Made by a program: the position numbers and the translations under genes
Shown: piece after piece, positions 1 through 64,000 of the stretch
Numbering within the stretch: the stretch's first letter is position 1
Layout of the letters: each line of letters starts with the position of its first letter
Notes under the pieces: model-generated
What the model was told of the DNA's origin: nothing
What the model saw: the letters and a program-made list of their open reading frames with translations, nothing else
The model's database searches: none
Assembly (NCBI GenBank): GCA_964475205.1
Contig: CAYYVQ010000005.1
Location: forward strand, 6,158-70,157
From: an uncultured Victivallales bacterium
Lineage (GTDB): Bacteria; Verrucomicrobiota; Kiritimatiellia; UBA8416; CAYSRM01
Direction of reading: 5' to 3'
Length of the DNA: 64,000 bases

Positions 1-1
1 G

Positions 2-1687
2 CCGATCGGGACCTTGTCCGGTCTGGTAGGCGTCAACGGCCAACTGTACTTTGCGGTTAATAACTATCTGGCGCGCTGTAACCCTGACGGCTCCAACCTC
101 GATATTCTGGCAGCGGCGCACAGGGCGGAAAGCGAATCCGCCCTCGATAATACGGCATCCAGAGGCGGGTGGAGAATCCACGGCATTGTCCGGGATAGAA
201 AAGGCAGGCGCCTGATCTTTCCCGTAAAGTTCACGCGAGGCGGCAACGGCATGTTCGCCTACAATCTGGATTCAAACGCCATCACGAAGCTGGAAGCCAG
301 GCCCGTGTCGTTCGAGGGTAAAGACAATATTCACAAGAGTTATGTCTGGCACGGAAGCATCCACATGAAACCATACCAAAAGGATGCGTTCCTGTTGCAA
401 GGGAGCGACTTCAGGGCCCATCTTTTTGAACCCGACAAGAAAACCATCTTGCTGTACGTTGGAGGTTTCTGGGGCTTCGAGTACGCTGTAGCCCGCACAA
501 CGCGTTCAAAAGAGCCATTTCGCAAGGGTCGAGGAATGTCTCTTCTGGAAAAGGATGGCTTTGTGATCCATTCCGACTGGGACGGGCTGTTCCAGATTGT
601 GGGGCCAAAGTCCGATGGCAAGGCGACAAATCCGCGGTGGGCCGCTGAACTTCCGGACAAGAAAGCACCGGTATTTCTGGCGGAACATGGCGGAAACATC
701 GTAGCCGTAACGCGCTATGGTGTGTGGCTGCTTGAGTTTTCGTCCTCTCCTGAGGTTCATGATGCGGAAAAGCAAGACAAGGAAGCTCCGGTGGGATCGA
801 CTGGGCGTCTGACAGTCAGGTCGCCTGTTGGCGGCACGCTCAGGTTGGATGATGAAGCGCCTTACAGGTTCTGGCCGAATCGTCCGCTGAACTGGAGTCA
901 CCTTCCCACAGGCAGGCACAAAGTCACGTTTGATTGGTGCGGCAGGAAGTGGACCCAGGTTATTCATATCAACGAAGCCGAGCGAACGGATATTACCGTT
1001 TTCCCCAAAGCCGGCATCGAGAAGACAATGAAGCTGAAGCTTGGCCGGGGTGTGGATATTAAGCTGACATGGATTCCGCCGGGGAAAGGCAAGATGGGTG
1101 ACAAAGCCAAGGGAGAGCTTGCCGACATAAGCATTGATGACGGATTCTGGATGGGGATTTATGAAGTCACAGTCGAGCAGTTTCGTACCGTCATGGACTT
1201 GCCTCGCCCCGATATATTCGAAGGTGACCGATACCCTGCTACCTCCGTGTCCTGGGAACAGGCAAAAGAATTCTGTCGCCGCCTGACGGCGCAGAACTCC
1301 GCTACATTGGATGGGATGGTCGTACGCCTGCCGAGCGAGGTGGAATGGGAATATGCCTGCCGGGCAGGTACAGAGACATTGTACTATACGGGTGAGACGC
1401 GCGACTCGATGGCAACGACACAACCCGATCTACGTCAGCCGCTCTTTGATGGCATTAAAGAGCGAAGACTCGAAGCGCGCTGCGTGGCCATAGGACAACG
1501 GACTCCCAATCTTTTCGGGCTGCATGACATGTGCTCAAATGTGGCCGAGTGGTGCCTGAACACGCGGAAGGAAGCCCCGGTCTATCGTTTCGGCTTAACC
1601 GGACGTCTACGCTACTCGGATATGCGGTTCGAAACACCGCCGTGGTACAACGGATTTCGTATTGTGATCGCCAAGCCCGTACCGTAG
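2..1687 (+). CDS. FGE-sulfatase (SUMF1/formylglycine-generating enzyme) domain protein, 5' partial (reading frame is open to the window edge)
   Basis: C-terminal ~250 aa carry the FGE-sulfatase hallmarks (GFWMGIYEVTVEQF, SVSWEQAKEFC, RLPSEVEWEYACRAGT, NLFGLHDMCSNVAEW). The N-terminal half is unassigned. There is no stop upstream in frame. Confidence 0.6.
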   Translation, partial: PIGTLSGLVGVNGQLYFAVNNYLARCNPDGSNLDILAAAHRAESESALDNTASRGGWRIHGIVRDRKGRRLIFPVKFTRGGNGMFAYNLDSNAITKLEARPVSFEGKDNIHKSYVWHGSIHMKPYQKDAFLLQGSDFRAHLFEPDKKTILLYVGGFWGFEYAVARTTRSKEPFRKGRGMSLLEKDGFVIHSDWDGLFQIVGPKSDGKATNPRWAAELPDKKAPVFLAEHGGNIVAVTRYGVWLLEFSSSPEVHDAEKQDKEAPVGSTGRLTVRSPVGGTLRLDDEAPYRFWPNRPLNWSHLPTGRHKVTFDWCGRKWTQVIHINEAERTDITVFPKAGIEKTMKLKLGRGVDIKLTWIPPGKGKMGDKAKGELADISIDDGFWMGIYEVTVEQFRTVMDLPRPDIFEGDRYPATSVSWEQAKEFCRRLTAQNSATLDGMVVRLPSEVEWEYACRAGTETLYYTGETRDSMATTQPDLRQPLFDGIKERRLEARCVAIGQRTPNLFGLHDMCSNVAEWCLNTRKEAPVYRFGLTGRLRYSDMRFETPPWYNGFRIVIAKPVP

Positions 1688-1806
1688 GTCAGCACACTGA
1701 GAGTAAATAAAACATACTGGATGTCCTGGCCGGTTGAAGCCGTATCGACATTGATCAAGATCGGCTGAGAAAGCAAAATCGTTGAAATGAAGCAACATGC
1801 ACACTC

Positions 1807-1970
1807 CTAGCCCGCATTTCTCACACTCCTCCGGCATTATTGCAGGCCAAAACCGGTTTACCGATCTCGCGGTGTGTCTACACAGCGAGAGCCCGGACAA
1901 AACGGGTTCGACCCACACTGCCAATACTCCGAACCGTTTCTGCTCGAAAAAGTGTGATCAATGCGGGCTA
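1807..1970. repeat. MITE family B, complete copy (~164 bp, TIR TAGCCCGCATTTCTCACACT / AGTGTGATCAATGCGGGCTA)
   Basis: Terminal inverted repeats read directly. The internal sequence recurs, split in two, at 5709-5790 and 6110-6182. Confidence 0.7.
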
Positions 1971-2021
1971 GTACACCAGCAAAACATGAGCGCTCGTATC
2001 AGATTTCGCTGTATATCCGGT

Positions 2022-2708
2022 TTACTTGCCGCCGTGCGGACATTCCTTCAGGGAAAGGAACCAGTCGAGGCGCTTTATTTCCTCACCTGATGTTTCCATG
2101 CGTTCTTTTGCTGCGCCGCAGGATCCCGGGGGCGGAACAATCACGTCGTCGCCAATCTCCCAGTTCGCCGGAGTGGCAATGTTATGCTCGTCAGAATGCT
2201 GCATGGCAATCAACAGGCGTTTGACCTCCTGCATATTGCGCCCGTTAGACAGCGGATAATACAGAATCGCGCGGACTATAGCCTCGGGGTCGATAATGAA
2301 CACGGCCCGTACTGCCTGTGTCGTGCTTGCCGCCGGCTGAAGCATGCCGAAAGCTTTTGACACATCCATTGTAAGATCGCTGATTACCGGGAAGTTAACC
2401 TCCACGTCTTTCATGCCGTTGTACTCTATCTTCTCCTTGATAGTGCGCAGCCAGGCAATATGGCTGTACGTGCTGTCGATCGACAGTCCCAGCAGCTCGC
2501 AGTTCAACTCTTTGAACTCATCGGCCATGCTGGCGAATGTCATGAACTCGGTTGTGCACACGGGGGTGAAATCGGCCGGATGCGAGAAGAAAACAACCCA
2601 CTTTCCCTCGTAGTCCTTCGGAAAGCTGATCATTCCCTGTGTTGTCTCAGCCTCGAATTCCGGCGCTTTCTCCCCGATCAACGGCATTTTATCTGATTGC
2701 TCACACAT
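2022..2708 (-). CDS. peroxiredoxin (1-Cys/Prx6-like, AhpC/TSA family)
   Basis: FTPVCTTE peroxidatic Cys motif. AGGAGAAGG Shine-Dalgarno 3 nt before the ATG at 2708. The ORF-track start at 2804 is an N-terminal over-extension. Confidence 0.85.
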   Translation of the reverse strand: MCEQSDKMPLIGEKAPEFEAETTQGMISFPKDYEGKWVVFFSHPADFTPVCTTEFMTFASMADEFKELNCELLGLSIDSTYSHIAWLRTIKEKIEYNGMKDVEVNFPVISDLTMDVSKAFGMLQPAASTTQAVRAVFIIDPEAIVRAILYYPLSNGRNMQEVKRLLIAMQHSDEHNIATPANWEIGDDVIVPPPGSCGAAKERMETSGEEIKRLDWFLSLKECPHGGK

Positions 2709-2754
2709 ATACCTTCTCCTTTCGTAATTTTTTCTTTTCTCCTTCTCTCCACCC

Positions 2755-5619
2755 TTACTCTTTCCTGGAAACTCTCGCGCGCGCACGCAAACCGTCATTT
2801 TCAAAAGTGATCCCGAAGTGCGCGCCGCTGAACTGACTCAGTGGTTCGGGCACATCCTGGGCGGTATCCGGTTTTCCCGGGTGGCCATATACTGTGGATG
2901 CCATAGTCTGATAAGCTTTGTCCCAAACGTAAGAGCCGCCGCCCGGGCAGACAAGCCGGACGCCCCATCTGTCCTGGTGGAATTTTACCGGTTTTTTTTC
3001 ACCAAAGCGTCTGCGCCATTCGTTAAGGATTATCAGGTTCGCCCAGGATCTTTGCCGGTAGGCCCGCGTCAGGCTCTCGCGGTAAAGGTTTTGTAACACG
3101 GAGAGCGCTCCACCTTTGACCTGTGCGGCAACACTTTTGCCAAGCCAGAGGCGTTCAGGGGTGATTCCGGAACCTTTTTCTTTCCGTTTTTTGTTTCTTG
3201 CTGCCCAGCGGTCCAGGCTGCGCTTGACAACATTCTCGTTAGGGCTGAGCATCAGCATCTCACCGCTGACAGCATAATAGATCGCCATATCCTGTTGGTT
3301 GTCCGAATCCTGCATTGTGCTCCGCGCCTGGGCGGACGGGGAGACACGCACATATGACAAATCATTGTGTTTCCGTGTTTCCCAGTTTGTCATGCCGGGA
3401 GCTGTCTCGTTGATATAACTGCGCATCGCAGCAAGGAACCCGGTCAGCTTGAACCCGTTGGCAACATCCACGGTCAGGGCCAGGGGAAGCTGCCAGATGT
3501 TGCGCTCCATGAAATCCTCGGCTGCGTCCAAGCCCTTCTCCTTTGTCAATTTGTCCAACTCCTGCCACATGGGATCGCGATCCACGTAGATTCCTATCCA
3601 GTTGCCTATCCAGTCCAGTAGTCCGACCCGAAGCCCCGGGGCCATCTGGCTGGCAAAACTGGAGATGCCCCGCACCTGCTCCGCTTCTTTGTCCAGGGAC
3701 ATAACGAAGTGCAGCATCGATTCTTCGTGAATGTCGCCATCGGCGGGGGCAACGTCTGCGTTGCCCGTTACTGCCATAACAGGCCGGTAATCGCTCCCGG
3801 AAATCAGGGGACGAACGGTCATGTCTGCTTCCAGCCAGTCTTCTCCTGTCAGGAAACGCACGGCTATAGGGTCAAAATAGGCCCTCCAGTTACGCTGATA
3901 TTGCCGCCGGAAAAGTTGATATGCATCCGCCTCGACTTTAGTCGCAGTTTCGATTGAAAGCTCCCTTATGGGCGTCAGGAAAGCAAGAGTTCCATAATTT
4001 TCCGAAGCTATTCCTTGCGGTGTCAGGAACAACTTGCCCAAACCTGGCACGGGCTCTTTCAGCTTGATTTCTTGTGTTTTCTCGACACCTTTATCAAGCT
4101 TTTCAAGATAACGCGCCTGCAGTTCCATCATTGCTGCAGCCGCCCTCGAGCGCCTTGACGCGCCGATACGCCATTTCGGGCTGCACCAGCGTCTTATCGT
4201 TGCGTCGGTCAAGACGAGAAAAGCCGTTTCCTTGGCTTTTAACCGATAACGGTCGCGGAAATATATGTATTCGGGAGCATCTGCCAGTGAGGGCAGATCT
4301 TTATGTCCTGTCTTCAGAATCAGTTCCATTTGAGGAACCGAATTGGCAACAATAACCAGGTTGCTTTTAGCGGCAACATACGAAGAGATTTCGCGCCAGC
4401 GGTTCGAGACGCCGGTGTACTTAATGCCGCCTGCCATACCGCTTATATTGGCGGCATCCCCGGGTGCGGCGACTTTATGCCGGTTGGCAATCAGCATTGA
4501 CAGGGCTTCGGGCTTTTCTGCTTCAAATATAACAGCTACGTCCGAACCCGTCCGCAGATAAGGATCGGAACCTGTAATTGCGGCGGTCCTGACCATGCCC
4601 GAAGCCAGTAGCTTCGAGAGTTTGTCCGTTTGCAGACACAACTGTTTCTCATATCTTTCCCGGGTCCAGGCATCCTCGGCCCGGGGCTCCAGAAGGTGCA
4701 ACACCGGCGTGCCCCGCTTCTGCGCCTCGGCCATGGTTTCAACCATATCATTGAAAGAGGGGAAGAACACTGCATGTTGATCCATGGGTATTGTTGAAGC
4801 AATGGGATCCTTGCCCGGCTCCATACCTTCTATGGCTTCACTCCAGTCCATTTCTGCTGTTGTTATTCCCTGGATATCACTGAGAGCCACCGTCTCTTCG
4901 TCTTTTCCCGGATTCAGTCGCAAAACACGGTCAAGCTGAAGATTCTCGCTTACCGCCCTGCCTCCGGTGAACAGGTTGTACGTTTGCTGAATGTCGCCGA
5001 CGCCGGGATTGGCATCACGTTCGGCTGCAATATCGATAGGCGAAACCGCTTGCAATGTTTTTCCCATGCCGGCCAATCTGGCTGACAGCATCTCGTGCCT
5101 GAACCATGCGCTGCCCGGAACTCTTAGATTTAATAGACGCCGGTAATGTCTTTCTTTTGCCTGGTAGAACAGTTTTTTTGCCTCCGACTGCGATTCACCC
5201 CCCCCGTCTATTTTGAATTCCAGTTTTTCCATGCCCGACCAGTCGTTGCGCGGAATATACAATTTGCCAGTGGCGGCTTTTCCCTGCGCAACCTTGATTG
5301 CTACGCGGCTTCTAGATACATTTACCCCGGTAGAATCTGAGGGTCTCCAAGCCTCGCCTGAAATGTCCACGTACACTTCCGTGTCGGCATTGCCCACGGC
5401 ATAGGGCTGCATATGGGTTTGCAGCAACATACGTCTACGCCACGGCACCCTTTGAGAATCAGCGTCCTTGTCTATCTTTGTCTTTGGGATTTCCCCTTCA
5501 ACCAGGGGCAGATCCGTCAGCGGAAAATAATAAAAATCCTCGGCCAGGCCGGGGGCGCACAGCAGGCAGAGAAGAGCAGTTCCGAAGAGACAGGTTTTAG
5601 CGGGGTTGTATTTTAGCAT
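2755..5619 (-). CDS. large secreted hypothetical protein (954 aa, N-terminal signal peptide)
   Basis: Long uninterrupted ORF with a hydrophobic N-terminus (LFGTALLCLLCAPGLA). No recognisable catalytic motif. Confidence 0.5.
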   Translation of the reverse strand: MLKYNPAKTCLFGTALLCLLCAPGLAEDFYYFPLTDLPLVEGEIPKTKIDKDADSQRVPWRRRMLLQTHMQPYAVGNADTEVYVDISGEAWRPSDSTGVNVSRSRVAIKVAQGKAATGKLYIPRNDWSGMEKLEFKIDGGGESQSEAKKLFYQAKERHYRRLLNLRVPGSAWFRHEMLSARLAGMGKTLQAVSPIDIAAERDANPGVGDIQQTYNLFTGGRAVSENLQLDRVLRLNPGKDEETVALSDIQGITTAEMDWSEAIEGMEPGKDPIASTIPMDQHAVFFPSFNDMVETMAEAQKRGTPVLHLLEPRAEDAWTRERYEKQLCLQTDKLSKLLASGMVRTAAITGSDPYLRTGSDVAVIFEAEKPEALSMLIANRHKVAAPGDAANISGMAGGIKYTGVSNRWREISSYVAAKSNLVIVANSVPQMELILKTGHKDLPSLADAPEYIYFRDRYRLKAKETAFLVLTDATIRRWCSPKWRIGASRRSRAAAAMMELQARYLEKLDKGVEKTQEIKLKEPVPGLGKLFLTPQGIASENYGTLAFLTPIRELSIETATKVEADAYQLFRRQYQRNWRAYFDPIAVRFLTGEDWLEADMTVRPLISGSDYRPVMAVTGNADVAPADGDIHEESMLHFVMSLDKEAEQVRGISSFASQMAPGLRVGLLDWIGNWIGIYVDRDPMWQELDKLTKEKGLDAAEDFMERNIWQLPLALTVDVANGFKLTGFLAAMRSYINETAPGMTNWETRKHNDLSYVRVSPSAQARSTMQDSDNQQDMAIYYAVSGEMLMLSPNENVVKRSLDRWAARNKKRKEKGSGITPERLWLGKSVAAQVKGGALSVLQNLYRESLTRAYRQRSWANLIILNEWRRRFGEKKPVKFHQDRWGVRLVCPGGGSYVWDKAYQTMASTVYGHPGKPDTAQDVPEPLSQFSGAHFGITFENDGLRARARVSRKE

Positions 5620-5708
5620 ATTGATCCTCCGTGACAGGGTTTGACCGCTTGCATTTCACGAAGCGAGCATAACCGAATCAGTATGCCCCGTCAATGTCTT
5701 GCAGCCTG

Positions 5709-5790
5709 CTAACCCGCATTGATCACACTTCTCCGGCATAAAAGCTCCATAGCACCGCCATTGCAGGCCAAAACCGGTATGCCCGATCTT
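5709..5790. repeat. MITE family B, left half of a copy split by nested insertions
   Basis: Matches the left end and interior of the 1807-1970 copy. Confidence 0.6.
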
Positions 5791-5905
5791 GATCCTCTTC
5801 ATCCTTATCACGATCATTGTCACGATCTTTGTCGATAATGATCGAGACAAGGATCGGGACGAGGATGGCAGCGACAATGATCGTGATGATGATCGGGATG
5901 AAGAT
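5791..5905. repeat. imperfect GATCG(T/G)GA(T/C)-type simple-sequence tract (encodes DRD/DKD runs in both strands' ORFs)
   Basis: Low-complexity tandem tract sitting between MITE pieces. Overlapping ORFs on both strands are artefacts. Confidence 0.6.
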
Positions 5906-5909
5906 GGGA

Positions 5910-6090
5910 TAACCCGCATATCTCACAGAATTCCTGCTGCGAGCGTGGATAGCACCACTGCGACGGCACGAATTGACAAAACGCCAGATTGCAGTATGTC
6001 TATACGACTGCTCCGGCGTTTTACCAATTCGCACCCCCGCAGCAGTACTTTCCACGCTCTCACTACGAAATCCTGTGAGATATGCGGGAT
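5910..6090. repeat. MITE family A, complete copy (~180 bp, TIR TTAACCCGCATATCTCACAG / CTGTGAGATATGCGGG)
   Basis: Perfect 16-bp TIRs. Internal ~80 bp recur at 23630-23710 and inverted at 36590-36690. Solo TIRs at 6227, 9236 and 43388. Confidence 0.7.
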
Positions 6091-6109
6091 AAGGGGACGG
6101 AAACAATCA

Positions 6110-6182
6110 GTCGAGCGGTTTCGACCCACACTGCCAATACTCTGAACCGTTTCTGCTCGAAAAAGTGCGAGCAATGCGGGCT
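6110..6182. repeat. MITE family B, right half of the split copy
   Basis: Matches the right interior and TIR of the 1807-1970 copy (GGTTCGACCCACACTGCCAATACTC...CAATGCGGGCTA). Confidence 0.6.
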
Positions 6183-6244
6183 AATCGGGTAGGACGACTT
6201 GGCGCTATCAATTGTTTCTACCGGAGGACTGTGAGATATGCGGA

Positions 6245-6844
6245 TTAAAACTGCGCGGCTTCGTAGCATCCGAGAAAGCGAAAAGACGGGAACTTTTCGC
6301 TGTGTTCGAGAATGGATTTTATGCCTTCAAGAATATGGGACTGGAAGATGTCGTCCATGATGTGGCCTTCCATTATGATGTAGAACATCTTGGCGTCCTT
6401 CTTTTTCAAAGACGGTTCCACGGCGGGCCTTGAAAATATATCGGTCATGTTGACCCTGTATATGCCTACAACGCTGCTGATGTCTCTCAGAAGCCCGGGG
6501 CGGTCATTATGCGGGGTTATGGCGACCAGAATTCTGTATTCTCTGTTCTTGGCCCTGTGCGGAACCGCAGGTTCGGGAGATATAATAAAATATATTTTGC
6601 CGGAAATCTTTGTCTCTGCGTTAACGTAGAATCTTCTTTTGTAAAGCTGATCGAAATTTTCCTCAATCCTGCCGTGAAAAGAATCCTCCGCTTCAATAAC
6701 CGCCAGGTCAATCTCGTTAGCCGCTAATGCGGAAAACATAGCTTCGCTGCTGTCGAACAGCACCGGTTCGACCCTGTTGCCGCATTGACCGGCATACATA
6801 GTTACAGCCTTCCGCGATTTCTCGTCTGTGCATCCTGCCTTCAT
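6245..6844 (-). CDS. prephenate dehydratase-like protein (partial PDT domain plus ACT regulatory domain)
   Basis: ACT-domain pattern typical of PheA (YRILVAITPHNDRPGLLRDISSVVG...MFYIIMEGH). Start overlaps the aroG stop by 4 nt (ATGA). About 80 aa shorter than a canonical PheA. Confidence 0.5.
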   Translation of the reverse strand: MKAGCTDEKSRKAVTMYAGQCGNRVEPVLFDSSEAMFSALAANEIDLAVIEAEDSFHGRIEENFDQLYKRRFYVNAETKISGKIYFIISPEPAVPHRAKNREYRILVAITPHNDRPGLLRDISSVVGIYRVNMTDIFSRPAVEPSLKKKDAKMFYIIMEGHIMDDIFQSHILEGIKSILEHSEKFPSFRFLGCYEAAQF

Positions 6845-7902
6845 GCGTTCCTTTTCAGCTTTTCGCGCGCATATTCAATCAACTTGAGTGTTTCCTCTAT
6901 GCCAATACACGAATCGGTAACGGAGATGCCTTTGCGCAGTTTTTCAGGCCTGTCGAGTTTCTGTTTGCCTTCACTGATGTAACTTTCCAGCATTAGCCCG
7001 ACAATTCCATCGTTCTCCGGCAACTGGTCGACAACATTTTTGAATACGGTTGATTGCATGCGGTAGTCTTTGCCGGAATTGCCATGGCTGCAATCAACCA
7101 CAACAATGGGGCGCAGTTTTTTCTCCTGGAGCTTCTTCTGAACTGCCGCGATACTCTCCCGATCATGGTTGGGTTTGTCGCCTCCGCGCAAAACCGTGAC
7201 TCCGAAAGGATTGCCGATTGTGCTTACTGTCGCTTCTTTGCCATTGGGTTTGATGCCGGGGAACTTATTGGGAGTGGCTGCCGTTATTATAGCGTTTATT
7301 GCCGCATCCACATCGCCCCGGGAGTTATTCTTGAACCCGACGCTTGTTGACAAGCCAGACGCCATTTTCTTGTGCATTTGCGATTCAACTGTTCTTGCTC
7401 CGACCCAGGACCATGAAACAAGATCTCCTATATATTGCGGCGTACTGGTGTTGACATATTCCGTTGCGCAAGGCATGCCCATCTCGTTAATTTTCAGCAG
7501 CAGCTCTCGCGCCCTGTACCGGCCGGTTTCAATATCATTGGATCCGTCCATAAAGGGATCTTCCAGAAGACCCGGCCAGTCAGCCAGCGTGCGCGGCTTC
7601 TCTATATTGACACGTTCAAGGATGACAAGCTCATCTTTGACTTTTGCGGCTGTTTCCAGGATTGCATTGGTGTATTCCAGGGTTTCACGCACACTGTGAA
7701 CCGAGCAAGGGCCGATAACGAGCATCTTTCGCCGGTCCTGCCCGGTCAATATGTTCTCGATTGCGCTTCGTATATTGACCACTGTCTCCTGTGCCTTCTG
7801 AGATCTGGGCAGAAGCTCCCACAGCCATTCAGGGGTTGAAGTATTAATATATTCCCTGATTCGGGTATCCTGCAGATTCGGATTATTTTTTAAAGAATTC
7901 AT
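6841..7902 (-). CDS. aroG: 3-deoxy-7-phosphoheptulonate (DAHP) synthase, class I-alpha
   Basis: LVIGPCSVHS, KPRT..WPGL and other AroG/F/H family motifs. The ATG at 7902 gives a canonical 354-aa protein, and the ORF-track start at 7974 is an over-extension. Confidence 0.85.
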   Translation of the reverse strand: MNSLKNNPNLQDTRIREYINTSTPEWLWELLPRSQKAQETVVNIRSAIENILTGQDRRKMLVIGPCSVHSVRETLEYTNAILETAAKVKDELVILERVNIEKPRTLADWPGLLEDPFMDGSNDIETGRYRARELLLKINEMGMPCATEYVNTSTPQYIGDLVSWSWVGARTVESQMHKKMASGLSTSVGFKNNSRGDVDAAINAIITAATPNKFPGIKPNGKEATVSTIGNPFGVTVLRGGDKPNHDRESIAAVQKKLQEKKLRPIVVVDCSHGNSGKDYRMQSTVFKNVVDQLPENDGIVGLMLESYISEGKQKLDRPEKLRKGISVTDSCIGIEETLKLIEYAREKLKRNA

Positions 7903-8124
7903 AAGCCATAGAAAATAGCAGAACCAACGCCGGGCGACAACCCATAATCCTGGGCGTCTTCCCGCCGCAACCAAAGACGTTAGTCATTTGTTTGAGCCCC
8001 CGATCTTGCCTGCCACGTCGAATGACTGTGGTAAATCCCGCTGCGCCCTCCGAAGTCCCGGTGACCGCGGGCCTTGACAGCACGTGCGCTGTGCGGTTAC
8101 ATGTGTGTAAACAGGCAGTCGGAT

Positions 8125-9210
8125 ATGCAGATAATGAGTATAGCCAGAATAAACTTGCGGTGTTTGCTCTCAGCGCTGTTGCAGCTGCTCCTTGTTCTTA
8201 ATCTATGGACAGGGGCGCAAGCCGCTGAGTTGCGCGTACTTTCGCTTAATGCACAATGGTTTCCCGGAAGGACCCCAAGACCATCCAGGGCGCAGCGTGT
8301 ACGTCACATAAAAGATGTTCAGCATCTTCTCGCGAAAGTCAATCCCGATGTCTGGCTTGTACAGGAAGTGCAAGACAGGGCAGCGTTGAAGAAAGCTCTG
8401 CGTGTGCTGCCCGATATGAAGATACACGTCTACACAAAATTTCACTCAGGACTCCAGCTCGCAATTGCATCCCGCTTGAAACCATTGGCTGCCGGGTACG
8501 AAGAATGGGGCAGAAGCAAACCTGATCCACCCCGGGGCTATGCTTTCTGTGTATTTGATACCGGCGGGAAAGGGCGGCTTGCGGTTTACAATGTTCACTT
8601 CAAGTCGAACTATGCAGGACCGGGCGCTGACACCACCGAATCCGAAAATATAGCCATGCGTGAAAGCTCCGCCCGCCAGTTGGCTTTTCATTTATCAGAT
8701 ATCAAATCTCAGTTCGTGGCGGGGGCCACAGTTTTGATAGGCGGAGACTTCAATGTTGCATACCCGCGATCGTTGTACAAGCGGGAACGGACAGTGAAGA
8801 TACTCAGGGATGCGGGCTTGGAATGGCAGGGCGGCGGAGGCTATGACCATTTCTTTGGAAAGGGCAGCCTTTCTGCGAAAGCACGTTCTTTGAGGGAGTA
8901 CGATCTCAGCGATCACGACCCGATTCTTTGTGTTGCTAACCTGCCTGGAAAAGCGGAGATTGCCAGGGCCAGGCCGCTTACATTGAAAGAAGCCGCAGCC
9001 GATCTGGGCACTGGTCTAACGGATATAAACACTGCAGATCAGTCTGAACTGGAATCATTGCCCATGATAGGTCCTGTCAAAGCCAGGCGCATAATTGAAG
9101 GCCGCCCCTACAAAAAAACCAGGGACTTACTCAAAGTCAAGGGAATCGGCCCTGCAATCCTGGATAAAATCATGGACAGCATCACAGTAATTACCGCCGA
9201 CCCCACTTGA
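8125..9210 (+). CDS. secreted endonuclease/exonuclease/phosphatase (EEP) family nuclease fused to a C-terminal ComEA-like helix-hairpin-helix DNA-binding domain
   Basis: Signal peptide. EEP motifs (LSLNAQ..., LVQEV, IGGDFN, SDHDPI). C-terminal region (LESLPMIGPVKARRIIEGRPYKKTRDLLKVKGIGPAILDKI) matches ComEA HhH. Confidence 0.7.
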   Translation: MQIMSIARINLRCLLSALLQLLLVLNLWTGAQAAELRVLSLNAQWFPGRTPRPSRAQRVRHIKDVQHLLAKVNPDVWLVQEVQDRAALKKALRVLPDMKIHVYTKFHSGLQLAIASRLKPLAAGYEEWGRSKPDPPRGYAFCVFDTGGKGRLAVYNVHFKSNYAGPGADTTESENIAMRESSARQLAFHLSDIKSQFVAGATVLIGGDFNVAYPRSLYKRERTVKILRDAGLEWQGGGGYDHFFGKGSLSAKARSLREYDLSDHDPILCVANLPGKAEIARARPLTLKEAAADLGTGLTDINTADQSELESLPMIGPVKARRIIEGRPYKKTRDLLKVKGIGPAILDKIMDSITVITADPT

Positions 9211-9431
9211 TCCCTATCGCAAAGTGATAGAAATCAAATTAACCCGCATATCTCACGAGTTCAGCGTACTACAGATCCAAGACGTTTTGTTTAATGAAAT
9301 TCCGTGAACGGGAAGAACAAGCGCCACCTGGCAGGGTTTTTAGAACAGGTTGGCTTCTAGCGGGGCCAAGTTCGCCTGCTAATGTCAGACGGCAGTTGGA
9401 CTGTTGAGTCAAGAACGGGCGTATTATTCGA

Positions 9432-9677
9432 TTGCGTCGTGAAGTCTACGCTATGGCTGACGCCAACGGCAACGTCGCTCCGCGTCGCTTCACTGCAGCA
9501 AACGCGAAGAAGAAGGGCTTTTACGTAAGTCTGCGATCGGCACTGGCTCACTACGGAATGATTCCAGAATACGTGCCGGTTACTACAAGTGTAACCACCG
9601 GGCGTCCTGATGAACTGGAGATACCGATTGGCTGTTTTCAAACACCGCTCTTCTCCCTGTCTTTTCTCTTCTTCTAA
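9432..9677 (+). pseudogene. fragment resembling the N-terminal domain of an AbiEi-type (type IV TA) antitoxin/regulator
   Basis: FYVSLRSALAHYGMIPEYVPVTTSVTTGR resembles the AbiEi_4 core. Only ~80 codons, no partner gene. Confidence 0.25.
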
Positions 9678-9707
9678 AAGCAACTGACTTCAGATAGAAT
9701 TGCGAGC

Positions 9708-12677
9708 ATGAGTCAGACCATAACACAACTGTTTCTGATAAATGCCATACTTGCAAGCGCAGCAGTTTCCGGCTGTAGAACAAGCTGGGACCAAACATAT
9801 TTTCAGCATGATGTGCCCGGAAATGCGGTGGAATTTTCCGGCGAAGAATATGCGATCCGCACACATGAGGGTAAGGGATACAAGCAGGGAGAATGGGCAA
9901 AGGCAAATAAAGAAAGATCGATTACTTCTTGCTGCAAGCATTTCGATTTCGAGTTAAAAGAAAATCATCTTGTGGACAATGAAGGAAACAAATGGACTCT
10001 CGATCCGCCGGATTGGCCACTGCGGCGGCTTGATCGTAAAACCGTTAAGGTTGAAGTCGTTGATAAGGACAGCAAAGTGCCTGTACCTGAATTCCGCTAT
10101 CGCTATTCCCTTTCGGCTCCCCGGGGCAGGGAATATCCGACGTGGGTAATAATGCGCCAGGTGAAAAACCCGGCAGGAACGGTTGAGATCGAAACACCGT
10201 TCGCCTGTGAAATGGATCTTGTCGTAGATTCTTTGCATTACTTGTGCCATGGATGCGGGCATGGTTATCACCGCAAAGTCATTGTGTCCACCGACACGAA
10301 TCAGGTAGTTACAGTCGAACTTAAAAGAGGGCTGACAGTTGAAGGTATCGTTCTGGATGCGGATTCAGATCAGCCCGTTGAAAAGGCTAAGGTTGCGCCG
10401 CTCATTGACCGCCATCCTCTATTATGTCCAAACAGGCATCGTATGGTAAAAACCGATTCATCCGGCCGGTTCAAGGTTCATGCGGTTCATGAATACATGG
10501 GCCTCTGGGTTGAACATGAACGTTATGGCGAAACAGAGATCGAGAAGGTTAAGGAATGGCCGCAAGTAGAAGACGATCCGTTCACTCGGCGTAAGACAAT
10601 ATCTCTTAAGCAAGCTCCCGGCATCACAGGCAAAGTTGTTTCCACTGGCGGTCAGCCGATAGAAAGCGCTGAAGTCACAAGTTACAATGGCCGCCGGACA
10701 ACATCAGATTCTGATGGCAAATTTGTCATCTACGGCGCAGAACGCAACCTTGAGTTTTCTGCTCCGGGCTTCATAGAGAAAAAGGTGAGCATTACAAACG
10801 GTATGGCCTGGGCGGATGTTGCATTGCAGCCGGAGTTCCTATTAACCGGTTTTGTCAGAACTCCGGCAGGAAAACCGGTGACAAACTTTACTGCCGTTAC
10901 CCGCGACGGCAAGTATTGCGGGCCGCATAATGAGAAAAAGAAGACATTCACCAATTCACAAGGCAAGTTCCAATTCAAGATCAGTGAACCCGTCACCAAT
11001 CTGGTTGCCATTGTTGCGGACGGATTTGCCCTTAAACAAGTTCCTGCTATTCTGAAACGCCCTGCCGAACCGCTGACCGTTACTCTTGAAAAGGGCCTTC
11101 GGGTTTCCGGGATAATTGAATTGCCCCGTGAAGTTAAAGAACAGGTTGAGGTAGCGCTCATACCTCAACGCTGCGGTTCCCTTTGGCAGGATTATACCGG
11201 CGGCCCTGCGTGGGTGACTGACAAGCTAATTCTTAATCGGTTGCATGTTGGCGGTGAAACCGTCATAAACTTGTCCAGCAAAATCGTCACGGCAAACACT
11301 AATGGCGCTTATGTCTTCAGGAATGTTTCTCCCGGAAGCTACTCACTTCTGGTTCGAGGCGATGATATCCTGCCCTTTGAGCGAACTGTGCAGATAACGC
11401 ATGGCAAACAAAACCTGCCGGGTATCAAGCCAGCGCTTAAGGAGACAGGAGTTGTCAAGGGAAGGGTATTTAAACCGTTTGGAAGCTGTAAGGGCGCAAG
11501 ATGTTCACGGCCAGAGCCATGGCCCTTTGCAGAAGTAGATATTTCAGCAGGAGATGATCAATCATTCTACGCTGAGTTTTACAAGAAAACCAGAGCCGAT
11601 GAAGAGGGGTTCTATTCGGTGACCAACGTGGTTGCAGGCCCGGTTTCTGTATCCGTGAACTATCCTGTTACATTTGACATCGGAAACACGATGTTTGCGA
11701 CAGGTGTTGTGCGCCCAGGCGAGACTACAGTCCTGGATGTATTCCGCAAGAAGCGAGGCGAGTTGATTGAAGGCAAGGGTGAATTGAGGATCCATGTCTG
11801 TGTCGGCGACGGAAGCAAAGAAGATTTCAGAAGGGGACAGGGCCTGGCTTCGGGGGAAAATGTGGATGAGGCGAAACTCTCCGAATGGCGCCCCGAACTT
11901 ATATACCTGGATCAATCATCTTCCTGCGCAGCCAGGAAGGCCAAAATAAAGCCGGCAAGTTCCGAGTGCATGTTCGTGATTACGAACCTTCCAAAAGGTA
12001 ATGCGAAGTTGAATCTGCTCGATGAAAGCGATAGCTGGGAAAAAAGAATAATATGGTCCACAGAGTCACCTTTGAACATACCTGAAAAGGGACGAGTCAA
12101 AAAAAACGTGATCCTTCCGCCGAACTCATTGACAGGTAGAGTCACAAACGAAGAGGTGTCTATGTATACGGACCTGTATCTTGTGTGCGGTGGCAAAGAA
12201 GAACATATCCCGACAGGAAGTCCTGACAAAAGCAGAGCCTTCCGGTTCCCGTTCATCCCCCGGGGGAGTTACGAATTTATAGCACATCAGGCGCGGATAG
12301 GTTGGTGCAAGGTGAATGACATTGAAATATCCGGTCTTTGCGATGTTGGAGAAATTGAGCTCAAACCGGGTGCAAGAGTAACCGCCAGGCTTATGGGCAA
12401 CTGGACTCCGGTCCGTTCAGCAGACCAGTATGTGGTGAGCATTACGCATAAAGGGACCGGATTAACGCTGTCCTCTTCGCCAAATCTTGGCTCAAATGGC
12501 GGCACGGCTGTATTTAACAATATCTGGCCGGGCAGCTGGCGCCTGGAGCTGAAGCTTCGGCGCTCGGACAAGAAAACCTTTTTCGAAACAGACCTTGAGA
12601 TAACTGCCCGTGAGCATATTGACATTGATATGGAATGGTCCGAAATTCCCGAGCTGAGCAACCTTAAACACAAATAA
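9708..12677 (+). CDS. large lipoprotein with repeated carboxypeptidase-regulatory-like (prealbumin-fold) domains
   Basis: Signal peptide with lipobox (AAVSGC). Several repeats of the G-V-D..G.P...A.V....TD..G.F pattern. Confidence 0.55.
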   Translation: MSQTITQLFLINAILASAAVSGCRTSWDQTYFQHDVPGNAVEFSGEEYAIRTHEGKGYKQGEWAKANKERSITSCCKHFDFELKENHLVDNEGNKWTLDPPDWPLRRLDRKTVKVEVVDKDSKVPVPEFRYRYSLSAPRGREYPTWVIMRQVKNPAGTVEIETPFACEMDLVVDSLHYLCHGCGHGYHRKVIVSTDTNQVVTVELKRGLTVEGIVLDADSDQPVEKAKVAPLIDRHPLLCPNRHRMVKTDSSGRFKVHAVHEYMGLWVEHERYGETEIEKVKEWPQVEDDPFTRRKTISLKQAPGITGKVVSTGGQPIESAEVTSYNGRRTTSDSDGKFVIYGAERNLEFSAPGFIEKKVSITNGMAWADVALQPEFLLTGFVRTPAGKPVTNFTAVTRDGKYCGPHNEKKKTFTNSQGKFQFKISEPVTNLVAIVADGFALKQVPAILKRPAEPLTVTLEKGLRVSGIIELPREVKEQVEVALIPQRCGSLWQDYTGGPAWVTDKLILNRLHVGGETVINLSSKIVTANTNGAYVFRNVSPGSYSLLVRGDDILPFERTVQITHGKQNLPGIKPALKETGVVKGRVFKPFGSCKGARCSRPEPWPFAEVDISAGDDQSFYAEFYKKTRADEEGFYSVTNVVAGPVSVSVNYPVTFDIGNTMFATGVVRPGETTVLDVFRKKRGELIEGKGELRIHVCVGDGSKEDFRRGQGLASGENVDEAKLSEWRPELIYLDQSSSCAARKAKIKPASSECMFVITNLPKGNAKLNLLDESDSWEKRIIWSTESPLNIPEKGRVKKNVILPPNSLTGRVTNEEVSMYTDLYLVCGGKEEHIPTGSPDKSRAFRFPFIPRGSYEFIAHQARIGWCKVNDIEISGLCDVGEIELKPGARVTARLMGNWTPVRSADQYVVSITHKGTGLTLSSSPNLGSNGGTAVFNNIWPGSWRLELKLRRSDKKTFFETDLEITAREHIDIDMEWSEIPELSNLKHK

Positions 12678-13027
12678 ATTCTACCCACCTTCAAAGAGGC
12701 CTTCGGACACTGCTGTCCAAATCTGTATATTTACGGCATTGGCGGAAGTCCCCACGAAAACTCATTTTGGACAGATGTGTCCTACTCGGAGGCATATGCG
12801 CAACACTTCAAGGAGACGCGTCTTCGCGCCTGCCGCGAGACAGCCAAACAGTGTGATTACAAGCTCTTATCCATCGAAAAAAGCAGAGGGAGGCGCTTGC
12901 GTAGTAAAGGTTTCTCAGACAAGACAAGATTATTTTCATGTACAAAATAACAAATATATCTATCCTTCAACACAATCAATTCAATTTAACCGGGCAGATC
13001 TTAAATAACATCTGGTAATAAACAATT

Positions 13028-15694
13028 ATGAGGCAATACAAGAACAAAGCATCACAAGCCAATACAATAATCTTCGGCAACGCCAGGTTCCAGTTCATGA
13101 CCGACCGGCTGCTCAGAATGGAATACAGCAGCACGGGTTGTTTTGAAGACAGGGCAACCCTGACGGTGGTGAACAGGTCATTTCCCGCTGTCAAATGGCA
13201 TAAAGAAGTAAAAGATAATGTGCTGGTTCTGACAACCTCGGCGCTTACCCTCACCTACACCGATGATGGAAATGTGTTCTCAAATGACAACCTGCGCATT
13301 GATTTCGATTGCAACGGAACCAGAAAATGCTGGCATCCCGGAATGGATAATAATGGCAATCTGGGGGGTACGCTTCGAACTCTTGACGGCATGGAAGGCA
13401 ATAGAAAAATAAAAAAAGTTCCGAATCCTGATTTTATCCCTAACAGGGAAGGCAAGAAAAAGACAGGCGCTCCCGGCCAGAGTTTGACTGAGTTCATATC
13501 AGTCAACGAGCCTGTTGACCTTGGCAGCGGGCTTGTCTCACGAGCAGGCTGGACAATTATAGACGATACGAGAAGTGTTGTGCTGGACGAGAACAACGGA
13601 TATGAATGGGTTGCCGCGCGCCGCGACGGGGGTGATGCCGATCTGTATTTTCTGGGATACGGCACTGATTACAAGGCCGCGCTCAAGGACTGTGCCAATT
13701 TGCTCGGGCGGCAACCCCTACCCCCTCGCTATGCTTTCGGTTGCTGGTTCTCAAGGTACTGGGCATATACGGATCAGGAGATTGAGGAGATTGTTAACGC
13801 ATTTGACATAGCGGATGTTCCTCTAGATGTTATCGTTGTCGATATGGACTGGCACCTTGAGGGCTGGACCGGTTACACGTGGGACAAACGTTATTTCCCT
13901 GATCCTGATGAATTCCTTTCGGAAATGCATCGTCGCGGACTCAAGGTCACACTTAACCTGCACCCGGCCGAAGGCGTCAAAAAGCACGAGGATCAATTCA
14001 AGGATATGGCAGTAGCCATGGGTCTTGATCCCGAAAAAACCAACCAGGTCTTGTTTGATATCACAGACCCAAATTACGTCAAAGCCTATTTTGACATATT
14101 GCATCATCCGGAGGAACGCAGGGGCGTGGACTTCTGGTGGATGGATTGGCAGCAGGGTGAAAGCACCAAACTGACAGGGCTTGACCCTCTTCCATGGATC
14201 AATCACCTGCACTGGTATGATATGGTTGACAATCCGGACAGAAAAAATAAACGTCCGCTGATATTCTCCCGGTGGGGAGGACTCGGAGGTGGCCGGCACT
14301 GTATCGGTTTTTCAGGTGACACTTATTCCACATGGGAATCGCTCGCCTTTCAACCTTACTTCACCGCTACTGCGGCAAATGTCCTATACGGCTACTGGTC
14401 CCATGATATTGGAGGACATATGCCGGGTGAGATCGAGCCTGAACTGTTTACCCGGTGGCTGCAGTTCGGCGCCTTTTCGCCCATTCTCAGAACGCACACA
14501 ACAAAAAACGAGAACGCCGAACGAAGAGTTTGGGAATATCCCGCACCCTATAGTCATATCATGATGGAGACAATACGAAAACGATATGAACTGGTTCCCT
14601 ATGTCTATACCGAATGCAGGAAAGCCTATGACACGGGAATAAGCCTGTGCCACCCCATGTATTATGATTGGCCCGGCTCGGATGCGGCATACAAAGCGCG
14701 CAACCAATACATGTTCGGCGACTCCATGCTCGTTGCCCCCGTTATAGAAAAACAATCCGAAATTGATCATATGGCTCCGGCAAATGTCTGGCTTCCCAAG
14801 GGCGAATGGTTCGACACGGCGCGGGGGCTGACCCTTGCAGGGGACAACATGATTACCGCAAGGTATGCCATCGACGAAGTGCCTGTATTTGTGCGGCCAG
14901 GCGCCGTGATCCCCGGCGAGAAAGGCAGGCGGCGACTGAACAACACATCAATTGAACACCTGCTCGTTACCATTTATTCCGGAACCGAAGGGGCTTATAC
15001 ACTTTACGAGGATGACGGGATGTCATCGGGCTATGAAAAGAACAGATGCGTTGCCCTGAGGATATCGCACCGCAGAAAAGGAAAACTCTGGAAGATTATG
15101 ATCGATAAACCCGAAGGTTCATATAAGGGATTCCAAAGCAAAAAAAGCATAGAGCTAAGAATCGAGGGAACGGTTCCACCCGAATCTGTCAGGGGCGCAG
15201 GCAAAAAGATTCCGTTTTCGTTCAGACCGCGGGAAGGGAACTTCTGGAACTATGACGGGAACAAAGCAACCCTGGTTGTGTCCCTTAACCGGCAGGAATT
15301 GAAAAACGGGCTGGAAATCAGCGTGAGACTTTCGGACACGTCCCTGTCATCCATTGAGGCATGGAAAGGGCTGATGAATCGAATGAGCCGGGTCAGGTAC
15401 TTCAACACATTAGCAATCACCCTTGGCGTTGCTCACGAAGAAAAACTGCTCGGGATTGATCTTGCGCAGGCCGGTAACAGGATAAGCCGGAACCCGGCTT
15501 CGCTCAGGAATGAAGTCGCCCGGACACGAAAACGCCTCAAGGAGGCCTCCGACATGCTGAACTACCTGAAATGCCATCATAGCGGCACAGGCAAAAAGAA
15601 GAGCACAGGAAGGCGGCGGCCTGAGAAAGTCCCGTATTGCGCGAAAGCCCTGGCGATCCTTGATGAATGTCATGCCCTGTGTCAAAAGCAATAG
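13028..15694 (+). CDS. glycoside hydrolase family 31 (alpha-glucosidase/alpha-xylosidase-like) with a C-terminal extension
   Basis: DVIVVDMDWH, GVDFWWMDWQ, and RPLIFSRWGGLGGGRHCIGFSGDTYSTWESL...YWSHDIGGH, which aligns with the conserved GH31 catalytic region. Confidence 0.8.
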   Translation: MRQYKNKASQANTIIFGNARFQFMTDRLLRMEYSSTGCFEDRATLTVVNRSFPAVKWHKEVKDNVLVLTTSALTLTYTDDGNVFSNDNLRIDFDCNGTRKCWHPGMDNNGNLGGTLRTLDGMEGNRKIKKVPNPDFIPNREGKKKTGAPGQSLTEFISVNEPVDLGSGLVSRAGWTIIDDTRSVVLDENNGYEWVAARRDGGDADLYFLGYGTDYKAALKDCANLLGRQPLPPRYAFGCWFSRYWAYTDQEIEEIVNAFDIADVPLDVIVVDMDWHLEGWTGYTWDKRYFPDPDEFLSEMHRRGLKVTLNLHPAEGVKKHEDQFKDMAVAMGLDPEKTNQVLFDITDPNYVKAYFDILHHPEERRGVDFWWMDWQQGESTKLTGLDPLPWINHLHWYDMVDNPDRKNKRPLIFSRWGGLGGGRHCIGFSGDTYSTWESLAFQPYFTATAANVLYGYWSHDIGGHMPGEIEPELFTRWLQFGAFSPILRTHTTKNENAERRVWEYPAPYSHIMMETIRKRYELVPYVYTECRKAYDTGISLCHPMYYDWPGSDAAYKARNQYMFGDSMLVAPVIEKQSEIDHMAPANVWLPKGEWFDTARGLTLAGDNMITARYAIDEVPVFVRPGAVIPGEKGRRRLNNTSIEHLLVTIYSGTEGAYTLYEDDGMSSGYEKNRCVALRISHRRKGKLWKIMIDKPEGSYKGFQSKKSIELRIEGTVPPESVRGAGKKIPFSFRPREGNFWNYDGNKATLVVSLNRQELKNGLEISVRLSDTSLSSIEAWKGLMNRMSRVRYFNTLAITLGVAHEEKLLGIDLAQAGNRISRNPASLRNEVARTRKRLKEASDMLNYLKCHHSGTGKKKSTGRRRPEKVPYCAKALAILDECHALCQKQ

Positions 15695-16049
15695 ATAAAA
15701 AGCCAGATAAGGCAAGCCGGTTGATCGACACAATGGCGAGTCCAGTCAGTCCCTAACAGAACTTGACAGATCAACCCTTTTTTCCCGCATCTTCTTTTGG
15801 CCCGGGCTAACAATTCTGCCAAAATCCGATAACGTTAAACCTGAATCCGGCAGTAGAAAACCACTAATGGACACTAAATAGCACTAATGTTTTGAAATAG
15901 CTGGAAAAAGCATCAAAAGAAAACTTCATGAGCACATTGAACCCTGCACCAAATGGGTGCAGTTGCATTGTGGATAATACCCTCATTTATTCGTGTCTAT
16001 TCGCCTGCCTGTGCGTGTCCGCACGCAGACAGGTGTGCATTCGTGGTTC

Positions 16050-16284
16050 AACCTATATACGGCACTTGAAATTCGGGAAGCGATGTATATTATTACAAAT
16101 AAGGAGTTTACAATTTATTGCGCCCCCACCCAAAGGGTGCGGGCGAGCTTCCCGAATTTCAAGCCGCAAGGGGTTGCCGATTTCACTGCATCTGCTTCGT
16201 TCTGAGGTCTTCGGCATAGTTACTATAGCCGAAAACCTCACGCCTTGCAGCTACAGCAAACTCGGCAACTGCCGTTTCTAGGTT
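16050..16284. repeat. MITE family E copy 1 (~230 bp, imperfect TIR AACCTATATACGGC / GCCGTTTCTAGGTT, internal 16-bp-stem hairpin)
   Basis: Identical (inverted) to 59511-59745. ORF-track ORFs 15928..16281 and 16053..16241 are repeat artefacts. Confidence 0.7.
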
Positions 16285-16403
16285 CAACTGCTCTTTATAG
16301 GATAATAGTATAACAGAATGCAGCACAAAGGCCGATACGACCAGGCTTTTGAGATACGTTGGACAACGCTGTAATGCAATCTGGACAATGCCGCAGGTTG
16401 TAG

Positions 16404-17558
16404 TTACATGGATAAAAAATTACGTAGTATCTCGGCGCCTGTAACGACCTGTTGCAGATCTATGGATTCGTCTGCGGTATGGGCGTTTGCAATGCTTCCC
16501 GGTCCGAAAACAAAACCCGGGATACCGGCCTGTGCGTAGAACCCGGCATGAGTTCCGTAATGTGCCACACCATGCTCCATTGTTCCGGTCACGGACCGGG
16601 TTGCCGCTTCCAGATCTTTTGCATCCCGCAGGAAGCAATCGGTGTCCAGCGGCGGATAATTCTGGGTCCACTCCACGGTCACTTTCCCGCCGGCCACAAC
16701 ACAGGACTGGATCAAGTCCTCAAGGGCTTTTCTGACCTTACTGCCATCCTCGCCCGGCAGCAGGCGACGGTCAATCTGAATGGCACATGCATCTGGAATG
16801 ATATTTGAAGCTGTGCCTCCATGTATTGTGACAACCGCCAGAGTCGGTGTTCCCAGGGCATGATCTGGTGTTGCGGCCGCGAGCTTTTCCGCATGCGTTT
16901 CGAGCTGCCTCAATACACGGTTCATCCTGTAAATAGCGTTGTCTCCGAGTTCCGGGGTTGAACTGTGTGCGGCCTTACCGTGCATTGTAATGTTTGCGCG
17001 AACGATGCCCTTGTGGCGATGCACCAGCTTCAGGTCCGTTGGTTCGGCTACCACCGCAAAATCGGCCTTAACGCCATGTTCGATCAGGCGCCGCACGCCG
17101 CGGCCGCCGTTTTCTTCGTCGCAAGTTGCTGCAAAAACAACATCACGTGACAAGCATCCGTCATTCAGCACGGCCTCAAGAGCGAGCAACATTGAGGCCA
17201 TGGGTCCCTTTGTGTCGCAGGCGCCGCGTCCATACAGGCGGCCATCCCGGATACTGGCGCCAAATGGATCAATCGTCATATTTTCGTGCGCCACTGTATC
17301 GGTGTGGGCATCCAGGAGCAATGACCGTGAGCTGTCACGACCTCTGAATTTCGCCCAGAGGTTCGGTCGTCCGGGAAGAACCTCTTCCTGTTCTATTGCG
17401 CCGCCCATTTTTTTGAGTCGTTCAGCCAGCAACCGTACCAGGCGAGCTTCCCCGTATGGCGGCCGGTACGTCTTACGTTCCGCCGGATTGACACTGCCGC
17501 AGCGGACAAGTTCAGTCAAGAGTTCCCGCGAGGATTTTTCTGAAATAACTTCCGGCAT
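16404..17558 (-). CDS. M20 family metallopeptidase/deacylase (ArgE/DapE/CPG2-like)
   Basis: LLLDAHTDTV, GRGACDTKG and other M20 metal-binding motifs. Confidence 0.8.
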   Translation of the reverse strand: MPEVISEKSSRELLTELVRCGSVNPAERKTYRPPYGEARLVRLLAERLKKMGGAIEQEEVLPGRPNLWAKFRGRDSSRSLLLDAHTDTVAHENMTIDPFGASIRDGRLYGRGACDTKGPMASMLLALEAVLNDGCLSRDVVFAATCDEENGGRGVRRLIEHGVKADFAVVAEPTDLKLVHRHKGIVRANITMHGKAAHSSTPELGDNAIYRMNRVLRQLETHAEKLAAATPDHALGTPTLAVVTIHGGTASNIIPDACAIQIDRRLLPGEDGSKVRKALEDLIQSCVVAGGKVTVEWTQNYPPLDTDCFLRDAKDLEAATRSVTGTMEHGVAHYGTHAGFYAQAGIPGFVFGPGSIANAHTADESIDLQQVVTGAEILRNFLSM

Positions 17559-17718
17559 TCAAGTCTCCCTGTTGCTAACACACTTTCACCACCGGCGAAA
17601 GCCGTGATATTCGCGGCGTTGTCGCGAACAAATGGGGTGTCGCTATGCTGTCGATCACGTCTCCGGCGCACCACGTTGCGACAGAGTGATTTATCCATCA
17701 ACTCCCCGAGTTGATGAA

Positions 17719-18777
17719 TTAAGACAACCATTTGTCAAGGTTTTCGGCTACAAAGTCGTCATCATTGAGGTGCGGATACGAACGCTGCACCCTGTCAATC
17801 TCTTCGGCCTGGCCGGGAGACAATGTCTCGGAATGACTCAAACATACGCGGGACGGAACCTGTCCGCGCCTGCGCAGGACCTCGTTAATCCCGCTCAAGC
17901 ACCCGGCAAAGTTGTTGCGCGCATCGAAAAATGCTGCGTTGGCATCGGTTACTTCATGCGCCATGGTCAGAACATCCGGAGGTATGCCCTCTTTCGATTC
18001 GCGCAGTTTCCGGATGCGTTCGAACTGCAACACAGCTTTGCGCGTCCAAACCGCCCAGTGTCCCAGCAATCCGCCGACCATTCCTGCCTTTTGTGTGCAG
18101 TTGTTGATCACAACGCGATATTCGGAGATGAGATCGAATATAATAGAATCGTCATTTCCCGTATAAAGCGCGATGTTGTCTTGCCGGCCGGCTTCGCAGA
18201 CCGCCCTGACCACGTCGAAGGTGCGGTACCGGTTGAAAGGCGCAATCTTGATTGCTATGACATTTTCTATGGCCGCAAATTCGCGCCAGAACTCGACAGG
18301 CAACAGACGTCCGCCGACAGCAGGCTGAAGATAGAACCCGATGACAGGCATTACCTCAGCCACCTGCCGGCAATGTTCGAGAACTGTTTCCAAAGTCTCT
18401 TCGCGCAAATCGCGCAGGGCCAGCAGGCAGGCATCATATCCAAGCGCTTGAGCCGTGGCTGCCTCTTTCAGCGCCTGCGGAGTCTGCCCCGCAACGCCCG
18501 CTATCTTGAGTATCCGGCGACCGGCCTCCTGTGACCATACGTCGACAGTTTCAGCCGCCAGCGACAATACCGGCTGGTAAAGCCCGAACTCCGGGTCGCG
18601 AATTTCAAACTGTGTCGAGTGAACTCCCACCGCGACGCCGTCTGCTCCGGCGTCACAATAATAACGCGTCAATCCGCGCTGATGTTTTTCGCTTAGCTTT
18701 CGGTTATCGTCAAGCGCCAGCGGATGCGCCGGAATTACACATCCGCGCCGCAACATTTCAAGCAATTCGTTTTTCAT
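17719..18777 (-). CDS. dihydrodipicolinate synthase (DapA)-like TIM-barrel family protein
   Basis: Weak family resemblance (VIPAHPLALDDN...GADGVAVGVHSTQFE). Co-directional with the flanking epimerase and M20 genes. Confidence 0.45.
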   Translation of the reverse strand: MKNELLEMLRRGCVIPAHPLALDDNRKLSEKHQRGLTRYYCDAGADGVAVGVHSTQFEIRDPEFGLYQPVLSLAAETVDVWSQEAGRRILKIAGVAGQTPQALKEAATAQALGYDACLLALRDLREETLETVLEHCRQVAEVMPVIGFYLQPAVGGRLLPVEFWREFAAIENVIAIKIAPFNRYRTFDVVRAVCEAGRQDNIALYTGNDDSIIFDLISEYRVVINNCTQKAGMVGGLLGHWAVWTRKAVLQFERIRKLRESKEGIPPDVLTMAHEVTDANAAFFDARNNFAGCLSGINEVLRRRGQVPSRVCLSHSETLSPGQAEEIDRVQRSYPHLNDDDFVAENLDKWLS

Positions 18778-18834
18778 TGTGCTCCGTATCCCTTTTGCAG
18801 CTCAAAGGTCGCTTTTTCAGGCTGAATATTCGTT

Positions 18835-19890
18835 TTAATACTGTCCGTTGCTTACTTCAAAGTGGGTCGGTTTGCCCAGGCTTCCACCGCCTTGCCTGAT
18901 CCAATCGGCTGTTTTGCCGATCATTTCCTCGACCGGCATTCCCGGCGAGCCGAACAGCTGCACCGATTTGGACGCATCGGCCAGGTATGCGCGATCGCCC
19001 GGCTTGCCCTCGAACGTCACGGCCTTTTCCATTTTTTCGCCGAGCCGGGTAGCCACATCACGCACTGACAGGGTCTCCTTGCCTGTCACATTCAGTATTC
19101 GGGCTGGAACCCGGCAATGCTCAAACGAAAGCAAAGCAAACTCATTGGCATCGCGTTGCCAGATACAGTTGAAGGTTGGCACACGGAGCGGTACAGGCCG
19201 CTCTTCCCATATCCATTTGGCAATATCGTGAAGCACTCCGTAGCGCAGATCGATTGCGTAATTGAGCCTGAAAAGGAGAGTCGGCGTCTGGGCTGCATCA
19301 CAATAATACTCGAAAATGCGCTCACGACCCAGGCATGCCTGGGCGTACTCTCCAACTGGTCCCGGTTGTGTGCTTTCATTGCACCCCGGTCCCCGGGGAT
19401 TCACCAGGGGATATACGCAACCGGTGCTGAATACGACTATCCTGGCTCCGGAAAATCTTCGGCATATGTTTGCGGGCGCAACCGTATTAATCGCCCATGT
19501 TGCAGGTTCTGACCCGGCGGTCCCGAACTTGCGCCCGACCATGTAGATGATATTGTCCGTGTCGGGCAATTCGGCTACTTCGTCGGGATCCAGCAGATTA
19601 CAAGGTATGGTTTCGACTCCGTGTTCTTCCAGCCAATCCCGTGCGGCCGAATCCGAGAATCGCGATATGCCCATTACACGTTTTTTAACGCCGGCTTCAT
19701 GAATCGCGCGCACTGCCATGGCCCCTAGTGTAAGGCCCATTTTTCCGCCTATTCCCAAAATCGCGATATCCCCGTCGATACGGCGCATCATTTGGATTAA
19801 CGGATTGCCTGGCCGCGATAGAGTTTCATCCAATTCAGTTTCCGAAGTCATTGTCCAAACCTTTCCCAATTTCCCTGTTTTCCCTGCCAA
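18835..19890 (-). CDS. NAD(P)-dependent epimerase/dehydratase family protein (atypical SDR)
   Basis: Rossmann motif ILGIGGKMG and SDR-like architecture. Confidence 0.7.
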   Translation of the reverse strand: MAGKTGKLGKVWTMTSETELDETLSRPGNPLIQMMRRIDGDIAILGIGGKMGLTLGAMAVRAIHEAGVKKRVMGISRFSDSAARDWLEEHGVETIPCNLLDPDEVAELPDTDNIIYMVGRKFGTAGSEPATWAINTVAPANICRRFSGARIVVFSTGCVYPLVNPRGPGCNESTQPGPVGEYAQACLGRERIFEYYCDAAQTPTLLFRLNYAIDLRYGVLHDIAKWIWEERPVPLRVPTFNCIWQRDANEFALLSFEHCRVPARILNVTGKETLSVRDVATRLGEKMEKAVTFEGKPGDRAYLADASKSVQLFGSPGMPVEEMIGKTADWIRQGGGSLGKPTHFEVSNGQY

Positions 19891-20045
19891 ATCCTGTGGT
19901 AAGGTGGAACGGGCACCCGTCTGATACGGATATTTTTCATATTGTCACGGTAGCTGAATCGGTGGTTCTGTCAAGTTTTCTACTCCATTTGTTGGGTTAA
20001 CCTGCTTTTCATAAAATACTTGTAGCGGATTGGTTATTCTCCCCC

Positions 20046-20145
20046 ACGTTTGTGGGTGTGTGGGTATGTGGGTGTGTGGGTATGTGAGTGCGTGGGTATG
20101 TGAGGTTCTTTCGGCCACTCCTATTCACCCACACACTCACAAACA
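20046..20145. repeat. GT-rich tandem repeat (GTGGGTRT)n with a G-quadruplex-type G3N5G3N5G3N5G3 arrangement, plus a flanking inverted repeat
   Basis: GGGTGTGTGGGTATGTGGGTGTGTGGGTATGTGAGTGCGTGGG read directly. GTTTGTGGGTGTGTGGG pairs with CCCACACACTCACAAAC about 60 nt downstream. Confidence 0.6.
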
Positions 20146-20223
20146 GCTTTCATTACTCTTCATTAAACTTTTGACACTACCGAATCGGTTTGATGATGTC
20201 AAGATCGGCGGCAACGCCATCAG

Positions 20224-20416
20224 CAATTCTCATTATGGCCTCTTTCCGCCAAAACCTATTTGTATAACGATGTGCGTAGTAGCGCGGGCTTCACCGAAGC
20301 CCAGCGCTCTTGGGGCCTCGGCTTCGGTGAAGCCGGGCCTACTCGCGCGTGGCTGCAATATCGTGCCGGAACTCTGGCCACGCCAAACGTGGCAAAATGG
20401 CCATAATGAGAATTGC
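20224..20416. repeat. MITE family C copy 1 (~190 bp, perfect 18-bp TIR GCAATTCTCATTATGGCC)
   Basis: TIRs and the central palindrome GGGCTTCACCGAAGCCC...GGCTTCGGTGAAGCCGGGCC. Second copy at 57204-57396. Confidence 0.75.
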
Positions 20417-20466
20417 CGCAACGCCATATTTCGGAAGCGGCCTGTCTCTGGTGGGCCATGGCCTTC

Positions 20467-20835
20467 TCAGACAACGCCAACTCCATAGAAATGATCCCTG
20501 CGCCATCGTTCGTAGTCTTCCCATTGTTTCTGTTTGTCGATGAGCGGCTCAACTTTCCGTCCGGTTACCTTCCTGAGCAATTCGTCATTTGCCAGGAGGG
20601 GTCTTTTGGGCACGGAGCCTTCTGTGAGAAGCTGGTAAGCTTCATTAATAACCTGGAACGTTTCCTTGTTCCCGGACCGGGCATCGGGATGGTGTTGCAT
20701 GGCCAGTCTCCGGTATGCTTTTCTGATCTCTTCAGACGTTCTACCAAGGGTCATAAGCACAAGCCTGGCACGTTCTTCGAGGGTGACGCCCCGGATATCA
20801 TCAGGCCGGTCCAGGGTCAGTGACAGTTCTTTCAT
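20467..20835 (-). CDS. J-domain (DnaJ-like) protein
   Basis: YRRLAMQHHPD J-domain signature. Confidence 0.6.
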   Translation of the reverse strand: MKELSLTLDRPDDIRGVTLEERARLVLMTLGRTSEEIRKAYRRLAMQHHPDARSGNKETFQVINEAYQLLTEGSVPKRPLLANDELLRKVTGRKVEPLIDKQKQWEDYERWRRDHFYGVGVV

Positions 20836-20880
20836 AATTATCCCTTCTGCATCAGCGCAGGCAATCGGGGAAAATGCAGT

Positions 20881-21843
20881 TCATTTTTGCCTTTCGGCCC
20901 GAATGCCGCGAAAAAACTGGGTCAGTATCACCAGGCTGATCGAACCTGCAGTTGCAAGAACAACCGCCTGTGCAACAAAAGAAAAATTCGCTTCGGGAAT
21001 CATTTCGTCGAGCTGTTTGAGCATAACTCCGATAGCGGCCATCAGGAGCATTATTGCGTAAAGGAACCGTAACCAGTAGCTTCCAGCATATTTTACAGCA
21101 GAAGCGCCGAATTGAGATCCGAACGATGAACCCGTCAACAACAGCAGCGCTGCAATAAGATCCATGCGTCCCTCTATCGCATAAGAAACGCCGCCGTATG
21201 CGCCGGAAAGCACACAGCACAATACGCTGGTGCCCACAGCGGTGCGGGTTGGCAGGCCCAGGAGATAGATAAAAGCAGGCACGAGCAGGAAACCGCCCCC
21301 GACGCCAAGAAAACCTGCCAGTATGCCGACACCCAACCCGATCAGGATAGCTGACAGCGTCTTTGGTTTGGGCCGGATACCCGCTGTGGCGCTTTCGGAG
21401 CAACCGGAGCCATGGCCGCTCTTGCGCGCGCCCAGATAGTCACGCAGAAAACGCGCGGTCAAGCCGAAGAGCAGCAACAGGTAAACATACCTGACTATGG
21501 CACCTTCAAGGTTAAATGTCTCAAGGCGCAAGATTATCTGTTTGCCGAGCTCTACCCCTGCAAGCATGGCCCCGCCAACGGTCAAGCCAAGCCGAATATT
21601 AACGTTTTTAAGAGCTGCATGCTTGCGAAACCCGACTATTGACTGGCCAAAGACGTTCAGCATACCTGTTCCGATGGCGACTGCCATCGGGAACCCGAAG
21701 ATATTTAAAGCCGGCGTAAGAACCGGCCCTCCTCCAATTCCGAAGAAACCGCCCATCAGTCCAACTGCGAAACCTATCAGGATCAGGTAAAGCCAGTTGA
21801 ACTCTACACCCGCTACGGGAAGAAACATATTGAATACATCCAT
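20881..21843 (-). CDS. TauE/SafE (TSUP) family membrane transporter
   Basis: Duplicated GxGGG(F/P) motifs (GGFFGIGGGP, GFLGVGGGFL) in a polytopic membrane protein. Confidence 0.8.
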   Translation of the reverse strand: MDVFNMFLPVAGVEFNWLYLILIGFAVGLMGGFFGIGGGPVLTPALNIFGFPMAVAIGTGMLNVFGQSIVGFRKHAALKNVNIRLGLTVGGAMLAGVELGKQIILRLETFNLEGAIVRYVYLLLLFGLTARFLRDYLGARKSGHGSGCSESATAGIRPKPKTLSAILIGLGVGILAGFLGVGGGFLLVPAFIYLLGLPTRTAVGTSVLCCVLSGAYGGVSYAIEGRMDLIAALLLLTGSSFGSQFGASAVKYAGSYWLRFLYAIMLLMAAIGVMLKQLDEMIPEANFSFVAQAVVLATAGSISLVILTQFFRGIRAERQK

Positions 21844-21846
21844 GGT

Positions 21847-22125
21847 TCAATCCCGCCTTTCGTGCGTCTTGCCGGTGTGTTCATTTTTGTAGCCCAACAG
21901 CTTTGTCAGGTTCTCGCTTGCAAGAGAAAGGACGAGCGCTGCAATTGTTACAGCAAAGAAGGCCAGGATGGCATAACATACCGGATGGTCAACACTTAGT
22001 TCCGCAAGGAACCGGCTGAGCCCTCTTGTTTCCGCAGACACTGAGGCCGTGCCCGTCAAAATGAGCTGTTCGAACCGCAGAAGCGGCGCTAGAACAATGT
22101 ATTCAGCATTCATGGGGCTAAACAT
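21847..22125 (-). CDS. small membrane protein upstream of the TauE gene
   Basis: One predicted TM helix. Translationally adjacent to the TauE gene. Confidence 0.35.
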   Translation of the reverse strand: MFSPMNAEYIVLAPLLRFEQLILTGTASVSAETRGLSRFLAELSVDHPVCYAILAFFAVTIAALVLSLASENLTKLLGYKNEHTGKTHERRD

Positions 22126-22196
22126 ATATCAAATGAGTCGTTCTGCCAAACATGTTCTCATTCTGAAAAGCGCGCAGGCACTCTGGCAGCGTACTA

Positions 22197-23582
22197 TCAG
22201 GCTCCGGCGGCTTGGATAGTGTCGCGCAACCACCAGGATGCAATACTGAAGTAGATAATCACCCCGCCGATGTCGGCTATGGATGTTACCAGGGGAGCGC
22301 TTGCTGTGGCGGGGTCGAGTTTAAGACGCGTCAGCAGAAAAGGCAGGCTCATGCCAATGAGGCTGCCGAAAAGCACCGTACAGACCATGGTTAACCCCAC
22401 AGGGACAAGAATTTCAGGGGCGCGAAAACCGGCCACAAACATAACGCCCAGCGCCATTGTCAATCCCAGGAGCAGCGAGGTAAGAAACTCTTTGCGAAGC
22501 AGGCTGAACCAGTCTTTCAATCGGACATCGCCAACAGCCATATCCCGAACCATGAGCGTAGCCGCCTGCGCTCCCGCATTCCCGCCTGAACCGATCAGGA
22601 GAGGCAGAAAAAACACAAGCGACGCCACGGCAACTATCGTGTGTTCAAAAAGTGCGATACCGGCGCCGGAAAAGACGTTCATAAAAACCAGCGTCAATAG
22701 CCAGGGCAGCCGGGCGCGATAGAGCAAGGCAAAACCGGCGTTTTTCAGGCTCACATTAGGCAATTCAGTGCCGCCGATTTTGCGGAAATCCTCAGTGGCT
22801 TCAGCTGCCTGCACATCTATCACGTCATCGACAGTCACAAGGCCCATAAGTCTCTGTTCGCCGTCGACTACCGGAAGCGCCAAAACGTCATATTCTTCAA
22901 TCTTCTGCGCCACTATTTCCTGGTCGTCGTTAACATTGGCGGAGAGAACCTCAGTATGCATCACATCGTTTATCTGTTGTGGCGGTTTGGCGAGAATAAG
23001 GTCTTTCAGCGAAACAAAACCAATCAGGCGGCGCTCTGCGTCAACAACATAGATATAATATATGGTTTCGCGCGTAGGGGCCTGGAGGCGGATCTGTTCA
23101 AGAGCCTGGCCAACAGTTATGTCCGGACGCAGCGCAGCGTAGTCGCTGCTCATCAAAGCTCCGGCGGTTCCCTCGGCATAGCTGGTAAGCTTGCGGATGT
23201 CTTCACGCTCGGCACGGGCAACCAGGGGCAAAACCTGTTCTGCAATCTGCGGATCGAGCCGTTGCACCAGGTCGGCCCTGTCGTCGTGGGGAAGTTCTTC
23301 AAGCATTCGGGCCATTGCATTGCGGTTTGCTCCCTCGGCAAGCCCGGCCTGTCTCTCCAGGTCCAGATGCGAGAAAATATCCGCCGACTGTCGTAAGGGG
23401 ATATTGGCCAGAAAGCGCCAAAGCGCGTCATCGTCCAGTGGCGCAATAATGCGGGCTACCTCGGCGGGGTGCATCGACCCCACTGCTTCCTGAAGCGCAG
23501 AAGTCTGACCGTTGTTAACCATCTCCATGATATCCTGGGCAAAAAGAGAATTTGTCATGGATGCCTTCCTTTCTGTTGCCAT
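22197..23582 (-). CDS. mgtE: magnesium transporter MgtE
   Basis: MgtE N-domain, tandem CBS region and the C-terminal MgtE membrane domain are all recognisable. Confidence 0.9.
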   Translation of the reverse strand: MATERKASMTNSLFAQDIMEMVNNGQTSALQEAVGSMHPAEVARIIAPLDDDALWRFLANIPLRQSADIFSHLDLERQAGLAEGANRNAMARMLEELPHDDRADLVQRLDPQIAEQVLPLVARAEREDIRKLTSYAEGTAGALMSSDYAALRPDITVGQALEQIRLQAPTRETIYYIYVVDAERRLIGFVSLKDLILAKPPQQINDVMHTEVLSANVNDDQEIVAQKIEEYDVLALPVVDGEQRLMGLVTVDDVIDVQAAEATEDFRKIGGTELPNVSLKNAGFALLYRARLPWLLTLVFMNVFSGAGIALFEHTIVAVASLVFFLPLLIGSGGNAGAQAATLMVRDMAVGDVRLKDWFSLLRKEFLTSLLLGLTMALGVMFVAGFRAPEILVPVGLTMVCTVLFGSLIGMSLPFLLTRLKLDPATASAPLVTSIADIGGVIIYFSIASWWLRDTIQAAGA

Positions 23583-23857
23583 CCCGCGAAACCAATGGAT
23601 TTATACTCCCTTCTGTACGGTTATGCCAGCAGATTCCGGCGTTTTACCAATTTGCACCCCCGCAGGAGCACTCTCCACGCTCTCGCGACGAAATCCTCGC
23701 TTATTTCGGGGCTACTGCAAAATGCGGTACTTGCCGGTTTTCGTTTGACTCGAGCCTTTACGGCATGGTAGATACTTAAAGTGTAACAGTTTGCATAAGA
23801 TTAAAAAGCGGGCAGGAGAACAAGGGGCATCACTATGTTGCCCGGTGTGAACAGGCT

Positions 23858-23899
23858 GGCACGAAATCACAAGAAAAGGGTGTTTCGTGCCTTTTTTTG
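23858..23899 (+). terminator. 9-bp-stem hairpin followed by a T7 run (intrinsic-terminator/attenuator-like) ~65 nt upstream of the 23962 start
   Basis: GGCACGAAA-N17-TTTCGTGCC then TTTTTTTGAGG. Confidence 0.4.
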
Positions 23900-23961
23900 A
23901 GGAAATTTGAAAAACTAACTGTCAGCTTTTATTGTTTACAAGGGTTCAAAAGGAAATATTT

Positions 23962-25875
23962 ATGGCCAAGATCTCTAATCAGGTTGATTTACCAAAAAGG
24001 CGGAAGATGTTACAGAACTTGAAGTTGCCTGCAGAGACCCGGGATTTTCTGGAAAAGGCTCCATCTGTGGCTCTGGCTGCGGATATTGACACTCTTGAGG
24101 ATATGGCCTGTGGTGGTAAGAACAACAAAGAATGGACGGTAGCCTATAGGCTACCCGATGGACGGGAAGTGCAGGAAACCCGGGTTGTGCGTGTCAGGAA
24201 CGGCATATCTGCAAATTACATTGAGCCTTACATGCGGCGCAGGGATCCGGACTGCATGGTTGTGGCTGACAGTGGTCCGTCCGACAAGCCGAGGTTTCAC
24301 GAACGCTATAACCGACCGTTTGACGAGATCCGCAATGAAACTTTTGACTGGCTTGCCGGGCAGGATTTGGCCGTTTTCGCGTTCGAGATGGGTTCGCTCG
24401 GTACGATCGGCCATGCGCTGGCTATTTGCCCTGCAAACGCAAGTTTTTTTGCTTTCGGGCTGGGGCTTTTACAGGGAGTCGTCGATATCGAGCAGGTCGG
24501 AAATCCCTTTGAGCCTTCTTTCATAATTTATGTCGCGCCGCCATTCCGGCACACTCACTTTGACGGCCGCCAGGTTGTGGTGCATAACCGAATGGACGTT
24601 CATGAGATGTTCTCGTACAACCTCTACCCGGGACCCAGCGCCAAGAAGGGTGTTTACGGCGCGTTGATAGAAATGGGAGTGCAGCAGAACTGGGTTACCG
24701 CGCATTGTTCTGCAGTGCAGGTTGTGACTCCCTATGACAACATTGTTTCATTCATGCACGAGGGGGCCAGCGGCGGGGGCAAGAGCGAGATGTTGCAGCA
24801 ACCGCACCGACTGCCTGACGGTCGCCTGATGATTGGCAGAAACACAATAACCGGTGAAGAGCGTTTTCTGGAGATTCGCAGGACCTGTGATCTGCATCCG
24901 GTATGCGATGACATGGGACTGTGTCATTCGGACTTACAGGAGAACGACCAGAAGCTGCGCATTCTGGACGCCGAAAACGCCTGGTTTGTCCGGGTCAACC
25001 ACATTGAAGCTTACGGCACGGACCTTGATCTGGAACGCCTGACGCTGGCTTCGCCCCGTTCGCTGCTTTTCCTTAACATCGATGCTGTTGCGGGAAGTAC
25101 GGCGTTGCTCTGGGAACACATTCAGGATGAGCCGGGTGTTCCGTGCCCGAATCCGAGGGTCATCCTGCCAAGGGAAATAGTGCCCGGAGTGACAAATGAA
25201 AAAGTGGCTATCGATGTGCGCTCCTTCGGGGTGCGTACGCCTCCCTGTACCAGGGAAAATCCGACCTATGGTATTCTGGGATTGTTCCATGTCTTGCCGC
25301 CTGCACTCGCATGGCTGTGGCGGCTGGTTGCGCCGCGCGGTTATTCAAATCCCAGCATAGTGGATACAGGAGCCATGAGCAGCGAAGGCGTTGGCAGTTA
25401 CTGGCCTTTTACAACGGGGCGAAAGGTAGACCAGGCCAACCTGTTGCTGCAACAATTTGTTAATGCTGCCCAGACGCGCTATATCCTGACACCCAACCAG
25501 CATGTGGGGGCATGGGAAACCGGCTTTATGCCGCAATGGCTTGCGCGGGACTACCTGGCGCGCCGCGGACATGCGCCGTTTCTTTCGGATCAGCTTGTGC
25601 CTGCCCGTTGCGCGTTGCTTGGTTACACCTTGCGCGATATCCGGATTGAAGGAATTACTGTGCCACGGCAGTTTTTCCAGGTGGATCATCAACCCGAGGT
25701 AGGGCCCGATGCATATGACGCCGGATCTCAAATTCTGACGGACTTTTTCCATGAGCAGATCAGCAAGTTCCTGCAGCCGGACCTGGATTCTGTGGGACGA
25801 AAGATCATCGAATGTTGTCTTTCAAACGCAGAAGCAAAGGAATACGAACAGTTCATTCTTGCAGAACACCTGTGA
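23962..25875 (+). CDS. hypothetical P-loop protein with an HprK/PEPCK-like Walker A (GASGGGKSE)
   Basis: Walker-A-like HEGASGGGKSEML. The rest is unassigned. Start chosen at the second ATG (MAKISNQ). Confidence 0.5.
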   Translation: MAKISNQVDLPKRRKMLQNLKLPAETRDFLEKAPSVALAADIDTLEDMACGGKNNKEWTVAYRLPDGREVQETRVVRVRNGISANYIEPYMRRRDPDCMVVADSGPSDKPRFHERYNRPFDEIRNETFDWLAGQDLAVFAFEMGSLGTIGHALAICPANASFFAFGLGLLQGVVDIEQVGNPFEPSFIIYVAPPFRHTHFDGRQVVVHNRMDVHEMFSYNLYPGPSAKKGVYGALIEMGVQQNWVTAHCSAVQVVTPYDNIVSFMHEGASGGGKSEMLQQPHRLPDGRLMIGRNTITGEERFLEIRRTCDLHPVCDDMGLCHSDLQENDQKLRILDAENAWFVRVNHIEAYGTDLDLERLTLASPRSLLFLNIDAVAGSTALLWEHIQDEPGVPCPNPRVILPREIVPGVTNEKVAIDVRSFGVRTPPCTRENPTYGILGLFHVLPPALAWLWRLVAPRGYSNPSIVDTGAMSSEGVGSYWPFTTGRKVDQANLLLQQFVNAAQTRYILTPNQHVGAWETGFMPQWLARDYLARRGHAPFLSDQLVPARCALLGYTLRDIRIEGITVPRQFFQVDHQPEVGPDAYDAGSQILTDFFHEQISKFLQPDLDSVGRKIIECCLSNAEAKEYEQFILAEHL

Positions 25876-25982
25876 GTAAAAGTGAAGGCGATCTGTTTAT
25901 AACGCAAAAAATAATTGCTGATTATTATCCCTTTCTTTGTATATAAGACGAGCTATGGTAAAAGACGATAAGGAGTTACACT

Positions 25983-27092
25983 ATGAGTTTGGCACATCTG
26001 GCAATTCGCAAGACCGACGATCTTCCGCTGCGGCATACCGGCAACGTACACAATGGCAAGGTCCGTTCTGTTTACTGGCTTTCCCCGGAAGACAGCAGGC
26101 GCATTGTTGAGCAGCGAAACTATGCTGTTCCCGAAGACACCGGGCTTGGTGTCATGGTTATCAGCGATCGTATTTCAGCATACGAGATTGTCTGGCAAGG
26201 AGAGGACGGTCTGATGGGCGTCCCGGGTAAAGGCGCATCGCTGAATGCAACCGCCGAACACTGGTTCAGCGAGTTCAAAAAGGCCGGTCTTGCCGACAAC
26301 CACATTCTTGAAACGCCGCACCCGCTCGTCTGGATCGTGCGCAAGGCCAGACCCATCATGGTAGAAGCCATTGCCCGACAGTACATCACGGGCAGCATGT
26401 GGCGCGCCTATGAGAAGGGAGCACGGGAGGTATGCGGCATTAAACTGCCGGACGGCCTGAAAAACGGCGACAAGTTGCCTGAGCTGCTGATTACCCCCTC
26501 AACAAAAGGAATAATGACCGGGATTCCCGGCGTGCCGGAAGTCGACGATGTCAATATTACTCGCCGCCAGATCGTAGACAACTTCGAGGCATTCGGTTTC
26601 GTTTCGCGTGATGATGTGGATCGTTATGAGACGCTGTTGACTGAAGGCGTAAAGATCATCAGTGACCAGGCGGCTGCCGCCGGCCAGCTTCTGGCCGACA
26701 CCAAGTTCGAGTTCGGCTATGTTGCCAATACGCCTGGATCTGAAACGGATCTCTCCATGATCTATATTGACGAAGTAGGCACACTTGATTCCTCGCGATT
26801 CTGGGACCTGGCCGCTTATCGCGAAGGCAGGATGGTCGAGAACTCCAAAGAGCGTTTCCGCAAGCTTCTCTGCGATGCCGTGCCCGACAAGGATGTGTTG
26901 CTGAACAAGGACCGGATGGCGGAGCGAGTCCCCCTGGGCGAGACGTTCAAAGTGCCAGTTGAAACCATGATGGCAATTGGCGATCTTTACCGCGAAATGG
27001 CTGAGCGTCTTACAGGAGGCACAGTGCCCCGGATAGAGCATGCGCGACAGGAGATCCTTGATGCGCTTGCTCCTTACGGTATCGTTCAGTAA
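25983..27092 (+). CDS. purC: SAICAR synthetase (PurC) family protein, long type with a C-terminal extension
   Basis: GKVRSVY, MVISDRISAYEIV, VPGKGASLN, ADTKFEFGYV, which are the characteristic PurC motifs. It may be a paralogue rather than the housekeeping enzyme. Confidence 0.6.
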   Translation: MSLAHLAIRKTDDLPLRHTGNVHNGKVRSVYWLSPEDSRRIVEQRNYAVPEDTGLGVMVISDRISAYEIVWQGEDGLMGVPGKGASLNATAEHWFSEFKKAGLADNHILETPHPLVWIVRKARPIMVEAIARQYITGSMWRAYEKGAREVCGIKLPDGLKNGDKLPELLITPSTKGIMTGIPGVPEVDDVNITRRQIVDNFEAFGFVSRDDVDRYETLLTEGVKIISDQAAAAGQLLADTKFEFGYVANTPGSETDLSMIYIDEVGTLDSSRFWDLAAYREGRMVENSKERFRKLLCDAVPDKDVLLNKDRMAERVPLGETFKVPVETMMAIGDLYREMAERLTGGTVPRIEHARQEILDALAPYGIVQ

Positions 27093-27140
27093 GGTTTGGG
27101 GTTAACCGTTTCTAATTTAAAATCCTGTTCGAAATGCGGG

Positions 27141-29171
27141 TTAGAACTGGTGTTCAACACCGGCAAACGCCTGAAATCCGTAGTCCGGGAATCCCACAAC
27201 GGTAGAGTATTCGTCGTCAAGAATGTTTTCGAGCGAGGCGTACAGCCGCGTGGCCCGTTCTTTCCCAAGGAGGACTCCCGCCGTCATGTTCAGGTCCACA
27301 AAATCTCCCAGATCCTTGTACTTGCGGTCTTGGGCAAAGCGTTTGTTCTCGTATCCCGAAACGTATTTGCCGAAAATGTTCACATCAAGCCGACCGACCT
27401 GGCTGTATACACCTGCCGCAGTAATTACATCCGGAATTTCGCGAAGGTTCGACCAATCGCCGCCATTTGACTGTTCCGAATCCATCACGGTACCGTTGAC
27501 GAACAGTGTGAAGATATCCATGATCCGTGCCGACTCATACTCCATCTCCAAGCCGTATTGCCGGATATCCCGGTTTTCGTAAGCGTTGAACGTATCTCCC
27601 TCCCGGGTTACCTCAGTTGAGGTAAGAAGAATGCCGTCTTCACGAAATGTTGCAAAGCCGCCGACCTTTAAGCTGCCCAGCGCCGTATCGCTGAAGCTGA
27701 CTCCGCCATCGAGGATCGTGCGCGACTCGCGAGACAGGCTTTTGCCTTTTTCCGGGACAGCGCCGGGAGGCGCGTCGACAGAACCGACCGCAGCATGGGC
27801 ATACAAGGCTGTGATTTTCGATAGGCCATACTTTGCTCCTATTGTGCCGGTCATTACCGGATCTCCCCATTCATCTGTTATAGGCGTACTGAACAGTGAA
27901 GTTCCGCCGCCGGAGCGGTCATCTGCCACTGGACCGCCGAGCATATCGATATTGTTGTCGGTATAGTCGTGGTAATAACTCCTGGTGACGCGCAATCCGC
28001 CGTCCAGGGTTAACCGGTCCCATTGGTGTTCATCAATAACGACGCCGGAGATTGTTTCCACGTCCATTCGATTGCCCACATAGTAGCGTTTGCCCTCGGG
28101 AGCAACCCAATGATTGTACTGCACACCGGCTCGCAATGTGTTGTTGTCTGCAATCCTCCGTGCATGCAACACGCCTGCGTTGTATTCCCAGTCAACTTCG
28201 TCGCTTTGAATATCAGGTTTGGACGGTTTCGGATTGTCGCGTTGATAATCCATGTCACGACGTACATATCCTGTGTCAAAAGCCGTACTGGAAGTTTCAT
28301 CATGTCTCCATAGAGCGCGAAGGATTCCGCCATAAGAAGTTAATGGCGAGAATTCCTCGTTTTCGCGGTTCCTAATTTTTTTCTTGCCCGGATCTTGAAT
28401 TTTGCGAAGCTCCCGGTTTCCAGTCAGGCCGTAGCCGGTGAATTCCATGTGCAAGTTGTCGCCAACGTCCCAGCTCGTGGTTCCAAACACCGATGAGATC
28501 TGCTCGGCAGCGTTCTCGTCGTCCGGGCCATCGGTTGAATAGTGTTTTGCCCCGACAGTATAGTCGGCGTTTTCAAGCCTGTCTCCATGCACCAGGGAGG
28601 CACGATAGGTCCCATAGCTGCCGGCTTTGACATCAAGCAGGGTTGTCAACTCGTCGAACCGGCGCGGTATGACGTTAATGGCCCCTACCAGCCCTGCGTT
28701 CGGGCCGACCATGATGGCGCCGCCGGATCGCAGGATTTCGATCCGGTCAATTGCGGCGGCCGGAAAAAATGGAGGTATTGTTGTAAAGGCCCGTTGCCAG
28801 ACGCCATTGACTGCGATGTCCGGGTAAGGATAGATCTGGCCGCGAAAAGATGTGAACGATTTTTCCTTCCGTCCGCGTCTTTCAGTAAAAACTCCAGGCG
28901 CAAATTCCATTGCTTCCACCAGCGTACCACTGCTTTGAATACGAATATCCCTGGCTTCAACCGACGAAGTGGCTATGTCCAGAGAAACCGACTCGATAGT
29001 AGGAGTGTCCACGGGATCACGAGCCTCCTTTGGGGCTTTGACCACGATTTCACCCAATCGTGTGACCGTCCGGTTGGTGATAATCTCACTGTTTTCCTCA
29101 TCACCAGGGGCCAAGCCGCTTACAAAACACAAACATGCCGTTGCCAATCCAATTTTGCCCATGCACTTCAT
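27141..29171 (-). CDS. TonB-dependent outer-membrane receptor
   Basis: Signal peptide, plug-domain motifs, and a C-terminal beta-barrel ending in aromatic F. Confidence 0.8.
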   Translation of the reverse strand: MKCMGKIGLATACLCFVSGLAPGDEENSEIITNRTVTRLGEIVVKAPKEARDPVDTPTIESVSLDIATSSVEARDIRIQSSGTLVEAMEFAPGVFTERRGRKEKSFTSFRGQIYPYPDIAVNGVWQRAFTTIPPFFPAAAIDRIEILRSGGAIMVGPNAGLVGAINVIPRRFDELTTLLDVKAGSYGTYRASLVHGDRLENADYTVGAKHYSTDGPDDENAAEQISSVFGTTSWDVGDNLHMEFTGYGLTGNRELRKIQDPGKKKIRNRENEEFSPLTSYGGILRALWRHDETSSTAFDTGYVRRDMDYQRDNPKPSKPDIQSDEVDWEYNAGVLHARRIADNNTLRAGVQYNHWVAPEGKRYYVGNRMDVETISGVVIDEHQWDRLTLDGGLRVTRSYYHDYTDNNIDMLGGPVADDRSGGGTSLFSTPITDEWGDPVMTGTIGAKYGLSKITALYAHAAVGSVDAPPGAVPEKGKSLSRESRTILDGGVSFSDTALGSLKVGGFATFREDGILLTSTEVTREGDTFNAYENRDIRQYGLEMEYESARIMDIFTLFVNGTVMDSEQSNGGDWSNLREIPDVITAAGVYSQVGRLDVNIFGKYVSGYENKRFAQDRKYKDLGDFVDLNMTAGVLLGKERATRLYASLENILDDEYSTVVGFPDYGFQAFAGVEHQF

Positions 29172-29291
29172 ACAGTCCGCTTCCTTTCTATTGCTTTGCC
29201 TGTTATCGCATTATACCTGGTTTACGTTTGATCTTTGAAAAAAGGGACAATCTTTCCAAAAACATCGAAGTGGCTGTAGTGTGGCTGCGGG

Positions 29292-30374
29292 TTAACTTTT
29301 GTCCTTGTCGGGCGAAGATGCCTTTTCAGGAATGTTATTTTCGGGTTGTGTGATTGACAACGGGCCCATAAGAATGGCTGCACCGCGGGTTTCAGAAAAG
29401 CCTTCCAGCACGATCTTGACTATCATGGCAAGCGGCACTGCCAGGAGCATGCCTACCGGCCCAAGGACCCAAGCCCAGAAAACCATGTTCAGCACAATAA
29501 TCAGCGGCGACAGCCCGAGTCCGCGTCCCATGAATCGCGGCTCAATGCCGTTACTAACACCCACATTGATCGCAAGATATCCGGCGGCAACAATGCCTGC
29601 GCGAACAATCCCGAAATCCACCATGGCCAGCAGGATTGCCGGAATGCTTGCCAGGAACGAGCCTACGTTGGGAATGTAATTAAGCAAAAAAGCAAAAAGC
29701 GCCAGGATCAAGGCATTCCGCACACCGGCGCCAAGGAGTAGCGCCAGGACCAGTCCGCCGGTGAGCAGGCTCATCAATGTCTTAATTGCAAGGTAGCCAC
29801 GCAGTTTTTCTGTCACCACCTGCAGTCGTTTCATTGTATCGGGATTGATATTGGGGATCTGTCTAATCCGGTCCGGCAGCAGGGCAGCTTCTAAAATTAT
29901 AAACACAACAATAAAGAAAATGATAAAAGCCTGACTGGCCAGATCGGTCAGCGTACTCACAGTTCCGCTCAGGAAACCGATAAAGGCTTGAGGGTTAATG
30001 GCGTCCCTGATAATCTGTTCTGGCGCTTCGACCCCTCGTTCGCGCAACCAGCCGACAAACTCCATAGTCTGGTACTGCAAGCCCTGCTGGTATTGCGGCA
30101 AGTCGGCGGCAAAACCGACCAACGCTCGTCCTCCCACAACGACTGCTATCGCGCTGACCACTCCAAAGCCGAGAATGATAACCAGCAATGACAACCATGA
30201 CGGCATACCCACCTTCATCATGCTGAAGTAAAGAGGGGTCAGGATAATGGCGAGAAAAACCGCCAGAAGGAACGGGGTAAGCAGAGAGGCAGCAGCCTTA
30301 ATTCCCGCCACAACAATGACGAAGCAGGCCATGCCTATCAGTAGCCTTGAAAAAGCAGTGCTTCTGTCGTTCAT
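29292..30374 (-). CDS. AI-2E (UPF0118/PerM) family transporter
   Basis: Typical 8-TM AI-2E architecture and conserved C-terminal half. Confidence 0.8.
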   Translation of the reverse strand: MNDRSTAFSRLLIGMACFVIVVAGIKAAASLLTPFLLAVFLAIILTPLYFSMMKVGMPSWLSLLVIILGFGVVSAIAVVVGGRALVGFAADLPQYQQGLQYQTMEFVGWLRERGVEAPEQIIRDAINPQAFIGFLSGTVSTLTDLASQAFIIFFIVVFIILEAALLPDRIRQIPNINPDTMKRLQVVTEKLRGYLAIKTLMSLLTGGLVLALLLGAGVRNALILALFAFLLNYIPNVGSFLASIPAILLAMVDFGIVRAGIVAAGYLAINVGVSNGIEPRFMGRGLGLSPLIIVLNMVFWAWVLGPVGMLLAVPLAMIVKIVLEGFSETRGAAILMGPLSITQPENNIPEKASSPDKDKS

Positions 30375-30550
30375 ATATCAAATGCCTCTATTTTTGCCTA
30401 TTCACCAATTGTTTCTCAATCATCGGCTGAGGGTCAAGAAAATGCCTGCTGCTTGAACCGGCCTGAATGTCGGGCTCGTCCCCGTCCCCGCCATTTGCGG
30501 CCTATGATATCAGCCTAGTCAATAGACTCCAGCAATTATTGATTTAGCCT

Positions 30551-30608
30551 CAATTATGCACCCGGAAAGGGGACAACCACCGACGACCTCCGGGGATCCC
30601 GAAAGTCG
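30551..30608 (+). ncRNA. conserved ~58-nt structured motif (copy A): CCCGGA-[AAGGGGACAACCACCGACGACC]-TCCGGG GGATCCCGAAAGTCG
   Basis: Shares about 80% identity with 50228-50291, with a compensatory change in the stem (CCCGGA/TCCGGG versus CCGGAG/CTCCGG). Confidence 0.35.
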
Positions 30609-30646
30609 CGCAGGCGCGGACGATGGCGTGCTCGCAGCAGGAAGAC

Positions 30647-31621
30647 TTAGAGGAGCCCTGTCAACAGTTTGACTGCATTGTCGAAATCGTGGTAGTTGAC
30701 TGTTTCCGAAGAAGAATGCAGATACCGGCACGGAATTGAAAGACAGCCCGACTCAACGCCGCTTTGAGAAGTCTGAATAGCGCGCGCGTCAGTCGAGCCA
30801 AACCCGAGCACTTCAATTTGATATGGAATGCGGCGCTTTTCTGCGGTTTCAATCATTAACTCCTTGACCCTGGGTGAAGCGAGCATCCCTCCGTCTTTTA
30901 TTTTTACCGCGGGCCCCTTGCCGAGTTCAATCGCCATCTTATAAGGGGGTTCGGGTGTGTCAGGACAAGCCGTGACATCCACCGCAATGCCCATGTCAGG
31001 CTCTATGCCGTAAGCGCCGGTAATGGCCCCGCGCAATCCGACTTCTTCCTGGACACTGAACACAAAATATACGTCATGGGTTGATTTCTTTAATGCCCGT
31101 AAAACCCCTATCAATACCGCGCAACCAATCCGATCATCTAAGGCTTTCGCAATGATGTTATCACCGCGCTTCTCCATTCCGCTGTCAAAACAAGCTGCGT
31201 CACCCACCTTCACCGGATTGCTGCGGTCATTCCCGCTCACATCCACAAAAAGTTTGTCAAATTGCGGGATTTTTTTCTTATCGTCCTGTTTTTCCATGCC
31301 GATAACGCCTATCGTTCCATCAGCAAAACGCACCCTTTTGGTAACAGCACATAAAGGATTAACCCCGCCGATAGGATTGACCCTCAGAAAACCGCGCTGG
31401 TCAATGTATGCAACAATCACACCGATCTCGTCCATGTGCGCGGAAAGCATCACCTTGCGTCCGTTGCCGGCGCCTTTTTTCAATACAATTAAATTACCCA
31501 GCGCATCGACCCTGATGTCATCGGCCAGACCGTCAAGTTCGCTCTTTATGATTTCACGCACATGTTCTTCATGCCCAGACGGTCCATAAGCTTCAACCAG
31601 CTTCTTTATTACTTCTTTCAT
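30647..31621 (-). CDS. M42 family aminopeptidase (FrvX/TET-like), paralogue 1
   Basis: M42 metal-ligand motifs. Start at MKEVIKK matches the paralogue N-termini. Confidence 0.8.
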   Translation of the reverse strand: MKEVIKKLVEAYGPSGHEEHVREIIKSELDGLADDIRVDALGNLIVLKKGAGNGRKVMLSAHMDEIGVIVAYIDQRGFLRVNPIGGVNPLCAVTKRVRFADGTIGVIGMEKQDDKKKIPQFDKLFVDVSGNDRSNPVKVGDAACFDSGMEKRGDNIIAKALDDRIGCAVLIGVLRALKKSTHDVYFVFSVQEEVGLRGAITGAYGIEPDMGIAVDVTACPDTPEPPYKMAIELGKGPAVKIKDGGMLASPRVKELMIETAEKRRIPYQIEVLGFGSTDARAIQTSQSGVESGCLSIPCRYLHSSSETVNYHDFDNAVKLLTGLL

Positions 31622-31758
31622 CTCTGCTTTGCCTTTCGCGTCTTTCAAAAATCTTTCCTTTTTTATGTTCCTTGCGTTTTCTGAGGTTCTTCTTCCTGGC
31701 AACCAATGACCAATGACACGCGCGAAGCGAGTAAATAACTAATGATTTCTCTTTTCCC

Positions 31759-32775
31759 CTACAACCGTTGCATAATCTTCAGCATAAGTTTTACGGTGTT
31801 GTTCAAATCTTTTTTGCTCATCATCGAAACCGGCGAATGAATATAGCGGCATGGAGCCGAAACTGCCACAGTAGGGACTCCTCTGCGTGCAAGATGAATA
31901 GCCCCGGCGTCAGTCCCTCCCTGGCCCGGCTGTTTAATCTGATACGGAATCTTTTCCTCTTCCGCGGTCGAAATCAATAACTGTACCATGTCTTTGTCGG
32001 CAATCATGGTTTTATCCATAACACTGATGGCCGGGCCTTTGCCCAGCTCTGTTGTCGGACTGATATCCTTATCTTTTGGCGAGTCATCGCAAATGGTTCC
32101 TTCAAGCACAAATGCCGCATCCGGTTCAATCCCGAAAGCCGCCACCCGCGCACCGCGTAATCCGACTTCTTCCATTGTTGTGAACACCGGATAGAAATCA
32201 AACGGATACGGTCCGGCCTTGATCAGTTCAATTAACGCTGCACAGCCAGCACGGTCATCAAAAGCCTTGCCCTTAACCACGCCGCCCAGATCTTCAAATT
32301 CAGTTGCAAATACCGCGTAATCTCCCTGGTTGACCAACTTTTCAGCCTCCTCGCGACTGCTCACCCCGATATCAATAACCATCGCGTCATGCTTGATGAT
32401 TTTTTTGCGCTCATCCGGAGGGGTAAGATGCACCGGCTTGATGCAAATCAAACCTGGGACACGGTCTTTTCCAATCAAAACTTTCTTGGCAGGCAGAACA
32501 CGGTCATCTATTCCGCCGACCTTCTGGAAAAAAAGCAGACCTTTTTCATTGGCGTGTGAAATCATCAGTCCGATCTCATCCATGTGCGCCGCCATCATTA
32601 TCTTCCGCCGTTTTCGCCCCGTGCCCTTTTTGAACCCCAGCAGATTGCCAAGAGAATCAACCCGCAGGCTGTCCACATTCGAACGGACTGCTGATATGAT
32701 GATATCTCTCACAGCAGATTCATCGCCGGCCACACCCGCCGCATTTGACAGTTTTTCAAGTGTTTTCAGTTTCAT
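31759..32775 (-). CDS. M42 family aminopeptidase, paralogue 2
   Basis: M42 family motifs. Confidence 0.8.
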   Translation of the reverse strand: MKLKTLEKLSNAAGVAGDESAVRDIIISAVRSNVDSLRVDSLGNLLGFKKGTGRKRRKIMMAAHMDEIGLMISHANEKGLLFFQKVGGIDDRVLPAKKVLIGKDRVPGLICIKPVHLTPPDERKKIIKHDAMVIDIGVSSREEAEKLVNQGDYAVFATEFEDLGGVVKGKAFDDRAGCAALIELIKAGPYPFDFYPVFTTMEEVGLRGARVAAFGIEPDAAFVLEGTICDDSPKDKDISPTTELGKGPAISVMDKTMIADKDMVQLLISTAEEEKIPYQIKQPGQGGTDAGAIHLARRGVPTVAVSAPCRYIHSPVSMMSKKDLNNTVKLMLKIMQRL

Positions 32776-32809
32776 TATATTTTGCGCTTACAACCCTTCG
32801 CCGCATACC

Positions 32810-33877
32810 CTATTTAATTTCACGTGAAAGTTTATCGATAAAAACGTTGTCAAGGCCGGCGATAAAATGCGCCAGCAATCTTCCCGTCCGTTCAACATCT
32901 TTAACCTGCAGCATTTCCACCGGTGTGTGCATGCTGCGCAAAGGAATACTCAGCAAAGCGGTTGGTATCCCGGCACGGGTTAGCTGTATGGCATTGGCAT
33001 CAGTGCCGGTGCCGCGGGTGCAGATTTCTGTTTGAAAAGGAATTTCATGTTGCAGGGCTGTTTTACGCAAAGCTTCAAACATTTCCGGGTGGATATTCGG
33101 CCCCCTGCACAACGCAGGACCTTTACCCAGTTCAACCGCATTTAACGCTTCCGGAATGCCGGGTTGTTTGCCGAAACCGACATCAATCGCAATTCCGATA
33201 TCCGGGGCAACACTGTAAGCGCCGGTAATTGCTCCGCGCAACCCGACTTCCTCCTGTACCGTGGCCACAGCGTAAACATCCCACGAATGGGTCAAATTGC
33301 GCAATTGCTCCATGCAGCAGGCAATTGCAGTGACCGATGCCCGGTCATCAAAGGCCTTGCCGCTTACATGACCGTTCTGTAACTCGGTGAATCCGCCGCG
33401 GATTGAAATCAAATCGCCTGGACGCACGTTCTTTTCCAGTTCTCTGGCGGTCAGGCCTGTATCAATAAAAAGCTCATCCATTGGCGCCGGTTTGGAACGT
33501 TCCTGTTCATTCAACACATGCGGCGGACGGGAACCGATAATTCCGGGCAACCGCCGCTTTCCGTGAACAAGCACCTCGCGTCCCGGCAATGTGCGCACGT
33601 CAAATCCGCCTACTTGTGTAAAACGGATGAATCCTTTCTCCAGAACTGTAACAATCAGCCCGATCTCATCCATATGCCCGGCAAGCATAATCCGCCATCG
33701 TGCTGTATTGCTCTTTCCGTGCCCCTGTTTCAAGGCAATCAGGTTTCCCATTGCGTCAACACGAACATCGTCCGCGAAGGCGCCGAACTGTTCGCGCACA
33801 ATCTCGCGAATCTCTTCCTCATAGCCGGAAACCCCGTTCGCCTCGGACAATTGTTTAAGAAACGAAACTGTGTTCAC
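32810..33877 (-). CDS. M42 family aminopeptidase, paralogue 3
   Basis: M42 family motifs. Confidence 0.8.
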   Translation of the reverse strand: MNTVSFLKQLSEANGVSGYEEEIREIVREQFGAFADDVRVDAMGNLIALKQGHGKSNTARWRIMLAGHMDEIGLIVTVLEKGFIRFTQVGGFDVRTLPGREVLVHGKRRLPGIIGSRPPHVLNEQERSKPAPMDELFIDTGLTARELEKNVRPGDLISIRGGFTELQNGHVSGKAFDDRASVTAIACCMEQLRNLTHSWDVYAVATVQEEVGLRGAITGAYSVAPDIGIAIDVGFGKQPGIPEALNAVELGKGPALCRGPNIHPEMFEALRKTALQHEIPFQTEICTRGTGTDANAIQLTRAGIPTALLSIPLRSMHTPVEMLQVKDVERTGRLLAHFIAGLDNVFIDKLSREIK

Positions 33878-33995
33878 TTTTCCCTGCCTATTCCCAAAAT
33901 AAAATAATCCGTGGAATCAACTTGTAAAAGGAATGTAAGCTATTGCCTCAGGTCAATGCAACGTCTTTTGGCTTCTGGTAAGAATCTTAGGAATC

Positions 33996-35322
33996 TTAGG
34001 GACACACCTTTTATATTTACGGATCATATAGATCAATCTCAAAACGTTACCCGCATGAAGAATCTATATTAACAGGAGAAATACAAGGCCCAGCCTGACC
34101 TCTGCGCGCGGACTCAGCCGGTGTGTTGCCATGACATAACCACATCACCCGGCATTCCCTGCCATTTCATTGAATCCGGGCGCTATCTGACCTTGCAACC
34201 ATACCCTTGGGCTGTGCTACACCGTGTCAGCTGCCCGCAGGCGCCGACACCGCCTCAAGCCGCAGGTCACGCATAGTGCATAACCCGCCCCAGTCACCAC
34301 AGCGCATCGCTCTTGCCCCGCTTTTGCGTTTCAGCCCGAACTCATTCCGGTATCGCCTGTATATGCCTTCAACATATTCTCGGCTGCCCAGAACTACCCC
34401 GTCTGAAAAATACCTTACGCGGCAGCGCAACACTTCAGCTTTCGGCAACCTGCCACCTTCTTCCAGTACCTGACGCACCTTCTCATAGGAAAAACCTATC
34501 CTGCCGGATGTCTGTTCTCCCCGCATATACAACAGCTTGCGATATTTATGGCTCACCTGACCCCATACCGCCGTCCCAGGATCAAGAGACAGCATCACGC
34601 TTCCCAACCCCTGCCTGGCTCTCCTGCCTCCTGCCATAGCTTCCGCGTAGCCGCAATAACGGTAATTGCGGGGATCTGACACGGTTCCTGACCTGACCGG
34701 GTTAAGGTCTATGTACGAGGCCATCATGATCAAGACATTCTCGCTGTTTTCCACCAGTATGCTTTTAAATCGCTCCTCCCACAATGTGCCGCGCCTGACA
34801 TTGTTACGGTTATACCACATGGAAAAACGCTGCTTGAGCGTCTTCATGAACTGCGAGACGTCATACATCCGGTACAGGTATTTCTCCCGAAGCTGCCTCA
34901 CATAGGCTTCCTGATTATCTTCCCTGGCCTCCTTAAGCAGCCTTTCATACTCGGCCACAAAGGGTTTTGAATACAGCAGCCTCATTCTCTCAAGAAGCTG
35001 ATCATCGTCTATTTCCTGCCTTTCAGGAACATGGACAAGGATATGGAAATGATTGCCCATCACCGCATAGGTAAGGATATTGACCCCGCAGAAACCCTCC
35101 ACCTTGCGCATCATCTTCCTGAATACTTCCTTTTCCACATCACCCAGAACCATCCTGCGCTCTATCACCCTGGACATGCAATGATAGTACCCGCCTTCTT
35201 CTATCTTGACCCGTGCCGTGCGCATAATACCTCCCCGCTCAGAAATTCATACATTTGCTGACTTTCAGCAAAGTGTACACCGTAGCGCATTCCATTGCAA
35301 CTTATTAATGGTGTGTCCCTAA
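33996..35322 (-). mobile_element. IS-like unit (~1.33 kb) bounded by perfect 13-bp inverted repeats TTAGGGACACACC / GGTGTGTCCCTAA and carrying a single RAYT-like gene
   Basis: TIRs read directly at 33996-34008 and 35310-35322. Tandem AATCTTAGG AATCTTAGG at the left end. Confidence 0.45.
34227..35225 (-). CDS. HUH/Y1 transposase of the IS200-like / REP-associated tyrosine transposase (RAYT) type, long form (332 aa)
   Basis: N-terminal YHCMSRVIERR, HUH motif HFHILV, catalytic-Tyr region SYIDLNPV. Confidence 0.7.
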   Translation of the reverse strand: MRTARVKIEEGGYYHCMSRVIERRMVLGDVEKEVFRKMMRKVEGFCGVNILTYAVMGNHFHILVHVPERQEIDDDQLLERMRLLYSKPFVAEYERLLKEAREDNQEAYVRQLREKYLYRMYDVSQFMKTLKQRFSMWYNRNNVRRGTLWEERFKSILVENSENVLIMMASYIDLNPVRSGTVSDPRNYRYCGYAEAMAGGRRARQGLGSVMLSLDPGTAVWGQVSHKYRKLLYMRGEQTSGRIGFSYEKVRQVLEEGGRLPKAEVLRCRVRYFSDGVVLGSREYVEGIYRRYRNEFGLKRKSGARAMRCGDWGGLCTMRDLRLEAVSAPAGS

Positions 35323-35760
35323 TTACCTTCCGTTGGAAGGAATATTACTACGCTATTGCCAAGAACTGGAACAGCGGTTGGGGAGAATTATATCGTTCGA
35401 AAGACGGCTTGACACCGTTTGACTCCAGGGGAAGATTCGTTTACAGACTGCGGCATTGTGCTGTTATGCTTCGCGACAATCAGCTTCTCGTATTCTATAC
35501 TGTGGCAGGTGAGATGGGTATAGCGATGGCAGAACTTGACATCAAAATCAAGTAGACGGCAGATCAAGATGAACGTGGTCACGGTCGCGAAAGCGCCTGA
35601 AACCCGCATGCGGGTTAGCCCTCTGCGATTTGGGCCGTCAAAAGCATTTGGGAAGAAATGCTGTTATGCCGGCCGCATTATTTGTGCGGAATCAAGTGAA
35701 GAATTGCTGGCTTATATTGACGATGCTGATATCATAATGCGAAAAGTTAGTTAAAACACC

Positions 35761-35858
35761 GGGTCGTAGCGCAGCCTGGCAGCATCCCGACCTCTGCGCC
35801 AAATCGCGAGAGTCGGGGCTTTGGAAACTGAAAGTCGTGGGTCAAATCCCACAGTACA
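35761..35858 (+). pseudogene. degenerate tRNA-like element (tRNA-Pro-like 5' end and D-arm, ~30-nt hairpin insertion, mutated T-loop, non-pairing 3' end)
   Basis: CGGGTCGTAGCGCAGCCTGGCAGC...GTGGGTCAAATCCCAC shares the 5' acceptor and D-arm with the adjacent tRNA-Pro, but the acceptor stem cannot close. Confidence 0.35.
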
Positions 35859-35859
35859 G

Positions 35860-35936
35860 CGGGGCGTAGCGCAGCTTGGCAGCGCGTCAGCTTTGGGAGC
35901 TGAAAGTCGTGGGTTCGAATCCCACCGCCCCGACCA
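35860..35936 (+). tRNA. tRNA-Pro (anticodon UGG)
   Basis: 77 nt. 7-bp acceptor CGGGGCG/CGCCCCG, D-arm GCGC/GCGC, anticodon stem TCAGC/GCTGA with loop TTTGGGA, T-arm GTGGG-TTCGAAT-CCCAC, encoded CCA. Confidence 0.9.
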
Positions 35937-35939
35937 TTT

Positions 35940-36400
35940 GGTATATTCCAGACACAACAGTAACTTTCAGATCCATATCAAACTTGTTTCCGATAAAGGG
36001 ATGAGAACCCACGAAGTGGGTTTGTCTACCTCAATGCGGGAGCTTCGAGGTAGTGGCTGGCCTTGAGCCAGCCCCGAAGGGCAAGGCCGTCGGGCGACGG
36101 CCGCAGCAATCCCACCGCCCCGACCATTTCGGATTTTTCCCGCCGTCGGCGGAAAAATCCGAAATGGTCGAGCCTCCTTCGAGATATCCGAACCTGGTTC
36201 GAGGGCCACTATCGGCGATCCTGACCGACCCCCGCGCTTCGCGCGGTGATACTACCCCGGCAGGCCGCCCGCCAGCGCTCCGCGCTGTCATGCGTCCTGC
36301 TCCTACCCGCACCCGCCGTGACAGCTTCGCTGGCGGCCTGCCTGCATAGTACCCGAGGCGCGAAGCGCCGCGGGGGGTACCGTCTACCGTTCATGACGGG
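35940..36400. repeat. cluster of REP-like palindromes/hairpins downstream of tRNA-Pro, ending in a ~180-nt GC-rich imperfect rod hairpin
   Basis: Hairpins AACCCAC/GTGGGTT, CTACCTC/GAGGTAG, GGCTGG/CCAGCC, CGGCCGTCG/CGACGGCCG, CGGATTTTTCCGCC/GGCGGAAAAATCCG. Long-range pairing CCCCCGCGCTTCGCGCG...CGCGAAGCGCCGCGGGGGG. Confidence 0.5.
36106..36129 (+). repeat. direct repeat of the tRNA-Pro 3' end (AATCCCACCGCCCCGACCATTT), attR-like
   Basis: 23/23 identical to 35914-35939, about 190 bp downstream of the tRNA. Confidence 0.6.
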
Positions 36401-36456
36401 TCTTGTCTCTCAAAGTAGGTTCGAATATCACGAAGGAGGCTCGACTCCGTATTACG

Positions 36457-36711
36457 ATGTTCTGGGTTTACATACTCTATAGCCCAACATTTGACCGCTA
36501 TTATAAAAGCCAGACTGAAAATCTGACAGACAGACTCATAATGCATTTCGAGGCCAAAACAAAGTCTACATGCTCCGCAAAAAACTGGCTGCTTGTCTTC
36601 AGACAGTCCCTTAACCCGCATATCTCACAGGATTTCGTAGTGAGAGCGTGGAAAGTGCTTCTGCGGGGGTGCGAATTGGTAAAACGCCTGAGAATTTATA
36701 AAGAGGTATAA
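36457..36711 (+). pseudogene. GIY-YIG (YhbQ/UPF0213-like) nuclease-domain gene with its 3' end replaced by a MITE-A half copy
   Basis: MFWVYILYSPTFDRYYKSQTENLTDRLIMH matches the GIY-YIG core. After ~55 codons the frame runs into TTAACCCGCATATCTCACAG (the MITE-A TIR). Confidence 0.5.
36590..36690. repeat. MITE family A half copy (inverted)
   Basis: Matches 6005-6090 in reverse complement. Confidence 0.6.
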
Positions 36712-36768
36712 TTGGACAGAATCAACAAATTTATCGTATATTTCATAGTAGAAAACTTTTTTAGCCTG

Positions 36769-36931
36769 ATCTATTCATCAACTTCGTGATAAGAGTGCGC
36801 ATGTTGCTTTAGATCAATGGCTTTGTGCAGATAGCCGGGTGTAGGCGCATAGACATGCGTCAAAATCGGCTGGCCAGCAAAGTCGTTGAGATGAAGTGAC
36901 ATGAACACTCGTAATAGATTTTTATGAATAG
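36769..36931. repeat. MITE family D copy 1 (~165 bp, TIR GATCTATTCATCAA / TTTTTATGAATAG(A/C)TC)
   Basis: About 92% identical to 55573-55739. The 63-aa ORF inside is not conserved in the second copy. Confidence 0.7.
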
Positions 36932-37012
36932 CTCGGGTTAGGATATGTATTTTTTTTAACAATACAAAATCCTATATTTACAATACAAATATCCAAAATC
37001 TAGAAACAAACT

Positions 37013-38146
37013 ATGGCCAAAGAAGAAAAATTTATTCCCTTTGATGTGATTGAAAAATTCATGGTTGATGTGATGGTAAAAGCCAACATCCCGGAGGATG
37101 ATGCCAGGATAGTGGCAGATGTGCTGGTTAAAGCAGATAAACTTGGTGTTGATTCGCACGGGGTAAACAGGCTTAAACCCATATATCTGGACCGGATCAA
37201 TGACGGCATCCTTAATCCGGTTACCAATTTTGAGGTAGTGAAGGAAGCGCCTGCTACAGCAGTAGTTGACGGACATAATGGTATGGGCCACGTTATCGCA
37301 TACAAGTCTATGCAAATGGCCATTGATAAAGCCAAAAAGTATGGTATGGGGATGGTTGCTGTAAGAAATTCGACCCATTATGGTTTTGCCGGTTACTATC
37401 CGCTGATGGCTACCGGACAAGACATGATAGGCATAACCGGAACCAATGCCAGACCTTCTATTGCACCTACCTTTGGTGTGGAAAACATGTTGGGAACCAA
37501 CCCATTGACTTTCGGAATGCCCAGCGATGAAGGTTTTCCCTTTTTACTGGACTGTGCTACCTCCATTACCCAGCGCGGCAAGGTTGAATTATACGCCCGC
37601 CAGGGCAAAGAAATGCCCAAAGGATGGGTCATTGATAAAAACGGAGAATCGAAAACGAACTCTGTAGAAGTACTGGAAGACCTGATAGCTGGAAGAGCTG
37701 CATTTACACCGCTGGGTGGAGTGGGAGAAGAAACAGGAGGCTACAAGGGTTATGGATATGCTACGGTTGTAGAAATTCTCTCTTCTGCCCTGCAACAGGG
37801 CGCCTATCTGAAAATGCTTTTGGGCGTTAAAGATGGCAAAAAAGTTCCGTATCCCTTAGGCCATTTCTTTATTGCCATTGATATAAATGCTTTTACCGAA
37901 CCCGCTGACTTTAAAAAAACCACAGGCGATATTCTCAGAAAACTGCGTGCTTCTCAGAAGATGCCGGGAGAAAAGAGAATTTATACAGCAGGAGAAAAGG
38001 AGCATGATGCCTGGATTTACAGAAAAGACAAAGGGGTTCCCTTTAATGATGCTTTATTTGAAGAATTTGCCGGAATGTGTAAAACGTATGGTCTGGAAGA
38101 ATATCTTCCCCATTTTAAGCAACAATTTCCGGTTTCCAGAATATAA
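37013..38146 (+). CDS. Ldh_2 family (malate/L-sulfolactate dehydrogenase-like) oxidoreductase, in a markedly AT-rich segment
   Basis: Ldh_2 motifs (VDSHGVNRL, HYGFAGYY). Local GC is clearly below the window average when read directly. Confidence 0.8.
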   Translation: MAKEEKFIPFDVIEKFMVDVMVKANIPEDDARIVADVLVKADKLGVDSHGVNRLKPIYLDRINDGILNPVTNFEVVKEAPATAVVDGHNGMGHVIAYKSMQMAIDKAKKYGMGMVAVRNSTHYGFAGYYPLMATGQDMIGITGTNARPSIAPTFGVENMLGTNPLTFGMPSDEGFPFLLDCATSITQRGKVELYARQGKEMPKGWVIDKNGESKTNSVEVLEDLIAGRAAFTPLGGVGEETGGYKGYGYATVVEILSSALQQGAYLKMLLGVKDGKKVPYPLGHFFIAIDINAFTEPADFKKTTGDILRKLRASQKMPGEKRIYTAGEKEHDAWIYRKDKGVPFNDALFEEFAGMCKTYGLEEYLPHFKQQFPVSRI

Positions 38147-38287
38147 TAAAATCCCCTGCTGTCATTTACACCTGAGCCCCGCTGCATCCAAAATAGGCCA
38201 ATCAAATGACATGTTATTTCTGGGACAGGACATCAGGAAAATCTACAAGGCGAGATAAAAACATGAAAGGATTTTTCTCAGGATAAA

Positions 38288-39277
38288 ATGGATTGGTCTC
38301 GTTTACAGGATATTCTTGTGGTTTGCATTCCGGTTTTCGCCATGATTGCGTTGGGAAAAGGATTGGAATTGCGCGGAATTCTAGGAAAGGACCGGCGTAA
38401 TTTCATCAACTGGCTGACCTATAATCTGGCACTGCCGGCCCTTATTTTCCGCGGAGTTGCTACCCAGCGGTTTATTGAGCTTTTTGATGTGCCGCTTCTT
38501 GCGGGACCGGCATGCGCCATTATTATTACATGCATAATATTTGTTCTCCTGGGGTTGGCGTTTAAAATCAGGGGGCCGCTGGCGGCAGCTTTTATTTTCG
38601 GAACGTTCTGGGCAAATGTTTCATATATGGGCTTTCCGCTTGCAAACAACGCATATGGAAGCGAGGGCATGACCAGCGCCGCGATTTACAATGCCTTTGT
38701 AATGCCGTTTTCCGTTATCCTCGGATTTCTAATGATAGGAATCTACGGCGATAGCAAGAGCGGGGGTGGAATTGGCGGTAGGATTCGCGGCGCTTTTTTA
38801 AATCCCCTGGTAATATCCGCCTTCCTGGGAATAGTAACGGCACTGGTTGCCGAAGTGTTCCGGGATCCGGAAGGACGGTTGCATCTGGCGGCTCCGGTTT
38901 CTGCATTGCTTGAACTTGCCGGTTCCTTCCTGGAGCTCATAGGGGCAATGGGCTTGCCGCTTGCGCTTCTGTCTATTGGCGGTTCCATGCATCTTGCGGA
39001 AACAAAAAAGCGCATGGGACTGCTTTCGCTTGTTCTGACGGGCAAGCTGATAGTGTTGCCCCTATTAACGTTGCTTATCATTCGTATTTTTTTTCCGGGC
39101 GCGGACACCGTTACCCTTGGTGTGGCAGTGATGTTGACGGCTATGCCCAACGCGGTTGCCAGTTTTGTAGTGGCCCGTCAGATCGGTGTGGAAGAAGGTT
39201 TCGTTTCCTCGATGCTGGTTATCAGCACAGGATTGAGTATTTTCAGTCTGCCGGTATGGTTGTACTTTGTGTTGTGA
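38288..39277 (+). CDS. AEC (auxin efflux carrier / malate permease) family transporter
   Basis: 10-TM AEC architecture with conserved N- and C-terminal repeats. Confidence 0.8.
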   Translation: MDWSRLQDILVVCIPVFAMIALGKGLELRGILGKDRRNFINWLTYNLALPALIFRGVATQRFIELFDVPLLAGPACAIIITCIIFVLLGLAFKIRGPLAAAFIFGTFWANVSYMGFPLANNAYGSEGMTSAAIYNAFVMPFSVILGFLMIGIYGDSKSGGGIGGRIRGAFLNPLVISAFLGIVTALVAEVFRDPEGRLHLAAPVSALLELAGSFLELIGAMGLPLALLSIGGSMHLAETKKRMGLLSLVLTGKLIVLPLLTLLIIRIFFPGADTVTLGVAVMLTAMPNAVASFVVARQIGVEEGFVSSMLVISTGLSIFSLPVWLYFVL

Positions 39278-39386
39278 GCGCTGTAAACTCGAAGCTATTG
39301 TAAAGCGGGATTATTGCTGCAATATAAGGGGATGAAGTTTATACTGCTCTGAATTAAAACAGCCGCAGGAAGGAAGGGCGGGCATA

Positions 39387-42068
39387 GTGAAGACTTTGAT
39401 CGAGTTGATTGATGCCCTGGAGCAACGGGGCGATACTGTCTGCCTTCTCGAGTTCAGTCCGGACAAATTGTCTCGGACAAGTTACAGAGTCCTCGGTTCG
39501 GAAGTGAAAGCGCTGTCGGCAGGGCTGATCGCCGCGGGACTGAAGCAAGGGCAAAGGGTGGCAATGTCCGCCGGAGTGGGCGCGGATTCGCTTACAACGA
39601 TGCTCGCGGTAATTTATGCCGGCGCAGTAGTGGTTCCGATCGACACTCAAATGGGCGATGACGGCCTGCGTCACGTTCTCAAAGACAGCAGTCCCAGTTT
39701 CCTGTTCACCACCTCAGATATTGCTGAAAGAATTGGCCGCCTGGAACCCGGCGCGTCCTGGATTACGGCGCTTTTTGATGAACCGGGAAAAGACGGTCAC
39801 TGGCGCAAGTACATGGAAAAGCCGGAACGCTTGAACGTTCCTGACATTAACCCGTCCGACCAGGTTGTCCTCTTTTATACATCCGGCACTACCGGCGCTC
39901 CAAAGGGGGTGCCGCTGAAACATTCGAACCTGGTGTATCAGATTAAGATGTTGGACCAACAACGAATTGCCGCAAGCGGGGATAATCTGCTCCTGGCGCT
40001 GCCCATGCACCATGTGTATCCTTTTGTGATGGGGTTGCTTGTTCCTCTTTTTTTCGGCGCGTGTATTGTTGTCCCGGCCGCCTTGACGGGTCCCCAGATC
40101 ATGCGCGCTGTTCGGGAAGGAGAAGTCACCGCGATCATCGGTGTGCCTCGGTTTTACCGGGCTTTATATGACGGCATGCAAACGCAGATTAAATCTCGCA
40201 ACACAGTTTTGCGGACTTACCTGCGCATGTCTGAAAAGCTCGCCTTGTTTCTGTACGGCAAAAACTGCGCGTCTGCGGCCCGGTTAATAATGGCGCCATT
40301 GCGTAAAAAGGTCGCGCCGGGGCTCAGGCTGATGGCCAGCGGCGGCTCGGCGCTGGATCCGGAGTTGGGCCAGTGGCTGGAAGCTGTAGGCTGGCAGGTT
40401 GTAGTTGGTTACGGTCTGACTGAAACTTCACCGCTTCTTTCGCTTCGTCTTCCCGGCGGCTGCCCGTTAAAAAGCATTGGAAGACCTGTGCCTGGAACGG
40501 AGATCCGGATTGATCTTCATCATCAAAAGCCCGGATCTGACAACGCTAAAGGTAAAAGCGGCTCGGAACAAGGCGAAATCCTGGCAAAAGGGCCGGGTGT
40601 ATTCGATGGGTACAGAAATCTTCATAAAGAAAACAAAGAGTCTTTCACCCGGGATGGTTTTTTTCGCACCGGAGATCTGGGCTATCTTGATGGCCAGGGC
40701 TGCCTTTATGTAACAGGCAGGATTTCCACGATGATTGTTACTGAAGGCGGCGAAAATGTTCAGCCTGAAAACGTGGAAGCGGAATATTCAAAGCATTCTT
40801 TAATAACAGAAATAGGTTTATTGGAAAAAGACAGAAAGCTTGTGGCCCTGGCGGTTCCCGACAAGTCCGCAGCCGGAGGCTTGAATACTGAAAAAATAAA
40901 CAGCCTTGTTTTGGAGGCAGTAGGCGAGGTGTCCCGCAATCTGCCCTCATACATGCGAATATCCGATGTGCGGGTAACTACTAGAAGTCTGCCTCGCACC
41001 CGGCTCGGAAAGATAAGACGCCACATTCTTGAGGAACGATGGGAAGAAGCAGGTGAAAAAGAAGCAGGCCAGGTCAAGGCTGGACCAATAGCGTTCGAAG
41101 AGATGTCAGATTCAGACCGCCTTCTGCTTGAGAACCCTGTTGCATCCCGGGTTTGGCAATGGCTTGCGGATCGCTATAGCGACAAACGCCTGACCCCGGA
41201 TACGAGCCCGCAGCTTGATCTTGGCATCGATTCCATGGGATGGCTTAACCTGAGTCTTGATTTAAACGAAGCGGCCGGGGTGGAACTTGACGAAACTGCC
41301 ATTGCCCGTGTGGACACCGTGAGAGATCTGCTCAACGAGGTTGTCGATGCTGCAACCGGCGACAGAGAAACTTTTGATCCCGTGGAAGACCCTGGCTCTG
41401 TATTAGACTCATCTCAGCGCCGCTGGCTGCCGCCCCGACGAAAAATCGAGTCGGCGCTCTTTAATATTATTTACCTTGCCGGGGGCGCTCTTTTCCGTTT
41501 GATGTACCGCATTGAAGTCTCGGGAAGGGATAATGTTCCACCTGATGAGCCCTGTGTTTTGACGCCGAACCATGCAAGTTATCTTGATCCATTTGTTCTC
41601 GGTATTGCGCTTGGACGAAGACAATTAGGCAATACCTGCTGGGCAGGAGCCACGGTTGCTGCTTTTGATACGGCTCTAAAAAGACGCGGCAGCCGCCTTG
41701 CCCTTGTTCTCCCGATTGAACCGAGGCGCGGAGCCATGTCGGGTATTGCGTTTGCTTCCTTTGTGCTCCGGCGCGGATACAACCTTGTCTGGTTTCCTGA
41801 AGGTATGCGGTCTCCGGATGGCGCCCTGCAGGAATTCAAGCCCGGGCTTGGCTTTGTGCTCAGCCGCTTGTCGGTTCCGGTCATACCTGTGTCGATAGAA
41901 GGAACCTACGAAGCCTGGCCGACGCGACGTAAATTTCCCAGGCCGGGAAAAATCAGGATCACTTTCGGCCCGCCGACTGATGTTTCAACGCTGAAAGCTC
42001 GCGGCAAAGGCAAAGAAGATCCGGAAAAGATCGTATCCGGATTGCAGAAATTGATGTCCGGAAATTGA
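39387..42068 (+). CDS. tri-domain acyl-AMP ligase (AMP-binding) / acyl-carrier-protein-like / lysophospholipid acyltransferase (PlsC-type) fusion protein (GTG start)
   Basis: LFYTSGTTGAPKGV (AMP-binding core), LGIDSMGWL (phosphopantetheine-site-like), NHASYLD plus FPEGMRSPDG (LPLAT motifs I and III). Confidence 0.75.
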   Translation: MKTLIELIDALEQRGDTVCLLEFSPDKLSRTSYRVLGSEVKALSAGLIAAGLKQGQRVAMSAGVGADSLTTMLAVIYAGAVVVPIDTQMGDDGLRHVLKDSSPSFLFTTSDIAERIGRLEPGASWITALFDEPGKDGHWRKYMEKPERLNVPDINPSDQVVLFYTSGTTGAPKGVPLKHSNLVYQIKMLDQQRIAASGDNLLLALPMHHVYPFVMGLLVPLFFGACIVVPAALTGPQIMRAVREGEVTAIIGVPRFYRALYDGMQTQIKSRNTVLRTYLRMSEKLALFLYGKNCASAARLIMAPLRKKVAPGLRLMASGGSALDPELGQWLEAVGWQVVVGYGLTETSPLLSLRLPGGCPLKSIGRPVPGTEIRIDLHHQKPGSDNAKGKSGSEQGEILAKGPGVFDGYRNLHKENKESFTRDGFFRTGDLGYLDGQGCLYVTGRISTMIVTEGGENVQPENVEAEYSKHSLITEIGLLEKDRKLVALAVPDKSAAGGLNTEKINSLVLEAVGEVSRNLPSYMRISDVRVTTRSLPRTRLGKIRRHILEERWEEAGEKEAGQVKAGPIAFEEMSDSDRLLLENPVASRVWQWLADRYSDKRLTPDTSPQLDLGIDSMGWLNLSLDLNEAAGVELDETAIARVDTVRDLLNEVVDAATGDRETFDPVEDPGSVLDSSQRRWLPPRRKIESALFNIIYLAGGALFRLMYRIEVSGRDNVPPDEPCVLTPNHASYLDPFVLGIALGRRQLGNTCWAGATVAAFDTALKRRGSRLALVLPIEPRRGAMSGIAFASFVLRRGYNLVWFPEGMRSPDGALQEFKPGLGFVLSRLSVPVIPVSIEGTYEAWPTRRKFPRPGKIRITFGPPTDVSTLKARGKGKEDPEKIVSGLQKLMSGN

Positions 42069-42149
42069 CATGCAATCTTTACATTACGGTTTCAATGTAA
42101 TATCATGCCAAACATGTTCAGAAATTCCAGCACTTGACAGATAGGCATT

Positions 42150-42197
42150 AAACGGCAGTTGAACGGTGTGATTTATTGAGTTCAACTGCCGTTTTAA
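42150..42197 (+). terminator. intrinsic terminator: 15-bp perfect stem AAACGGCAGTTGAAC / GTTCAACTGCCGTTT followed by TTTTAA
   Basis: Read directly, about 80 nt after the stop of the 39387..42068 gene. Confidence 0.6.
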
Positions 42198-42333
42198 CGA
42201 TAAATCAACATACCGCAAACTTTTGCGGCAGTGAGCCTTTTAATCGGCGCGCCGGATGTAAGCTTTTGTATTGTATGATCAATATAGCATCTCAGGCGTA
42301 AGCAGTTTGATCTAAGAATATATGTGAGACGAA

Positions 42334-43389
42334 ATGAGCGAAGAGCAGAATTTAAATAGAGCTGAAAAAAAAGCCGGTAGGGTCAAAAAGACAATTACCA
42401 TACAGGACCGCAAAGTATTTGATCTGGCTAAAGCCCGGAGCCTTAGACGCGCCCAGGGCGTTATCCCGGATAAGCCGTCTAATGTTCCAAATTCAAATAT
42501 GCCGCGCATGCCGAGAAAAGGCGCTGGTCCTGCAGGCGGCGCCAGCAAGAAAGCGTCTACCCCGCGAACAAGCCCGAAATTCTTCAGCAAGAGGTACAAG
42601 GTAATTTCAGAGATCGGACGCGGTGGATCGGCTGCGATTTTCAAGGCGAAAGACACCTTTCTTGATGCCGATGTTGCCATCAAGGTGCTGCCGAGGAAAG
42701 TTGTTGCCGACCCGGCCACACGGGAACGGTTTAAGAATGAAGCCCGGATTGCAATGCAACTGGCCCACGAAAACATTGCCCGGCTGTTTCATTTTGATGT
42801 CGAAATAGGGCGTATGTACCTTGTAATGGAGTATGTGCCCGGGGAGGATTTCCGCAAGATTATCGAACATTCGGCTCCTTTGGACCTGGAAGTTGTCCTT
42901 GATATTGCTCATTCGCTTTCAATTGCCCTGGATTATGCTCATCGACACAGCGTATTCCATCGGGATCTTAAGCCGGAAAATATCATGCTTTCGGATCGCG
43001 GCCGCCTTAAGGTCATTGATTTTGGAACAGCCCGCGGCCTGCATTTGAAAAAGCTTAAAACCGAGGGAGTATATCTGGAAGGTACACCCACTTATGCTGC
43101 GCCCGAACAATTTCAGGACAACAAGCCTTCAGCGGCTTCGGATATTTACTCGATGGGGGCGGTTATACAGGAAATGTTAACCTCTCAACCGATCTATCCA
43201 TTTGACATTTCTCCTGAAGAAGTGTTAAAGCGCGAGCCTGCGCCCATGCCTGAATTCGTTCCCCCTGCTGTGCAGGAGGTTATATCGCGCGCTCTGTTGA
43301 CTGATCCAAATGAGCGCTGGCACACTCCAGAAGAATTTTATAACGCGATTTATCAGGCTGCCGTAGAAGTCACAGCTAAGGATGCTTGA
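42334..43389 (+). CDS. serine/threonine protein kinase (Hanks type) with a basic N-terminal extension
   Basis: GRGGSAAIFKA...AIK, HRDLKPENIML, DFGTA, APE motifs. Confidence 0.85.
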   Translation: MSEEQNLNRAEKKAGRVKKTITIQDRKVFDLAKARSLRRAQGVIPDKPSNVPNSNMPRMPRKGAGPAGGASKKASTPRTSPKFFSKRYKVISEIGRGGSAAIFKAKDTFLDADVAIKVLPRKVVADPATRERFKNEARIAMQLAHENIARLFHFDVEIGRMYLVMEYVPGEDFRKIIEHSAPLDLEVVLDIAHSLSIALDYAHRHSVFHRDLKPENIMLSDRGRLKVIDFGTARGLHLKKLKTEGVYLEGTPTYAAPEQFQDNKPSAASDIYSMGAVIQEMLTSQPIYPFDISPEEVLKREPAPMPEFVPPAVQEVISRALLTDPNERWHTPEEFYNAIYQAAVEVTAKDA

Positions 43390-43634
43390 CATTAACCCGC
43401 ATATCTCACACTGCGGGTTAATCAATTCGGATACCGATCACCACTGACTGTAACGGTTCATAAACAATGTAATTAATCGTGAGAGGGTTCGCGCCGAGAC
43501 AGTACGCCAGAGCTTACTGGGTTTCCTGGCTCCGCTTCTCAAAAATGTTGCTTTCTTTTTATGTTGTCGAAAAGCCTGTTGGCCCTTAAAATTGCGGCAT
43601 TTACGACCGTAATAGCAGCAAAAGAGAAAGGCCG

Positions 43635-44858
43635 GTGTTTATGACTCGTTTTTTATTGCATATTTTTATTCTTCTGTTTGCCGGTTATGCTGTCCACGGT
43701 GAACCAGGCAGCTCGTGGCAATCCTGGAGAAGTTCCAATAGGGACGGGAAGTCCGAAGACAAAGGCCTGCTGAAAGCGTGGCCGGAAGGCGGCCCGGAGA
43801 AGCTCTGGGAAAAAAACAACCTTGGCAAGGGTTTTTCAAGCGTAACGGTTGCGGACGGACGCGTATTTATAACCGGCGCGAAAAACGGAAAATGTGTGGT
43901 CTACTGTCTTGACATGAAAGGTCAGACCTTGTGGGAGACGGAACACGGCGCGGCATGGACCAGGAGTTACGCGGGCTCGAGAGCATCAGTTACCATAGAC
44001 AGAGATAAGGCATATCTTCTTTCAGGACATGGCAAGCTTGCTTGTTATGAAATTGAATCAGGAAAGATGGTCTGGTCGCGGAAAATGAGCGAGTTTGGAG
44101 GCAAAACTCCGAATTGGGGTTATGCCGAGTCAGCGCTGGTTGTCAACGGTAAGGTTATAGTCAGTCCGGGCGGCAAAAACTGTATTGTGGCGCTTGACAA
44201 GAAAACCGGCCGCGCGATATGGAAAAGCAGGGGCAATGGAGCCTCCGCTCATTACTGTTCGGCAATACGGGTGCCTTATCGAGGAAAACACATGATTGTA
44301 AACGGCAACCGCGGCGGTATATTTGCAGTGAGCGAATCTGACGGTGAAACACTCTGGTCCAACGGTTTTTGTTCAGGTAATACGGCTAATTGTCCCACGC
44401 CTGCCTTTAGTGATAATTATGTATTCTGGGCCAACGGATACGGCAAAGGCGGCATCTGCCTTAAAATCAGCTTTTCCGGAACAGAAGTAAAAGCTACAGA
44501 GGCGTGGCGGACTAAAGACATGGTCTGTCATCATGGCGGATATGTGATTCACAACGGTTATATTTATGGCAACAACAATAAGGGATGGTCATGTCTCGAC
44601 CTCAAGACCGGAGAAAAGAAATGGTTTGCCAAAGGTGTCGGCAAAGGATCTCTTTGTTATGCTGATGGCATGCTATACTTGTTCGGTGAGCGCGGAGGCA
44701 ACGTTGCACTGGCAGTAGCATCGCCGGAGAATTTTGAAATGACCGGCAGCTTTTCAGTATCCGGCAAGGGCCCGAGCTGGGCGCATCCGGTTGTGACCGG
44801 CGGACGCCTGTACCTGCGCTACGGAAACAATCTATATTGCTACAATGTCCGTAAGTAG
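43635..44858 (+). CDS. PQQ-like beta-propeller repeat protein (BamB-like), secreted
   Basis: Signal peptide. Repeated W-spaced beta-propeller blades. Confidence 0.7.
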   Translation: MFMTRFLLHIFILLFAGYAVHGEPGSSWQSWRSSNRDGKSEDKGLLKAWPEGGPEKLWEKNNLGKGFSSVTVADGRVFITGAKNGKCVVYCLDMKGQTLWETEHGAAWTRSYAGSRASVTIDRDKAYLLSGHGKLACYEIESGKMVWSRKMSEFGGKTPNWGYAESALVVNGKVIVSPGGKNCIVALDKKTGRAIWKSRGNGASAHYCSAIRVPYRGKHMIVNGNRGGIFAVSESDGETLWSNGFCSGNTANCPTPAFSDNYVFWANGYGKGGICLKISFSGTEVKATEAWRTKDMVCHHGGYVIHNGYIYGNNNKGWSCLDLKTGEKKWFAKGVGKGSLCYADGMLYLFGERGGNVALAVASPENFEMTGSFSVSGKGPSWAHPVVTGGRLYLRYGNNLYCYNVRK

Positions 44859-44877
44859 TCACAAGGCTTACATTTAA

Positions 44878-47355
44878 TCAGAATGTGTTGTATATGCTGT
44901 GCGCTTTAAGGCCGCGCTTGAGGCGGGATAAATCAACATTGTCGTCAGTTTCGATGACTACGTTTTTTGGTGCGCCTTTCCGGACATGAAAGAAATTATC
45001 GCTGAAAGAAGCTTGAATGTTCGCCGGAGGCTGCAGCCAGCACCACAGGGCAGCCGAGCCGGAAGAAACTTGAGCCACGAATTGTCTTGTTGGTTCTCTT
45101 TTGAGTTTTACTGACAATTCCGGATCAACCAGGTCCATTCTTTTAGGTCGATCAAACATTACCAGGTTGGAAGAAAGAACTGTGCCTTTTTCTCCGGCTT
45201 CGAGCCATACCAGCAGTTCCTCGGGGCCGGCCTGTTTCATTACGTCCTTAACATCGAGAACCTTGACCCGCTTACTGCTGCGTTCGCTCACGGTAAACGG
45301 GAAACGGTCTTCCACGATCTTCTCCCCGCGCACTGTTGTGAGGCTCCAGTTGATGTGACCTTTGATCTGTCCGAGCATGTCGTTTGTCACATGGACATCA
45401 ACTCTGCCCGTTTCCGGGTGTTCAACGCCAGAGACCAGGACGGGGGCGTAGAATTTTCGGGCCATGTAATGCAGCGCTTTCCATTTGCCGTAGTAATCAA
45501 TGGAAGACCAGCTTGCCACCGGCCAGCAGTCGTTAAGCTGCCAGTAAAGTGTTCCCATCGTTTCAGGCATGTTTCGCCGCCAGTGTTCAATGCCGTACTT
45601 CATGGCCATACCCTGAAGGATCTGACTGAGCCACAGGGTCATCTCGAAATTCTTCGGCATTCTGAACCAGTCAAGCATGTACTGTATTATCGCCACATTG
45701 CCGATATTGCTTCGCTGGTGATGCTCCATAACCGGCGATGTAATGTTGTGGTCCTTACGGGTTGTATAAAGATTGACTGTTCCAGGTTCGGGAAAACTCT
45801 GGAATCCGAATTCGCTTATAAACCTGTGTGTGCAGGTACGGTACCATTCAAAAGGTTTCCTGCCGTGCCATACGCTCCACAAATGTGCATCGCCCCATCC
45901 AGGGTTTCTGTGGTCTGACCGGTCGCCTCTGGGCGAATGCGGACTGCCGGGCCAGTATGGACGTTCCGGGTCCTCGCGACGGACAACTGATGATATTGTC
46001 TTGTCGAAAAGCCTCTTATAATCAGTCCATGACATTGCGGTATCGGTGCGTTGGTCTGCAACAAGTCCCTGCTCAAGTTCATTGTTGCCACACCACAGGG
46101 CGAGACAAGGATGATGTCTGAGTCGCCTGACGTTGTCGCGCGCTTCCAATTTCACGTTGTCAACAAACTCATCATCAAAAGCAGGATAAGCGGCGCATGC
46201 AAACATGAAATCCTGCCAGAGGCAAATGCCATATTCATCGCATAGATCATAAAATAGATTCGACTCATATATACCCCCGCCCCAGACTCTCAGCATGTTC
46301 ATATTAGCCTTAACGGAATCTTCAATCAGTCTCCTGTAGTCTTCGGGTTTTACCCGGGATACCGGAGCATCGGCCGGGATCCAGTTGGCGCCTTTGGCAA
46401 AAAACTGCTTTCCGTTGATAACAAAAGCGAAGGATTCTCCTTTTTTATCTTTTTGTGTTTTCAACTCCAAAGTGCGTAAACCGATTCTTTTTTCATCGGT
46501 AGCCAGCAAGTCGCCGTTTTTGTCGAGCAGATCAATGGCCAATTCGTACAAGGGTTGTTTGCCCATTCCGTTGGGCCACCAGAGGTTTGGCTTTTGTACG
46601 ATTAACTCGACTGATGTCGTCTTACCTTTAAACTGAAGCTCTGCTTCAGTTACCAGTGAGCCTGAAAAATAGAGACTTGCTTTGCCTTGAAGGAAGGCGC
46701 GGCGCGTTTTTTGAATTTCAGCTTTGACATCAATCCGCACCTTGCCGCCTGAATGTTTCTGGCTGATCTTTATGTTTTCCAATCTCGCGATGTTGAATCC
46801 CGCCAATTCAATATCCCGCCATATTCCCGAGGTCACCAATTTCGGGCCCCAATCCCAGCCGAAATTGCTTGGCTGTTTGCGAATCCATCCGCCGCTGTCC
46901 ACTCTGTGGTTGCCAACACCCCACCCATGCATATAGGCCTGGGCATTTCTCTTTGCGACATACTTGAGAGGAGATGAAAAATGTATTTTGATCTGGTTTG
47001 AGCCGCGGCGAAGCAGGCTCTTGACATCAAACTCCCATGTTCGATGCATGTTGTCGGTTGATGCGACTTTCTTTCTGTTTATGAATATGTCGGCAATCGT
47101 GTCCAGCCCGTGACATTTCAGCAGTACCCTGTCATACCTCATCAAGTCGTTTTCCACCGTGAAATCGCGCGAATATACCCAGTCGCTCTCACCAACCCAG
47201 CTCTGCTTATCTTCATTGTCCCGGAAAAAAGGATCGGGAATTACTTTATTGGTCATGAGCGCGTCATGAACCATGCCCGGCACGTGGGCTTCGTAAATCT
47301 CGTTGCTCCCTTTGCGAGCGCAGGACCAAGAGCCGTTAAGTGTTTGAATATGCAT
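44878..47355 (-). CDS. glycoside hydrolase family 2 (beta-mannosidase-like)
   Basis: GH2 sugar-binding and TIM-barrel organisation. GGAGG SD before the ATG at 47355, and the ORF-track start at 47418 is an over-extension. Confidence 0.75.
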   Translation of the reverse strand: MHIQTLNGSWSCARKGSNEIYEAHVPGMVHDALMTNKVIPDPFFRDNEDKQSWVGESDWVYSRDFTVENDLMRYDRVLLKCHGLDTIADIFINRKKVASTDNMHRTWEFDVKSLLRRGSNQIKIHFSSPLKYVAKRNAQAYMHGWGVGNHRVDSGGWIRKQPSNFGWDWGPKLVTSGIWRDIELAGFNIARLENIKISQKHSGGKVRIDVKAEIQKTRRAFLQGKASLYFSGSLVTEAELQFKGKTTSVELIVQKPNLWWPNGMGKQPLYELAIDLLDKNGDLLATDEKRIGLRTLELKTQKDKKGESFAFVINGKQFFAKGANWIPADAPVSRVKPEDYRRLIEDSVKANMNMLRVWGGGIYESNLFYDLCDEYGICLWQDFMFACAAYPAFDDEFVDNVKLEARDNVRRLRHHPCLALWCGNNELEQGLVADQRTDTAMSWTDYKRLFDKTISSVVRREDPERPYWPGSPHSPRGDRSDHRNPGWGDAHLWSVWHGRKPFEWYRTCTHRFISEFGFQSFPEPGTVNLYTTRKDHNITSPVMEHHQRSNIGNVAIIQYMLDWFRMPKNFEMTLWLSQILQGMAMKYGIEHWRRNMPETMGTLYWQLNDCWPVASWSSIDYYGKWKALHYMARKFYAPVLVSGVEHPETGRVDVHVTNDMLGQIKGHINWSLTTVRGEKIVEDRFPFTVSERSSKRVKVLDVKDVMKQAGPEELLVWLEAGEKGTVLSSNLVMFDRPKRMDLVDPELSVKLKREPTRQFVAQVSSGSAALWCWLQPPANIQASFSDNFFHVRKGAPKNVVIETDDNVDLSRLKRGLKAHSIYNTF

Positions 47356-47540
47356 GACCAGAATCCTCCAGATAAGTATTGTCCCATAATCGCAAAAAAC
47401 AGATCCCAAAACAAACAAAACCCAAGCAGGGCTCAGGCCGCAATCAGATCAAGCTTGCAAGAACTGTCAGCGGGCTTTAGATTTCCGAGTTTCACACAAG
47501 AGGGAGGAGAAACAGGAAGCATCGGATCCTGAATGCAGCC

Positions 47541-48098
47541 ATGTCTATATTTGCAATAATCGCCATAGCTTTTGCTGTTGCCATGGACGCTTTTGCAGTG
47601 TCAATTTCCAGCGGCATAGCTATTCGGGAGATGAAGGTGCGTCATGCGCTGCTTATAGCCGCATTCTTCGGAATATTTCAGGGCGTCATGCCGATGGTCG
47701 GCTGGATGGTTGGCGAAGGTGTCAAAGCGTTTATTGAACCATGGGATCACTGGGTAGCCTTCGGCCTTCTGCTCGGGGCCGGCGTTAAACTGATTTATGA
47801 ATCACGAAAAAGTCAAGGCAGTCCACCGGGTTATGACCCTACGAATATCTATGTACTTTTCATTCTATCAATCGCCACCAGTATTGATGCTCTGGCTGTG
47901 GGGCTTACCTTGTCCTTCGTGGATATAGGAATAGTGGTTCCGGTAATGGTTATAGGGTTCATAACTTTTATCATGTCATTCGCGGGGACTTACACCGGCA
48001 AAATGCTGGGGCATCTGCTGGAACGCAAAATGGAACTGGCGGCCGGGCTGCTGTTGATTGCTATTGGCATAAAGGTTCTCATTGAACATACAAGCTAG
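47541..48098 (+). CDS. mntP: manganese efflux pump MntP
   Basis: Duplicated MDAFAVS / IDALAVG motifs in a 6-TM protein. Confidence 0.85.
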   Translation: MSIFAIIAIAFAVAMDAFAVSISSGIAIREMKVRHALLIAAFFGIFQGVMPMVGWMVGEGVKAFIEPWDHWVAFGLLLGAGVKLIYESRKSQGSPPGYDPTNIYVLFILSIATSIDALAVGLTLSFVDIGIVVPVMVIGFITFIMSFAGTYTGKMLGHLLERKMELAAGLLLIAIGIKVLIEHTS

Positions 48099-48147
48099 CA
48101 CAATATGGCGCCCGGCAACTGGTCAGGCTTCTTGCGTCGAATCCACA

Positions 48148-49467
48148 TCAGTCCTTCGGGGATGGTGCGGGGTAGTCCGGTTCATCAAGTCCCGATATCA
48201 GTTCATCAATATTTACAGTGCGATTTTCTTCGATCGAACGGTTGCCTGCGATTCCGGTAAGAATTGACCATGCCCCGCCGCGGTAATCCGAGGCTCTCAT
48301 GTACTTATCCTGCGGCGGCGACTCACTGAACAAATCTTCAAGTAGCACCGGATCGCCCCCTCCGTGGCCTCCGCTTCCGGTCCATATGTCGACCTCGTAT
48401 GCAGTCTCGAAATGTGGATACACTTTTGTTTTGGTGCCTTCCTTTATCAGTTTTCCGGGAACATTGCCGTCGCCGCTGACATAAACGGTTTCCTGACAGA
48501 TATGCTCTATTCTCCCCTTGCTGCCGTTAATTGCAACCTGCAGTCCCTCCCATGGCATAAAGGCATTAAGAGAATAACTCATGGTTGCTCCGTTCTTGTA
48601 GGAAACAATCAGGTGCATAGTGTCTTCAATATCAATATCTTTGCTAAAGACGCACTTGTCCCGGAAATATCCATCGAAATGTTCATTTTCCAGGTACAGC
48701 TTGCGATGCGTTTCATTGGACTCCATGTCCAGGGCAAACCGGCAATTCTTGAATTCAGGGCACTGGCTGCACCTTTCTGATCGAGCGCTCAGGCCGTACC
48801 GCTCGGCCGTTTCGGGCAGATAAAAGTTTCGTTTTCCAAGCGCGTGTACGCTTTGGGGTGTCGTATCAAGCCACCAGTTAATCAGATCAAAGTGGTGTGT
48901 TGCCTTATGAACCAGCAGACCTCCTGAATTTTCCTTGTTACGGTGCCAGCGCCGGAAGTAGTCGGCGCCGTGGCGCGTGTTCAACAGCCAGTTGAAATCG
49001 ACAGACAACACATCGCCGATCACTCCCGACATCAGGAGTTCCTTGATCTGGGTTCGAGGCGGTGAATACCTGTAGTTGAAAGTCACCCTGCAGTCCCTTC
49101 TGGTTTTTCTGCAGGTATCAATAATGCGTTGGCATTTCTGCTCACTGATGGTCATGGGCTTTTCAGTTATGGTATCACAGCCCATTTCCATGGCTTTGCA
49201 GATATAATCATCGTGATATCGGTCAACTGTAGTCACTATGACCGTATCAGGCTGAGTTTCACGGATCATCTTCTCGAATTCGCCGGCGGGGTAGCCCTTT
49301 GTTTCCGCTCCCGCTTCTGTGCATTTGCTTAGCGCCAGGTTCAGTCTTCCCGGGTTGCGGTCGCAGACCGCAACAAGTTTGCTGTGGCCGGCGTATTTGT
49401 CAAGCAGCGCTTTCGAGTACATGCGTGAACGGCTGCCGACTCCGACAATAGCGTATTTTTTTGCCAT
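48148..49467 (-). CDS. Gfo/Idh/MocA family oxidoreductase
   Basis: N-terminal Rossmann IVGVGSRS, family C-terminal domain. GAGAGGAG SD. Confidence 0.8.
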   Translation of the reverse strand: MAKKYAIVGVGSRSRMYSKALLDKYAGHSKLVAVCDRNPGRLNLALSKCTEAGAETKGYPAGEFEKMIRETQPDTVIVTTVDRYHDDYICKAMEMGCDTITEKPMTISEQKCQRIIDTCRKTRRDCRVTFNYRYSPPRTQIKELLMSGVIGDVLSVDFNWLLNTRHGADYFRRWHRNKENSGGLLVHKATHHFDLINWWLDTTPQSVHALGKRNFYLPETAERYGLSARSERCSQCPEFKNCRFALDMESNETHRKLYLENEHFDGYFRDKCVFSKDIDIEDTMHLIVSYKNGATMSYSLNAFMPWEGLQVAINGSKGRIEHICQETVYVSGDGNVPGKLIKEGTKTKVYPHFETAYEVDIWTGSGGHGGGDPVLLEDLFSESPPQDKYMRASDYRGGAWSILTGIAGNRSIEENRTVNIDELISGLDEPDYPAPSPKD

Positions 49468-49789
49468 CAGAACTCCTCTCTGAATTTCAGCAGAGTATTA
49501 TAATACAATGAAAGTGAGTCAAGGCGCTTTAACTTTGTGCGCGGGCGCTTTTTTATTACTGACGGCTTAGGCAATAATACGCCTTCAACATTGAGAGAGA
49601 AGGCGCGGGAGGGTCTTGGGCCTGATCAGACAACCTTGTTTATGACCGGATCCAGCAATTGACATTGCAAATTGATGGTTATGAGTAAGCGGGTGTGTGG
49701 GTATATTTAAACCATACCCGGCCCCCCTGAATAATAGCAATCCATGAACAGAGCGACCGGGCAGGGTATTATTTTTTTAGCGCTCTTTT

Positions 49790-49999
49790 TTACATTTCAT
49801 CGCCGGCTTCTTCAGCGGCGTCGCCTGTTTCTTCAACGGCGTCGGCTGCTTCCTCTGTAGCTTCTTCAGCAGCGTCGCCTGTTTCCTCGACGGCCTCGCC
49901 GGCTTCATCTTCACCTTCTTCCATCTTCGTGCATCCTGCGCCGCAAATCATTGCTACCGTAAGAACCAAACCGAGAAAACTTCTGATCCACTTGCTCAT
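49790..49999 (-). CDS. small acidic repeat lipoprotein (AVEETGDAAEEA repeats)
   Basis: Signal peptide with lipobox ICGAGC followed by about 4 acidic repeats. Confidence 0.35.
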   Translation of the reverse strand: MSKWIRSFLGLVLTVAMICGAGCTKMEEGEDEAGEAVEETGDAAEEATEEAADAVEETGDAAEEAGDEM

Positions 50000-50227
50000 A
50001 ACAGTCCTCCATTTTCTTCATGCGTTTTTTTTCAATTCACCAGACTGGCGAATTGTTCCAGAAAAAATGTCTCATGAAACGTCAAAGTAAATCAATGATC
50101 ATTTTCCTTATATACGCCGGCGGATTCCCTTAGCGGGTAGCGCCACTGCGAGGGCACGAATCGGCAAAAGGCCGTTAAGATATGACTTTTTCTTTTTTTT
50201 GTATAGAATCTCCATTAACCTTAACCT

Positions 50228-50291
50228 CAGTTATACAACCGGAGAAGGGACAACCACCAATGACCTTCCGAACTCCGGGGATCCCGGGAGT
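50228..50291 (+). ncRNA. conserved ~60-nt structured motif (copy B) in the 5' leader of the aldo/keto reductase gene
   Basis: CCGGAG-[AAGGGACAACCACCAATGACCTTCCGAA]-CTCCGG GGATCCCGGGAGTCG. Matches 30551-30608. Confidence 0.35.
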
Positions 50292-50312
50292 CGGGACACT
50301 GATAAAGGAGGT

Positions 50313-50357
50313 AATGGAATGGGCCGGTCCAAAAAATCCGTTTCATCCAAACGAATA
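50313..50357 (+). promoter_or_regulatory. 14-codon upstream ORF (MEWAGPKNPFHPNE) with its own AAGGAGGT SD, between the conserved motif and the AKR start codon
   Basis: Read directly. A second strong SD (CAGGAGGAAAG) precedes the main ATG. Confidence 0.3.
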
Positions 50358-50374
50358 ACAGGAGGAAAGAACCA

Positions 50375-51334
50375 ATGCGTTACAGAAGACTTGGCATAGC
50401 CGGAATCAAAGTTTCCGAAGTTTCACTGGGTTCATGGCGGACTTTCGGAAAATCAGTTGATCAGGAGACCACGGAAGCCTGCATGGTTGAGGCATATGAA
50501 AACGGAGTAAACTATTTTGACGGCGCCGAAATTTATGCCCTGGGCGCGGCCGAGCAAGCGATGGGAAAAGTCTTCCGGAAACAGAAGTGGGCCAGGGACA
50601 CCCTGGTAATCAGCAGCAAGGTCAACAAAATCGGCGATAAACCTAACCAGGGCGGTCTGTCCAGAAAACATCTGGTCGAGGAGTGCGATGCTGCCCTTAT
50701 GCGCATGGGGCTCGATTACCTGGACCTGTTTTTCTGTCACCGGCCAGACCCTGAAACTCCGATGGAAGAGACGGTGGCTGCCATGGACGAGCTTATAAAG
50801 CGGGGCAAAATATTATACTGGGGAACAAGCAATTTTTCGGAGGGTGAAATCATGGAGTTATTCGGCATTGCGGAGGCCGGCAACTATCAGCCTCCGACTA
50901 TGGAGCAACCGAAGTATAACATGTTACACCGGGATGGCGTTGAAAAGGAACTTGCCCGTCCGGTTCAGAAGAAAGGCCTCGGGTTAACGGTGTTTTCCCC
51001 TTTACAGGTAGGGTTCCTGAGCGGCAAGTACAACAATGGTATTCCTGAGGACAGCCACTTTGGCAGGATGGATCCGGAAAGGCGTAAGAAGTTTATTAGT
51101 GAAGAGAAACTTGAAAAATGCCGGAAACTTGGGGATGTTGCAAGGGACCTTGGCATGGCCCAGGCAAGCCTTGCGCTGGCATGGTGCCTGAAGAACAAAG
51201 CAGTAAGCACGGTGCTCACCGGAGCCTCGAAGCCCGAGCAGGTTAAACAGAACGTCAAGGCTTCGGAAGATGCCGATCTTCTTACCGAGGATGTAATGGG
51301 TAGGATCGAACAGATTTTATCATACTCACCCTGA
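50375..51334 (+). CDS. aldo/keto reductase (Kv-beta-subunit-like)
   Basis: AKR family motifs (NYFDGAEIYALG, GTSNFS). Confidence 0.85.
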   Translation: MRYRRLGIAGIKVSEVSLGSWRTFGKSVDQETTEACMVEAYENGVNYFDGAEIYALGAAEQAMGKVFRKQKWARDTLVISSKVNKIGDKPNQGGLSRKHLVEECDAALMRMGLDYLDLFFCHRPDPETPMEETVAAMDELIKRGKILYWGTSNFSEGEIMELFGIAEAGNYQPPTMEQPKYNMLHRDGVEKELARPVQKKGLGLTVFSPLQVGFLSGKYNNGIPEDSHFGRMDPERRKKFISEEKLEKCRKLGDVARDLGMAQASLALAWCLKNKAVSTVLTGASKPEQVKQNVKASEDADLLTEDVMGRIEQILSYSP

Positions 51335-51372
51335 AGCGATCCTGGATCGCAACCGACGGGCTCTGTTCGATT

Positions 51373-51936
51373 CTACACGGCCATTATCTCTTTTTCCTTG
51401 GATTCGAGTAGATTGTCGATTTCCTTAATGTGATTGTCGGTTGCTTTCTGGATGTCTTCAAGGCATTGGGAGCACTCGTCTTCGCTGATCTTACTCTCTT
51501 TCTGGAGCTTTTTCGCCTCATCGTTGGCTTCGCGCCTGACATTCCTGATGGCTACCCTGCTTTCTTCTGCTACTCTCTTGGCTACCTTGACCAGTTCTTT
51601 TCTTCGTTCTTCGCTAAGCTCCGGGAAGGGGACCCTTATGACTTTTCCGTCATTGACAGGTGTGACTCCCAGGTTGGCTGCCAGAATAGCTTTTTCAACT
51701 GATCCCAGAATAGTGGGATCATACGGGCTTATTACGATGAGTCTGGGCTCAGGCGTCGATATGCCTGCAAGCTCTCTGATTCTGGTCTGGGTTCCGTAAT
51801 AGTCAACCTGGATATTCTCGACCAGCGCAGGCGAGGCTTTGCCGGTGCGTATTCCCTGGAACTGTTCGTGTAAAAGCGCTTCCGTTTTATCCATTTTATC
51901 TTTTGCTTCTTTGAGAATCTCTACTGGAGTCTCCAT
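51373..51936 (-). CDS. frr: ribosome-recycling factor
   Basis: Full-length Frr homology (DYYGTQTRIRELAGISTPEPRLIVISPYD...). Confidence 0.9.
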   Translation of the reverse strand: METPVEILKEAKDKMDKTEALLHEQFQGIRTGKASPALVENIQVDYYGTQTRIRELAGISTPEPRLIVISPYDPTILGSVEKAILAANLGVTPVNDGKVIRVPFPELSEERRKELVKVAKRVAEESRVAIRNVRREANDEAKKLQKESKISEDECSQCLEDIQKATDNHIKEIDNLLESKEKEIMAV

Positions 51937-51937
51937 G

Positions 51938-52690
51938 TTATTCCTCCTTTCCGGCCTGGCCGGATACTACTGTTCCAAGTGAGTCGCCGCAGACAACTCT
52001 TTCCAGGCTGTTAGGCTGGAAAAAGTCAAAAACAACGATAGGTATTTTATTTTCCATGCAAAGCGAAAAAGCGGAACCGTCCATGACTTTCAATGATTTC
52101 TGGAGGGCTTCGCTATAGGTGATCTGTGTGTATTTCCTGGCAAGGGGATCCTTGACCGGGTCTGAGGAGTATACCCCGTCCACCTTAGTGGCTTTCAGAA
52201 GAACATCGGCCTTAATTTCGCTGGCTCTCAGAGCTGCCGCGCTGTCTGTGCTGAAATACGGATTGCCTGTACCGCCGGCAAAAACCAGAACCCGTCCCTT
52301 TGCAAAGTGCCTGAGAGCCCGTCGCAGGATGAAAGGTTCGGCAACCTTGTTCATTTCAATGGCGGTCAGAACTCTTGTTTGCAGTCCCGTTTTCTCGATT
52401 GCATTCTGTAGAGCCAGGGCATTGATAGTTGTAGCCAGCATGCCCATGTAGTCGCCGGTGATGCGGTCGAAGCCGCTGGCTTCTCCGCTGAGTCCCCGGA
52501 AGATATTACCCCCGCCAACGACAATTGAGATTTCCACGCCCATTTCACTGACATGTTTGATCCTGGCGGCTATTTCGCCGGTGACATCATGATCAAGGCT
52601 CACTCTCTTTTCCTTGTCCTGGAGTGTTTCTCCGCTGAGCTTCAAAAGGATCCTTCTGTATTTGGGGCGTTTCTGAGATGTTCCAGTCAT
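51938..52690 (-). CDS. pyrH: UMP kinase
   Basis: ILLKLSGE, VVGGGNIFRG and other PyrH motifs. Immediately upstream of frr, as in the conserved pyrH-frr pair. Confidence 0.9.
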   Translation of the reverse strand: MTGTSQKRPKYRRILLKLSGETLQDKEKRVSLDHDVTGEIAARIKHVSEMGVEISIVVGGGNIFRGLSGEASGFDRITGDYMGMLATTINALALQNAIEKTGLQTRVLTAIEMNKVAEPFILRRALRHFAKGRVLVFAGGTGNPYFSTDSAAALRASEIKADVLLKATKVDGVYSSDPVKDPLARKYTQITYSEALQKSLKVMDGSAFSLCMENKIPIVVFDFFQPNSLERVVCGDSLGTVVSGQAGKEE

Positions 52691-52936
52691 TGTGAGTAAG
52701 CTTTCCTTTTTGGAGCATTATACTATCCCGAAAAAACAATGCCAGTAAATATCAAAAACCGTATAATTTAACCTGAATTGACCTGGATCATTTGCAACAC
52801 GCGAATAATTTACCCCTTGGAGGCCGCCGCTAACCCCATAATAACCTTGCCGCTGAAGAGGTAGAGCGGGTATCTTGAGTTGAATCGGACCAAAAAATGA
52901 CAGTAGCATTTGGTTGGAACTACTGGAGCTTATAAT

Positions 52937-53425
52937 ATGAGATTGCACGAGTCCAAGATAGTTGACAATGAAAGGCTGACAAAACTTCGGGATGGATGGC
53001 TGAGAGAAGGAAAGACTGTTGTATTTACCAACGGTTGTTTTGATATTCTACATGCTGGCCACCTGGAATATCTTGAGTTTGCCCGGAAACAGGGTGATAT
53101 ACTTATTGTCGGACTTAACTGCGACGATTCAATAAGGCGCACAAAGGGTGTTGAGAGGCCGGTTGTTACCGAAGACCAGAGAGCAAAGATAGTTGCCGGG
53201 TTGGAATGTGTAGATTACGTAACAATCTTTTGCGAAGACGAACCCGCAGATCTCATAAAGAAGATCAAGCCCGATGTTCTGGTCAAGGGAGAAGACTGGG
53301 CGCATTATGTGAGTGGCAGAGAGACAGTGGAGAGTCGTGGAGGCAGGGTAGTGCTGGCGCGGCTGACCCCGGGGCTGTCTACAAGCAATCTGATAAAGCG
53401 AATCCGGGAAATTGATGGAGGCTGA
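52937..53425 (+). CDS. D-glycero-beta-D-manno-heptose 1-phosphate adenylyltransferase (RfaE domain II-type cytidylyltransferase)
   Basis: FTNGCFDILHAGH nucleotidyltransferase motif. Confidence 0.8.
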   Translation: MRLHESKIVDNERLTKLRDGWLREGKTVVFTNGCFDILHAGHLEYLEFARKQGDILIVGLNCDDSIRRTKGVERPVVTEDQRAKIVAGLECVDYVTIFCEDEPADLIKKIKPDVLVKGEDWAHYVSGRETVESRGGRVVLARLTPGLSTSNLIKRIREIDGG

Positions 53426-53430
53426 CGAAT

Positions 53431-54408
53431 ATGGCTGAAAGTTTTGTTGTTACAGGCGGGGCCGGTTTTATCGGGTCCAATATCGTCGGGGAGCTGAACC
53501 GCAGAGGCCACGAGGATATAGTTATTGTCGACCGTCTGGATTCGGGAATAAAATCCGCATATCTTGAATCGTTGAGTTATTCCAGATACTTTGACAAAGA
53601 CGAATTCCGCCGCCTCTTCAGGAACAGGCAACTTGAACGGGTTGACACGGTTTTTCATATGGGCGCATGCAGTTCGACCACCGAGACCGACGAAGATTAC
53701 CTCAATGACAACAATTATCTTTACAGCCGCGAGCTGTGCGAGTGGTGCCTTGAAAATGATGCCCGGTTTGTTTATGCTTCAAGCGCCGCAACTTACGGGG
53801 ATGGATCCAGGGGTTATTGCGATTCTCACGACGGCTTGGAGGAGCTGGTGCCGCTCAATCCGTACGGAAGGTCGAAACATATTTTTGATCTCTGGGCTTT
53901 GAAGAGCGGGCTGCTCGACCAGATTGCCGGGTTGAAGTATTTTAACGTTTTCGGTCCCAGGGAAGACCACAAAGGGGACATGAGGTCCGTGGTCAACAAG
54001 GCATACGGCCAGGTGCTCAGAGATGGCGAAATCAGGCTGTTTCGCTCGCACAGGCCTGACTACAGGGACGGGGAACAGAAGAGAGATTTTGTTTATGTCA
54101 ATGATGCTGTAAAGGCGACTTTGTTCTTTCACGACAATCCTGAAAAAAACGGCATTTTCAATTGTGGCACAGGAGAAGCCAGAACATGGCTGGATCTTGC
54201 GCTGGCGGTTTTCTCCGCGATGGACAGAAAGTCTGCGATTACGTTTATAGATATGCCTCCGGAGATAAGGGAGAAGTACCAGTATTTTACGCAGGCCAAC
54301 ATGCATAAGTTGCGCGAGGCGGGATACCGTGAACAATTCTATACAATTGAAGAAGGAGTCAATGAATATGTCAGAGACTATTTGCAGAAGAACATGCAGT
54401 CAGCATAG
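53431..54408 (+). CDS. hldD: ADP-L-glycero-D-manno-heptose 6-epimerase
   Basis: VTGGAGFIGSN Rossmann motif and the HldD/RfaD family length and motifs. Confidence 0.85.
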   Translation: MAESFVVTGGAGFIGSNIVGELNRRGHEDIVIVDRLDSGIKSAYLESLSYSRYFDKDEFRRLFRNRQLERVDTVFHMGACSSTTETDEDYLNDNNYLYSRELCEWCLENDARFVYASSAATYGDGSRGYCDSHDGLEELVPLNPYGRSKHIFDLWALKSGLLDQIAGLKYFNVFGPREDHKGDMRSVVNKAYGQVLRDGEIRLFRSHRPDYRDGEQKRDFVYVNDAVKATLFFHDNPEKNGIFNCGTGEARTWLDLALAVFSAMDRKSAITFIDMPPEIREKYQYFTQANMHKLREAGYREQFYTIEEGVNEYVRDYLQKNMQSA

Positions 54409-54724
54409 CTTCCTTTTGTTTTTTGCCCTTGCGCTTCTTTTCCTTGCCGGTTGTGTGTCGCCGGTAATAGATCCTGACGGCACGGCCAGGATTGCCGTCG
54501 AATCTGATGGCAGCATAAGTATCGGGGGTCAGAAGGAATCTCTTCGGGAAGCGCCGGGGACCTTGAAATCGCTCGGGGCCACTCGAAGTACGTTGATTAT
54601 TATCGTGGGCCGCCGCAATGCCCCGTTGAGAGCAATGAAAATGCTTTATCGTGAGCTGGTCAGATCGGGGTTTCCAAAAGTAGTGTTGCGCAAGCCTCTG
54701 GAAGCGTCCGTTTCCAAGGAATAA
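54368..54724 (+). CDS. small lipoprotein, possibly ExbD/TolR-like at its C-terminus
   Basis: Signal peptide with lipobox LAGC. Overlaps the hldD 3' end. Confidence 0.4.
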   Translation: MSETICRRTCSQHSFLLFFALALLFLAGCVSPVIDPDGTARIAVESDGSISIGGQKESLREAPGTLKSLGATRSTLIIIVGRRNAPLRAMKMLYRELVRSGFPKVVLRKPLEASVSKE

Positions 54725-54881
54725 CTGTTTCTGGGCGCAAGATACCCGGCGAATCAATACCTGGCAGGGAATATTGCAGGCATTGACATAGGCAAGGTGA
54801 CATATGAAGAGTTGCTTGATCTTAATAGAAAAATTGTTGAGAGACTGAATTTTACGATTATATGCGTGTCCATGCTGAGAT

Positions 54882-54917
54882 GATGAACTTCAGTGTAGGC
54901 GAAAATGTGAAGTTCAT
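54882..54917. repeat. perfect 10-bp-stem hairpin ATGAACTTCA-N16-TGAAGTTCAT next to the RAYT pseudogene
   Basis: Read directly. Confidence 0.6.
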
Positions 54918-54986
54918 TACTTCCTGAGGACAGGAAAAAATTTGTCCGCTTTCTTCAGCCCTCGTGACTCCGCGCTATTCTGACTC

Positions 54987-55370
54987 TTATTCAGTTGCAT
55001 GGCGCTGGTCCGTATAGGATTCAAATGCAGGTACGCTGGCCAACAGCAACCATGATCCTGTTCCGTCTATGAGTTTACTCTTGAATCTACCCTGGAAAAC
55101 ATGACCGATCCTGTTGCGCTTTGCTTTGAACCACGCGCTGTAGCTGACATTCAGCCACTGAATTGACTGGCTGGCATTGGCATAGGGAGTTTGGATTATC
55201 AGGTGATAATGGTTGCAGAGAAGCACATAGGAATGAACACTCACGCTATATCGCTCTGTCATTTCCTCGAGCAATTCCAGAAAGTGTTCATAGTAACGAT
55301 TGGTAAAGAATATTTTCTTACGTTCTATGCCCCGGGACGTAACATGATACTAGCCCTGCCCTTTACCCAT
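54987..55370 (-). pseudogene. RAYT/IS200-like HUH transposase pseudogene (in-frame TAG at codon 7, C-terminal half missing)
   Basis: ATG-GGT-AAA-GGG-CAG-GGC-TAG then YHVTSRGIERKKIFF...CNHYHLII...HVFQGRFKSKLID, the canonical RAYT N-terminus with the HUH motif. No Y-x-x-x-N-P tyrosine region downstream. Confidence 0.55.
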
Positions 55371-55572
55371 AAATACTGACAGGGCTCACGCCCTTTCATT
55401 TCCTTGGATCGTTGGAAGCAGGTCGGTTAAGCGTATCCAAGTAAGGGTGGCGGTTAAGAAAGCGACTAAGCGTACGATCAGGTGCGCGCTTCGCTCTCAC
55501 ACTTAAACCTACACTTCACCGCACACGTAAGCTCACACTTACTTATTTACACCTAAACGAACTGCTTAGCCT

Positions 55573-55739
55573 TATCTATTCATCAACTTCGTAATGAGAG
55601 TGCGCAGGTTGCTTTAGATCAATGGCTTTGCGCAGATAGCCGGGTGAAGGCGTATGAACATACGTCAAGATCGGCTGGCCAGCAAAGTCGTTGAGATTAA
55701 GTGACATGCACACTCGTAATAGGTTTTTATGAATAGATC
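55573..55739. repeat. MITE family D copy 2
   Basis: See 36769-36931. Confidence 0.7.
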
Positions 55740-55948
55740 AGGCTAGCCATCCCCAACATCTACTCTCAACGGTCTTGCCATAAATGCACTCTCCCATATT
55801 ACCAACACTCCGTCCAGTGTGAAATGTGAAGACGTGACCCTGTTTGACCCTGTTTGACTCGAAAAATCCGGGTCACCCCGGGGGCGGGGCTAATGGATGG
55901 CCCCAGTCTCGGATGGGGTAAAAAATGGAAGTACCTTCGGGTTTTCGC

Positions 55949-57028
55949 TCACATTCTCAGCAGTACAGCCCCGCTGCTGAAACCGCCTCCTACAGCGCTT
56001 AAAAGGACAATATCGCCCTTTGTTATCCGGCCATCGCGGACGGCCTCACCCAAAGCAATGGGCACAGAGGCCGATGACGTATTCCCGACCCGATCCACGT
56101 TTACCACGACTTTCTCCATGGGACATCCCAAAACTTGAGCAATATTTTCGATAATCCGAATGTTGGCTTGGTGTGGAATCAGCCAGTCCACGTCCCCTAT
56201 ATCCAGACCTGTCTTTTGGAGCACGTCCCGGCTTGCCCGGGTAACGCCCTGGATGGCCACCTTGAAAACTATCTTGCCGTCCATCTTGATTACCCTGCCT
56301 TCAGCAGCCCTCAGCGTCGTTCTACCCACTGTCCCTGATCCTTCACACTGAAGAATGTCGGTGTACTGCCCCTGAGAGTACAGACTGACACCAAGCACTC
56401 CTGAGCGCGTATCAGCGCCTTCGGGCTTCTTGCGTTCCAGAACAACGGCGCCGGCGCCGTCCCCGAATAACACGCATGTTGTTCGATCCTGAAAATCAAG
56501 AATGGAAGAATATATCTCGGCGCCAATAACAAGAGCGTTCCTTGCGAACCCGGCCTGGATATGGGCATATGCTGAACTCAACGCAAAAATAAAACCACTG
56601 CAAGCGGCGCTGATGTCGTACGCATAGGCATTTTCCGCGCCGATCCTGCGTTGTACAAAATTGGCAGTGGCCGGCAGTCGCATGTCCGGCGTATTGGTGG
56701 CGAGAACAATGGCGTCAAGACCTGCAGGTGCAATCCCGGCTGCATTCAGAGCCTTGAGGCCGGCATCCGAGGCATAGTCCGATGTCCGGTCTGTTGTGTC
56801 GGCAAACCGCCGTTCGTGAATTCCCGTTCTTTTCCGGATCCATTCATCAGAAGTGTCCACCATCTTCTCAAATTCGGTGTTGGGAACCACGCGCTCTGGA
56901 AGCGCGTATCCCGTCCCTACCAAGCGTGTCTCAAATTGTTCCACCGCCGCCTCCTCTGCTTTTTCCAGGGCAGAATGCTTTCGGGCCGTGTCCCGTATCT
57001 TCTGGCCGTTTTGTTGAATTAGTGTCAT
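55949..57028 (-). CDS. fabH: 3-oxoacyl-ACP synthase III (KAS III) with a ~30-aa N-terminal extension, stand-alone (no other fab genes nearby)
   Basis: Active-site Cys context DISAACSGF, HQAN and N...S family motifs. Confidence 0.85.
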   Translation of the reverse strand: MTLIQQNGQKIRDTARKHSALEKAEEAAVEQFETRLVGTGYALPERVVPNTEFEKMVDTSDEWIRKRTGIHERRFADTTDRTSDYASDAGLKALNAAGIAPAGLDAIVLATNTPDMRLPATANFVQRRIGAENAYAYDISAACSGFIFALSSAYAHIQAGFARNALVIGAEIYSSILDFQDRTTCVLFGDGAGAVVLERKKPEGADTRSGVLGVSLYSQGQYTDILQCEGSGTVGRTTLRAAEGRVIKMDGKIVFKVAIQGVTRASRDVLQKTGLDIGDVDWLIPHQANIRIIENIAQVLGCPMEKVVVNVDRVGNTSSASVPIALGEAVRDGRITKGDIVLLSAVGGGFSSGAVLLRM

Positions 57029-57203
57029 TTACAATTCCTCTCTATCACTAAATGCTTTTGTCGTCGCAAACTCCCTTTGCCACATAAGTATCCAATATGT
57101 TCGTTACCAGGTGTAACAGAAGCGAGTTTTACTCCTGAGAAATAGGGACATACAATTTATCATCACTTGCTGCCATCGCGCAAGTGGTCCAGGATTCCGA
57201 GCA

Positions 57204-57396
57204 GCAATTCTCATTATGGCCTCTTTCCGCCAAAACCTATTCGTATGACGATGTGCGGGTAGTAGCGCGGGCTTCACCGAAGCCCAGCGCTGTTGGGGCC
57301 TCGGCTTCGGTGAAGCCGGGCCTACTCGCGCATGGCTGCAATATCGTGGCGGAACTCTGGCCCACGTCAAACGTGACAAAATGGCCATAATTATTG
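57204..57396. repeat. MITE family C copy 2 (right TIR partly degraded)
   Basis: See 20224-20416. Confidence 0.7.
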
Positions 57397-57556
57397 CTGG
57401 ATTCCGAGTTTGAGAAACACTGGTGCGAAGCCAGAAACGAACAGGCTATGGGCGATGCAATACATCTGACGGAAAGACGGCGTTCGGGCGAAAATAGTCA
57501 GTAGTCTCAGCCCCTGCGTTTAGCCTGTCAAATAAGTCAGTCAAAAGAGTATAGCA

Positions 57557-58531
57557 TTATATAGTCTGAGGCTCCATAACTGTGCCAGTCGAGGATATTC
57601 CAGGTTTTCTTTCAGATGCTTCGGGTTCCACTTTTCTTGCCTCTTTTTCCGAATCATGTAGCCGTTTCAGGCTTGGATAACGCCTGAAAGCCATAAACCT
57701 CATCAGACGGTCGCGAAGCCGAACGCGGCCGAATGGCGCCCATCCGCGATAGTAGCTGTGTCCGTAAGGATCGAAGTAGAAGTTATAAGGAACAGCTTTG
57801 ATCCCGGGCCTCTTGAGAAGCACACGAAGCGCTTCTGTTGCGATTATACCCGAAGACATCAGTATGGCCGATATAAGAGCAGGGCCCTTCTCCTTTTCAA
57901 AATCAACCGATGATGTGTCCATCTGCTTGGGATTAGGCAGCTTTGGAAGAATGCCGATCGCGAAGGCTATAATGCGCTCGGCACGTGTCATGCCGGGCTT
58001 GATGCCAAAGTACTGTTCAAACGTCATTCCTTTCGGGTCAAATATCTGAACAGAAGACCCGTATCCAATCGGTCCGGCGGTTATTGCGAAAATCCCTTTC
58101 TCCCGCGCCTTCTGAAAGATAAGTATTCGCGCGTCAACCTGGAAAAAGTCCACACCGTCAAGATAGATATCCGCTTTATCAAGGAACGAATCCACATTAT
58201 TCTCTCCGATGGCTTCAGAGATCACGGTTAATTCCACTTCGGGATTGATCTGGCGCGTCATCTCAGCCATGACTTCGGCTTTGCCGCGACCAATGGTGTT
58301 CACAAAGGCGCCGGCCTGGCGATGGAGATTCAGCGGCTCATAAATGTCAGGATCAGCAATAATGAACTTGCCGATCCCCATGCGGGCCAGAGTAAGCAGG
58401 TGATGACCGCCAACAGCGCCCATACCGGCTATGGCAACCGTGGCATTACGCAGTTTTTCCTGCTCTTCGCGCGCAATCAGCCCGATATTCCTGGAAACAG
58501 CTTCTTCTCTCAATTCCTTAGTCCAGATCAT
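57557..58531 (-). CDS. ThiF/MoeB/HesA family E1-like adenylyltransferase (no rhodanese or zinc-finger extension)
   Basis: IAGMGAVGGHHLLTLARMGIGKFIIADPD nucleotide-binding motif. Confidence 0.8.
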   Translation of the reverse strand: MIWTKELREEAVSRNIGLIAREEQEKLRNATVAIAGMGAVGGHHLLTLARMGIGKFIIADPDIYEPLNLHRQAGAFVNTIGRGKAEVMAEMTRQINPEVELTVISEAIGENNVDSFLDKADIYLDGVDFFQVDARILIFQKAREKGIFAITAGPIGYGSSVQIFDPKGMTFEQYFGIKPGMTRAERIIAFAIGILPKLPNPKQMDTSSVDFEKEKGPALISAILMSSGIIATEALRVLLKRPGIKAVPYNFYFDPYGHSYYRGWAPFGRVRLRDRLMRFMAFRRYPSLKRLHDSEKEARKVEPEASERKPGISSTGTVMEPQTI

Positions 58532-58549
58532 TTGTTGCCCCTTTCTTAT

Positions 58550-58600
58550 TGAAAAATTCGTATCTTCACCCTTATATGGTCAAAAAACGTCAAGTGTCAC
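58550..58600 (-). promoter_or_regulatory. conserved promoter-like motif copy 1 (minus strand: T-rich, GTGACA-N17/18-TATAAG, GGGTGAAGA.ACG.AATTTTCA), ~35 nt upstream of the ThiF-family start
   Basis: Three-way alignment with 60821-60872 and 63199-63240. Confidence 0.55.
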
Positions 58601-58662
58601 AAAAAAAAATCGATGAACCCAGGTCGTTAACCCGGACGGCAGACGCCGACCGCTCGCCTGCT

Positions 58663-59478
58663 CTACGCATGGGCATCGCTTTCCGGCCCAAAGCCAGGGG
58701 TGACTGCCGAACATGTTATTGCAATTGCTGAAACCCCGGCCGGATACAGTATATTTCTCTCGATGGTTTCCGAAATCGGCATGCTCAGGCCCATGTCTTC
58801 AACCATGTCTTGTATTTGGCGCAAAGAGTAGGATCGACGGCAGGAAACTAAACCATCCCAGAAAAACATAAGAGAAAACAAAGGCACGACATACGTGAAC
58901 AGCATCATCGTTGGCCAATCCCGGCGCCGTGCGACAAAAGGCAAGGTCAGCAATATGGTCAATGGCCCGACCAGCATGGAAATGAAACTCAACAGCGTGT
59001 TTCGAACATATTCCAGAATAAAAATGTCACGTCCCCGGCTGCAACTGTTTCTTATGATCTGTTTCGCTTGATCGACGTCAAAGTGGTGAAAGGAGTTGAT
59101 AAAAATCATCGGACAGGAATATTCCCCGTTGTCGGCCATGGCATCGACGGGTTTGGAAACATAGCGAATCTGTTGGTCCTTGTTTCGGTTGATTTTTTCA
59201 CACCATTCAGGATTCGGCCTGATATCGCTAAGAAGAAACCTTGTCTTTGCGTACGTCTCCCTTTTCAGATGCGAGACAATCAGTCTCAAAGGTTCACCCG
59301 ATCCAGAACCGTATTCCATCAAGGTATCCGATTTTGTTTCGCGAATGAAATTCGACAACGGCTTGACCCATAGTTTGTAGTATCCGAACCATTTGTAGCA
59401 CAGCACAAGATACCTGTGCAGATACACGCGATACCAGACAGGCGATCCGGGCCAGTCGCCAAACTCGAAAAGTTTCAT
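58663..59478 (-). CDS. class I SAM-dependent methyltransferase with C-terminal transmembrane segments
   Basis: Motif I LMEYGSGSGEPL. Start moved to MKLFEF (59478) because the ORF-track N-terminus lies inside MITE E. Confidence 0.6.
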   Translation of the reverse strand: MKLFEFGDWPGSPVWYRVYLHRYLVLCYKWFGYYKLWVKPLSNFIRETKSDTLMEYGSGSGEPLRLIVSHLKRETYAKTRFLLSDIRPNPEWCEKINRNKDQQIRYVSKPVDAMADNGEYSCPMIFINSFHHFDVDQAKQIIRNSCSRGRDIFILEYVRNTLLSFISMLVGPLTILLTLPFVARRRDWPTMMLFTYVVPLFSLMFFWDGLVSCRRSYSLRQIQDMVEDMGLSMPISETIERNILYPAGVSAIAITCSAVTPGFGPESDAHA

Positions 59479-59510
59479 CTTCGCCCCCGTAAACAGCTCA
59501 CGGCGGTTTA

Positions 59511-59745
59511 AACCTAGAAACGGCAGTTGCCGAGTTTGCTGTAGCTGCAAGGCGTGAGGTTTTCGGCTATAGTAACTATGCCGAAGACCTCAGAACGAAG
59601 CAGATGCAGTGAAATCGGCAACCCCTTGCGGCTTGAAATTCGGGAAGCTCGCCCGCACCCTTTGGGTGGGGGCGCAATAAATTGTAAACTCCTTATTTGT
59701 AATAATATACATCGCTTCCCGAATTTCAAGTGCCGTATATAGGTT
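59511..59745. repeat. MITE family E copy 2 (inverted relative to copy 1)
   Basis: See 16050-16284. Confidence 0.7.
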
Positions 59746-59807
59746 AAAAGCTTCCGACCTATTGTTATTCAGAGCTTGCAGGGGAATCTCAGCAAAGCGT
59801 CCCCGGA

Positions 59808-60788
59808 CTATGCCTCCAAACGTTCATTAGTGTCCGCCATCGGTTCAATTCCGAAATAAGGCGCCTCGTGTTCCGGCATTGGCCGATAGGCCGCTGCCAT
59901 GGTTTCTGCTAAAGCCGATTCGCGATCCGCGCTCCAGAAATGAGGATACAAGGTGCGTTCCTTCACCGAAGAGCCGCGACCGCCAACCCGTTTGACTTCG
60001 CGAGTCGGGATAGCCAGATCCAAGCACGCCAGAACGGCAGGCGCCCCCCCAACCCGCGGACACGTCTGTTGGGCGCCGCTCATTTCGAAACCCAGGGTCC
60101 GTTTATAATATTTCAGATGCCGCGGATGCACCTCAATCATGAAATCGGTATAGCCGCGCACACCTTTCGCGTAAATGTAGATCAAGTTGAAAAGCCGCAA
60201 GAGTACTTCGCGCGAATCCTTGCAATCCTTGTGCAACGCAAGCCGCGTCACCTCCGCCATGTACCGGCCCCTGGCGCGCATGCGGTTTGTCTCAGCGCGA
60301 TAAATCTCGTCACAGGGCAACCCCTTGTCAGAATCGAACACCAGCGAAACTGTGCCAACTATCGACCCGTTCTGGTCTTCGGCAAATATAGTAAAGGTTT
60401 CAGGCCCGGCATCGTAGGGCGATACCACCATGCCTGAATCGGCCTGCGCCAGCGAAACGCCGCTGTATATCTCATGGGCAAACCGATATACCCGTTCGCG
60501 ACTAACAATATCCGACGCCACGCTAAACCGGTAAACATCGCCCGAAACAGTCGCGATTTCAGTGATAAGTCCATCATCTTCACGTTCAATCCAGGGCATC
60601 TGCGTGGTCTCACACGGATCGGCCGGCAAAGAATTCCCAGCCTGTTGCCGCGTTATGCATATCCAGGAGTCCAGCTTCAAAGCCTTACCTTTTATTTCTG
60701 AACGACATTTCCCGTACCCCATCCTGGCCGGTTCGGCGCATTCTACTGTAAATTCGGCATTGTTCATCTTTTCTGATATGTCTTTCAT
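59808..60788 (-). CDS. autoinducer-synthase-fold GNAT acyltransferase resembling FeeM-type long-chain N-acyl amino acid synthases
   Basis: YRFSVASDIVSRERVYRFAHEIY, MAEVTRLALHKD, and the C-terminal EVHPRHLKYYKRTLGFEM (the PRH..FY.R.LGF pattern of N-acyl amino acid synthases). Start at MKDISEK with a GGAGGGG SD. The ORF-track start at 60989 is an over-extension. Confidence 0.5.
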   Translation of the reverse strand: MKDISEKMNNAEFTVECAEPARMGYGKCRSEIKGKALKLDSWICITRQQAGNSLPADPCETTQMPWIEREDDGLITEIATVSGDVYRFSVASDIVSRERVYRFAHEIYSGVSLAQADSGMVVSPYDAGPETFTIFAEDQNGSIVGTVSLVFDSDKGLPCDEIYRAETNRMRARGRYMAEVTRLALHKDCKDSREVLLRLFNLIYIYAKGVRGYTDFMIEVHPRHLKYYKRTLGFEMSGAQQTCPRVGGAPAVLACLDLAIPTREVKRVGGRGSSVKERTLYPHFWSADRESALAETMAAAYRPMPEHEAPYFGIEPMADTNERLEA

Positions 60789-60820
60789 CACATCCCCTCC
60801 CGAAATATTATCCGCCTCGC

Positions 60821-60872
60821 ATGAAAATTGCGTCTCTTCAGCCCTATATGGTCGGAAAACGTCAAGTGTCAC
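60821..60872 (-). promoter_or_regulatory. conserved promoter-like motif copy 2, ~55 nt upstream of the NAS-like gene start
   Basis: See 58550-58600. Confidence 0.55.
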
Positions 60873-60924
60873 AGAAAAAGGGCGAATGGCGCCGGGGATA
60901 CGGTGGTTGTTGGGGCGGCAAAGG

Positions 60925-62427
60925 TTATTTGACGCTGGAAAGGAGCATTTCAGGATGCATAACCAGGGCTTCTTTCGAGTCGAAAGCAAGCGTTGAACTT
61001 TTCACGGGGAAAACCCTGATCTGAGTGAATTGCGCAATCAAATCTTCTGCGGACAGCCACAGGGCAAAAGATGGCCCGGGCATCTTGAGCGTGGCAGACC
61101 CGAAATACATAAGCTTATCTTCCTGCCAGTAGGTCTTTTTAAAGACTTTGCCCGCGCCCCTTGATCGTGCATCCACAGCATACTCGATTTTCCCGATCTG
61201 CCACTTGTTTGGAGAAATACGGGGTTTCTTCTGTCTATAAAGCTGTTTCCATTTTGCGCTTTCTCCTGTTACACAGGACACATCTATCCTGGACATATTT
61301 TTTGTTTCTGTTGCACGGGAACCGAATGTGACCACAAATCGATCAACATCAATACTTTGCTTGCAAACCAGGTTAATCCACCCCTTGACGCCACGGGCAT
61401 CGATCTCAACCGATTTCTGTTTTTTTCCGTCCCTCATCACATCCACAATACGGATCCGGCTTTTCTCCGCCTCCGGCAGTTCATGAGCAACCCCGTCTCT
61501 TTTCTCCCAATACGGCTTCCATTGGGCAATCCCCGAACTGAAATCCTCAACAAAGATCGGCTTTCCAAAGACCGTTGCATGCCCCCGCTTGTCGGAAACC
61601 ACAAGTTCGGAGGCATGAACCATCAATGCTTCGTTGTTGTCCGTTTGCCATCGCATGCTTCCTTCCGTAACATGCAGTCTTGAGAATTCCTCCATAGAAG
61701 ACATCGCGAACCTGGTGCCGACCACTGTGGCGTTACCGTGTCCGGTCCCGACAACCATAGGCTTGCCCGGTTTTTGTTCCATAACGGACGCCGCCAGAGA
61801 GCCCTTTTTCAAGAACAGCCGCTTCTCCCCTTCGCTCGACACCTGACATCTGACGGAAGAGACTTTCCTGATCTCGACAACGGTGTTCCCCCTGTCCATA
61901 GCCAGGGAAACCCGTCCATCCCCTGCGGTTTCAAGCCAGCAGCCCCGGCGCCATAATTCATCGGTAAGGGTTGAAACAATATTGCCATCAAGATCCCTTA
62001 AGGTAACGGTTCCCTGCCGCGCCTTTAGCGTTACATTGCCGGTAACAGATTCAATGCCCTCCGCAGCGAACCAGATTCCAGCGCCGACAACCAGTAGCAC
62101 ACCGGCTGCCATCGCAAGCAGCGGATAGAGTTTTAATGATCTGCGCGACGCGCGTTTCTTTACATGATCCATTACACTTGCTTGAAACTCCGACCCCGGC
62201 AAATCCTGCTCCTGCTTGAGATCCGCCACCCTCTGCCTGACCCGGCTTTCGAAATCAGTCCTGTCGCACATGAGCAGTCGTCCAAGCAGGTCGTCGACAG
62301 AAAGCAGCTCATGCAATCGGCCTGACAATTCGGGATCCTTTTTCAAGTCCTCGATCAGTATAGCCAGCTCCTCCCCGGAAAGACTGTCCCGATCCTCAAT
62401 GAATTTTGCCACAACTTCACTATTCAT
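60925..62427 (-). CDS. FecR-domain anti-sigma factor (single TM helix, large periplasmic domain)
   Basis: N-terminal anti-sigma region, TM LLAMAAGVLLVVGAGIW, FecR-like domain. Overlaps the ECF sigma gene by 8 nt. Confidence 0.7.
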   Translation of the reverse strand: MNSEVVAKFIEDRDSLSGEELAILIEDLKKDPELSGRLHELLSVDDLLGRLLMCDRTDFESRVRQRVADLKQEQDLPGSEFQASVMDHVKKRASRRSLKLYPLLAMAAGVLLVVGAGIWFAAEGIESVTGNVTLKARQGTVTLRDLDGNIVSTLTDELWRRGCWLETAGDGRVSLAMDRGNTVVEIRKVSSVRCQVSSEGEKRLFLKKGSLAASVMEQKPGKPMVVGTGHGNATVVGTRFAMSSMEEFSRLHVTEGSMRWQTDNNEALMVHASELVVSDKRGHATVFGKPIFVEDFSSGIAQWKPYWEKRDGVAHELPEAEKSRIRIVDVMRDGKKQKSVEIDARGVKGWINLVCKQSIDVDRFVVTFGSRATETKNMSRIDVSCVTGESAKWKQLYRQKKPRISPNKWQIGKIEYAVDARSRGAGKVFKKTYWQEDKLMYFGSATLKMPGPSFALWLSAEDLIAQFTQIRVFPVKSSTLAFDSKEALVMHPEMLLSSVK

Positions 62428-62947
62428 GGATCATCCCCCGGCTCATATTATCCTGGATGCACTCCCGGAGACTTTCGCGGATCCGCAGCATCGCCATACG
62501 CACAGCGCCGGCTTTCATGTCTACAACGCGTGAAATCTCCTGCGCATTCAAATTTTTCTCGTATTTCAGTGATATAAGTTTTCGACTGCTTTCCGAGAGT
62601 TTCTGAAGACATACCTTGAGACTCTCGAACGCGCCTGCAAAGAGAGATGGCTCCCCGGAAGTCTCTGCCTCTGAAAGCAGTTCAGCGATGGCCTCGTAGC
62701 GCCTGGCCTGTTTCCTTTTTGTCTTGCGAAAATGGTTCATGCACAGGTTACGGGCAATGCCCTTCAGCCATCGAATCGGTATAGTGTCTTCAGGCATCTT
62801 GTGCATGCCCTTGTAGAAGGCCACGTAAACCTCCTGGGCGATATCATCAACCTCGTCCGAAGACACTCCCAGTCCGGCAATGTAAGCGCGCACCATGTGC
62901 TGGCTTTCACTTAGAATCTGCTCAAATTTTTCAAGGTCTTGCTTCAT
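62420..62947 (-). CDS. ECF-subfamily RNA polymerase sigma-70 factor
   Basis: Sigma-2 region (DIAQEVYVAFYKG) and sigma-4 region (LNAQEISRVVDMKAGAVRMAMLRIRESL). Confidence 0.85.
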   Translation of the reverse strand: MKQDLEKFEQILSESQHMVRAYIAGLGVSSDEVDDIAQEVYVAFYKGMHKMPEDTIPIRWLKGIARNLCMNHFRKTKRKQARRYEAIAELLSEAETSGEPSLFAGAFESLKVCLQKLSESSRKLISLKYEKNLNAQEISRVVDMKAGAVRMAMLRIRESLRECIQDNMSRGMIHE

Positions 62948-62953
62948 AATGCT

Positions 62954-63199
62954 TTAGCCTACCATTGCTTGTTGCGGGTAACAACCTGCAAATTCAGCGC
63001 TCTCCGTGAGTAATCTTATGATGTGTTCCTGTATCCAGTTAGAAGCTTTTGAAACGAGCGCCCAGGCTCTGCGGCGAAGTTCCAGGGTATCGGCTATTAC
63101 AACTTCATATTCATTGCAATTTCCAAACGTATATCGGCCGGAAACCGGCCATTTTACTGGAATCCCTGTCGAATATTGGACTGTTTTTAACGCCTTCAT
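62954..63199 (-). CDS. possible small ORF (82 aa) or long leader immediately downstream of motif copy 3
   Basis: The ATG lies directly after the conserved GGGTG of the motif. No SD, no recognisable domain. Confidence 0.2.
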   Translation of the reverse strand: MKALKTVQYSTGIPVKWPVSGRYTFGNCNEYEVVIADTLELRRRAWALVSKASNWIQEHIIRLLTESAEFAGCYPQQAMVG

Positions 63200-63240
63200 C
63201 ACCCTTATATGGACAAAAAGCAGCAAGTGTCACAAAACCA
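63199..63240 (-). promoter_or_regulatory. conserved promoter-like motif copy 3, heading the small-ORF / ECF sigma / anti-sigma unit
   Basis: See 58550-58600. Confidence 0.5.
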
Positions 63241-63290
63241 ACGAAAAAAAGCTTAAAAAAGATTGGTTGACACAAGACCGACCGGTCGGT

Positions 63291-63896
63291 ATGTTTAAAG
63301 CCATGAGTTCTAATAGTCATAAATCCAGCACAGGACGCGAAGAAAGAATTGCATCTTATGTGCATAAGGCTACCGGCTTGTTTGCGGCAAAAGGGTATCG
63401 ACAGGTGGGAGTTCAGGAAATTATTGATTGTCTTGGGCTCAGCAAGGGTGGATTTTATTGCTATTTTTCGTCCAAGGAGGATTTCTACATACAGATATGC
63501 AAGGCGCATTGTTCTGCAAACAGGCAACTTTTTGCAAATCTCTTGGATGGAAAGCAGCTTTGCCCTGAGACCATCCGGACAACGGCAGTTGCTCTGCTGG
63601 AATGGTTTCTGGATCATCCGGTGCAAATTCGCCTTATGATAGATTTTCACAATGAAAGCGATTCAGATGAAATCAGGAATGAACTCAAACGCCTCAATAA
63701 TGAGTGGATTAAAGTTATAACTTCGCTTGTTAACGCCTGCCGTGAGCATGGTTTTATATCCAACGCCATGCCTTCAGAAATGATAGCCCGCCAGTATATT
63801 GCTTTTTTTACGGGGTTATTGCTGCTTTCCGCGGTTTACCGTGAGAAAGAACGGATACTTAAACAATGGGAAACTTTCCTGGACTCTTTTTTGTGA
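63291..63896 (+). CDS. TetR/AcrR family transcriptional regulator, divergent from the ECF sigma unit
   Basis: HTH YRQVGVQEIIDCLGLSKGGFYCYFSSKEDF. Start at MFKAM or MSSN (63291/63303), and the ORF-track start at 63006 is an over-extension. Confidence 0.8.
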   Translation: MFKAMSSNSHKSSTGREERIASYVHKATGLFAAKGYRQVGVQEIIDCLGLSKGGFYCYFSSKEDFYIQICKAHCSANRQLFANLLDGKQLCPETIRTTAVALLEWFLDHPVQIRLMIDFHNESDSDEIRNELKRLNNEWIKVITSLVNACREHGFISNAMPSEMIARQYIAFFTGLLLLSAVYREKERILKQWETFLDSFL

Positions 63897-64000
63897 AGAA
63901 GGCGCAGTGACCCGGGACAGGGACAGAATATAAGATGAAAGAAAGAATACTGAAACTTCTGAAACAAATACTCTGGCACAGGAAAACAACCACCGGCGTT

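Follow-up and report, generated by a model that had tools for sequence, protein, structure and literature searches.

IS200/IS605 elements (IS608, ISDra2) have asymmetric ends with subterminal hairpins and no terminal inverted repeats (TIRs), whereas a 1.33-kb unit at positions 33996–35322 of the 64-kb stretch of DNA analysed here (the window) can be read directly from the sequence as one Y1/HUH gene lying inside such repeats. The question raised by this locus is what kind of unit places a Y1/HUH gene between inverted ends, and whether the ends and the gene belong together. An earlier note on the locus had offered three answers: an unusual TIR-bounded HUH element, a RAYT captured inside another element, or coincidence.

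Structure of the unit and its inverted ends

The features of the unit and its edges, in window coordinates, are as follows.

33983–34000, no strand: tandem duplication of 9 nt, AATCTTAGG twice (copies at 33983–33991 and 33992–34000)
33996–34015, no strand: gene-distal TIR, TTAGGGACACACCTTTTATA on the plus strand; its outer edge, 33996, is the probable element boundary
34016–34226, minus strand: 3' spacer from the stop codon to the distal TIR, with its length (about 200–260 nt in most relatives) but not its sequence kept in relatives
34085–34102, minus strand: terminator-like hairpin about 125 nt past the stop codon, a consensus match only
34227–35225, minus strand: Y1/HUH (TIRYT-type) transposase gene, an intact ORF of 332 aa
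35254–35272, minus strand: 5'-leader hairpin with an 8-bp stem, TTTGCTGA-AAG-TCAGCAAA on the gene strand
35272–35300, minus strand: putative weak sigma-70-like promoter (TTGCAA at 35300–35295, a 17-nt spacer and TACACT at 35277–35272)
35303–35322, no strand: gene-proximal TIR, TTAGGGACACACCATTAATA when read on the gene strand, with the core GGGACAC

The perfect 13-bp TIRs that had been reported around the 1.33-kb unit were confirmed. The sequence TTAGGGACACACC (33996–34008, plus strand) has its exact reverse complement, GGTGTGTCCCTAA, at 35310–35322, and repeat finding extended the pair to 20 nt with 18 of 20 positions matched (90%; TTAGGGACACACCTTTTATA at 33996–34015 and TATTAATGGTGTGTCCCTAA at 35303–35322). 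Exact copies of the 13-mer across the 64-kb window number two, the TIR arms alone, and one further near-match lies within a GH31 gene. Neither a second copy of the element nor a solo TIR in intergenic DNA was found in the window. A GGTAA match extending beyond both arms and a degenerate repeat in the flanks (TGGTAAGAATCTTAGG versus TGGAAGGAATATTACT, 11/16) were judged not significant.

An inverted 13-mer could in principle flank an ordinary IS200-like gene by coincidence, a reading for which the single occurrence in the window, and nothing more, can be cited. Segments of 250 nt and 100 nt, set 1 kb apart, were therefore compared at 19,377 random placements within the window; none contained a perfect inverted repeat of 13 nt or more, and the maximum was 12 nt. 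Many independent homologous loci have kept the repeat as well, as described below. On both counts we reject coincidence, to which we assign a negligible probability.

The outer edge of the distal TIR was set with a flank contig from another sample (L092), which equals the window and, measured from 33996, reaches exactly 30 nt into the element. At the other side, the shared end probably runs 2 nt further outward (AATTAGGG...). The proximal end of a related locus, L099, is the identical 20-mer to the distal TIR of the window.

Folding indicated that the TIR arms are not self-complementary and form no hairpins. No significant IS200-style subterminal hairpin was found at the distal end. The proximal 120 nt have a folding z of −3.3, with one hairpin in the leader and one just outside the TIR, and none within it; the leader hairpin is partially conserved in an alignment with locus L010. 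The putative promoter, located just inside the proximal TIR, agrees with the consensus at 8 of 12 positions and falls under the threshold of the promoter scan. No significant fold was detected in the 3' spacer of the window unit, and a nine-locus alignment of the ~230-nt 3' spacer, in which the TIR columns alone are conserved, revealed no conserved RNA or structure. The sole Rfam match was to tRNA; a tRNA-Pro lies near the window element. Inside the unit, no other ORF with a family match was found, a second transposase included. Searches for a defence or phage role gave 0 matches in PADLOC and a weak 'transposase' match alone in PHROG.

The encoded Y1/HUH protein

The 332-aa Y1 protein, recognized earlier by its HFHILV and SYIDLNPV motifs, was borne out by a match to Pfam Y1_Tnp (E = 2.9e-14). 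The motifs can also be written as NHFH, LWEERF, and YIDLNP, and a ribosome-binding site, GGAGG, is located at ~35232–35236. Across a 40-homologue alignment, H59 and H61 (HFH, residues 59–61) and the predicted catalytic Tyr171 (YIDLNP, residues 171–176) are invariant. The distance from HUH to Tyr is 110 residues, helical insertion included. In the AF2 model (pLDDT 80.5), this insertion of ~55 aa follows the HUH strand (helices at ~74–117) and precedes the next core helix, and the protein ends in a C-terminal extension of ~130 aa. No recognizable DNA-binding fold was found in the C-terminal domain, and none of the 40 alignment members matched the HTH/DnaA_C Pfam families (Bac_DnaA_C, HTH_23, HTH_28) at E ≤ 1.

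Structural comparison ranked E. coli TnpA_REP (4ER8) as the best fold match, followed by the TnpA proteins of ISDra2 and IS608. The NCBIfam scores are 65.6 for REP_Tyr_transpos (cut-off 80) and 20.9 for transpos_IS200 (cut-off 55). Motifs, Pfam match, and fold identify the protein as RAYT-like. Its family is well conserved and very large, with at least 7,980 homologues in the protein collection, and the best 120 listed are mostly 324–358 aa long.

Conservation of the ends among relatives

Relatives at 43–99% protein identity carry a GGGACA(C/G) core upstream of the gene (~40–125 nt). In a survey of 80 metagenomic loci at 42–58% identity, ~55 have GGGACA 40–130 nt upstream of the start codon. 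Around the upstream core the consensus reads AAAGGGACAGGCTAATAAT, and a TTGAC(A) box comes after it, in relatives 10–20 nt past the GGGACAGG motif. An inverted copy of the core is also present downstream in 14 loci, giving units of 1,267–1,420 bp. In these paired loci the core lies 40–123 nt upstream of the gene, and the inverted copy ends 201–283 nt downstream in 13 and 384 nt downstream in one. Beyond the core, arms of the same element are alike at 8.8 of 14 positions, compared with 6.0 of 14 for arms of different loci.

All four loci with at least 68% identity that cover both ends are paired (the window, L001, L097, and L098). L001 (69% amino acid identity), from a Lentisphaerales MAG, has a perfect 19-nt TIR, TAAGGGACACACAATATAT, at 3904–3922 and 5158–5176, which delimits a unit of 1,273 bp, and three direct copies of the end upstream. 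The ends of L098 (69%) both read AAGGGACACACCAT(A/G)TAT and those of L097 (69%) both read TAAGGGACA(T/C)ACAA. An AATTAGGGACACACC end is common to L010 (92% amino acid identity) and L099 (73%), which have different flanks. A scan of IMG/VR for AATTAGGGACACACC returned 11 single matches, as chance predicts for a 15-mer there, and tblastn against plasmids identified distant relatives only (24–42% identity over partial lengths, mostly Alteromonadales/Vibrionales).

No inverted partner was found in ~30 of the 43 relatives with enough downstream sequence, mostly at 43–47% identity and with GGGACAGG at −55. Two loci, L080 and L091, share a unit that starts at the motif and ends, with no TIR, ~88 nt past the stop codon. 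Because the proximal motif occurs without an inverted partner in so many relatives, it is this gene-proximal motif that is the universal feature of the family. The unpaired relatives, L080 and L091 among the evidence, indicate that the downstream arm is not strictly needed by the family, and its dispensability weakens models that require the arms to pair. Judged by these sequence comparisons, the TIR state is a property of a family subset that includes the clade of the window. At the one Catenovulum locus inspected, the GGGACA motif was absent and a ~150-nt tandem repeat lies upstream.

Signs of mobility, and insertion sites

Copies of relatives with the same ends were identified in different surroundings. 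The Lentisphaerales MAG JAUXFM01 contains one full copy and two copies truncated inside the gene at contig ends, all with similar coverage. The upstream flanks of these three copies are unrelated, and likeness starts exactly at TAAGGGACAC. The outer edge of the TIR is therefore the exact start of multi-copy units in related genomes. Several metagenome contigs terminate 10–20 nt outside the motif. In sample SRR21542050, the flank contig L092 has 99.93% identity to the window and ends k − 1 = 30 nt into the element, whereas the element contig L009 has only 99.07% identity to the window. Logan assemblies are built with k = 31, and a stop 30 nt into the element is the expected behaviour of such an assembly where a sequence has several contexts. 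The search for further copies that the earlier note had proposed thus yielded none in the window, but multi-copy behaviour was evident in related genomes and in the sample carrying this locus.

No flanking direct repeat or target-site duplication was seen at any locus examined; a palindromic TA at the very edge is indistinguishable from the TIR itself. The lack of a target-site duplication agrees with HUH chemistry and not with mobilization by a DDE transposase, and it bears on the suggestion that a RAYT was captured inside another element. In that reading, the TIRs belong to some other element, for instance a MITE or the shell of a DDE-type IS, that took up the RAYT gene and was moved in trans by another transposase. 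A TIR-bounded unit of ~1.3 kb is, as is generally known, what a DDE insertion sequence typically looks like. The core nevertheless travels with the gene family (43–99% identity) at a near-constant distance from the gene, both being conserved down to 43% identity, and its motif equals the published TIRYT consensus at 7/8 positions (8/8 in L027 and L081). Together with the missing target-site duplication and the absence from the unit of a second transposase or any other family-matching ORF, this makes capture very improbable.

The surroundings of the window element were compared with those of orthologous regions. The three-gene M42 peptidase cluster beside the element is conserved in orthologue contigs at 88%, 86%, and 79%, and upstream of the cluster each contig has its own neighbour (a 768-aa gene, MgtC, or a 99-aa gene). 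An empty site could not be identified among these contigs, whose intergenic sequences align too poorly to reveal the pre-insertion sequence. A tRNA-linked insertion preference was also considered and rejected, with a nearby tRNA in only 2 of 25 loci (tRNA-Pro in the window and tRNA-Glu at L001).

A further alternative is that the gene is a domesticated, immobile RAYT-like gene engaged in host single-strand DNA processing, with the GGGACAS motifs acting as operator or processing sites by the promoter and the downstream copy being a relic or a second regulatory site. Its single copy in the window and the recurrence of the same arrangement in two other samples fit this reading, as does the upstream motif, which is far commoner than the downstream one and always just 5' of the TTGAC box. 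Class 2 TnpAY1 genes are, moreover, mostly low-copy and regarded as domesticated (PMC6006769, PMC5581495). Against this, one MAG contains several copies of relatives that have these ends but unrelated flanks, contig breaks fall at the motif, and the sample with a flank 99.93% identical to the window contains a variant copy at 99.07%. Co-variation of the arms within an element points the same way, as do the element-free orthologous M42 clusters of relatives. We therefore consider domestication unlikely, although it is the strongest of the three alternatives.

Tandem duplications at the element junctions

The left-end tandem, AATCTTAGG AATCTTAGG, was present as previously described (33983–34000). 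It spans the junction, with 4 nt of flank and the first 5 nt of the distal TIR in the repeated sequence. Tandem duplications of 9–20 nt that straddle or abut the outer core edge were found at 9 of 68 element ends in the family. At random anchors in the same sequences, they occurred in 38 of 12,892 cases (0.3%), so that element ends are enriched ~45-fold. Longer or spaced extra copies of the end are present in L001 (the three direct copies), L032, L034, and L051. The tandem in the window is thus part of a family-wide pattern and not an oddity of this locus. We infer that the junction duplications were left by breaks that were repaired at the end, which would fit nicking within or next to GGGAC.

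Comparison with known systems

RAYT genes usually have inverted REPs as flanks (PMC3733652, PMC6006769). RAYT-like genes flanked by true TIRs have been named TIRYT/TIRtron and share the TIR motif GGGGWSAS (Di Nocera, De Gregorio & Rocco 2013, BMC Genomics 14:522; PMC3733652). The part of the earlier reading that called the unit a TIR-bounded HUH/Y1 element is accordingly upheld, but the novelty implied by "unusual" is not, since the class was named in 2013 (PMC3733652). The published TIRYTs number 26, are ~220–240 aa long, and fall into subclasses 2.1 (20/26), 2.2, and 2.5 (Quentin, Siguier, Chandler & Fichant 2018; PMC6006769). A full-text literature search for TIRYT/TIRtron retrieved only Di Nocera et al. 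2013 and Quentin et al. 2018, and no biochemical study of the class was found in it.

The window unit resembles TIRtrons in having a RAYT-like Y1/HUH gene between TIRs with no REP hairpins. Its AGGGACAC fits GGGGWSAS at 7/8 positions (first G to A), and the GGGGACAG of L027 and L081 fits at 8/8. Distances between TIR and gene are similar among members, and TIRs sometimes form direct clusters, as in L001 with three. The half-core GTLWE.RFKS / YI.LNPVR(A) is 36% identical to that of the Hahella TIRYT hch_1378. The differences are in the protein, which is 332 aa rather than ~220–240 aa, with a helical insertion of 55 aa following HUH, and in the copies, which here contain the gene and are IS-like, in contrast to the solo-TIR families stressed in PMC3733652. 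Dispersed repeat-family TIRs are true of only some published TIRtrons.

By architecture, the protein is closest to TnpAY1 subclass 2.3, which has a median length of 325 aa, the motifs NH[Y/F]H, WE, and Y[V/I]DLNP, ~3.9 copies per genome, and no REP (BMC Genomics 19:475; PMC6006769). The core of this subclass reaches ~172 aa through a 55-aa insertion between beta3 and alphaC and is followed by a long C-terminal tail; in the tree the subclass is rooted within 2.1 (PMC6006769). Its described members belong to Chromatiales and Alteromonadales, and TIRs are unreported in them (PMC6006769). The window protein shares the length (332 aa), NHFH/WE/YIDLNP, and an insertion placed after the HUH strand and ahead of the following core helix. 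A Catenovulum 2.3-type protein aligns with it over the entire core and through the insertion (25% identity, E 5e-22); the C-terminal domains of the two do not align by BLASTP. Described members of 2.3 are only ~25–31% identical to the window protein, whose lineage is a different one, probably of the PVC group judging by the nearest genome matches and the named M42 homologues. Subclass 2.1 differs in having a core of ~111 aa without the insertion and an HTH-like C-terminus (Bac_DnaA_C/HTH_23/HTH_28), traits that are both absent from the window protein.

RAYT/TnpA_REP systems (REPtrons; Nunvar 2010, Ton-Hoang 2012, Messing 2012) resemble the window unit in the best structural match (4ER8), in the Y...NP motif, and in having the gene flanked by its presumed substrate in inverted copies. 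The window TIR can also be read as half of a GTAG-type REP, TTAG-GGACACACC ... GGTGTGTCC-CTAA; the REP of subclass 2.4 is GTAG-GGACAC-loop-GTGTCC (PMC6006769). The arms, however, are not palindromic, high-copy dispersed repeats are absent in the 64 kb, and the window protein is twice as long and scores below the REP_Tyr_transpos cut-off. With IS200/IS605 the unit shares the HUH/Y1 catalytic fold, the lack of a target-site duplication, and a single small gene. Apart from the ends, the difference lies in the TnpA, which in IS200/IS605 is ~150 aa with Y...Q; the window protein has 332 aa and Y...NP and is below the transpos_IS200 cut-off. The kind of element is therefore already described, and the window contributes a member from a protein branch without reported TIRs.

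Proposed mechanism

The best explanation of 33996–35322 is a TIRtron, an IS-like unit that consists of one RAYT-related TIRYT gene with its own putative promoter and 13–20-bp TIRs bearing a GGGACA(C/G) end signature (probability about 0.8). As far as sequence can tell, the gene is intact, its catalytic residues are kept, and the repeats are conserved. The encoded enzyme would recognize the GGGACAS core at both ends and nick in or adjoining it by HUH/tyrosine chemistry. A 5'-phosphotyrosine intermediate would form, so that the target is not duplicated, and the 1.3-kb unit would move in its entirety. The recurrent tandem duplications over the outer core edge point to breakage and rejoining there. 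Because the proximal TIR abuts the promoter, binding at this end probably also autoregulates the gene.

How the two arms might be used together is more speculative. The most economical idea is that they pair in single-stranded DNA and so rebuild a REP-like stem (a TTAG head and an GGACACACC stem) whose loop would contain the gene. The TIRtron would then be a 'split REP', in which the single-stranded arms TTAG-GGACACACC ... GGTGTGTCC-CTAA pair and the unit moves in a peel-and-paste-like manner. The paired arms would restore the tetranucleotide head plus stem that RAYTs recognize, with the transposase gene in a 1.3-kb loop, and nicks made inside the GGGAC core would have left the junction tandem duplications as scars. 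We put this pairing model forward tentatively and think it unlikely.

Significance

The locus extends the association with TIRs to a long, insertion-bearing, subclass-2.3-like architecture, and does so outside the Proteobacteria in which subclass 2.3 was described. For annotation, TIRYT/TIRtron fits such genes better than 'IS200-like' or 'RayT'. Together with its relatives, the locus is a clean and abundant test case of how an enzyme specific for single-stranded hairpins copes with inverted ends, offering a compact 1.3-kb unit, a sharply conserved core, evidence of multi-copy spread, no target duplication, and a recurrent junction scar. The importance of the locus would grow only with a mechanism drawn from the split-REP pairing model or from the junction scars. 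If true, the split REP would link IS200/IS605 elements, REP/RAYT systems, and TIR-bounded insertion sequences of the classical kind, both in mechanism and in evolution.

Sequences around the TIRtron

The window carries the following features around and apart from the TIRtron, the unit in which a Y1/HUH transposase gene lies between terminal inverted repeats (TIRs).

15275-15287, minus strand, third TIR-like site (TAAGGGACACAAC) within a GH31 glycoside hydrolase gene (13028..15694)
30647-33877, minus strand, three tandem M42-family aminopeptidase paralogues
35326-35340, hairpin with a 6-bp stem (CCTTCC-GTT-GGAAGG), 3 nt beyond the gene-proximal TIR
35756-35858, plus strand, degenerate second tRNA-Pro-like copy, immediately upstream of the real tRNA-Pro(TGG)
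35860-35936, tRNA-Pro(TGG)
35918-35939 and 36108-36129, perfect direct repeat (22 nt, AATCCCACCGCCCCGACCATTT) of the 3' end of tRNA-Pro

The hairpin may be a feature of the target or may have no link to the unit, and the TIR-like site in the GH31 gene is probably incidental. Relatives on contigs L111-L114 keep the three-gene M42 cluster; the DNA upstream of the cluster is not conserved.

The degenerate tRNA-Pro-like copy has an acceptor/D-arm 89% identical to that of the real tRNA-Pro, a T-arm, and ~35 additional nt in the anticodon region, and was called by neither ARAGORN nor Rfam. The 22-mer recurs downstream of the tRNA, at a distance of 190 nt, and after this second copy comes a GC-rich patch that lacks a long ORF (GC content 0.66 at 36000-36400). 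Together, the repeat and the patch have the appearance of an att-type remnant left at tRNA-Pro by an integrative element.

Relatives without a distal inverted arm

Relatives carrying GGGACAGG at position -55 upstream of the transposase gene were compared as closely related pairs (L080/L091, L035/L057, and L040/L044). Within these pairs, similarity starts at GGGACAGG and stops 8-89 nt past the stop codon, and the shared units contain no inverted repeat. These relatives therefore form a sub-family with a one-sided end signature. No inverted arm was found in L096, a relative at 68% identity, where two genes occupy the expected place of the distal TIR:

L096 1364-3071, DUF6788 gene and DDE_Tnp_1 transposase gene

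The two genes probably mark a secondary insertion of an IS into this TIRtron.

Other long Y1 genes

On the Catenovulum plasmid pCadTS8_2, two tandem copies of a ~150-nt unit (L095 889-1188) precede a bona fide subclass-2.3 gene, and this locus lacks the GGGACA motif. The Verrucomicrobia MAG JAIPKD01 holds a more distant homologue in three copies (L005-L007), each at a contig end. They share a common upstream end from ...CATTCAGCCTGTTGACA, with an end sequence unlike that of the TIRtron. This pattern points to a further lineage of long Y1 genes with multiple copies.

Follow-up and report, generated by a model that had tools for sequence, protein, structure and literature searches.

The 64-kb stretch of DNA analysed here (the window) contains a single tRNA gene recognised by ARAGORN, tRNA-Pro(TGG), located on the forward strand at positions 35860-35936. 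The gene encodes tRNA-Pro(UGG) together with its CCA end and scores 69 bits against the Rfam tRNA family RF00005, and the intact gene reported in the first-pass annotation is thereby borne out. Directly upstream, on the same strand, is a 99-nt element (35761-35859) identified by repeat blocks and alignment as a decayed tandem copy of tRNA-Pro. The two sequences share two blocks with 89-92% identity: positions 35756-35783 on the side of the copy match 35856-35883 on the side of tRNA-Pro, and positions 35818-35842 match 35890-35914. The blocks are parted in the copy by a 33-nt hairpin insert (35786-35818), which replaces the 5' anticodon stem. A 14-mer, CCNGACCTCTGCGC, is common to positions 34094 and 35786, which are its sole exact copies, and the significance of this match is marginal.

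According to the alignment, the T-loop of the upstream copy is one base short (TCAAAT), and its 3' end, AGTACAG, does not pair with the 5' acceptor strand. The hairpin insert, the altered T-loop and the non-closing 3' end that had been ascribed to this degenerate copy are therefore all present. The element has no match to the Rfam tRNA model even at E<=10 and receives no ARAGORN call at the default or the 80% threshold, with or without introns; its minimum free energy (MFE) fold is not a cloverleaf, and it does not have the architecture of a functional tRNA, in which the acceptor stem is closed and an anticodon arm is combined with a canonical T-loop. The question raised with the first annotation, whether this element could fold as a functional tRNA, is answered in the negative by ARAGORN, Rfam and the MFE fold alike, showing that it is a non-functional pseudo-tRNA. 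It would represent an older tandem duplicate of tRNA-Pro, inactivated by the 33-nt hairpin insertion and point changes.

Direct repeat of the tRNA-Pro 3' end

The 3' end of tRNA-Pro is found a second time downstream of the gene, in the orientation of the tRNA. The repeat, AATCCCACCGCCCCGACCATTT, comprises 22 nt that are identical at all 22 positions in copy 1 (35918-35939, forward strand), which resembles an attL core, and in copy 2 (36108-36129, forward strand), which resembles an attR site with a displaced tRNA 3' fragment. The exact downstream repeat at a distance of about 190 bp was correctly recognised in the first pass; its length is 22 nt rather than 23, with a spacing of 190. It consists of the 3' half of the T-loop, the 3' strand of the T-stem, the 3' strand of the acceptor stem, ACCA and TTT, and thus reaches 3 nt beyond the CCA. 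With up to three mismatches allowed, only 0.01 matches to the first 19 nt of the repeat are expected by chance in the window. On the 5' side of the two copies, 7 of 22 nt are identical by our own count, which is the random level, and identity thus begins abruptly, inside the T-loop. A third, degenerate copy was considered at 38150-38167, where other assemblies break, and was rejected because its alignment score is only among the top 6-23% of window segments.

A regenerated tRNA gene accompanied by a displaced fragment is a mark of integrated genomic islands: of the 3919 islands in the Islander collection, 3760 show a 3' fragment and 1836 an attP in the T-stem region, and integrases that target tRNA genes usually cross over in the T-loop (PMC4383910). 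The locus resembles such islands in that an intact tRNA gene and its cognate fragment lie on one replicon, the fragment being an exact copy of the 3' end, from the T-loop to past the CCA, situated downstream in the same orientation. Unlike Islander islands, which span 2-200 kb and carry a tyrosine integrase gene between the tRNA gene and the fragment, it has only 168 bp between the repeats, and this interval is devoid of genes. Candidates shorter than 2 kb are rejected by Islander (PMC4383910), and every known integrative element is much longer than 168 bp. The Pfam search of the ORFs of at least 150 aa in the 64-kb window revealed housekeeping genes and no integrase, nor any recombinase or other mobile-element gene apart from a Y1 transposase. 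The attL/attR signature proposed in the first annotation is thus supported by the position and orientation of the repeat and by its sharp boundary in the T-loop, but not by an integrase in the window or by the size of the enclosed DNA. Since no integrase was found among the window ORFs of at least 150 aa and the repeats enclose only 168 bp, the structure is to be regarded as a scar or a gene-less remnant and not as a working element.

Decay of integrated elements to CIMEs (cis-mobilizable elements), which are flanked by att sites and contain no genes, and their tandem accretion have been documented (PMC5704250). The locus is comparable to a CIME in retaining attL and attR, represented by two intact 22-nt att-like cores, after loss of recombination and transfer genes, with no recombinase and no genes between the cores, and in being part of a tract that resembles accreted decayed elements. 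It differs in being an order of magnitude smaller than the described CIMEs and in having no known cognate ICE or IME. Partial tRNA genes are also a by-product of integration (PMC9897764), and both the upstream copy and the downstream 3' fragment beside the canonical gene agree with the partial and non-canonical tRNA genes described there; the internal 33-nt hairpin insertion and the antisense tRNA fragments discussed below are, in contrast, atypical of simple integration.

Site-specific recombination between the two cores would be predicted to yield an excised circle with the junction …GGCCGCAGC-22mer-GGTATATTCC… and an empty site in which the tRNA end is joined straight to CGGATTTTTCC… and the 168 bp are absent. 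Viral contigs contained neither an exact match to the 20-21-mers of the predicted attP junction nor any match to the tRNA 5' body. The tRNA-Pro end TTCGAATCCCACCGCCCCGACCA is present in 28 contigs of IMG/VR, and at least 13 of these have it as a fragment without the full tRNA; two proviruses contain both the full tRNA and a fragment, and one viral fragment is located some 80 nt away from an ORF that matches Phage_integrase weakly. In viral contigs, too, the end of tRNA-Pro is used as an att-type fragment, as in tRNA-integrated islands. The viral fragments begin in the anticodon loop, whereas the fragment at this locus begins in the T-loop, indicating that they are analogues of it and not relatives.

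Spacer hairpins and palindromes

The 168-bp spacer between the repeats (35940-36107) consists of two dissimilar parts. Its left 65 nt are AT-rich (GC 0.37) and unstructured, while four hairpins of 7 bp each (36006-36022, 36026-36053, 36055-36073 and 36085-36102) are confined to the right 100 nt, where folding gives z = -3.0; the fold of the longer segment 35937-36175 has z = -6.4. The chain of palindromes described in the first pass is accordingly present with all four hairpins, with uniform 7-bp stems and in the right 100 nt of the spacer only. The spacer also contains pieces of tRNA-Pro in the antisense orientation: positions 35998-36014 are complementary to the T-arm at 15 of 17 nt, and positions 35963-35974 to the anticodon-stem/variable region at 11 of 12 nt. 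The enrichment of tRNA-Pro fragments on the antisense strand of the spacer has P~0.007 relative to random window segments. Pieces derived from the tRNA are found in hairpin arms as well, namely CCCGAC/GTCGGGG, AACCCAC/GTGGGTT and CGACCATTT/AAATGGTCG.

Several known types of structured sequence were considered for these hairpins and rejected. The four sequences differ from one another and have no other copies, which speaks against a REP/BIME array; inspection revealed no R'/R'' motifs of an integron attC site; and for a retron or a group I intron there was neither a reverse transcriptase gene among the ORFs scanned nor an Rfam match. An intrinsic terminator was likewise discarded for the 20-bp hairpin described below, as its T-run lies 5' of the GC stem and not 3' of it.

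Repeat copy 2 runs into a perfect palindrome (36121-36170), detected by repeat search and folding, whose 20-bp stem encloses a 10-nt centre. Its left arm opens with the last 9 nt of copy 2 (CGACCATTT), and a small GC palindrome occupies its centre. The hairpin noted after the repeat therefore exists, its stem being a perfect 20 bp and not 14 bp. Next follows an imperfect GC-rich palindrome of 279 nt (36167-36445), recognised by the same means. This is the GC-rich rod of the first-pass annotation, which had been given as about 180 nt long and in fact extends beyond the end at 36400 assigned to it. The outer arms of the palindrome (36167-36208 and 36404-36445) are about 83% complementary over 42 nt, with indels; complementarity is perfect over their terminal 15 nt, and the right arm includes GGTTCGAAT. 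The core (36210-36400) has a GC content of 0.71, the maximum of the window (mean 0.508, sd 0.043). The MFE is -159.5 kcal/mol on the forward strand (z = -8.65) and -171.5 on the reverse strand (z = -9.5), and the block folds far beyond shuffled sequences as DNA also, with z between -8.65 and -9.5 over both strands and DNA. Both strands of the palindromes fold equally well, and the mismatches in the arms have no G-U bias.

The 279-nt palindrome appears to be a single-copy sequence. Within the window its 15-nt terminus occurs solely at its own two ends, and searches by blastn and nhmmer of the window plus fetched loci totalling about 1.5 Mb found no other copies of the palindrome. When its two termini were used together as a gapped pattern in a metagenome scan, two matches resulted, both due to chance, one being an assembly fold-back and the other a coding sequence. 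The region 35940-36460 had no blastn match among plasmids and phages, the six-frame translation of 36095-36455 found nothing when used as a protein query, and 19-21-mers of the palindrome terminus and of the predicted attP junctions had no exact match in viral contigs. In the search against Rfam 15 the tRNA alone passes, all other matches having E>=0.56 and scores far below gathering. Neither a promoter-like site at the 5' end of the palindrome nor a target-site duplication was found.

REPINs are REP doublets that form hairpins and are mobilised by RAYT transposases. The 279-nt palindrome is similar to REPINs and fold-back MITEs in its imperfect palindromic structure with terminal inverted repeats (the 15-nt complementary termini), its extragenic position, its occurrence in a MITE-rich genome and its distance of 0.9 kb from a RAYT-like gene. 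Unlike them, it is not dispersed in multiple copies, being single-copy in the window, in the fetched loci and in all searches, and lacks a target-site duplication; its termini are unrelated both to the inverted repeats around the RAYT-like gene and to the termini of the other MITEs, and it is far richer in GC than the genome. It is most economically read as a DNA-level fold-back duplication, or else as a fold-back insertion present once, with no function today; a lineage-specific element would be a less economical reading, the search within this genome having covered 64 kb.

Variable DNA and assembly support around the locus

An IS200/RAYT-like mobile unit on the reverse strand occupies positions 33996-35322 upstream of the pseudo-tRNA. 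It comprises a Y1 transposase gene (34227-35225; Pfam Y1_Tnp, 2.9e-14; NCBIfam REP_Tyr_transpos, 4e-18, which is below the cut-off) with 20-nt inverted repeats on either side (33996-34015 and 35303-35322). Judged by its sequence, this is an adjacent mobile unit which could be considered at most a candidate for having acted on the tRNA locus.

Downstream of the 279-nt palindrome the GC content drops to 0.42. The first feature of this tract is a remnant of a small GIY-YIG nuclease gene on the forward strand (36457-36607; Pfam GIY-YIG, E=0.01, below the cut-off), in which the YIG motif has decayed to YKS and a MITE fragment takes the place of the C-terminus; used as a protein query, the fragment matched itself alone in the protein collection. 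Repeat searches identified the adjoining sequence (36608-36688) as a partial copy of a MITE with the terminal repeat TAACCCGCATATCTCAC, further copies of which are located at 6015-6095 and 23638-23697. A second MITE-like repeat, at 36761-36931, is a 92% copy of the sequence at 55567-55745, which has 20-nt terminal inverted repeats. Several MITE families with terminal repeats of about 20 nt are present in the genome, and their termini are unrelated to those of the 279-nt palindrome.

The tract ends with a segment carrying an Ldh_2 gene on the forward strand (36946-38163; GC 0.44), recognised by Pfam and by contig comparison. At the nucleotide level the segment is 85% identical to a Bacteroidales MAG whose flanks are not syntenic; its best relatives, which are Bacteroidales MAGs, have no more than the gene (36946-38130) in common with it, and no tRNA-Pro was found near Ldh_2 in these. 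The sequence comparison suggests that the Ldh_2 gene was probably acquired horizontally. From the tRNA 3' end to about 38163 the DNA is heterogeneous in composition and contains pseudogenes, MITEs and a gene probably acquired horizontally. The RAYT-like unit, the MITEs and the GIY-YIG pseudogene had escaped the first-pass annotation, as had the possible extension of the variable DNA to about 38163.

The same species (99.7% nucleotide identity) and a close relative (91%) are known as fragmentary MAGs. The M42 peptidase cluster and the AEC/acyl-CoA-synthetase/kinase cluster are both retained in the relatives, though next to different genes. Beside neither cluster was a tRNA found in the relatives examined, and synteny is lost at the M42 cluster and at the AEC gene, which places the tRNA-Pro locus at a synteny breakpoint, in a variable, repeat-rich tract. 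An 86-aa upstream ORF proved unsuitable as a synteny anchor, being a domain fragment found in longer, unrelated proteins. The contigs of the same species and of the close relative end just upstream of the AEC transporter gene.

Assembly breaks are frequent in this region. Logan contigs of SRR11308339 stop at 35916 and resume at 37957, and among the same-species contigs from another sample one begins at 38163 and one ends at 34025. The segment 35917-37956 is supported by one NCBI MAG contig alone, and the 84-aa ORF and Ldh_2 proteins are likewise found only at NCBI. The arrangement could therefore be in part an artefact of metagenome assembly, in which two alternative downstream sequences were joined one after the other, their source being either strains that differ in carrying an island or an excised circle. 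Both the absence of the segment from Logan contigs of the same run and the breaks at 38163 and 34025 in the other sample would agree with this. However, the junction between GGCCGCAGC and the 22-mer would need real DNA for any assembler, the 22-nt repeat is below the usual final k-mer length, and the long palindrome, with its divergent arms and indels, is unlike the chimeric fold-back artefact matched in the metagenome scan. We see only a slim chance that the arrangement arose in this way.

Origin of the locus

Both att-like cores are intact, which suggests recent formation or maintenance, and the CIME concept is established (PMC5704250), so the 190-bp unit, consisting of the 168 bp and one 22-nt core, might be thought of as a complete miniature non-autonomous element mobilised in trans by an integrase from another part of the genome or from an incoming element. 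This is very unlikely. Besides the lack of an integrase among the window ORFs scanned, neither the window nor the fetched loci (about 1.5 Mb) yielded a second copy of the unit, and viral contigs contain no exact match to the predicted attP junctions. Known CIMEs measure kilobases, and 168 bp offer scant space for arm-type sites, which most tyrosine integrases require. Between the two possibilities left by the first-pass annotation, a decayed or excised island remnant fits better, while movement of a 168-bp unit is unsupported. A rather unlikely origin is one without any integrase, in which local replication errors at tRNA-Pro (tandem duplication, slippage and fold-back template switching) built the locus. 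It would account for the tandem pseudo-tRNA upstream, for the hairpin arms made from pieces of the tRNA and GGTTCGAAT in the right arm of the long palindrome, for the antisense-strand enrichment of tRNA-derived fragments, and for the 20-bp palindrome, since the GC palindrome at its centre could nucleate a fold-back. Slippage or tandem duplication does not explain the direct repeat, because either would copy the whole unit including the intervening DNA, and here only 22 nt are repeated around unrelated sequence, with a sharp 5' boundary placed exactly in the T-loop, the usual integrase crossover (PMC4383910).

It is also conceivable that the GC-rich block 36005-36445 is a functional structured ncRNA or DNA element with a mimic of the tRNA 3' end, for instance a trailer RNA that shares the tRNA-Pro transcript and is cut at the tRNA-like end, or a fold-back mobile element targeting tRNA ends. 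The block straddles repeat copy 2 with uniform composition, its folding relative to shuffled sequences is extreme (z = -8.65, -9.5 and -9.3, with -6.4 for 35937-36175), the perfectly complementary terminal 15 nt of the long palindrome are like terminal inverted repeats, and the genome is rich in MITEs. Extreme z-scores, however, come with any long palindrome and so are no sign of function; the block is single-copy, without a homolog in the metagenome scan, plasmids, phages, viral contigs, the six-frame search or nhmmer, it matches no Rfam family, neither strand preference nor G-U bias is seen, and a promoter-like 5' site and a target-site duplication are both absent. We consider a functional block of this kind very improbable. 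As for the more specific proposal that 36005-36445 is one undescribed non-autonomous fold-back element or structured RNA bearing a copy of the tRNA-Pro 3' end, there is only the slimmest chance of its being correct; if it were, the tRNA-end copy would either hijack a tRNA-targeting integrase in trans or be processed from the tRNA-Pro transcript. The locus would gain greater importance only if the palindromic block were conserved or mobile.

The explanation we prefer, to which we assign about an even chance, is that tRNA-Pro(UGG) is an integration hotspot at which the observed features are stacked, decayed products of recombination with secondary fold-back rearrangements. An element with a tyrosine integrase, whose attP core extended from the tRNA T-loop to 3 nt past the CCA, would have recombined with the tRNA gene. 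The copy brought by the element would now complete the gene (35918-35939), and the displaced host copy would be that at 36108-36129. Later deletion of the element body, including the integrase, may have left the 168 bp of non-coding DNA between the att cores in a CIME-like state. On sequence grounds, the 22-nt repeat is taken to be an att scar and at most a gene-less CIME-like stub.

A single integration event does not readily account for the entire locus. The GC-rich hairpin block 36005-36445 crosses copy 2 with no break in composition, and such a break would be expected if copy 2 divided the element from host DNA; the uniform block therefore counts against a simple attL/attR pair. The antisense tRNA fragments are not a product of one site-specific integration. 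The unbroken block, these fragments and the tRNA-derived hairpin arms together argue for extra local rearrangements after or besides integration, by fold-back template switching or repeated recombination, and the scrambled tRNA-Pro fragments in the spacer fit repeated rearrangement at the site. The same observations leave some room for the block being a single entity. Both palindromes may have arisen as template-switch fold-back duplications or as a single-copy fold-back insertion. The 20-bp palindrome is considered recent because it is perfect, and the 279-nt palindrome, with arms about 83% complementary, would be older.

The locus, a strain-variable and hard-to-assemble spot in the genome, would provide an example of a tRNA landing pad in the poorly studied phylum Verrucomicrobiota, represented here by MAGs only. 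It may illustrate the extent to which such sites decay, leaving no more than an att-flanked stub of 190 bp without a single gene, and it is useful mainly in cautioning those who search for islands or annotate tRNAs.

Proviruses at tRNA-Pro

Two viral contigs of ~38 kb each, IMGVR_UViG_3300001199_000021 (loci L105/L116) and IMGVR_UViG_3300017650_000161 (loci L108/L113), carry a full tRNA-Pro(UGG) together with a ~45-nt fragment of the tRNA 3' end, which in both cases starts within the anticodon loop. They are textbook cases of proviruses integrated in tRNA-Pro. The fragment alone is present on at least 11 additional viral contigs.

The RAYT-like transposase unit

Upstream of the tRNA locus, three tandem paralogs of the M42 aminopeptidase family (30647-33877) are retained in relatives at 73-88% protein identity, and their neighbouring genes differ. 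The next locus is a mobile unit (33996-35322) comprising a gene for an IS200/RAYT-like Y1 transposase of 332 aa (34227-35225, minus strand) and 20-nt inverted repeats on either side of it, TTAGGGACACACCTTTTATA and its complement with two mismatches. In another sample, a contig of the same species ends at 34025, which is 10 nt inside the left inverted repeat; a mobile unit that is polymorphic or present in several copies would be expected to give such a contig end. The right inverted repeat is overlapped by an ORF of 86 aa (35295-35555), which is probably a gene fragment; it shares 40-75% identity with a domain of unknown function that lies internally in 121 longer proteins of 200-950 aa. Just past the 3' end of the transposase gene lies a 14-mer, CC(T/C)GACCTCTGCGC (34094-34107), which recurs in the pseudo-tRNA, where it forms the left arm of the inserted hairpin (35786-35799); these are its only exact copies in the window, and the significance of the match is marginal.

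The variable tract beyond the long palindrome

The tract 3' of the long palindrome begins with an 84-aa ORF (36457-36711), the N-terminal 50 residues of which resemble a small GIY-YIG nuclease (FWVYILYS…YKSQTENL…RL). Its YIG motif has decayed, and one partial copy of a MITE-like element takes the place of the C-terminus; no relatives of the ORF were found in a protein collection of 5.8 billion clusters. This ORF is a pseudogene.

A gene of the malate/L-lactate dehydrogenase family (Ldh_2; 36946-38163) shares 85% DNA and 95% protein identity with a gene of an uncultured Bacteroidales MAG; the flanks are not common to the two genomes. Its GC content is 0.44, compared with 0.51 for the window. 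These features suggest a recent inter-phylum transfer, and a chimeric join is a less likely source of this segment; other assemblies break around the gene, at 37957 and 38163.

Dispersed short repeats

The MITE-like family is characterised by the terminal repeat TAACCCGCATATCTCAC and occurs at 1807-1971, 5910-6247, 9239-9256, 23638-23697, 36608-36688 and 43392-43425, as full fold-back copies of ~165-340 bp, partial copies and one solo hairpin. A metagenome contig matching the long-palindrome termini (L086, Ga0182022_1214234) was rejected as a chance match; its near-perfect fold-back (1100-2200), in which arms of more than 400 bp each flank a 260-bp centre, is most likely an artefact, either of chimeric assembly or of amplification. 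Three further intergenic repeat families were found in the 64 kb, two of them with terminal inverted repeats of ~20 nt: 20223-20416 is repeated at 57202-57391, 55567-55745 at 36761-36931, and 16050-16284 in inverted orientation, with 100% identity, at 59745-59511. Short non-coding mobile repeats are unusually abundant in this genome.

Follow-up and report, generated by a model that had tools for sequence, protein, structure and literature searches.

The 64-kb window (the whole stretch of DNA that was analysed) carries on its minus strand a set of genes for an ECF sigma factor, a FecR-type anti-sigma factor, a FeeM-family N-acyl amino acid synthase (NAS), a membrane methyltransferase-fold protein, a cysteine-free ThiF homologue and a FabH. 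Sequence comparisons indicate that these genes form a genuine, co-regulated cluster of a Kiritimatiellae/Verrucomicrobia-like bacterium, and that the cluster's product is most likely a modified fatty-acyl amino acid lipid. The best explanation, to which we assign a probability of roughly 60%, is that the ECF sigma/anti-sigma pair controls the synthesis of a tailored N-acyl amino acid lipid by a nitroreductase-less variant of the OxzAB/TyzABC-type pathways. The core chemistry (NAS and ThiF) is not new, having been known since 2020; what is new is the regulation. An ORF check and profile searches bore out the coordinates and domains of the six minus-strand ORFs proposed in an earlier sequence-only reading, and its gene identities were right. 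The features are as follows:

55949..57028, minus strand: FabH (KAS III) with a short N-terminal extension (TIGR00747, 368 bits; cut-off 292)
57202..57391: inserted repeat in the ThiF/FabH gap, which includes a hairpin with 27-nt arms
57557..58531, minus strand: stand-alone ThiF-family enzyme, 324 aa (PF00899, E-value: 3.7e-43; NF006077, 332 bits, cut-off 266)
58573..58600, minus strand: motif copy 1, 42 nt ahead of the ThiF ATG
58663..59478, minus strand: membrane-anchored class-I SAM-methyltransferase-fold protein, 271 aa (fold match)
59511..59745: inserted repeat in the FeeM/methyltransferase gap, with perfect 17-nt terminal-like inverted repeats
59808..60788, minus strand: FeeM-family N-acyl amino acid synthase, 326 aa (PF21926, E-value: 6e-44)
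60845..60872, minus strand: motif copy 2, in the space between the FecR and FeeM genes, 57 nt ahead of the FeeM ATG
60925..62427, minus strand: FecR-type transmembrane anti-sigma factor, 500 aa (PF04773 FecR, 33.5 bits; cut-off 24)
62420..62947, minus strand: ECF sigma factor, 175 aa (Sigma70_r2 and r4_2 domains)
63206..63233, minus strand: motif copy 3, 259 nt ahead of the sigma ATG, in the region between the divergent sigma and TetR genes
63291..63896, plus strand: divergent TetR-family regulator (TetR_N domain; 63291 is the probable start)

The synthase has the autoinducer-synthase fold and its best PDB match is FeeM itself (2G0B, E-value: 4e-9). Homologues 61-72% identical to it are found in Kiritimatiellae and related metagenomic contigs. 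When the GNAT was checked against the possibility of an ordinary acetyltransferase, the profile-HMM match was again to FeeM. For the two families that the sequence-only reading had named for a check, profile searches returned no TIGR03694 match in the window and no Autoind_synth match at threshold. The string PRHLKYYKRTLGF, taken in the sequence-only reading for the C-terminus, belongs to the conserved core (residues 222-234). The conserved domain begins at about residue 75 and the N-terminus is variable; the ORF at its full length (393 aa) runs into the FecR gene, the NCBI start is Met8, and the likely start is the ATG at 60788 (326 aa). Because FabH is adjacent, it is plausible that this synthase is acyl-ACP-dependent.

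The ThiF-family enzyme also scores on the models for the ThiF-nitroreductase fusion family (NF011424, 299 bits) and the NAS-ThiF fusion family (NF011425, 223 bits), and it matches betaproteobacterial ThiF-nitroreductase fusions with E-values of 1e-69 to 1e-73. It contains no cysteine, retains the GxGxxG and DGVD nucleotide-binding motifs and has the cyclodehydratase TcdA as its closest PDB entry. Proteins of the same subfamily (E-values: 1e-60 to 1e-113) adjoin FeeM in Kiritimatiellae, Planctomycetota, Beta- and Gammaproteobacteria, and in Proteobacteria a nitroreductase domain is often fused to them or encoded next to them, an arrangement published for oxazolone pathways (bioRxiv 10.1101/2020.06.11.147165; PMC10404671; PMC12856293). 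By these family models, the window protein is assigned to the OxzB/TyzB-type subfamily as a putative ATP-dependent N-acyl amino acid cyclase. A NAS with a ThiF-like ATP-dependent cyclase is already a published pathway, leading to oxazolones and N-acyl-dehydrotyrosines (bioRxiv 10.1101/2020.06.11.147165; PMC10404671; PMC12856293; PMC12479983); thus, while the ThiF-family assignment stands, the protein is best read as a small-molecule cyclase rather than a generic E1. Two points count against the cluster reading here: the oxidase that defines the known pathways is missing from the window, and an unconjugated oxazolone would be labile. A profile made from nitroreductase domains of related proteins had no match in the window, and a Pfam scan of the neighbours showed no nitroreductase. 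Clades of ThiF that lack a nitroreductase recur, and they are not contig artefacts.

The PDB matches of the ThiF protein also include MccB and PaaA, which raises the alternative of a lipopeptide or RiPP-like product, in which ThiF, as an MccB/PaaA-type enzyme, would work on the C-terminus of a small peptide and the FeeM homologue, with its GNAT fold, would N-acylate the same peptide. In three Kiritimatiellae loci, small ORFs (38-62 aa) do lie directly ahead of FeeM, and two of these ORFs resemble each other at the C-terminus. We regard this alternative as highly improbable for three reasons. First, the FecR-FeeM space in the window is 137 nt and is taken by the motif, which leaves no room for a small ORF. 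Second, the MccB and PaaA matches are weak and confined to the Rossmann region. Third, it is this ThiF subfamily that is found fused to nitroreductase and NAS domains, with small molecules as substrates in all characterised cases.

The sigma and anti-sigma genes overlap by 8 nt (sigma stop/anti-sigma start), so that translational coupling of the pair can be read directly in the sequence. The sigma factor scores 121.9 bits against TIGR02989, the Rhodopirellula/Verrucomicrobium ECF family (cut-off 124.55). The anti-sigma factor has a single hydrophobic transmembrane segment (approximately residues 97-128), and its C-terminal ~225 aa have no Pfam match at E ≤ 1. Co-regulation with this pair, as previously suggested, is backed by a 28-nt promoter-like motif, GTGACACTTGNNGNTTTNNGNCCATATA, which occurs exactly three times in the 64 kb (zero copies expected). 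This shared motif is real, but it precedes only the sigma, FeeM and ThiF genes, and neither the methyltransferase gene nor FabH. The co-occurrence is directly visible; its dependence on the sigma factor we infer. The motif (GTGACA-N17-ATATAA) also resembles a housekeeping sigma-70 promoter with a flanking operator and could therefore be a repressor site, which counts against the sigma-dependent reading; one copy lies ~60 nt from the TetR start. The TetR gene itself is on the strand opposite to sigma, the next plus-strand ORF runs off the window, and the protein scores 60 bits against an ScbR-type model (cut-off 150). TetR regulation of the cluster is unsupported, as no homologue accompanies the module in any related locus. 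It is treated as a neighbour, with membership of the system not supported.

Co-location of the module is kept in relatives: the FeeM-ThiF pairing recurs in three phyla and the FeeM-sigma pairing in PVC loci. Of the 25 PVC loci, 19 have an ECF sigma gene within 5 kb of FeeM, compared with none of the 53 proteobacterial loci, and in most PVC loci the two genes are immediately adjacent. Related bacteria carry paralogous FeeM loci, 6-8 or more per genome (MAG), and across loci the sigma and anti-sigma partners are ~25% identical, while the synthases are 55-70% identical. These patterns, together with the autoinducer-synthase fold, would also fit LuxI/LuxR-like cell-cell or autocrine signalling, in which the cognate anti-sigma factor would use its extracytoplasmic domain (in Planctomycetota, the sigma factor its C-terminal extension) to recognise the compound made by the NAS, or what ThiF and the methyltransferase derive from it, with positive feedback and with the paralogous modules serving as separate channels. 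With the motif ahead of both the sigma and the FeeM gene, such a system would be autoinducing, and stieleriacines affect biofilm composition (PMC7293339). However, lipid binding by any FecR-type anti-sigma factor is without evidence, the C-terminal domain belongs to no recognisable family, orthogonal channels predict diversified synthases while these are rather conserved, and the conserved neighbour of an ECF sigma factor is usually its target gene and not a signal source. We therefore consider signalling rather unlikely.

The methyltransferase-like protein belongs to a family without a Pfam model and has no Pfam match. Its AlphaFold model (pLDDT 91.7) has only class-I SAM methyltransferases as top Foldseek PDB matches, with a probability of 1.0 against natural-product O-/C-methyltransferases. 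It carries a GSGSGE motif, a conserved FINSFHHF and two hydrophobic helices (residues 160-211). The FabH has an intact triad (Cys143/His286/Asn316), and its nearest relatives form a PVC-specific clade of 362-396 aa.

It could be argued that the functional unit is FeeM and ThiF only, FabH being a housekeeping KAS III and the methyltransferase-like protein a chance neighbour brought in by rearrangement and repeat insertions. Both genes are motif-less and are cut off from the preceding gene by inserted repeats, which also weighs against the cluster reading. These elements make up most of the two gaps: the repeat at 59511..59745 has a 100% identical inverted copy at 16050-16284, and that at 57202..57391 has a 94.7% identical copy at 20221-20407. 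The former is not part of the pathway, and its insertion accounts for the 330-nt FeeM-methyltransferase gap, against 89 nt in the close relative L122. FabH scores as bona fide and is ~50% identical to ordinary betaproteobacterial FabH, a Verrucomicrobia locus has a related FabH without FeeM (L120), and no FabH lies within 10 kb of FeeM in the best 80 FeeM loci of GTDB species representatives, so FabH is an occasional accessory. On the other hand, one Planctomycetota MAG has a pair of different FabH paralogues from this subclade directly beside FeeM(-ThiF)/sigma/FecR (L119 and L121), of which at most one can be the housekeeping copy, and the methyltransferase family occurs with NAS and ThiF in L122 (gaps of 89 and 52 nt) and in Methylomonas. 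The two-gene unit is accordingly unlikely. Given this recurrence in relatives, the methyltransferase and FabH are judged not to be bystanders, and FabH is probably dedicated to the pathway.

The preferred reading, a sigma-controlled lipid pathway, would proceed as follows. An envelope signal would inactivate the FecR-type anti-sigma factor, and the released ECF sigma factor would use the common motif to drive transcription of the FeeM and ThiF units as well as of its own operon. The dedicated FabH would introduce a particular starter into fatty-acid synthesis and so bias the acyl-ACP pool, and the FeeM-type synthase, as its family assignment suggests, would transfer the acyl chain onto an amino acid amine. 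By analogy with OxzB, TyzB and TrzS, for which oxazolone cyclisation was shown biochemically (bioRxiv 10.1101/2020.06.11.147165; PMC10404671; PMC12856293), the cysteine-free ThiF homologue may adenylate the carboxylate and cyclise it to a 5(4H)-oxazolone. Because no flavin oxidase is present, the product would not be desaturated; the membrane methyltransferase may then methylate the lipid or its activated oxazolone. The product would be either a signal or a lipid that is secreted or stays in the membrane.

The combination had been called undescribed; the pairing of NAS and ThiF is already published, while the link of such loci to sigma factors, in many copies per genome, was not found described in the literature searched. 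Like FecI/FecR-type signalling, the window has a translationally coupled ECF sigma factor and FecR-domain transmembrane anti-sigma factor with a putative autoregulated promoter, but it lacks a TonB-dependent transducer and the target is a lipid-biosynthesis set. With LuxI/LuxR quorum sensing it shares the LuxI-like fold of the synthase, but there is no LuxR in the window and Autoind_synth stays below threshold. The fee cluster and the NAS associated with PEP-CTERM/exosortase (Van Wagoner & Clardy 2006; Craig et al. 2011, as cited in PMC7293339) share Pfam family and fold with the window FeeM, whereas the window has no dedicated ACP, PEP-CTERM protein or TIGR03694 match.

Further close parallels are pathways with a ThiF-type cyclase. 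OxzAB of Pseudoalteromonas rubra (de Rond et al., bioRxiv 10.1101/2020.06.11.147165), compared via family models and fusions, likewise places an N-acyltransferase gene beside a ThiF-family ATP-dependent cyclase, but the window has no nitroreductase (oxidase) domain or gene, its N-acyltransferase is of the FeeM Pfam family, and it adds FabH, the membrane methyltransferase and the ECF/anti-sigma pair. In TyzABC/TrzAS of Mycobacterium tuberculosis (PMC10404671; PMC12856293), the FeeM-fold TyzA supplies an N-acyl amino acid that TyzB, a stand-alone ThiF homologue, cyclises; a flavin-dependent oxidase is always there (TyzC, or a domain fused in TrzS), regulation differs, and the window ThiF scores 53.9 bits against the Rv1355c family model (cut-off 476), over the Rossmann core only. 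The clusters for stieleriacine (Stieleria, Planctomycetota) and for kyonggic and thalassotalic acids (PMC12479983; PMC7293339) have nitroreductase and PEP-CTERM protein genes with no sigma factor listed, and their methyltransferases are soluble and UbiE/SfmM2-like, in contrast to the membrane family of the window. They nevertheless combine a PVC-superphylum NAS (NasY) with ThiF and methyltransferase genes, and the Stieleria region, like the window, includes a ketosynthase gene (FabF-type).

The genes that a sequence-only reading had listed in 55949-63896 are present, and their open reading frames and domain content agree with that reading.

Genes of the cluster and its divergent neighbour
62947-62420, minus strand: ECF sigma factor (Sigma70_r2 and r4_2 domains; TIGR02989 at 121.9 bits, slightly below the 124.55 cut-off)
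62427-60925, minus strand: anti-sigma factor with a FecR domain (8-nt overlap with the sigma stop)
Likely start ATG 60788, minus strand: N-acyl amino acid synthase of the FeeM family (PF21926, E 6e-44)
58663-59478, minus strand: methyltransferase-like protein of 271 aa (from its fold model; no Pfam match)
Between the methyltransferase gene and FabH, minus strand: ThiF-family protein (PF00899, E 3.7e-43)
Last gene in transcription order, minus strand: FabH (TIGR00747, 368 bits, cut-off 292)
Divergent from the cluster, plus strand: TetR-family gene, neighbour of the sigma gene

The proposed membership of the GNAT protein in the FeeM/N-acyl amino acid synthase (NAS) family was borne out by PF21926, which matches above its Pfam gathering score (150.1 bits, cut-off 27) and over the whole domain (profile positions 2-158 of 158). 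Its top PDB sequence match is FeeM itself (2G0B, E 4.2e-9). The two models that had been suggested for this protein were silent at E ≤ 0.01: the PEP-CTERM/exosortase acyltransferase model TIGR03694 matched no window protein, and neither did the LuxI-type Autoind_synth model (PF00765). No PEP-CTERM homologue lies within the window, and many proteobacterial loci have one. The peptide PRHLKYYKRTLGF, described as C-terminal, is in fact part of the conserved core; it aligns with FeeM 2G0B, and its residues P222, H224, Y228 and F234 are invariant among 27 homologues. The mechanically called ORF is 393 aa long and runs into the FecR gene; ATG 60788, with GGGAGGGG just before it, is the likely start and gives a protein of 326 aa, while the database copy starts at Met8. 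By family, FeeM is predicted to N-acylate an amino acid in an acyl-ACP/CoA-dependent manner. Small ORFs (62, 62 and 38 aa) lie directly 5' of FeeM at three loci of a Kiritimatiellae MAG (L001 9793-9981, L006 6431-6619 and L002 9844-9960), and the two 62-aa products are alike at the C-terminus (C..A..AW.AF..AP...P..R); these could be leader or precursor peptides, or merely conserved non-coding DNA.

The first two genes form an ECF/anti-sigma pair, with sigma regions 2 and 4, a FecR domain, a transmembrane segment and overlapping reading frames. When GTDB species genomes were scanned with the FeeM alignment, 80 loci were recovered. The nearest are six paralogous loci of one Kiritimatiellae MAG, followed by Planctomycetota MAGs that carry at least eight and at least seven FeeM genes and, after these, by Betaproteobacteria. 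Counts from iterated profiles place an ECF sigma gene within 5 kb of FeeM in 19 of the 25 non-redundant loci of the PVC superphylum, compared with 0 of 53 proteobacterial loci, and within 0.5 kb in 14 of those 25. The Kiritimatiellae order is FeeM-sigma-FecR; at Planctomycetota loci an ECF sigma of approximately 500 aa with an uncharacterised C-terminal extension is encoded immediately 5' of FeeM. The synthases are 55-70% identical, and the sigma factors approximately 25% identical to that of the window. Examples of the long sigma factors, with an unassigned extension of approximately 300 aa, are found among others at loci L017 (8220-9767), L018 (8171-9751) and L023 (12391-13959); in Planctomycetota the sigma genes are sometimes in tandem, with many sigma-FeeM modules per MAG. 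The C-terminal 225 aa of the window's anti-sigma (60928-61602, minus strand), presumed to be the sensor, show no conservation among the anti-sigmas at related loci, and Pfam has no match to them at E ≤ 1. A literature search found no paper linking N-acyl amino acid synthases to ECF or anti-sigma factors, and no sigma factor is listed in the stieleriacine papers or their cluster table.

The shared promoter motif of the sequence-only reading was recovered as a repeat before sigma, FeeM and ThiF. GTGACACTTGNNGNTTTNNGNCCATATA occurs in three copies in the 64-kb window (expected 0), with none further at up to 3 mismatches; the copies lie 259 nt 5' of sigma, 57 nt 5' of FeeM and 42 nt 5' of ThiF and belong to a 58-nt repeat family. 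No copy precedes the methyltransferase gene or FabH. Copies both ahead of a sigma gene and ahead of two biosynthetic genes are classically read as marking an autoregulated ECF regulon; dependence on the sigma factor is inferred. The motif also fits a sigma-70-like promoter (GTGACA-N17-ATATAA) with an operator, and both readings account for it. A looser pattern, TGTRACA-N15-19-TATA, matched the three window sites alone and nothing in the relatives; motif resemblances picked out by eye in the related loci L006, L002 and L121 had no statistical support.

The sigma-proximal copy and the TetR start are approximately 60 nt apart. The TetR gene had been counted as a regulator of the set, a view that found no support: no related locus has a TetR counterpart. 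The ScbR/gamma-butyrolactone-receptor model scores 60.3 bits against TetR, below its cut-off of 150. The window edge cuts off a plus-strand ORF (MKERILKLLKQILW..., about 63931-64000) that begins approximately 35 nt past the TetR stop, and TetR may regulate this ORF rather than the cluster.

FeeM and ThiF are encoded in one cluster with the methyltransferase gene between them, which is the pairing of the oxazolone pathways, and a ThiF of the window's subfamily stands beside FeeM in approximately half of the 80 loci, across phyla. The window ThiF is not a sulfur-carrier (ThiF/MoeB) or ubiquitin-type E1. It contains no cysteine in 324 aa, and so neither CxxC pairs nor a catalytic cysteine; though its nucleotide-binding motifs are kept (GMGAVG, DPD...RQ and DGVD), it can serve neither as a sulfur-transfer E1 nor as one that forms thioesters. 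No ThiS, MoaD or ubiquitin-like partner lies beside it, its neighbours being the methyltransferase gene and FabH. The ThiF and MoeB equivalog models also score far under their cut-offs (98 versus 275 and 67 versus 266). An anti-phage role (CBASS Cap2/E1-E2) was rejected as well, the match being confined to some 100 aa in the Rossmann region and scoring 55 bits at most; PADLOC found no match to the other five cluster proteins. Among solved structures, ThiF lies nearest to the ATP-dependent cyclodehydratase TcdA. The protein passes the NCBIfam equivalog NF006077 (332 bits, cut-off 266) and matches NF011424 (679-aa ThiF-nitroreductase fusions, 299 bits) and NF011425 (989-aa NAS-ThiF-containing fusions, 223 bits), the last of which is also matched by FeeM. 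The subfamily was placed by means of NCBIfam models and the related loci, with OxzB and TyzB known here by their descriptions. Judging by these relatives, ThiF probably activates and cyclises the N-acyl amino acid's carboxylate in an ATP-dependent reaction.

In Betaproteobacteria, ThiF is often fused to or adjoins a nitroreductase domain, with PEP-CTERM proteins close by. A profile built on the fused domains picked up 22 proteins from related loci and matched no window protein at E ≤ 10. A Pfam scan of the window's neighbour genes likewise found no nitroreductase, with limited sensitivity for a very divergent copy elsewhere in the genome, and the nearest relative (loci L001 and L008) has no such oxidase either. 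In the ThiF tree, loci without the oxidase fall in recurrent clades (the window with Kiritimatiellae; Methylococcales with Thiobacillus), and its absence is therefore a stable configuration rather than a contig artefact. The chromosomal surroundings of the cluster and of the related locus L004 have a GH2 mannosidase alone in common.

The 271-aa protein belongs to no named Pfam or NCBIfam methyltransferase family; neither it nor its distant relatives have a Pfam match above threshold. A search of the PDB with its confidently predicted structure (pLDDT 91.7) gave 197 matches at E ≤ 1e-3; the methyltransferase fold is common to the 50 top matches listed, mostly natural-product O- or C-methyltransferases. 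It has a glycine-rich SAM motif (GSGSGE, in MEYGSGSGE) and two hydrophobic helices inserted at residues 160-211. It is read as a membrane protein of class I SAM-methyltransferase fold, a putative enzyme. The close subfamily is tiny; the wider family (P0182-P0329) has at least 1,374 representatives at 50% identity (E ≤ 1e-10) and no Pfam model, and it also occurs in the Planctomycetota locus L022. The close relative L122 has the order ThiF-FeeM-methyltransferase, with identities of 74%, 69% and 86%, respectively. Past the methyltransferase gene, the end of the L122 contig (2534-2716) holds a pair of short FeeM-like fragments that differ in register, which may be a second NAS gene or else a chimera of the assembly. 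Methylomonas loci (L088-L090, about 7000-11500) read GNAT(PF13444)-membrane methyltransferase-GNAT-ThiF-PEP-CTERM, an oxidase-less NAS/ThiF/methyltransferase module in methanotrophs whose partner is PEP-CTERM instead of ECF.

Repeat insertions make up most of the FeeM-methyltransferase and ThiF-FabH gaps; in L122 the former gap is 89 nt. The segment 59511-59745 recurs inverted, at 100% identity, at 16050-16284, and the segment 57202-57391 shares 95% identity with 20221-20407. A third pair is formed by 55566-55736 and 36761-36931. These three intergenic elements of approximately 170-235 nt are MITE- or REPIN-like, with internal or terminal inverted repeats and second copies in the window that are 92-100% identical; two of them sit inside the cluster's intergenic regions. 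A structured RNA in the large gaps was rejected in favour of repeat insertion, as Rfam returned two sub-threshold chance matches alone. Just 3' of FabH is a shortened IS200-like Y1 transposase fragment (54987-55274, minus strand; PF01797, E 1.2e-5), which may be related to the repeat elements.

FabH carries the catalytic triad C143, H286 and N316 and also exceeds the cut-off of NF006829 (405 versus 249 bits). It does not lie in the plsX-fabH-fabD-fabG-acpP housekeeping setting: ThiF is on one side, and the IS200-like fragment, an ExbD-like ORF, heptose genes, pyrH and frr are on the other. Because no FabH was found within 10 kb of FeeM in any of the 80 related loci, the gene appeared to be a non-conserved bystander. 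That reading was overturned by the contexts of its closest homologues, which make up a PVC-specific subclade marked by N-terminal extensions and by motifs of its own. In one Planctomycetota MAG, one locus has the order sigma-FecR-sigma-FecR-FeeM-FabH-(B12 radical SAM) and another the order (B12-binding)-FabH-FeeM-ThiF-sigma-FecR; two such paralogues beside FeeM cannot both be housekeeping genes, which favours a pathway-dedicated FabH. A Verrucomicrobia relative has a FabH of this subclade without FeeM. A pathway-dedicated role is the better reading of the window FabH. Genes for B12-binding radical SAM proteins accompany FeeM/FabH clusters in Planctomycetota and Kiritimatiellae (loci L119 9315-10856, L121 1-1768 and L006 85-1755) and are absent from the window.

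The best-supported model is that the cluster is ECF-controlled and makes a tailored N-acyl amino acid lipid; its chemistry and substrate are predictions set beside the family assignments and co-occurrence statistics observed here. FabH would bias the acyl starter, FeeM would N-acylate an amino acid, the ThiF homologue would activate and cyclise the carboxylate with ATP and, the oxidase being missing, the membrane methyltransferase would supply the tailoring step. The product may be either a lipid of the envelope or a signal that the anti-sigma perceives. A wider proposal, which we consider unlikely, is that ECF sigma and FeeM synthase constitute a hitherto unrecognised family of lipid-signal circuits, spread across the PVC superphylum with many paralogues per genome, in which the N-acyl amino acid derivative of each synthase is sensed outside the cytoplasm by a cognate anti-sigma. 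In such circuits the sigma partner may be a FecR-type anti-sigma or the C-terminal sensor extension of the sigma itself, and they may be quorum-sensing-like, with sigma factors in place of LuxR. On this same proposal, the oxazolone that ThiF makes in the window's nitroreductase-less methyltransferase subtype might prepare the alpha-carbon or enol oxygen for methylation, which could lead to alpha-methyl or methoxy-oxazole lipids.

Among bacterial lipids and signals, N-acyl amino acids and acyl-oxazolones are an emerging class whose regulation and role are largely obscure; one group of them, the stieleriacines, shapes marine biofilms, and another, the tyrazolones, comes from M. tuberculosis. The cluster and roughly 20 related PVC loci tie lipid synthesis directly to ECF sigma/anti-sigma pairs. 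This link offers a handle for waking silent clusters, by anti-sigma removal or sigma overexpression, and a testable hypothesis on the purpose of the lipids, envelope response or signalling.

Pathways that combine an NAS with a ThiF-like cyclase include the OxzA/OxzB oxazolone synthetase (bioRxiv 10.1101/2020.06.11.147165), TyzA/TyzB/TyzC (PMC10404671) and TrzA/TrzS (PMC12856293), and comparative genomics has found NAS and ThiF, as well as a methyltransferase, in the stieleriacine, kyonggic acid and thalassotalic acid clusters (PMC12479983). The gene identities and FeeM family of the sequence-only reading stand, and its ECF link is backed by the three-copy motif; its wholly undescribed status falls, the NAS and ThiF core being already described, and its TetR membership is unsupported. 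The core chemistry is of a known kind, and the new element is the coupling of these lipids' synthesis to ECF sigma factors in paralogue-rich form in the PVC superphylum. In OxzAB, TyzABC, TrzAS and stieleriacine-type systems a nitroreductase-superfamily oxidase is fused or adjacent in every case; in contrast, the window's cluster has an oxidase-free configuration of a probably dedicated FabH, an uncharacterised membrane methyltransferase family and proposed ECF control, a subtype that predicts products unlike any described so far.

Follow-up and report, generated by a model that had tools for sequence, protein, structure and literature searches.

Three same-strand copies of one promoter-like motif head three transcription units in the 64-kb stretch of DNA analysed here (hereafter the window), which comes from an uncultured Verrucomicrobiota MAG, and we judge it probable, at roughly 80%, that the neighbouring ECF sigma factor, encoded at 62420-62947, uses all three as its target promoters. 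Their pattern is typical of an ECF sigma/FecR-type anti-sigma pair that controls its own promoter and has a two-gene regulon. An earlier note on this DNA had suggested a compact co-regulated set of units with the adjacent sigma/anti-sigma pair as one candidate controller; our analysis supports both suggestions, the second through the finding that the motif accompanies the sigma gene across species.

A promoter motif repeated at three gene starts

A search for TGTGACACTTG-N11-CCATATA(A/G)GG returned three same-strand copies (63234-63203, 60873-60842 and 58601-58570). The degenerate core GTGACACTTGNNGNTTTNNNNCCATATARGG, with up to three mismatches allowed across the 64-kb window, gave exactly three matches, all on the minus strand and all with zero mismatches (58570-58600, 60842-60872 and 63203-63233), where shuffled sequence predicts 0. 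A repeat search grouped these sites into a single 58-nt family, within which copies B and C are 86% identical and copies A and C 67% identical. The family members are:

63183..63240, minus strand: promoter copy A, with -35 TGTGACA at 63234-63228, a 15-nt spacer and -10 CCATA at 63212-63208, followed by TAAGGG
60822..60879, minus strand: promoter copy B, with -35 TGTGACA at 60873-60867 and -10 CCATA at 60851-60847
58550..58607, minus strand: promoter copy C, with -35 TGTGACA at 58601-58595 and -10 CCATA at 58579-58575

With one copy per gene start, the earlier observation of three motif copies at the head of three same-strand units is confirmed. Copy A heads a unit comprising an 81-aa ORF, the ECF sigma gene and the anti-sigma gene, its CCATA ending 8 nt before the ATG of the 81-aa ORF and 260 nt before that of the sigma gene (62947). 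Copy B heads the FeeM-like (NAS-like) gene, with CCATA ending 58 nt before the ATG at 60788, and copy C heads a ThiF-family gene, with CCATA ending 43 nt before the ATG at 58531. The earlier note had proposed looking for scattered copies of the kind a MITE family would leave, and none emerged: the window and about 5 kb beyond it hold no further copy, and scans of 596 Gb of other genomes plus JGI metagenomes yielded only seven matches, about the number expected by chance, all without the flanking similarity of the copies.

Genes of the locus

Behind the three copies lie the following genes and ORFs:

62420..62947, minus strand: ECF sigma factor, 175 aa (Pfam Sigma70_r2 and r4_2)
60925..62427, minus strand: membrane anti-sigma factor, 500 aa (Pfam FecR; weak anti-sigma NCBIfam matches)
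59808..60788, minus strand: FeeM-like N-acyl amino acid synthase, 326 aa (PF21926 FeeM, 150.6 bits)
57557..58531, minus strand: ThiF-family adenylating enzyme, 324 aa (PF00899, 147.8 bits)
58663..59478, minus strand: 271-aa ORF (no Pfam match; weak NF004851 match only)
62954..63199, minus strand: 81-aa orphan ORF, or 255-nt leader, that separates promoter A from the sigma gene

The sigma factor scored 121.9 bits against the TIGR02989 'Rhodopirellula/Verrucomicrobium family' model, just under its cut-off of 124.55, with the next model at 69 bits, and the solved structures nearest to it are ECF sigmas E, H and W. Its gene and that of the anti-sigma factor overlap by 8 nt. The latter protein consists of an N-terminal anti-sigma region, a FecR domain (residues 166-257) and a C-terminal region of about 230 aa that matches no family, and a hydrophobic stretch, judged by eye, forms one putative transmembrane segment.

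The FeeM-like synthase matched FeeM itself (PDB 2g0b, E = 4e-9). The ThiF-family enzyme exceeded the cut-off of NF006077 PRK08223 (331.9 bits against 266), and the cyclodehydratase TcdA is its nearest solved structure. In many bacteria of the PVC (Planctomycetota-Verrucomicrobiota) group, FeeM-like and ThiF-like genes lie side by side or are fused, with fusions represented by protein P0134 and the PRK14852 architecture, and FeeM-like homologues adjoin ThiF at the related loci L013, L015, L019, L020 and L021.

The two remaining ORFs are less readily placed. No homologue of the 271-aa ORF was detected by tblastn in related loci; it lacks a promoter copy of its own, is separated from the FeeM-like gene by a repeat element, and is possibly co-transcribed with that gene; its membership in the regulon is uncertain. 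The 81-aa ORF is probably not a conserved gene, as its only match in 1.84 billion representative proteins was itself and the relatives lack it; no unusual RNA fold was detected in this ORF/leader region (z = -0.47). The window also carries MITE-like repeats, two of them within the locus at 59511-59748 and 57202-57391.

The motif accompanies the sigma gene across species

We found the motif TGT(G/A)ACA-N15/16-CCATA at six of six loci with readable DNA whose sigma homologues are 52-60% identical to the one studied here. In L011, L013, L016, L017 and L018 it directly precedes the sigma gene, about 15-45 nt from the start codon in these relatives, while in L015 it stands before an operon of ThiF, FeeM, sigma and anti-sigma genes. 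Both L017 and L018 were retrieved only once the pattern had been defined, and both fit it. A second copy stands upstream of the ThiF gene in L013 and L016, followed in L013 by a FeeM-like gene after ThiF. Copy A aligns with the sigma-gene promoters of six other organisms, and copy C has its orthologues in the ThiF promoters of L013, L015 and L016. A near-variant, TGTAACA-N17-CCATGA, occurs in Lignipirellula cremea, whose sigma factor is 51% identical. In all, seven to eight organisms with sigma factors 51-60% identical to this one show the two-block motif close before the sigma gene, and three of these show it before a ThiF-like(-FeeM-like) gene as well.

Alignment of 11 sites from seven organisms revealed that TGT.ACA and CCATA are the only invariant columns, with spacer and upstream flank diverging between species. 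The two blocks are separated by 15 nt in nine sites and by 16 nt in the other two, and every one of the 11 precedes a start codon on the coding strand. A position weight matrix trained solely on the eight foreign sites ranked copy B first, copy C second and copy A third among the 128,000 positions scored in the window, with scores of 35.3, 33.1 and 28.4 bits; the next best position reached 17.7. The only regulators common to all motif-bearing loci are the sigma factor and the FecR-type anti-sigma factor (in L013, L015, L016 and L018 the sigma gene is followed by a homologue of the latter, 491-528 aa long), whereas the TetR gene and other neighbours vary.

The -35 block reads AAC in L011, L017, L018 and L022 and GAC in the window, L013, L015 and L016. 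In the region 4.2 helix, the residue after an invariant Arg150 is Met in the four TGTGACA sigmas and Ile or Val in the four TGTAACA sigmas, a suggestive co-variation in a small sample confounded by phylogeny.

A promoter of the ECF class is expected to have two short conserved blocks roughly 15-17 nt apart, sharing one orientation and lying some 20-300 nt ahead of the start codon, and the sites conform to this geometry. The canonical ECF consensus is matched less closely: the -10 (CCATA) contains no CGT, and the AAC of the canonical -35 is missing from the window copies. Because group-specific deviations are known, such as TGTCACA in ECF41, this weakens the fit to the textbook consensus and not to the ECF promoter class. 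The 86% identity of copies B and C extends through the spacer; in part their likeness comes from the duplication of a single ancestral ThiF-FeeM promoter, as opposed to selection acting independently on each.

Possible recognition by the primary sigma factor, an unlikely alternative

The earlier note had described the copies as strong housekeeping-type promoters, GTGACA and TATAAG with a T-rich UP element, and a repressor or activator binding just beyond the -10 would then supply the regulation. Since GTGACA-N18-TATAAG resembles a sigma-70 promoter, recognition by the primary sigma is conceivable for the window copies taken alone: both hexamers match the sigma-70 consensus at five of six positions with 18-nt spacing in copies A and C, and most sites have an A/T-rich tract ahead of the -35. 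However, a sigma-70 consensus scan called none of the three, because the -10 lacks its final T. The conserved CCATA sits 3 nt upstream of the TATAAG register, sharing only TA with it, and across species that register decays to TAGAGG, TATATG or TATAGG, with the final T in 2 of 11 sites. What is invariant is instead T-G-T-n-A-C-A together with C-C-A-T-A. A housekeeping motif would also be expected before many unrelated genes, yet these are the only three sites in 64 kb, and in L011, L017 and L018 the motif has stayed with the ECF sigma gene although the genomic surroundings are unrelated. The housekeeping description was therefore not upheld, and we regard this alternative as unlikely.

Also in its favour is a conserved segment of about 25 nt after the -10, which sigma contacts do not explain. 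Extra conservation in this position, reported earlier for two copies, is real and confined to B and C; the shared sequence GTGAAGAnACGnAATTTTCA occurs at those two places only within the window:

60841-60822, minus strand: post -10 box of copy B, CTGAAGAGACGCAATTTTCA
58569-58550, minus strand: post -10 box of copy C, GTGAAGATACGAATTTTTCA

The box recurs in L013 and L016, at the ThiF promoters orthologous to copy C. Within the window it belongs to the ThiF and FeeM copies only, and sigma recognition does not account for it.

Possible control by TetR or another DNA-binding regulator, also unlikely

The earlier note had also named a divergent TetR-family regulator as a possible controller. Two features beside copy A bear on this:

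63291..63896, plus strand: divergent TetR-family regulator, at the head of an MMPL / LolA-like / DUF1302 gene row beyond the window
63277..63290, no strand assigned: perfect 14-bp palindrome ACCGACCGGTCGGT, within the predicted tetR promoter and unique in the window

Under this alternative the motif would be an operator through which TetR, or a CRP/FNR-type protein reading TGTGA, governs the three units. The TetR gene does diverge from copy A, TGTGACA contains a CRP-like half-site, and the post -10 box could serve as a second site. Against this, neither tblastn with the window TetR nor the gene tables revealed a TetR homologue in any related locus where the motif is retained; dyad symmetry and an inverted-repeat partner are both lacking from the motif; and its fixed orientation and distance from the start codon, with two blocks at a constant 15-16 nt, are the geometry of a promoter. 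TetR moreover has a perfect palindrome of its own. The predicted tetR promoter comprises TTGACA (63267-63272), 17 nt and TATGTT (63290-63295), and ACCGACCGGTCGGT, the sole strong palindrome, lies 43 nt ahead of the TGTGACA in copy A and is absent near copies B and C. It is likely the TetR operator, a neighbour of the repeated motif and no part of it. TetR control of the motif found no support, and the operator reading as a whole is less probable still than recognition by the primary sigma, but the TetR neighbour may be functionally linked to the locus without reading the motif.

An origin without regulatory meaning, whether as a small MITE- or REP-like repeat that is mobile or was recently duplicated or as a coincidental likeness, is highly improbable: MITE-like repeats do occur in the window and in the locus itself, and copies B and C are alike even in their spacer, but the motif has no terminal inverted repeats, its three copies in 64 kb all stand at gene starts, the collection-wide scans stayed at chance level, and orthologous positions are held in six other organisms despite diverged flanks.

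A proposed sigma factor circuit

Recognition by the neighbouring ECF sigma factor suggests the following circuit, built on gene families and motif positions. At rest, the co-transcribed FecR-domain anti-sigma factor would hold the sigma factor at the membrane, and an envelope or extracellular signal would free it. RNA polymerase carrying the sigma factor would then recognize -35 TGTGACA(CTTG), 15 nt and -10 CCATA(TAAGGG). Initiation at copy A would yield more sigma and anti-sigma factor, constituting positive autoregulation; initiation at copy B would yield the FeeM-like N-acyl amino acid synthase and perhaps the product of the 271-aa ORF; and initiation at copy C would yield the ThiF-like ATP-dependent enzyme. 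By analogy with acyl-oxazolone biosynthesis, the two enzymes probably share one pathway, in which the FeeM-like enzyme would N-acylate an amino acid and the ThiF-like enzyme would activate or cyclise the carboxylate. Circuits of this type are ordinary in bacteria; the FeeM-like/ThiF-like gene pair has not previously been linked to such a sigma factor.

More speculatively, and with a low probability in our estimation, the sigma factor, FecR-type anti-sigma factor, FeeM-like synthase and ThiF-like enzyme could form a self-contained, positively autoregulated small-molecule signalling circuit. The sigma factor would induce synthesis of an N-acyl amino acid or oxazolone lipid, and the extracytoplasmic part of the anti-sigma factor, an unassigned sensor domain, would sense that lipid or the resulting envelope changes. 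This would amount to a quorum-sensing-like loop with an ECF sigma factor replacing the LuxR-type receptor, the FeeM-like fold being that of LuxI-type autoinducer synthases. The tandem arrays of three such modules present in the L019 genome would then be parallel orthogonal channels, and export of the product would fall to the neighbouring TetR-MMPL-LolA-like genes.

Comparison with known systems

The enzyme pair resembles, by family, the acyl-oxazolone lipid systems OxzAB of Pseudoalteromonas rubra and TyzA/TyzB of the Mycobacterium tuberculosis TyzABC cluster (PMC10404671), in which the partner of a ThiF-family ATP-dependent enzyme is a FeeM/AHL-synthase-like N-acyltransferase. Next to the cluster here lies an MMPL transporter gene, as mmpL9 does in M. 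tuberculosis. Unlike those clusters, for which ECF sigma control is undescribed, the ORFs at 55949-63896 include no nitroreductase-superfamily desaturase (TyzC or the OxzB NTR domain). Stieleriacine clusters of Planctomycetes, whose N-acyl (dehydro)tyrosine products act on biofilm communities (PMC7293339), likewise place FeeM-like NAS genes of PVC-group bacteria in regulated clusters, but their description mentions no ThiF or ECF sigma/anti-sigma pair. PEP-CTERM-linked NAS genes differ in that no PEP-CTERM or exosortase genes were seen at this locus.

As in FecI/FecR-type cell-surface signalling (ECF05-10; ECF239-243 in the 2021 classification, PMC7826278), the ECF sigma gene is followed by an overlapping gene for a putative single-pass membrane FecR-domain protein. 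Unlike those systems, the locus contains no TonB-dependent transducer or iron-uptake gene, the anti-sigma factor has its additional unassigned C-terminal region, the best sigma model is the PVC-specific TIGR02989 and not a FecI model, and the promoter is not of the AT-rich FecI/PvdS type.

For the promoter, the nearest parallels are ECF41, whose experimentally mapped promoter TGTCACA-N16(+/-1)-CGTC precedes the sigma gene and its targets (Wecke et al. 2012, PMC3426412), and RpoE7/EcfR7 of S. meliloti, with -35 TGTAACA at its own gene and a divergent operon (PMC6180224). The -10 differs, being CCATA and not CGTC or CGAAT, and the circuit here is deduced from sequence. In ECF41 a C-terminal regulatory domain is fused to the sigma factor and an anti-sigma factor is lacking, whereas the 175-aa sigma factor here is paired with a separate FecR-domain membrane anti-sigma factor, and the targets are FeeM-like and ThiF-like enzymes in place of a carboxymuconolactone decarboxylase, oxidoreductase or epimerase. 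Shared with both systems are a two-part promoter whose 7-nt -35, of the TGTnACA type, is specific to the group, a 15-17-nt spacer, an apparently very small regulon, and the placement of the same motif before the sigma gene and one or two neighbouring targets. L015 extends the likeness to ECF41, in that an upstream target gene in the same orientation leaves a single promoter for the whole operon.

Three copies of a two-block motif head the units of the ECF sigma locus

A degenerate core, GTGACACTTGnnGnTTTnnnnCCATATArGG, matched the 64-kb window exactly three times, always on the minus strand and against none expected in shuffled sequence, bearing out the three-copy motif that an earlier note had picked out from the sequence alone. 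A T precedes every copy, giving TGTGACA as the first block, and repeat searching grouped the copies (A, B and C) into a single 58-nt family in which B and C are 86% identical and A and C 67%. The identities guessed for the surrounding genes (ThiF, FeeM-like, anti-sigma, ECF sigma and divergent TetR) were likewise correct.

Features of the locus
57557-58531, ThiF family gene (family search)
58600-58570, minus strand, core of copy C (degenerate core search)
58663-59478, 271-aa ORF without a family
59808-60788, FeeM-like N-acyl amino acid synthase gene
60872-60842, minus strand, core of copy B (degenerate core search)
60925-62427, FecR-domain anti-sigma gene
62420-62947, ECF sigma gene
63233-63203, minus strand, core of copy A (degenerate core search)
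63291-63896, TetR gene, divergent

From the end of the CCATA block it is 43 nt to the ThiF start in copy C and 58 nt to the FeeM-like start in copy B; in copy A it is 8 nt to an 81-aa ORF and 260 nt to the sigma start. We rejected this ORF as a real gene because it matched itself alone among 1.84 billion representative proteins and is absent in relatives, where the sigma gene begins about 15-45 nt after the -10; a long leader appears more likely. A structured leader was rejected for the 255-nt stretch after copy A, which is unique in the window and has a fold z of -0.47. The 271-aa ORF carries no promoter copy, and no homologue of it was found in the related loci.

The motif is conserved at homologous sigma genes

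Homologues of the window's sigma, at 51-64% identity, occur in metagenomes and in PVC (Planctomycetota-Verrucomicrobiota) genomes, and we compared the DNA surrounding those located on sufficiently long contigs. TGT(G/A)ACA-N15/16-CCATA lies directly 5' of the sigma gene in the related loci L011, L013, L016, L017 and L018, and in L015 it heads a ThiF-FeeM-sigma-antisigma operon. L013 and L016 carry a second copy 5' of the ThiF gene, after which, in L013, comes a FeeM-like gene sharing 70% identity with that of the window. The DNA of L017 and L018 was obtained after the pattern had been fixed, and the motif matched in both. The cultured planctomycete Lignipirellula cremea, whose sigma is 51% identical, has TGTAACA-N17-CCATGA at the equivalent position.

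Aligning 11 non-redundant sites from 7 organisms, we found invariance in the T-G-T-n-A-C-A and C-C-A-T-A columns alone; some spacers are T-rich and others GC-rich, and the upstream flanks show no relation beyond their A/T-richness. A weight matrix built from the 8 foreign sites alone ranked the window copies 1, 2 and 3 among about 128,000 window positions (35.3, 33.1 and 28.4 bits), with the next-best score at 17.7 bits and no further good copy in the window. A loose regular expression gave 2 off-target matches in 183 kb of related-locus DNA, against 1.4 expected.

Two weaker matches were noted within the window. The fourth-best matrix match (17.7 bits; 57586-57550, minus strand), at the 3' end of the ThiF gene, reads TGGCACA...GACTATATAATGC with a perfect TATAAT and may serve the FabH-like gene downstream as an ordinary promoter. 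The other, an extra TGTAACA-N16-CCATA at 33647-33675 on the plus strand (about 0.03 expected in the window), is antisense within the ORF at 32810-33877 and lacks the TAAGGG extension; it is probably due to chance and possibly an antisense start.

The locus's own sigma factor as the probable reader of the motif

No regulator other than the sigma and the FecR-type anti-sigma recurs in every motif-bearing locus; the remaining content, TetR and the MMPL genes included, differs from locus to locus. Two blocks that keep their spacing and orientation in front of a sigma gene as well as the genes conserved beside it are the usual hallmark of autoregulated ECF promoters. We infer the sigma dependence and the start sites from these patterns, and put at roughly 80% the probability that the three copies are promoters of the locus's ECF sigma.

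The earlier note had instead seen a housekeeping-type promoter, and GTGACA-N18-TATAAG does superficially fit the window copies as a sigma-70 site. Across species, however, the -10 register decays to TAGAGG, TATATG and TATAGG, the normally critical final T of the sigma-70 -10 is present in just 2 of the 11 sites, and a sigma-70 consensus scan called none of the three copies; these results favor the ECF sigma over the housekeeping factor.

Control by TetR, also proposed there, is not supported either: TetR varies among the motif-bearing loci and has its own candidate site. The predicted tetR promoter (TTGACA at 63267-63272, 17 nt, TATGTT at 63290-63295) encloses a perfect 14-bp palindrome, ACCGACCGGTCGGT, at 63277-63290; elsewhere in the window it is matched just once (29065-29078), with two mismatches. 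The palindrome sits on the 5' side of copy A's TGTGACA at a distance of 43 nt, with no counterpart near B or C, so we regard TetR as a neighbor with its own operator and not as the reader of the motif. The layout is that of classic autorepression, and the palindrome is likely the TetR autoregulatory operator. The position of the predicted promoter also implies that tetR starts at 63303, nearly leaderless, and not at the annotated 63291. Beyond the window (64-5907 of its continuation, L008), tetR is followed by MMPL/RND-type transporter, LolA-like/DUF1329 and Ank+DUF1302 genes; judged by analogy, this row may form a system that exports a hydrophobic product, and TetR could be functionally connected, for instance by controlling export of the pathway product.

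A widespread repeat was ruled out: a 19-base form of the motif (GTGACACTTGN4TTN5CCATATA), run against a collection with a single genome for each GTDB species and against JGI metagenome contigs, returned 2 and 5 matches respectively, about the number expected by chance and with no shared flanking sequence.

The best family model for the window's sigma is TIGR02989, at 121.9 bits against a cut-off of 124.55. In the sigma alignment, residue 151 of the region 4.2 helix, directly after the invariant Arg150, is Met in all four sigmas associated with TGTGACA and Ile or Val in all four associated with TGTAACA; it may be a specificity determinant, the sample being small and confounded by phylogeny. For the anti-sigma, the C-terminal domain had no Pfam match in six homologues, and a single-sequence AlphaFold model was unusable (pLDDT 33).

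A conserved box follows the -10 of the ThiF and FeeM promoters

The earlier note's observation that conservation in two copies extends beyond the -10 also stands. Similarity between B and C continues for about 25 nt, as (G/C)TGAAGAnACGnAATTTTCA, a box found nowhere else in the window. In L013 and L016 the orthologous promoters before ThiF retain much of it, GTGnAGACAGCGnAAnnTT(T)CA, and their spacers and upstream flanks are unlike those of the window. Since the box recurs in these ThiF promoters and the sigma-gene promoters have just CCATATAAGGG of it in common, its start appears to lie near the transcription start, and the box probably covers the first ~20 nt of the ThiF and FeeM mRNAs.

The identity between B and C is partly a matter of common descent. 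The ancestral arrangement seems to have been that of L013 and L015, a single promoter before a ThiF-FeeM operon; in the window lineage the two genes are apart, each with its own motif copy. The conservation of the box between species argues for an additional constraint beyond descent, such as the site of a second regulator or a sequence requirement at the 5' end. RNAalifold predicted no conserved pairing in five ThiF/FeeM leaders, and we rejected a conserved RNA hairpin, the window's UGAAGA/UUUUCA stem being without compensation in L013 or L016. Rfam searches of the whole window at gathering thresholds, and of 57000-64000 by E-value, returned nothing of relevance, the matches being one tRNA elsewhere and a spurious miRNA.

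MITE-like repeats in the same region

Scattered copies of a MITE family, the outcome that the earlier note set against its own proposal, were found neither in the window and the ~5 kb beyond it (L008), the span over which confinement to the locus is shown, nor in the collection scans. The genome does have MITE-like families, and the promoter motif is not a member of them. A 238-bp element (59511-59748) that separates the FeeM-like gene from the 271-aa ORF is 99.6% identical, in inverted orientation, to 16047-16284; it folds very strongly (z = -7.5), contains a perfect 17-nt inverted repeat (59632-59648 / 59714-59730), bears a sigma-70-like TTGAAA-16-TATTAT read on the minus strand and looks like a recent MITE-like insertion. 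In a second, 190-bp family (57202-57391 and 20221-20407, 94.7% identical), the 57202-57391 copy has 27-nt inverted arms at 57261-57326 and lies within the 528 nt that separate the ThiF stop codon from the FabH-like (KAS III) gene at 55949-57028. Both pairs are MITE-like families of this genome, and an IS200-like Y1 transposase fragment at 54987-55274 on the minus strand (PF01797, 25.8 bits) may be related to these REP/MITE-like repeats.

A two-enzyme cassette under apparently varied control

L013, L015 and the further loci L019, L020 and L021 have a FeeM-like gene next to a ThiF-like one, and the two are fused in the protein P0134 and in the PRK14852 architecture. On an 11.6-kb contig, L019 (1107-11642) holds three tandem paralogous modules of ECF sigma, FecR anti-sigma, ThiF and, in some, FeeM. 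The window motif is absent from the L019 and L020 modules, as expected from different ECF specificities; their sigmas are 25-34% identical to the window's (26-34% in L019). In L021 (4401-10993), FeeM-like/ThiF-like/methyltransferase modules adjoin three sigma-54 enhancer-binding proteins and are headed by good sigma-54 promoters (TGGCnn-N5-TTGCT), TGGCCTTCGGCTTGCT and TGGGCATCCCTCTTGCT; in this other lineage the enzyme pair appears to be driven by sigma-54 activators. Collectively, the ECF arrays and sigma-54 modules suggest the pair to be a cassette under varied, dedicated, signal-responsive control, recurrent in PVC bacteria and driven here and in relatives by ECF pairs, sometimes with several modules in tandem.

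Comparison with known systems

Circuits in which an ECF sigma regulates itself and a local regulon are well known. The apparent novelty lies in the promoter specific to this PVC sigma lineage and in its conserved association with the FeeM-like/ThiF-like pair; we found no literature description of either. PVC phyla encode very many ECF sigmas and, to our knowledge, have almost no mapped ECF promoters. TGT(G/A)ACA-N15/16-CCATA would give an uncharacterised, PVC-restricted lineage both a concrete promoter and a concrete two-enzyme regulon. This would open to experiment the conditions under which such lipids are produced, and perhaps also their role, with a sigma/promoter pair that could be moved to a heterologous host.

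The geometry of the motif resembles that of experimentally mapped ECF promoters. ECF41 uses TGTCACA-N16(+/-1)-CGTC 5' of the sigma gene and of its target gene, with one promoter serving both when the target lies upstream (PMC3426412), and the TSS-mapped promoters of Sinorhizobium meliloti RpoE7, at its own gene and a divergent operon, have the -35 TGTAACA (PMC6180224).

The closest solved relative of the window's ThiF-like protein is TcdA, an ATP-dependent cyclodehydratase. Acyl-oxazolones are made in Mycobacterium tuberculosis (TyzA/TyzB) and Pseudoalteromonas rubra (OxzAB) by an N-acyltransferase resembling FeeM and AHL synthases together with a ThiF homologue, through N-acylation of an amino acid and an ATP-dependent cyclisation (PMC10404671), and Planctomycetes make N-acyl dehydrotyrosines from NAS-containing clusters (PMC7293339). 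The acyl-oxazolone pathways include a nitroreductase-type desaturase that is absent from the window locus, so we liken the locus to an oxazolone pathway and do not file it as a member. The MMPL gene near the locus offers a further parallel, as the M. tuberculosis tyz cluster adjoins an mmpL gene of its own, mmpL9 (PMC10404671).
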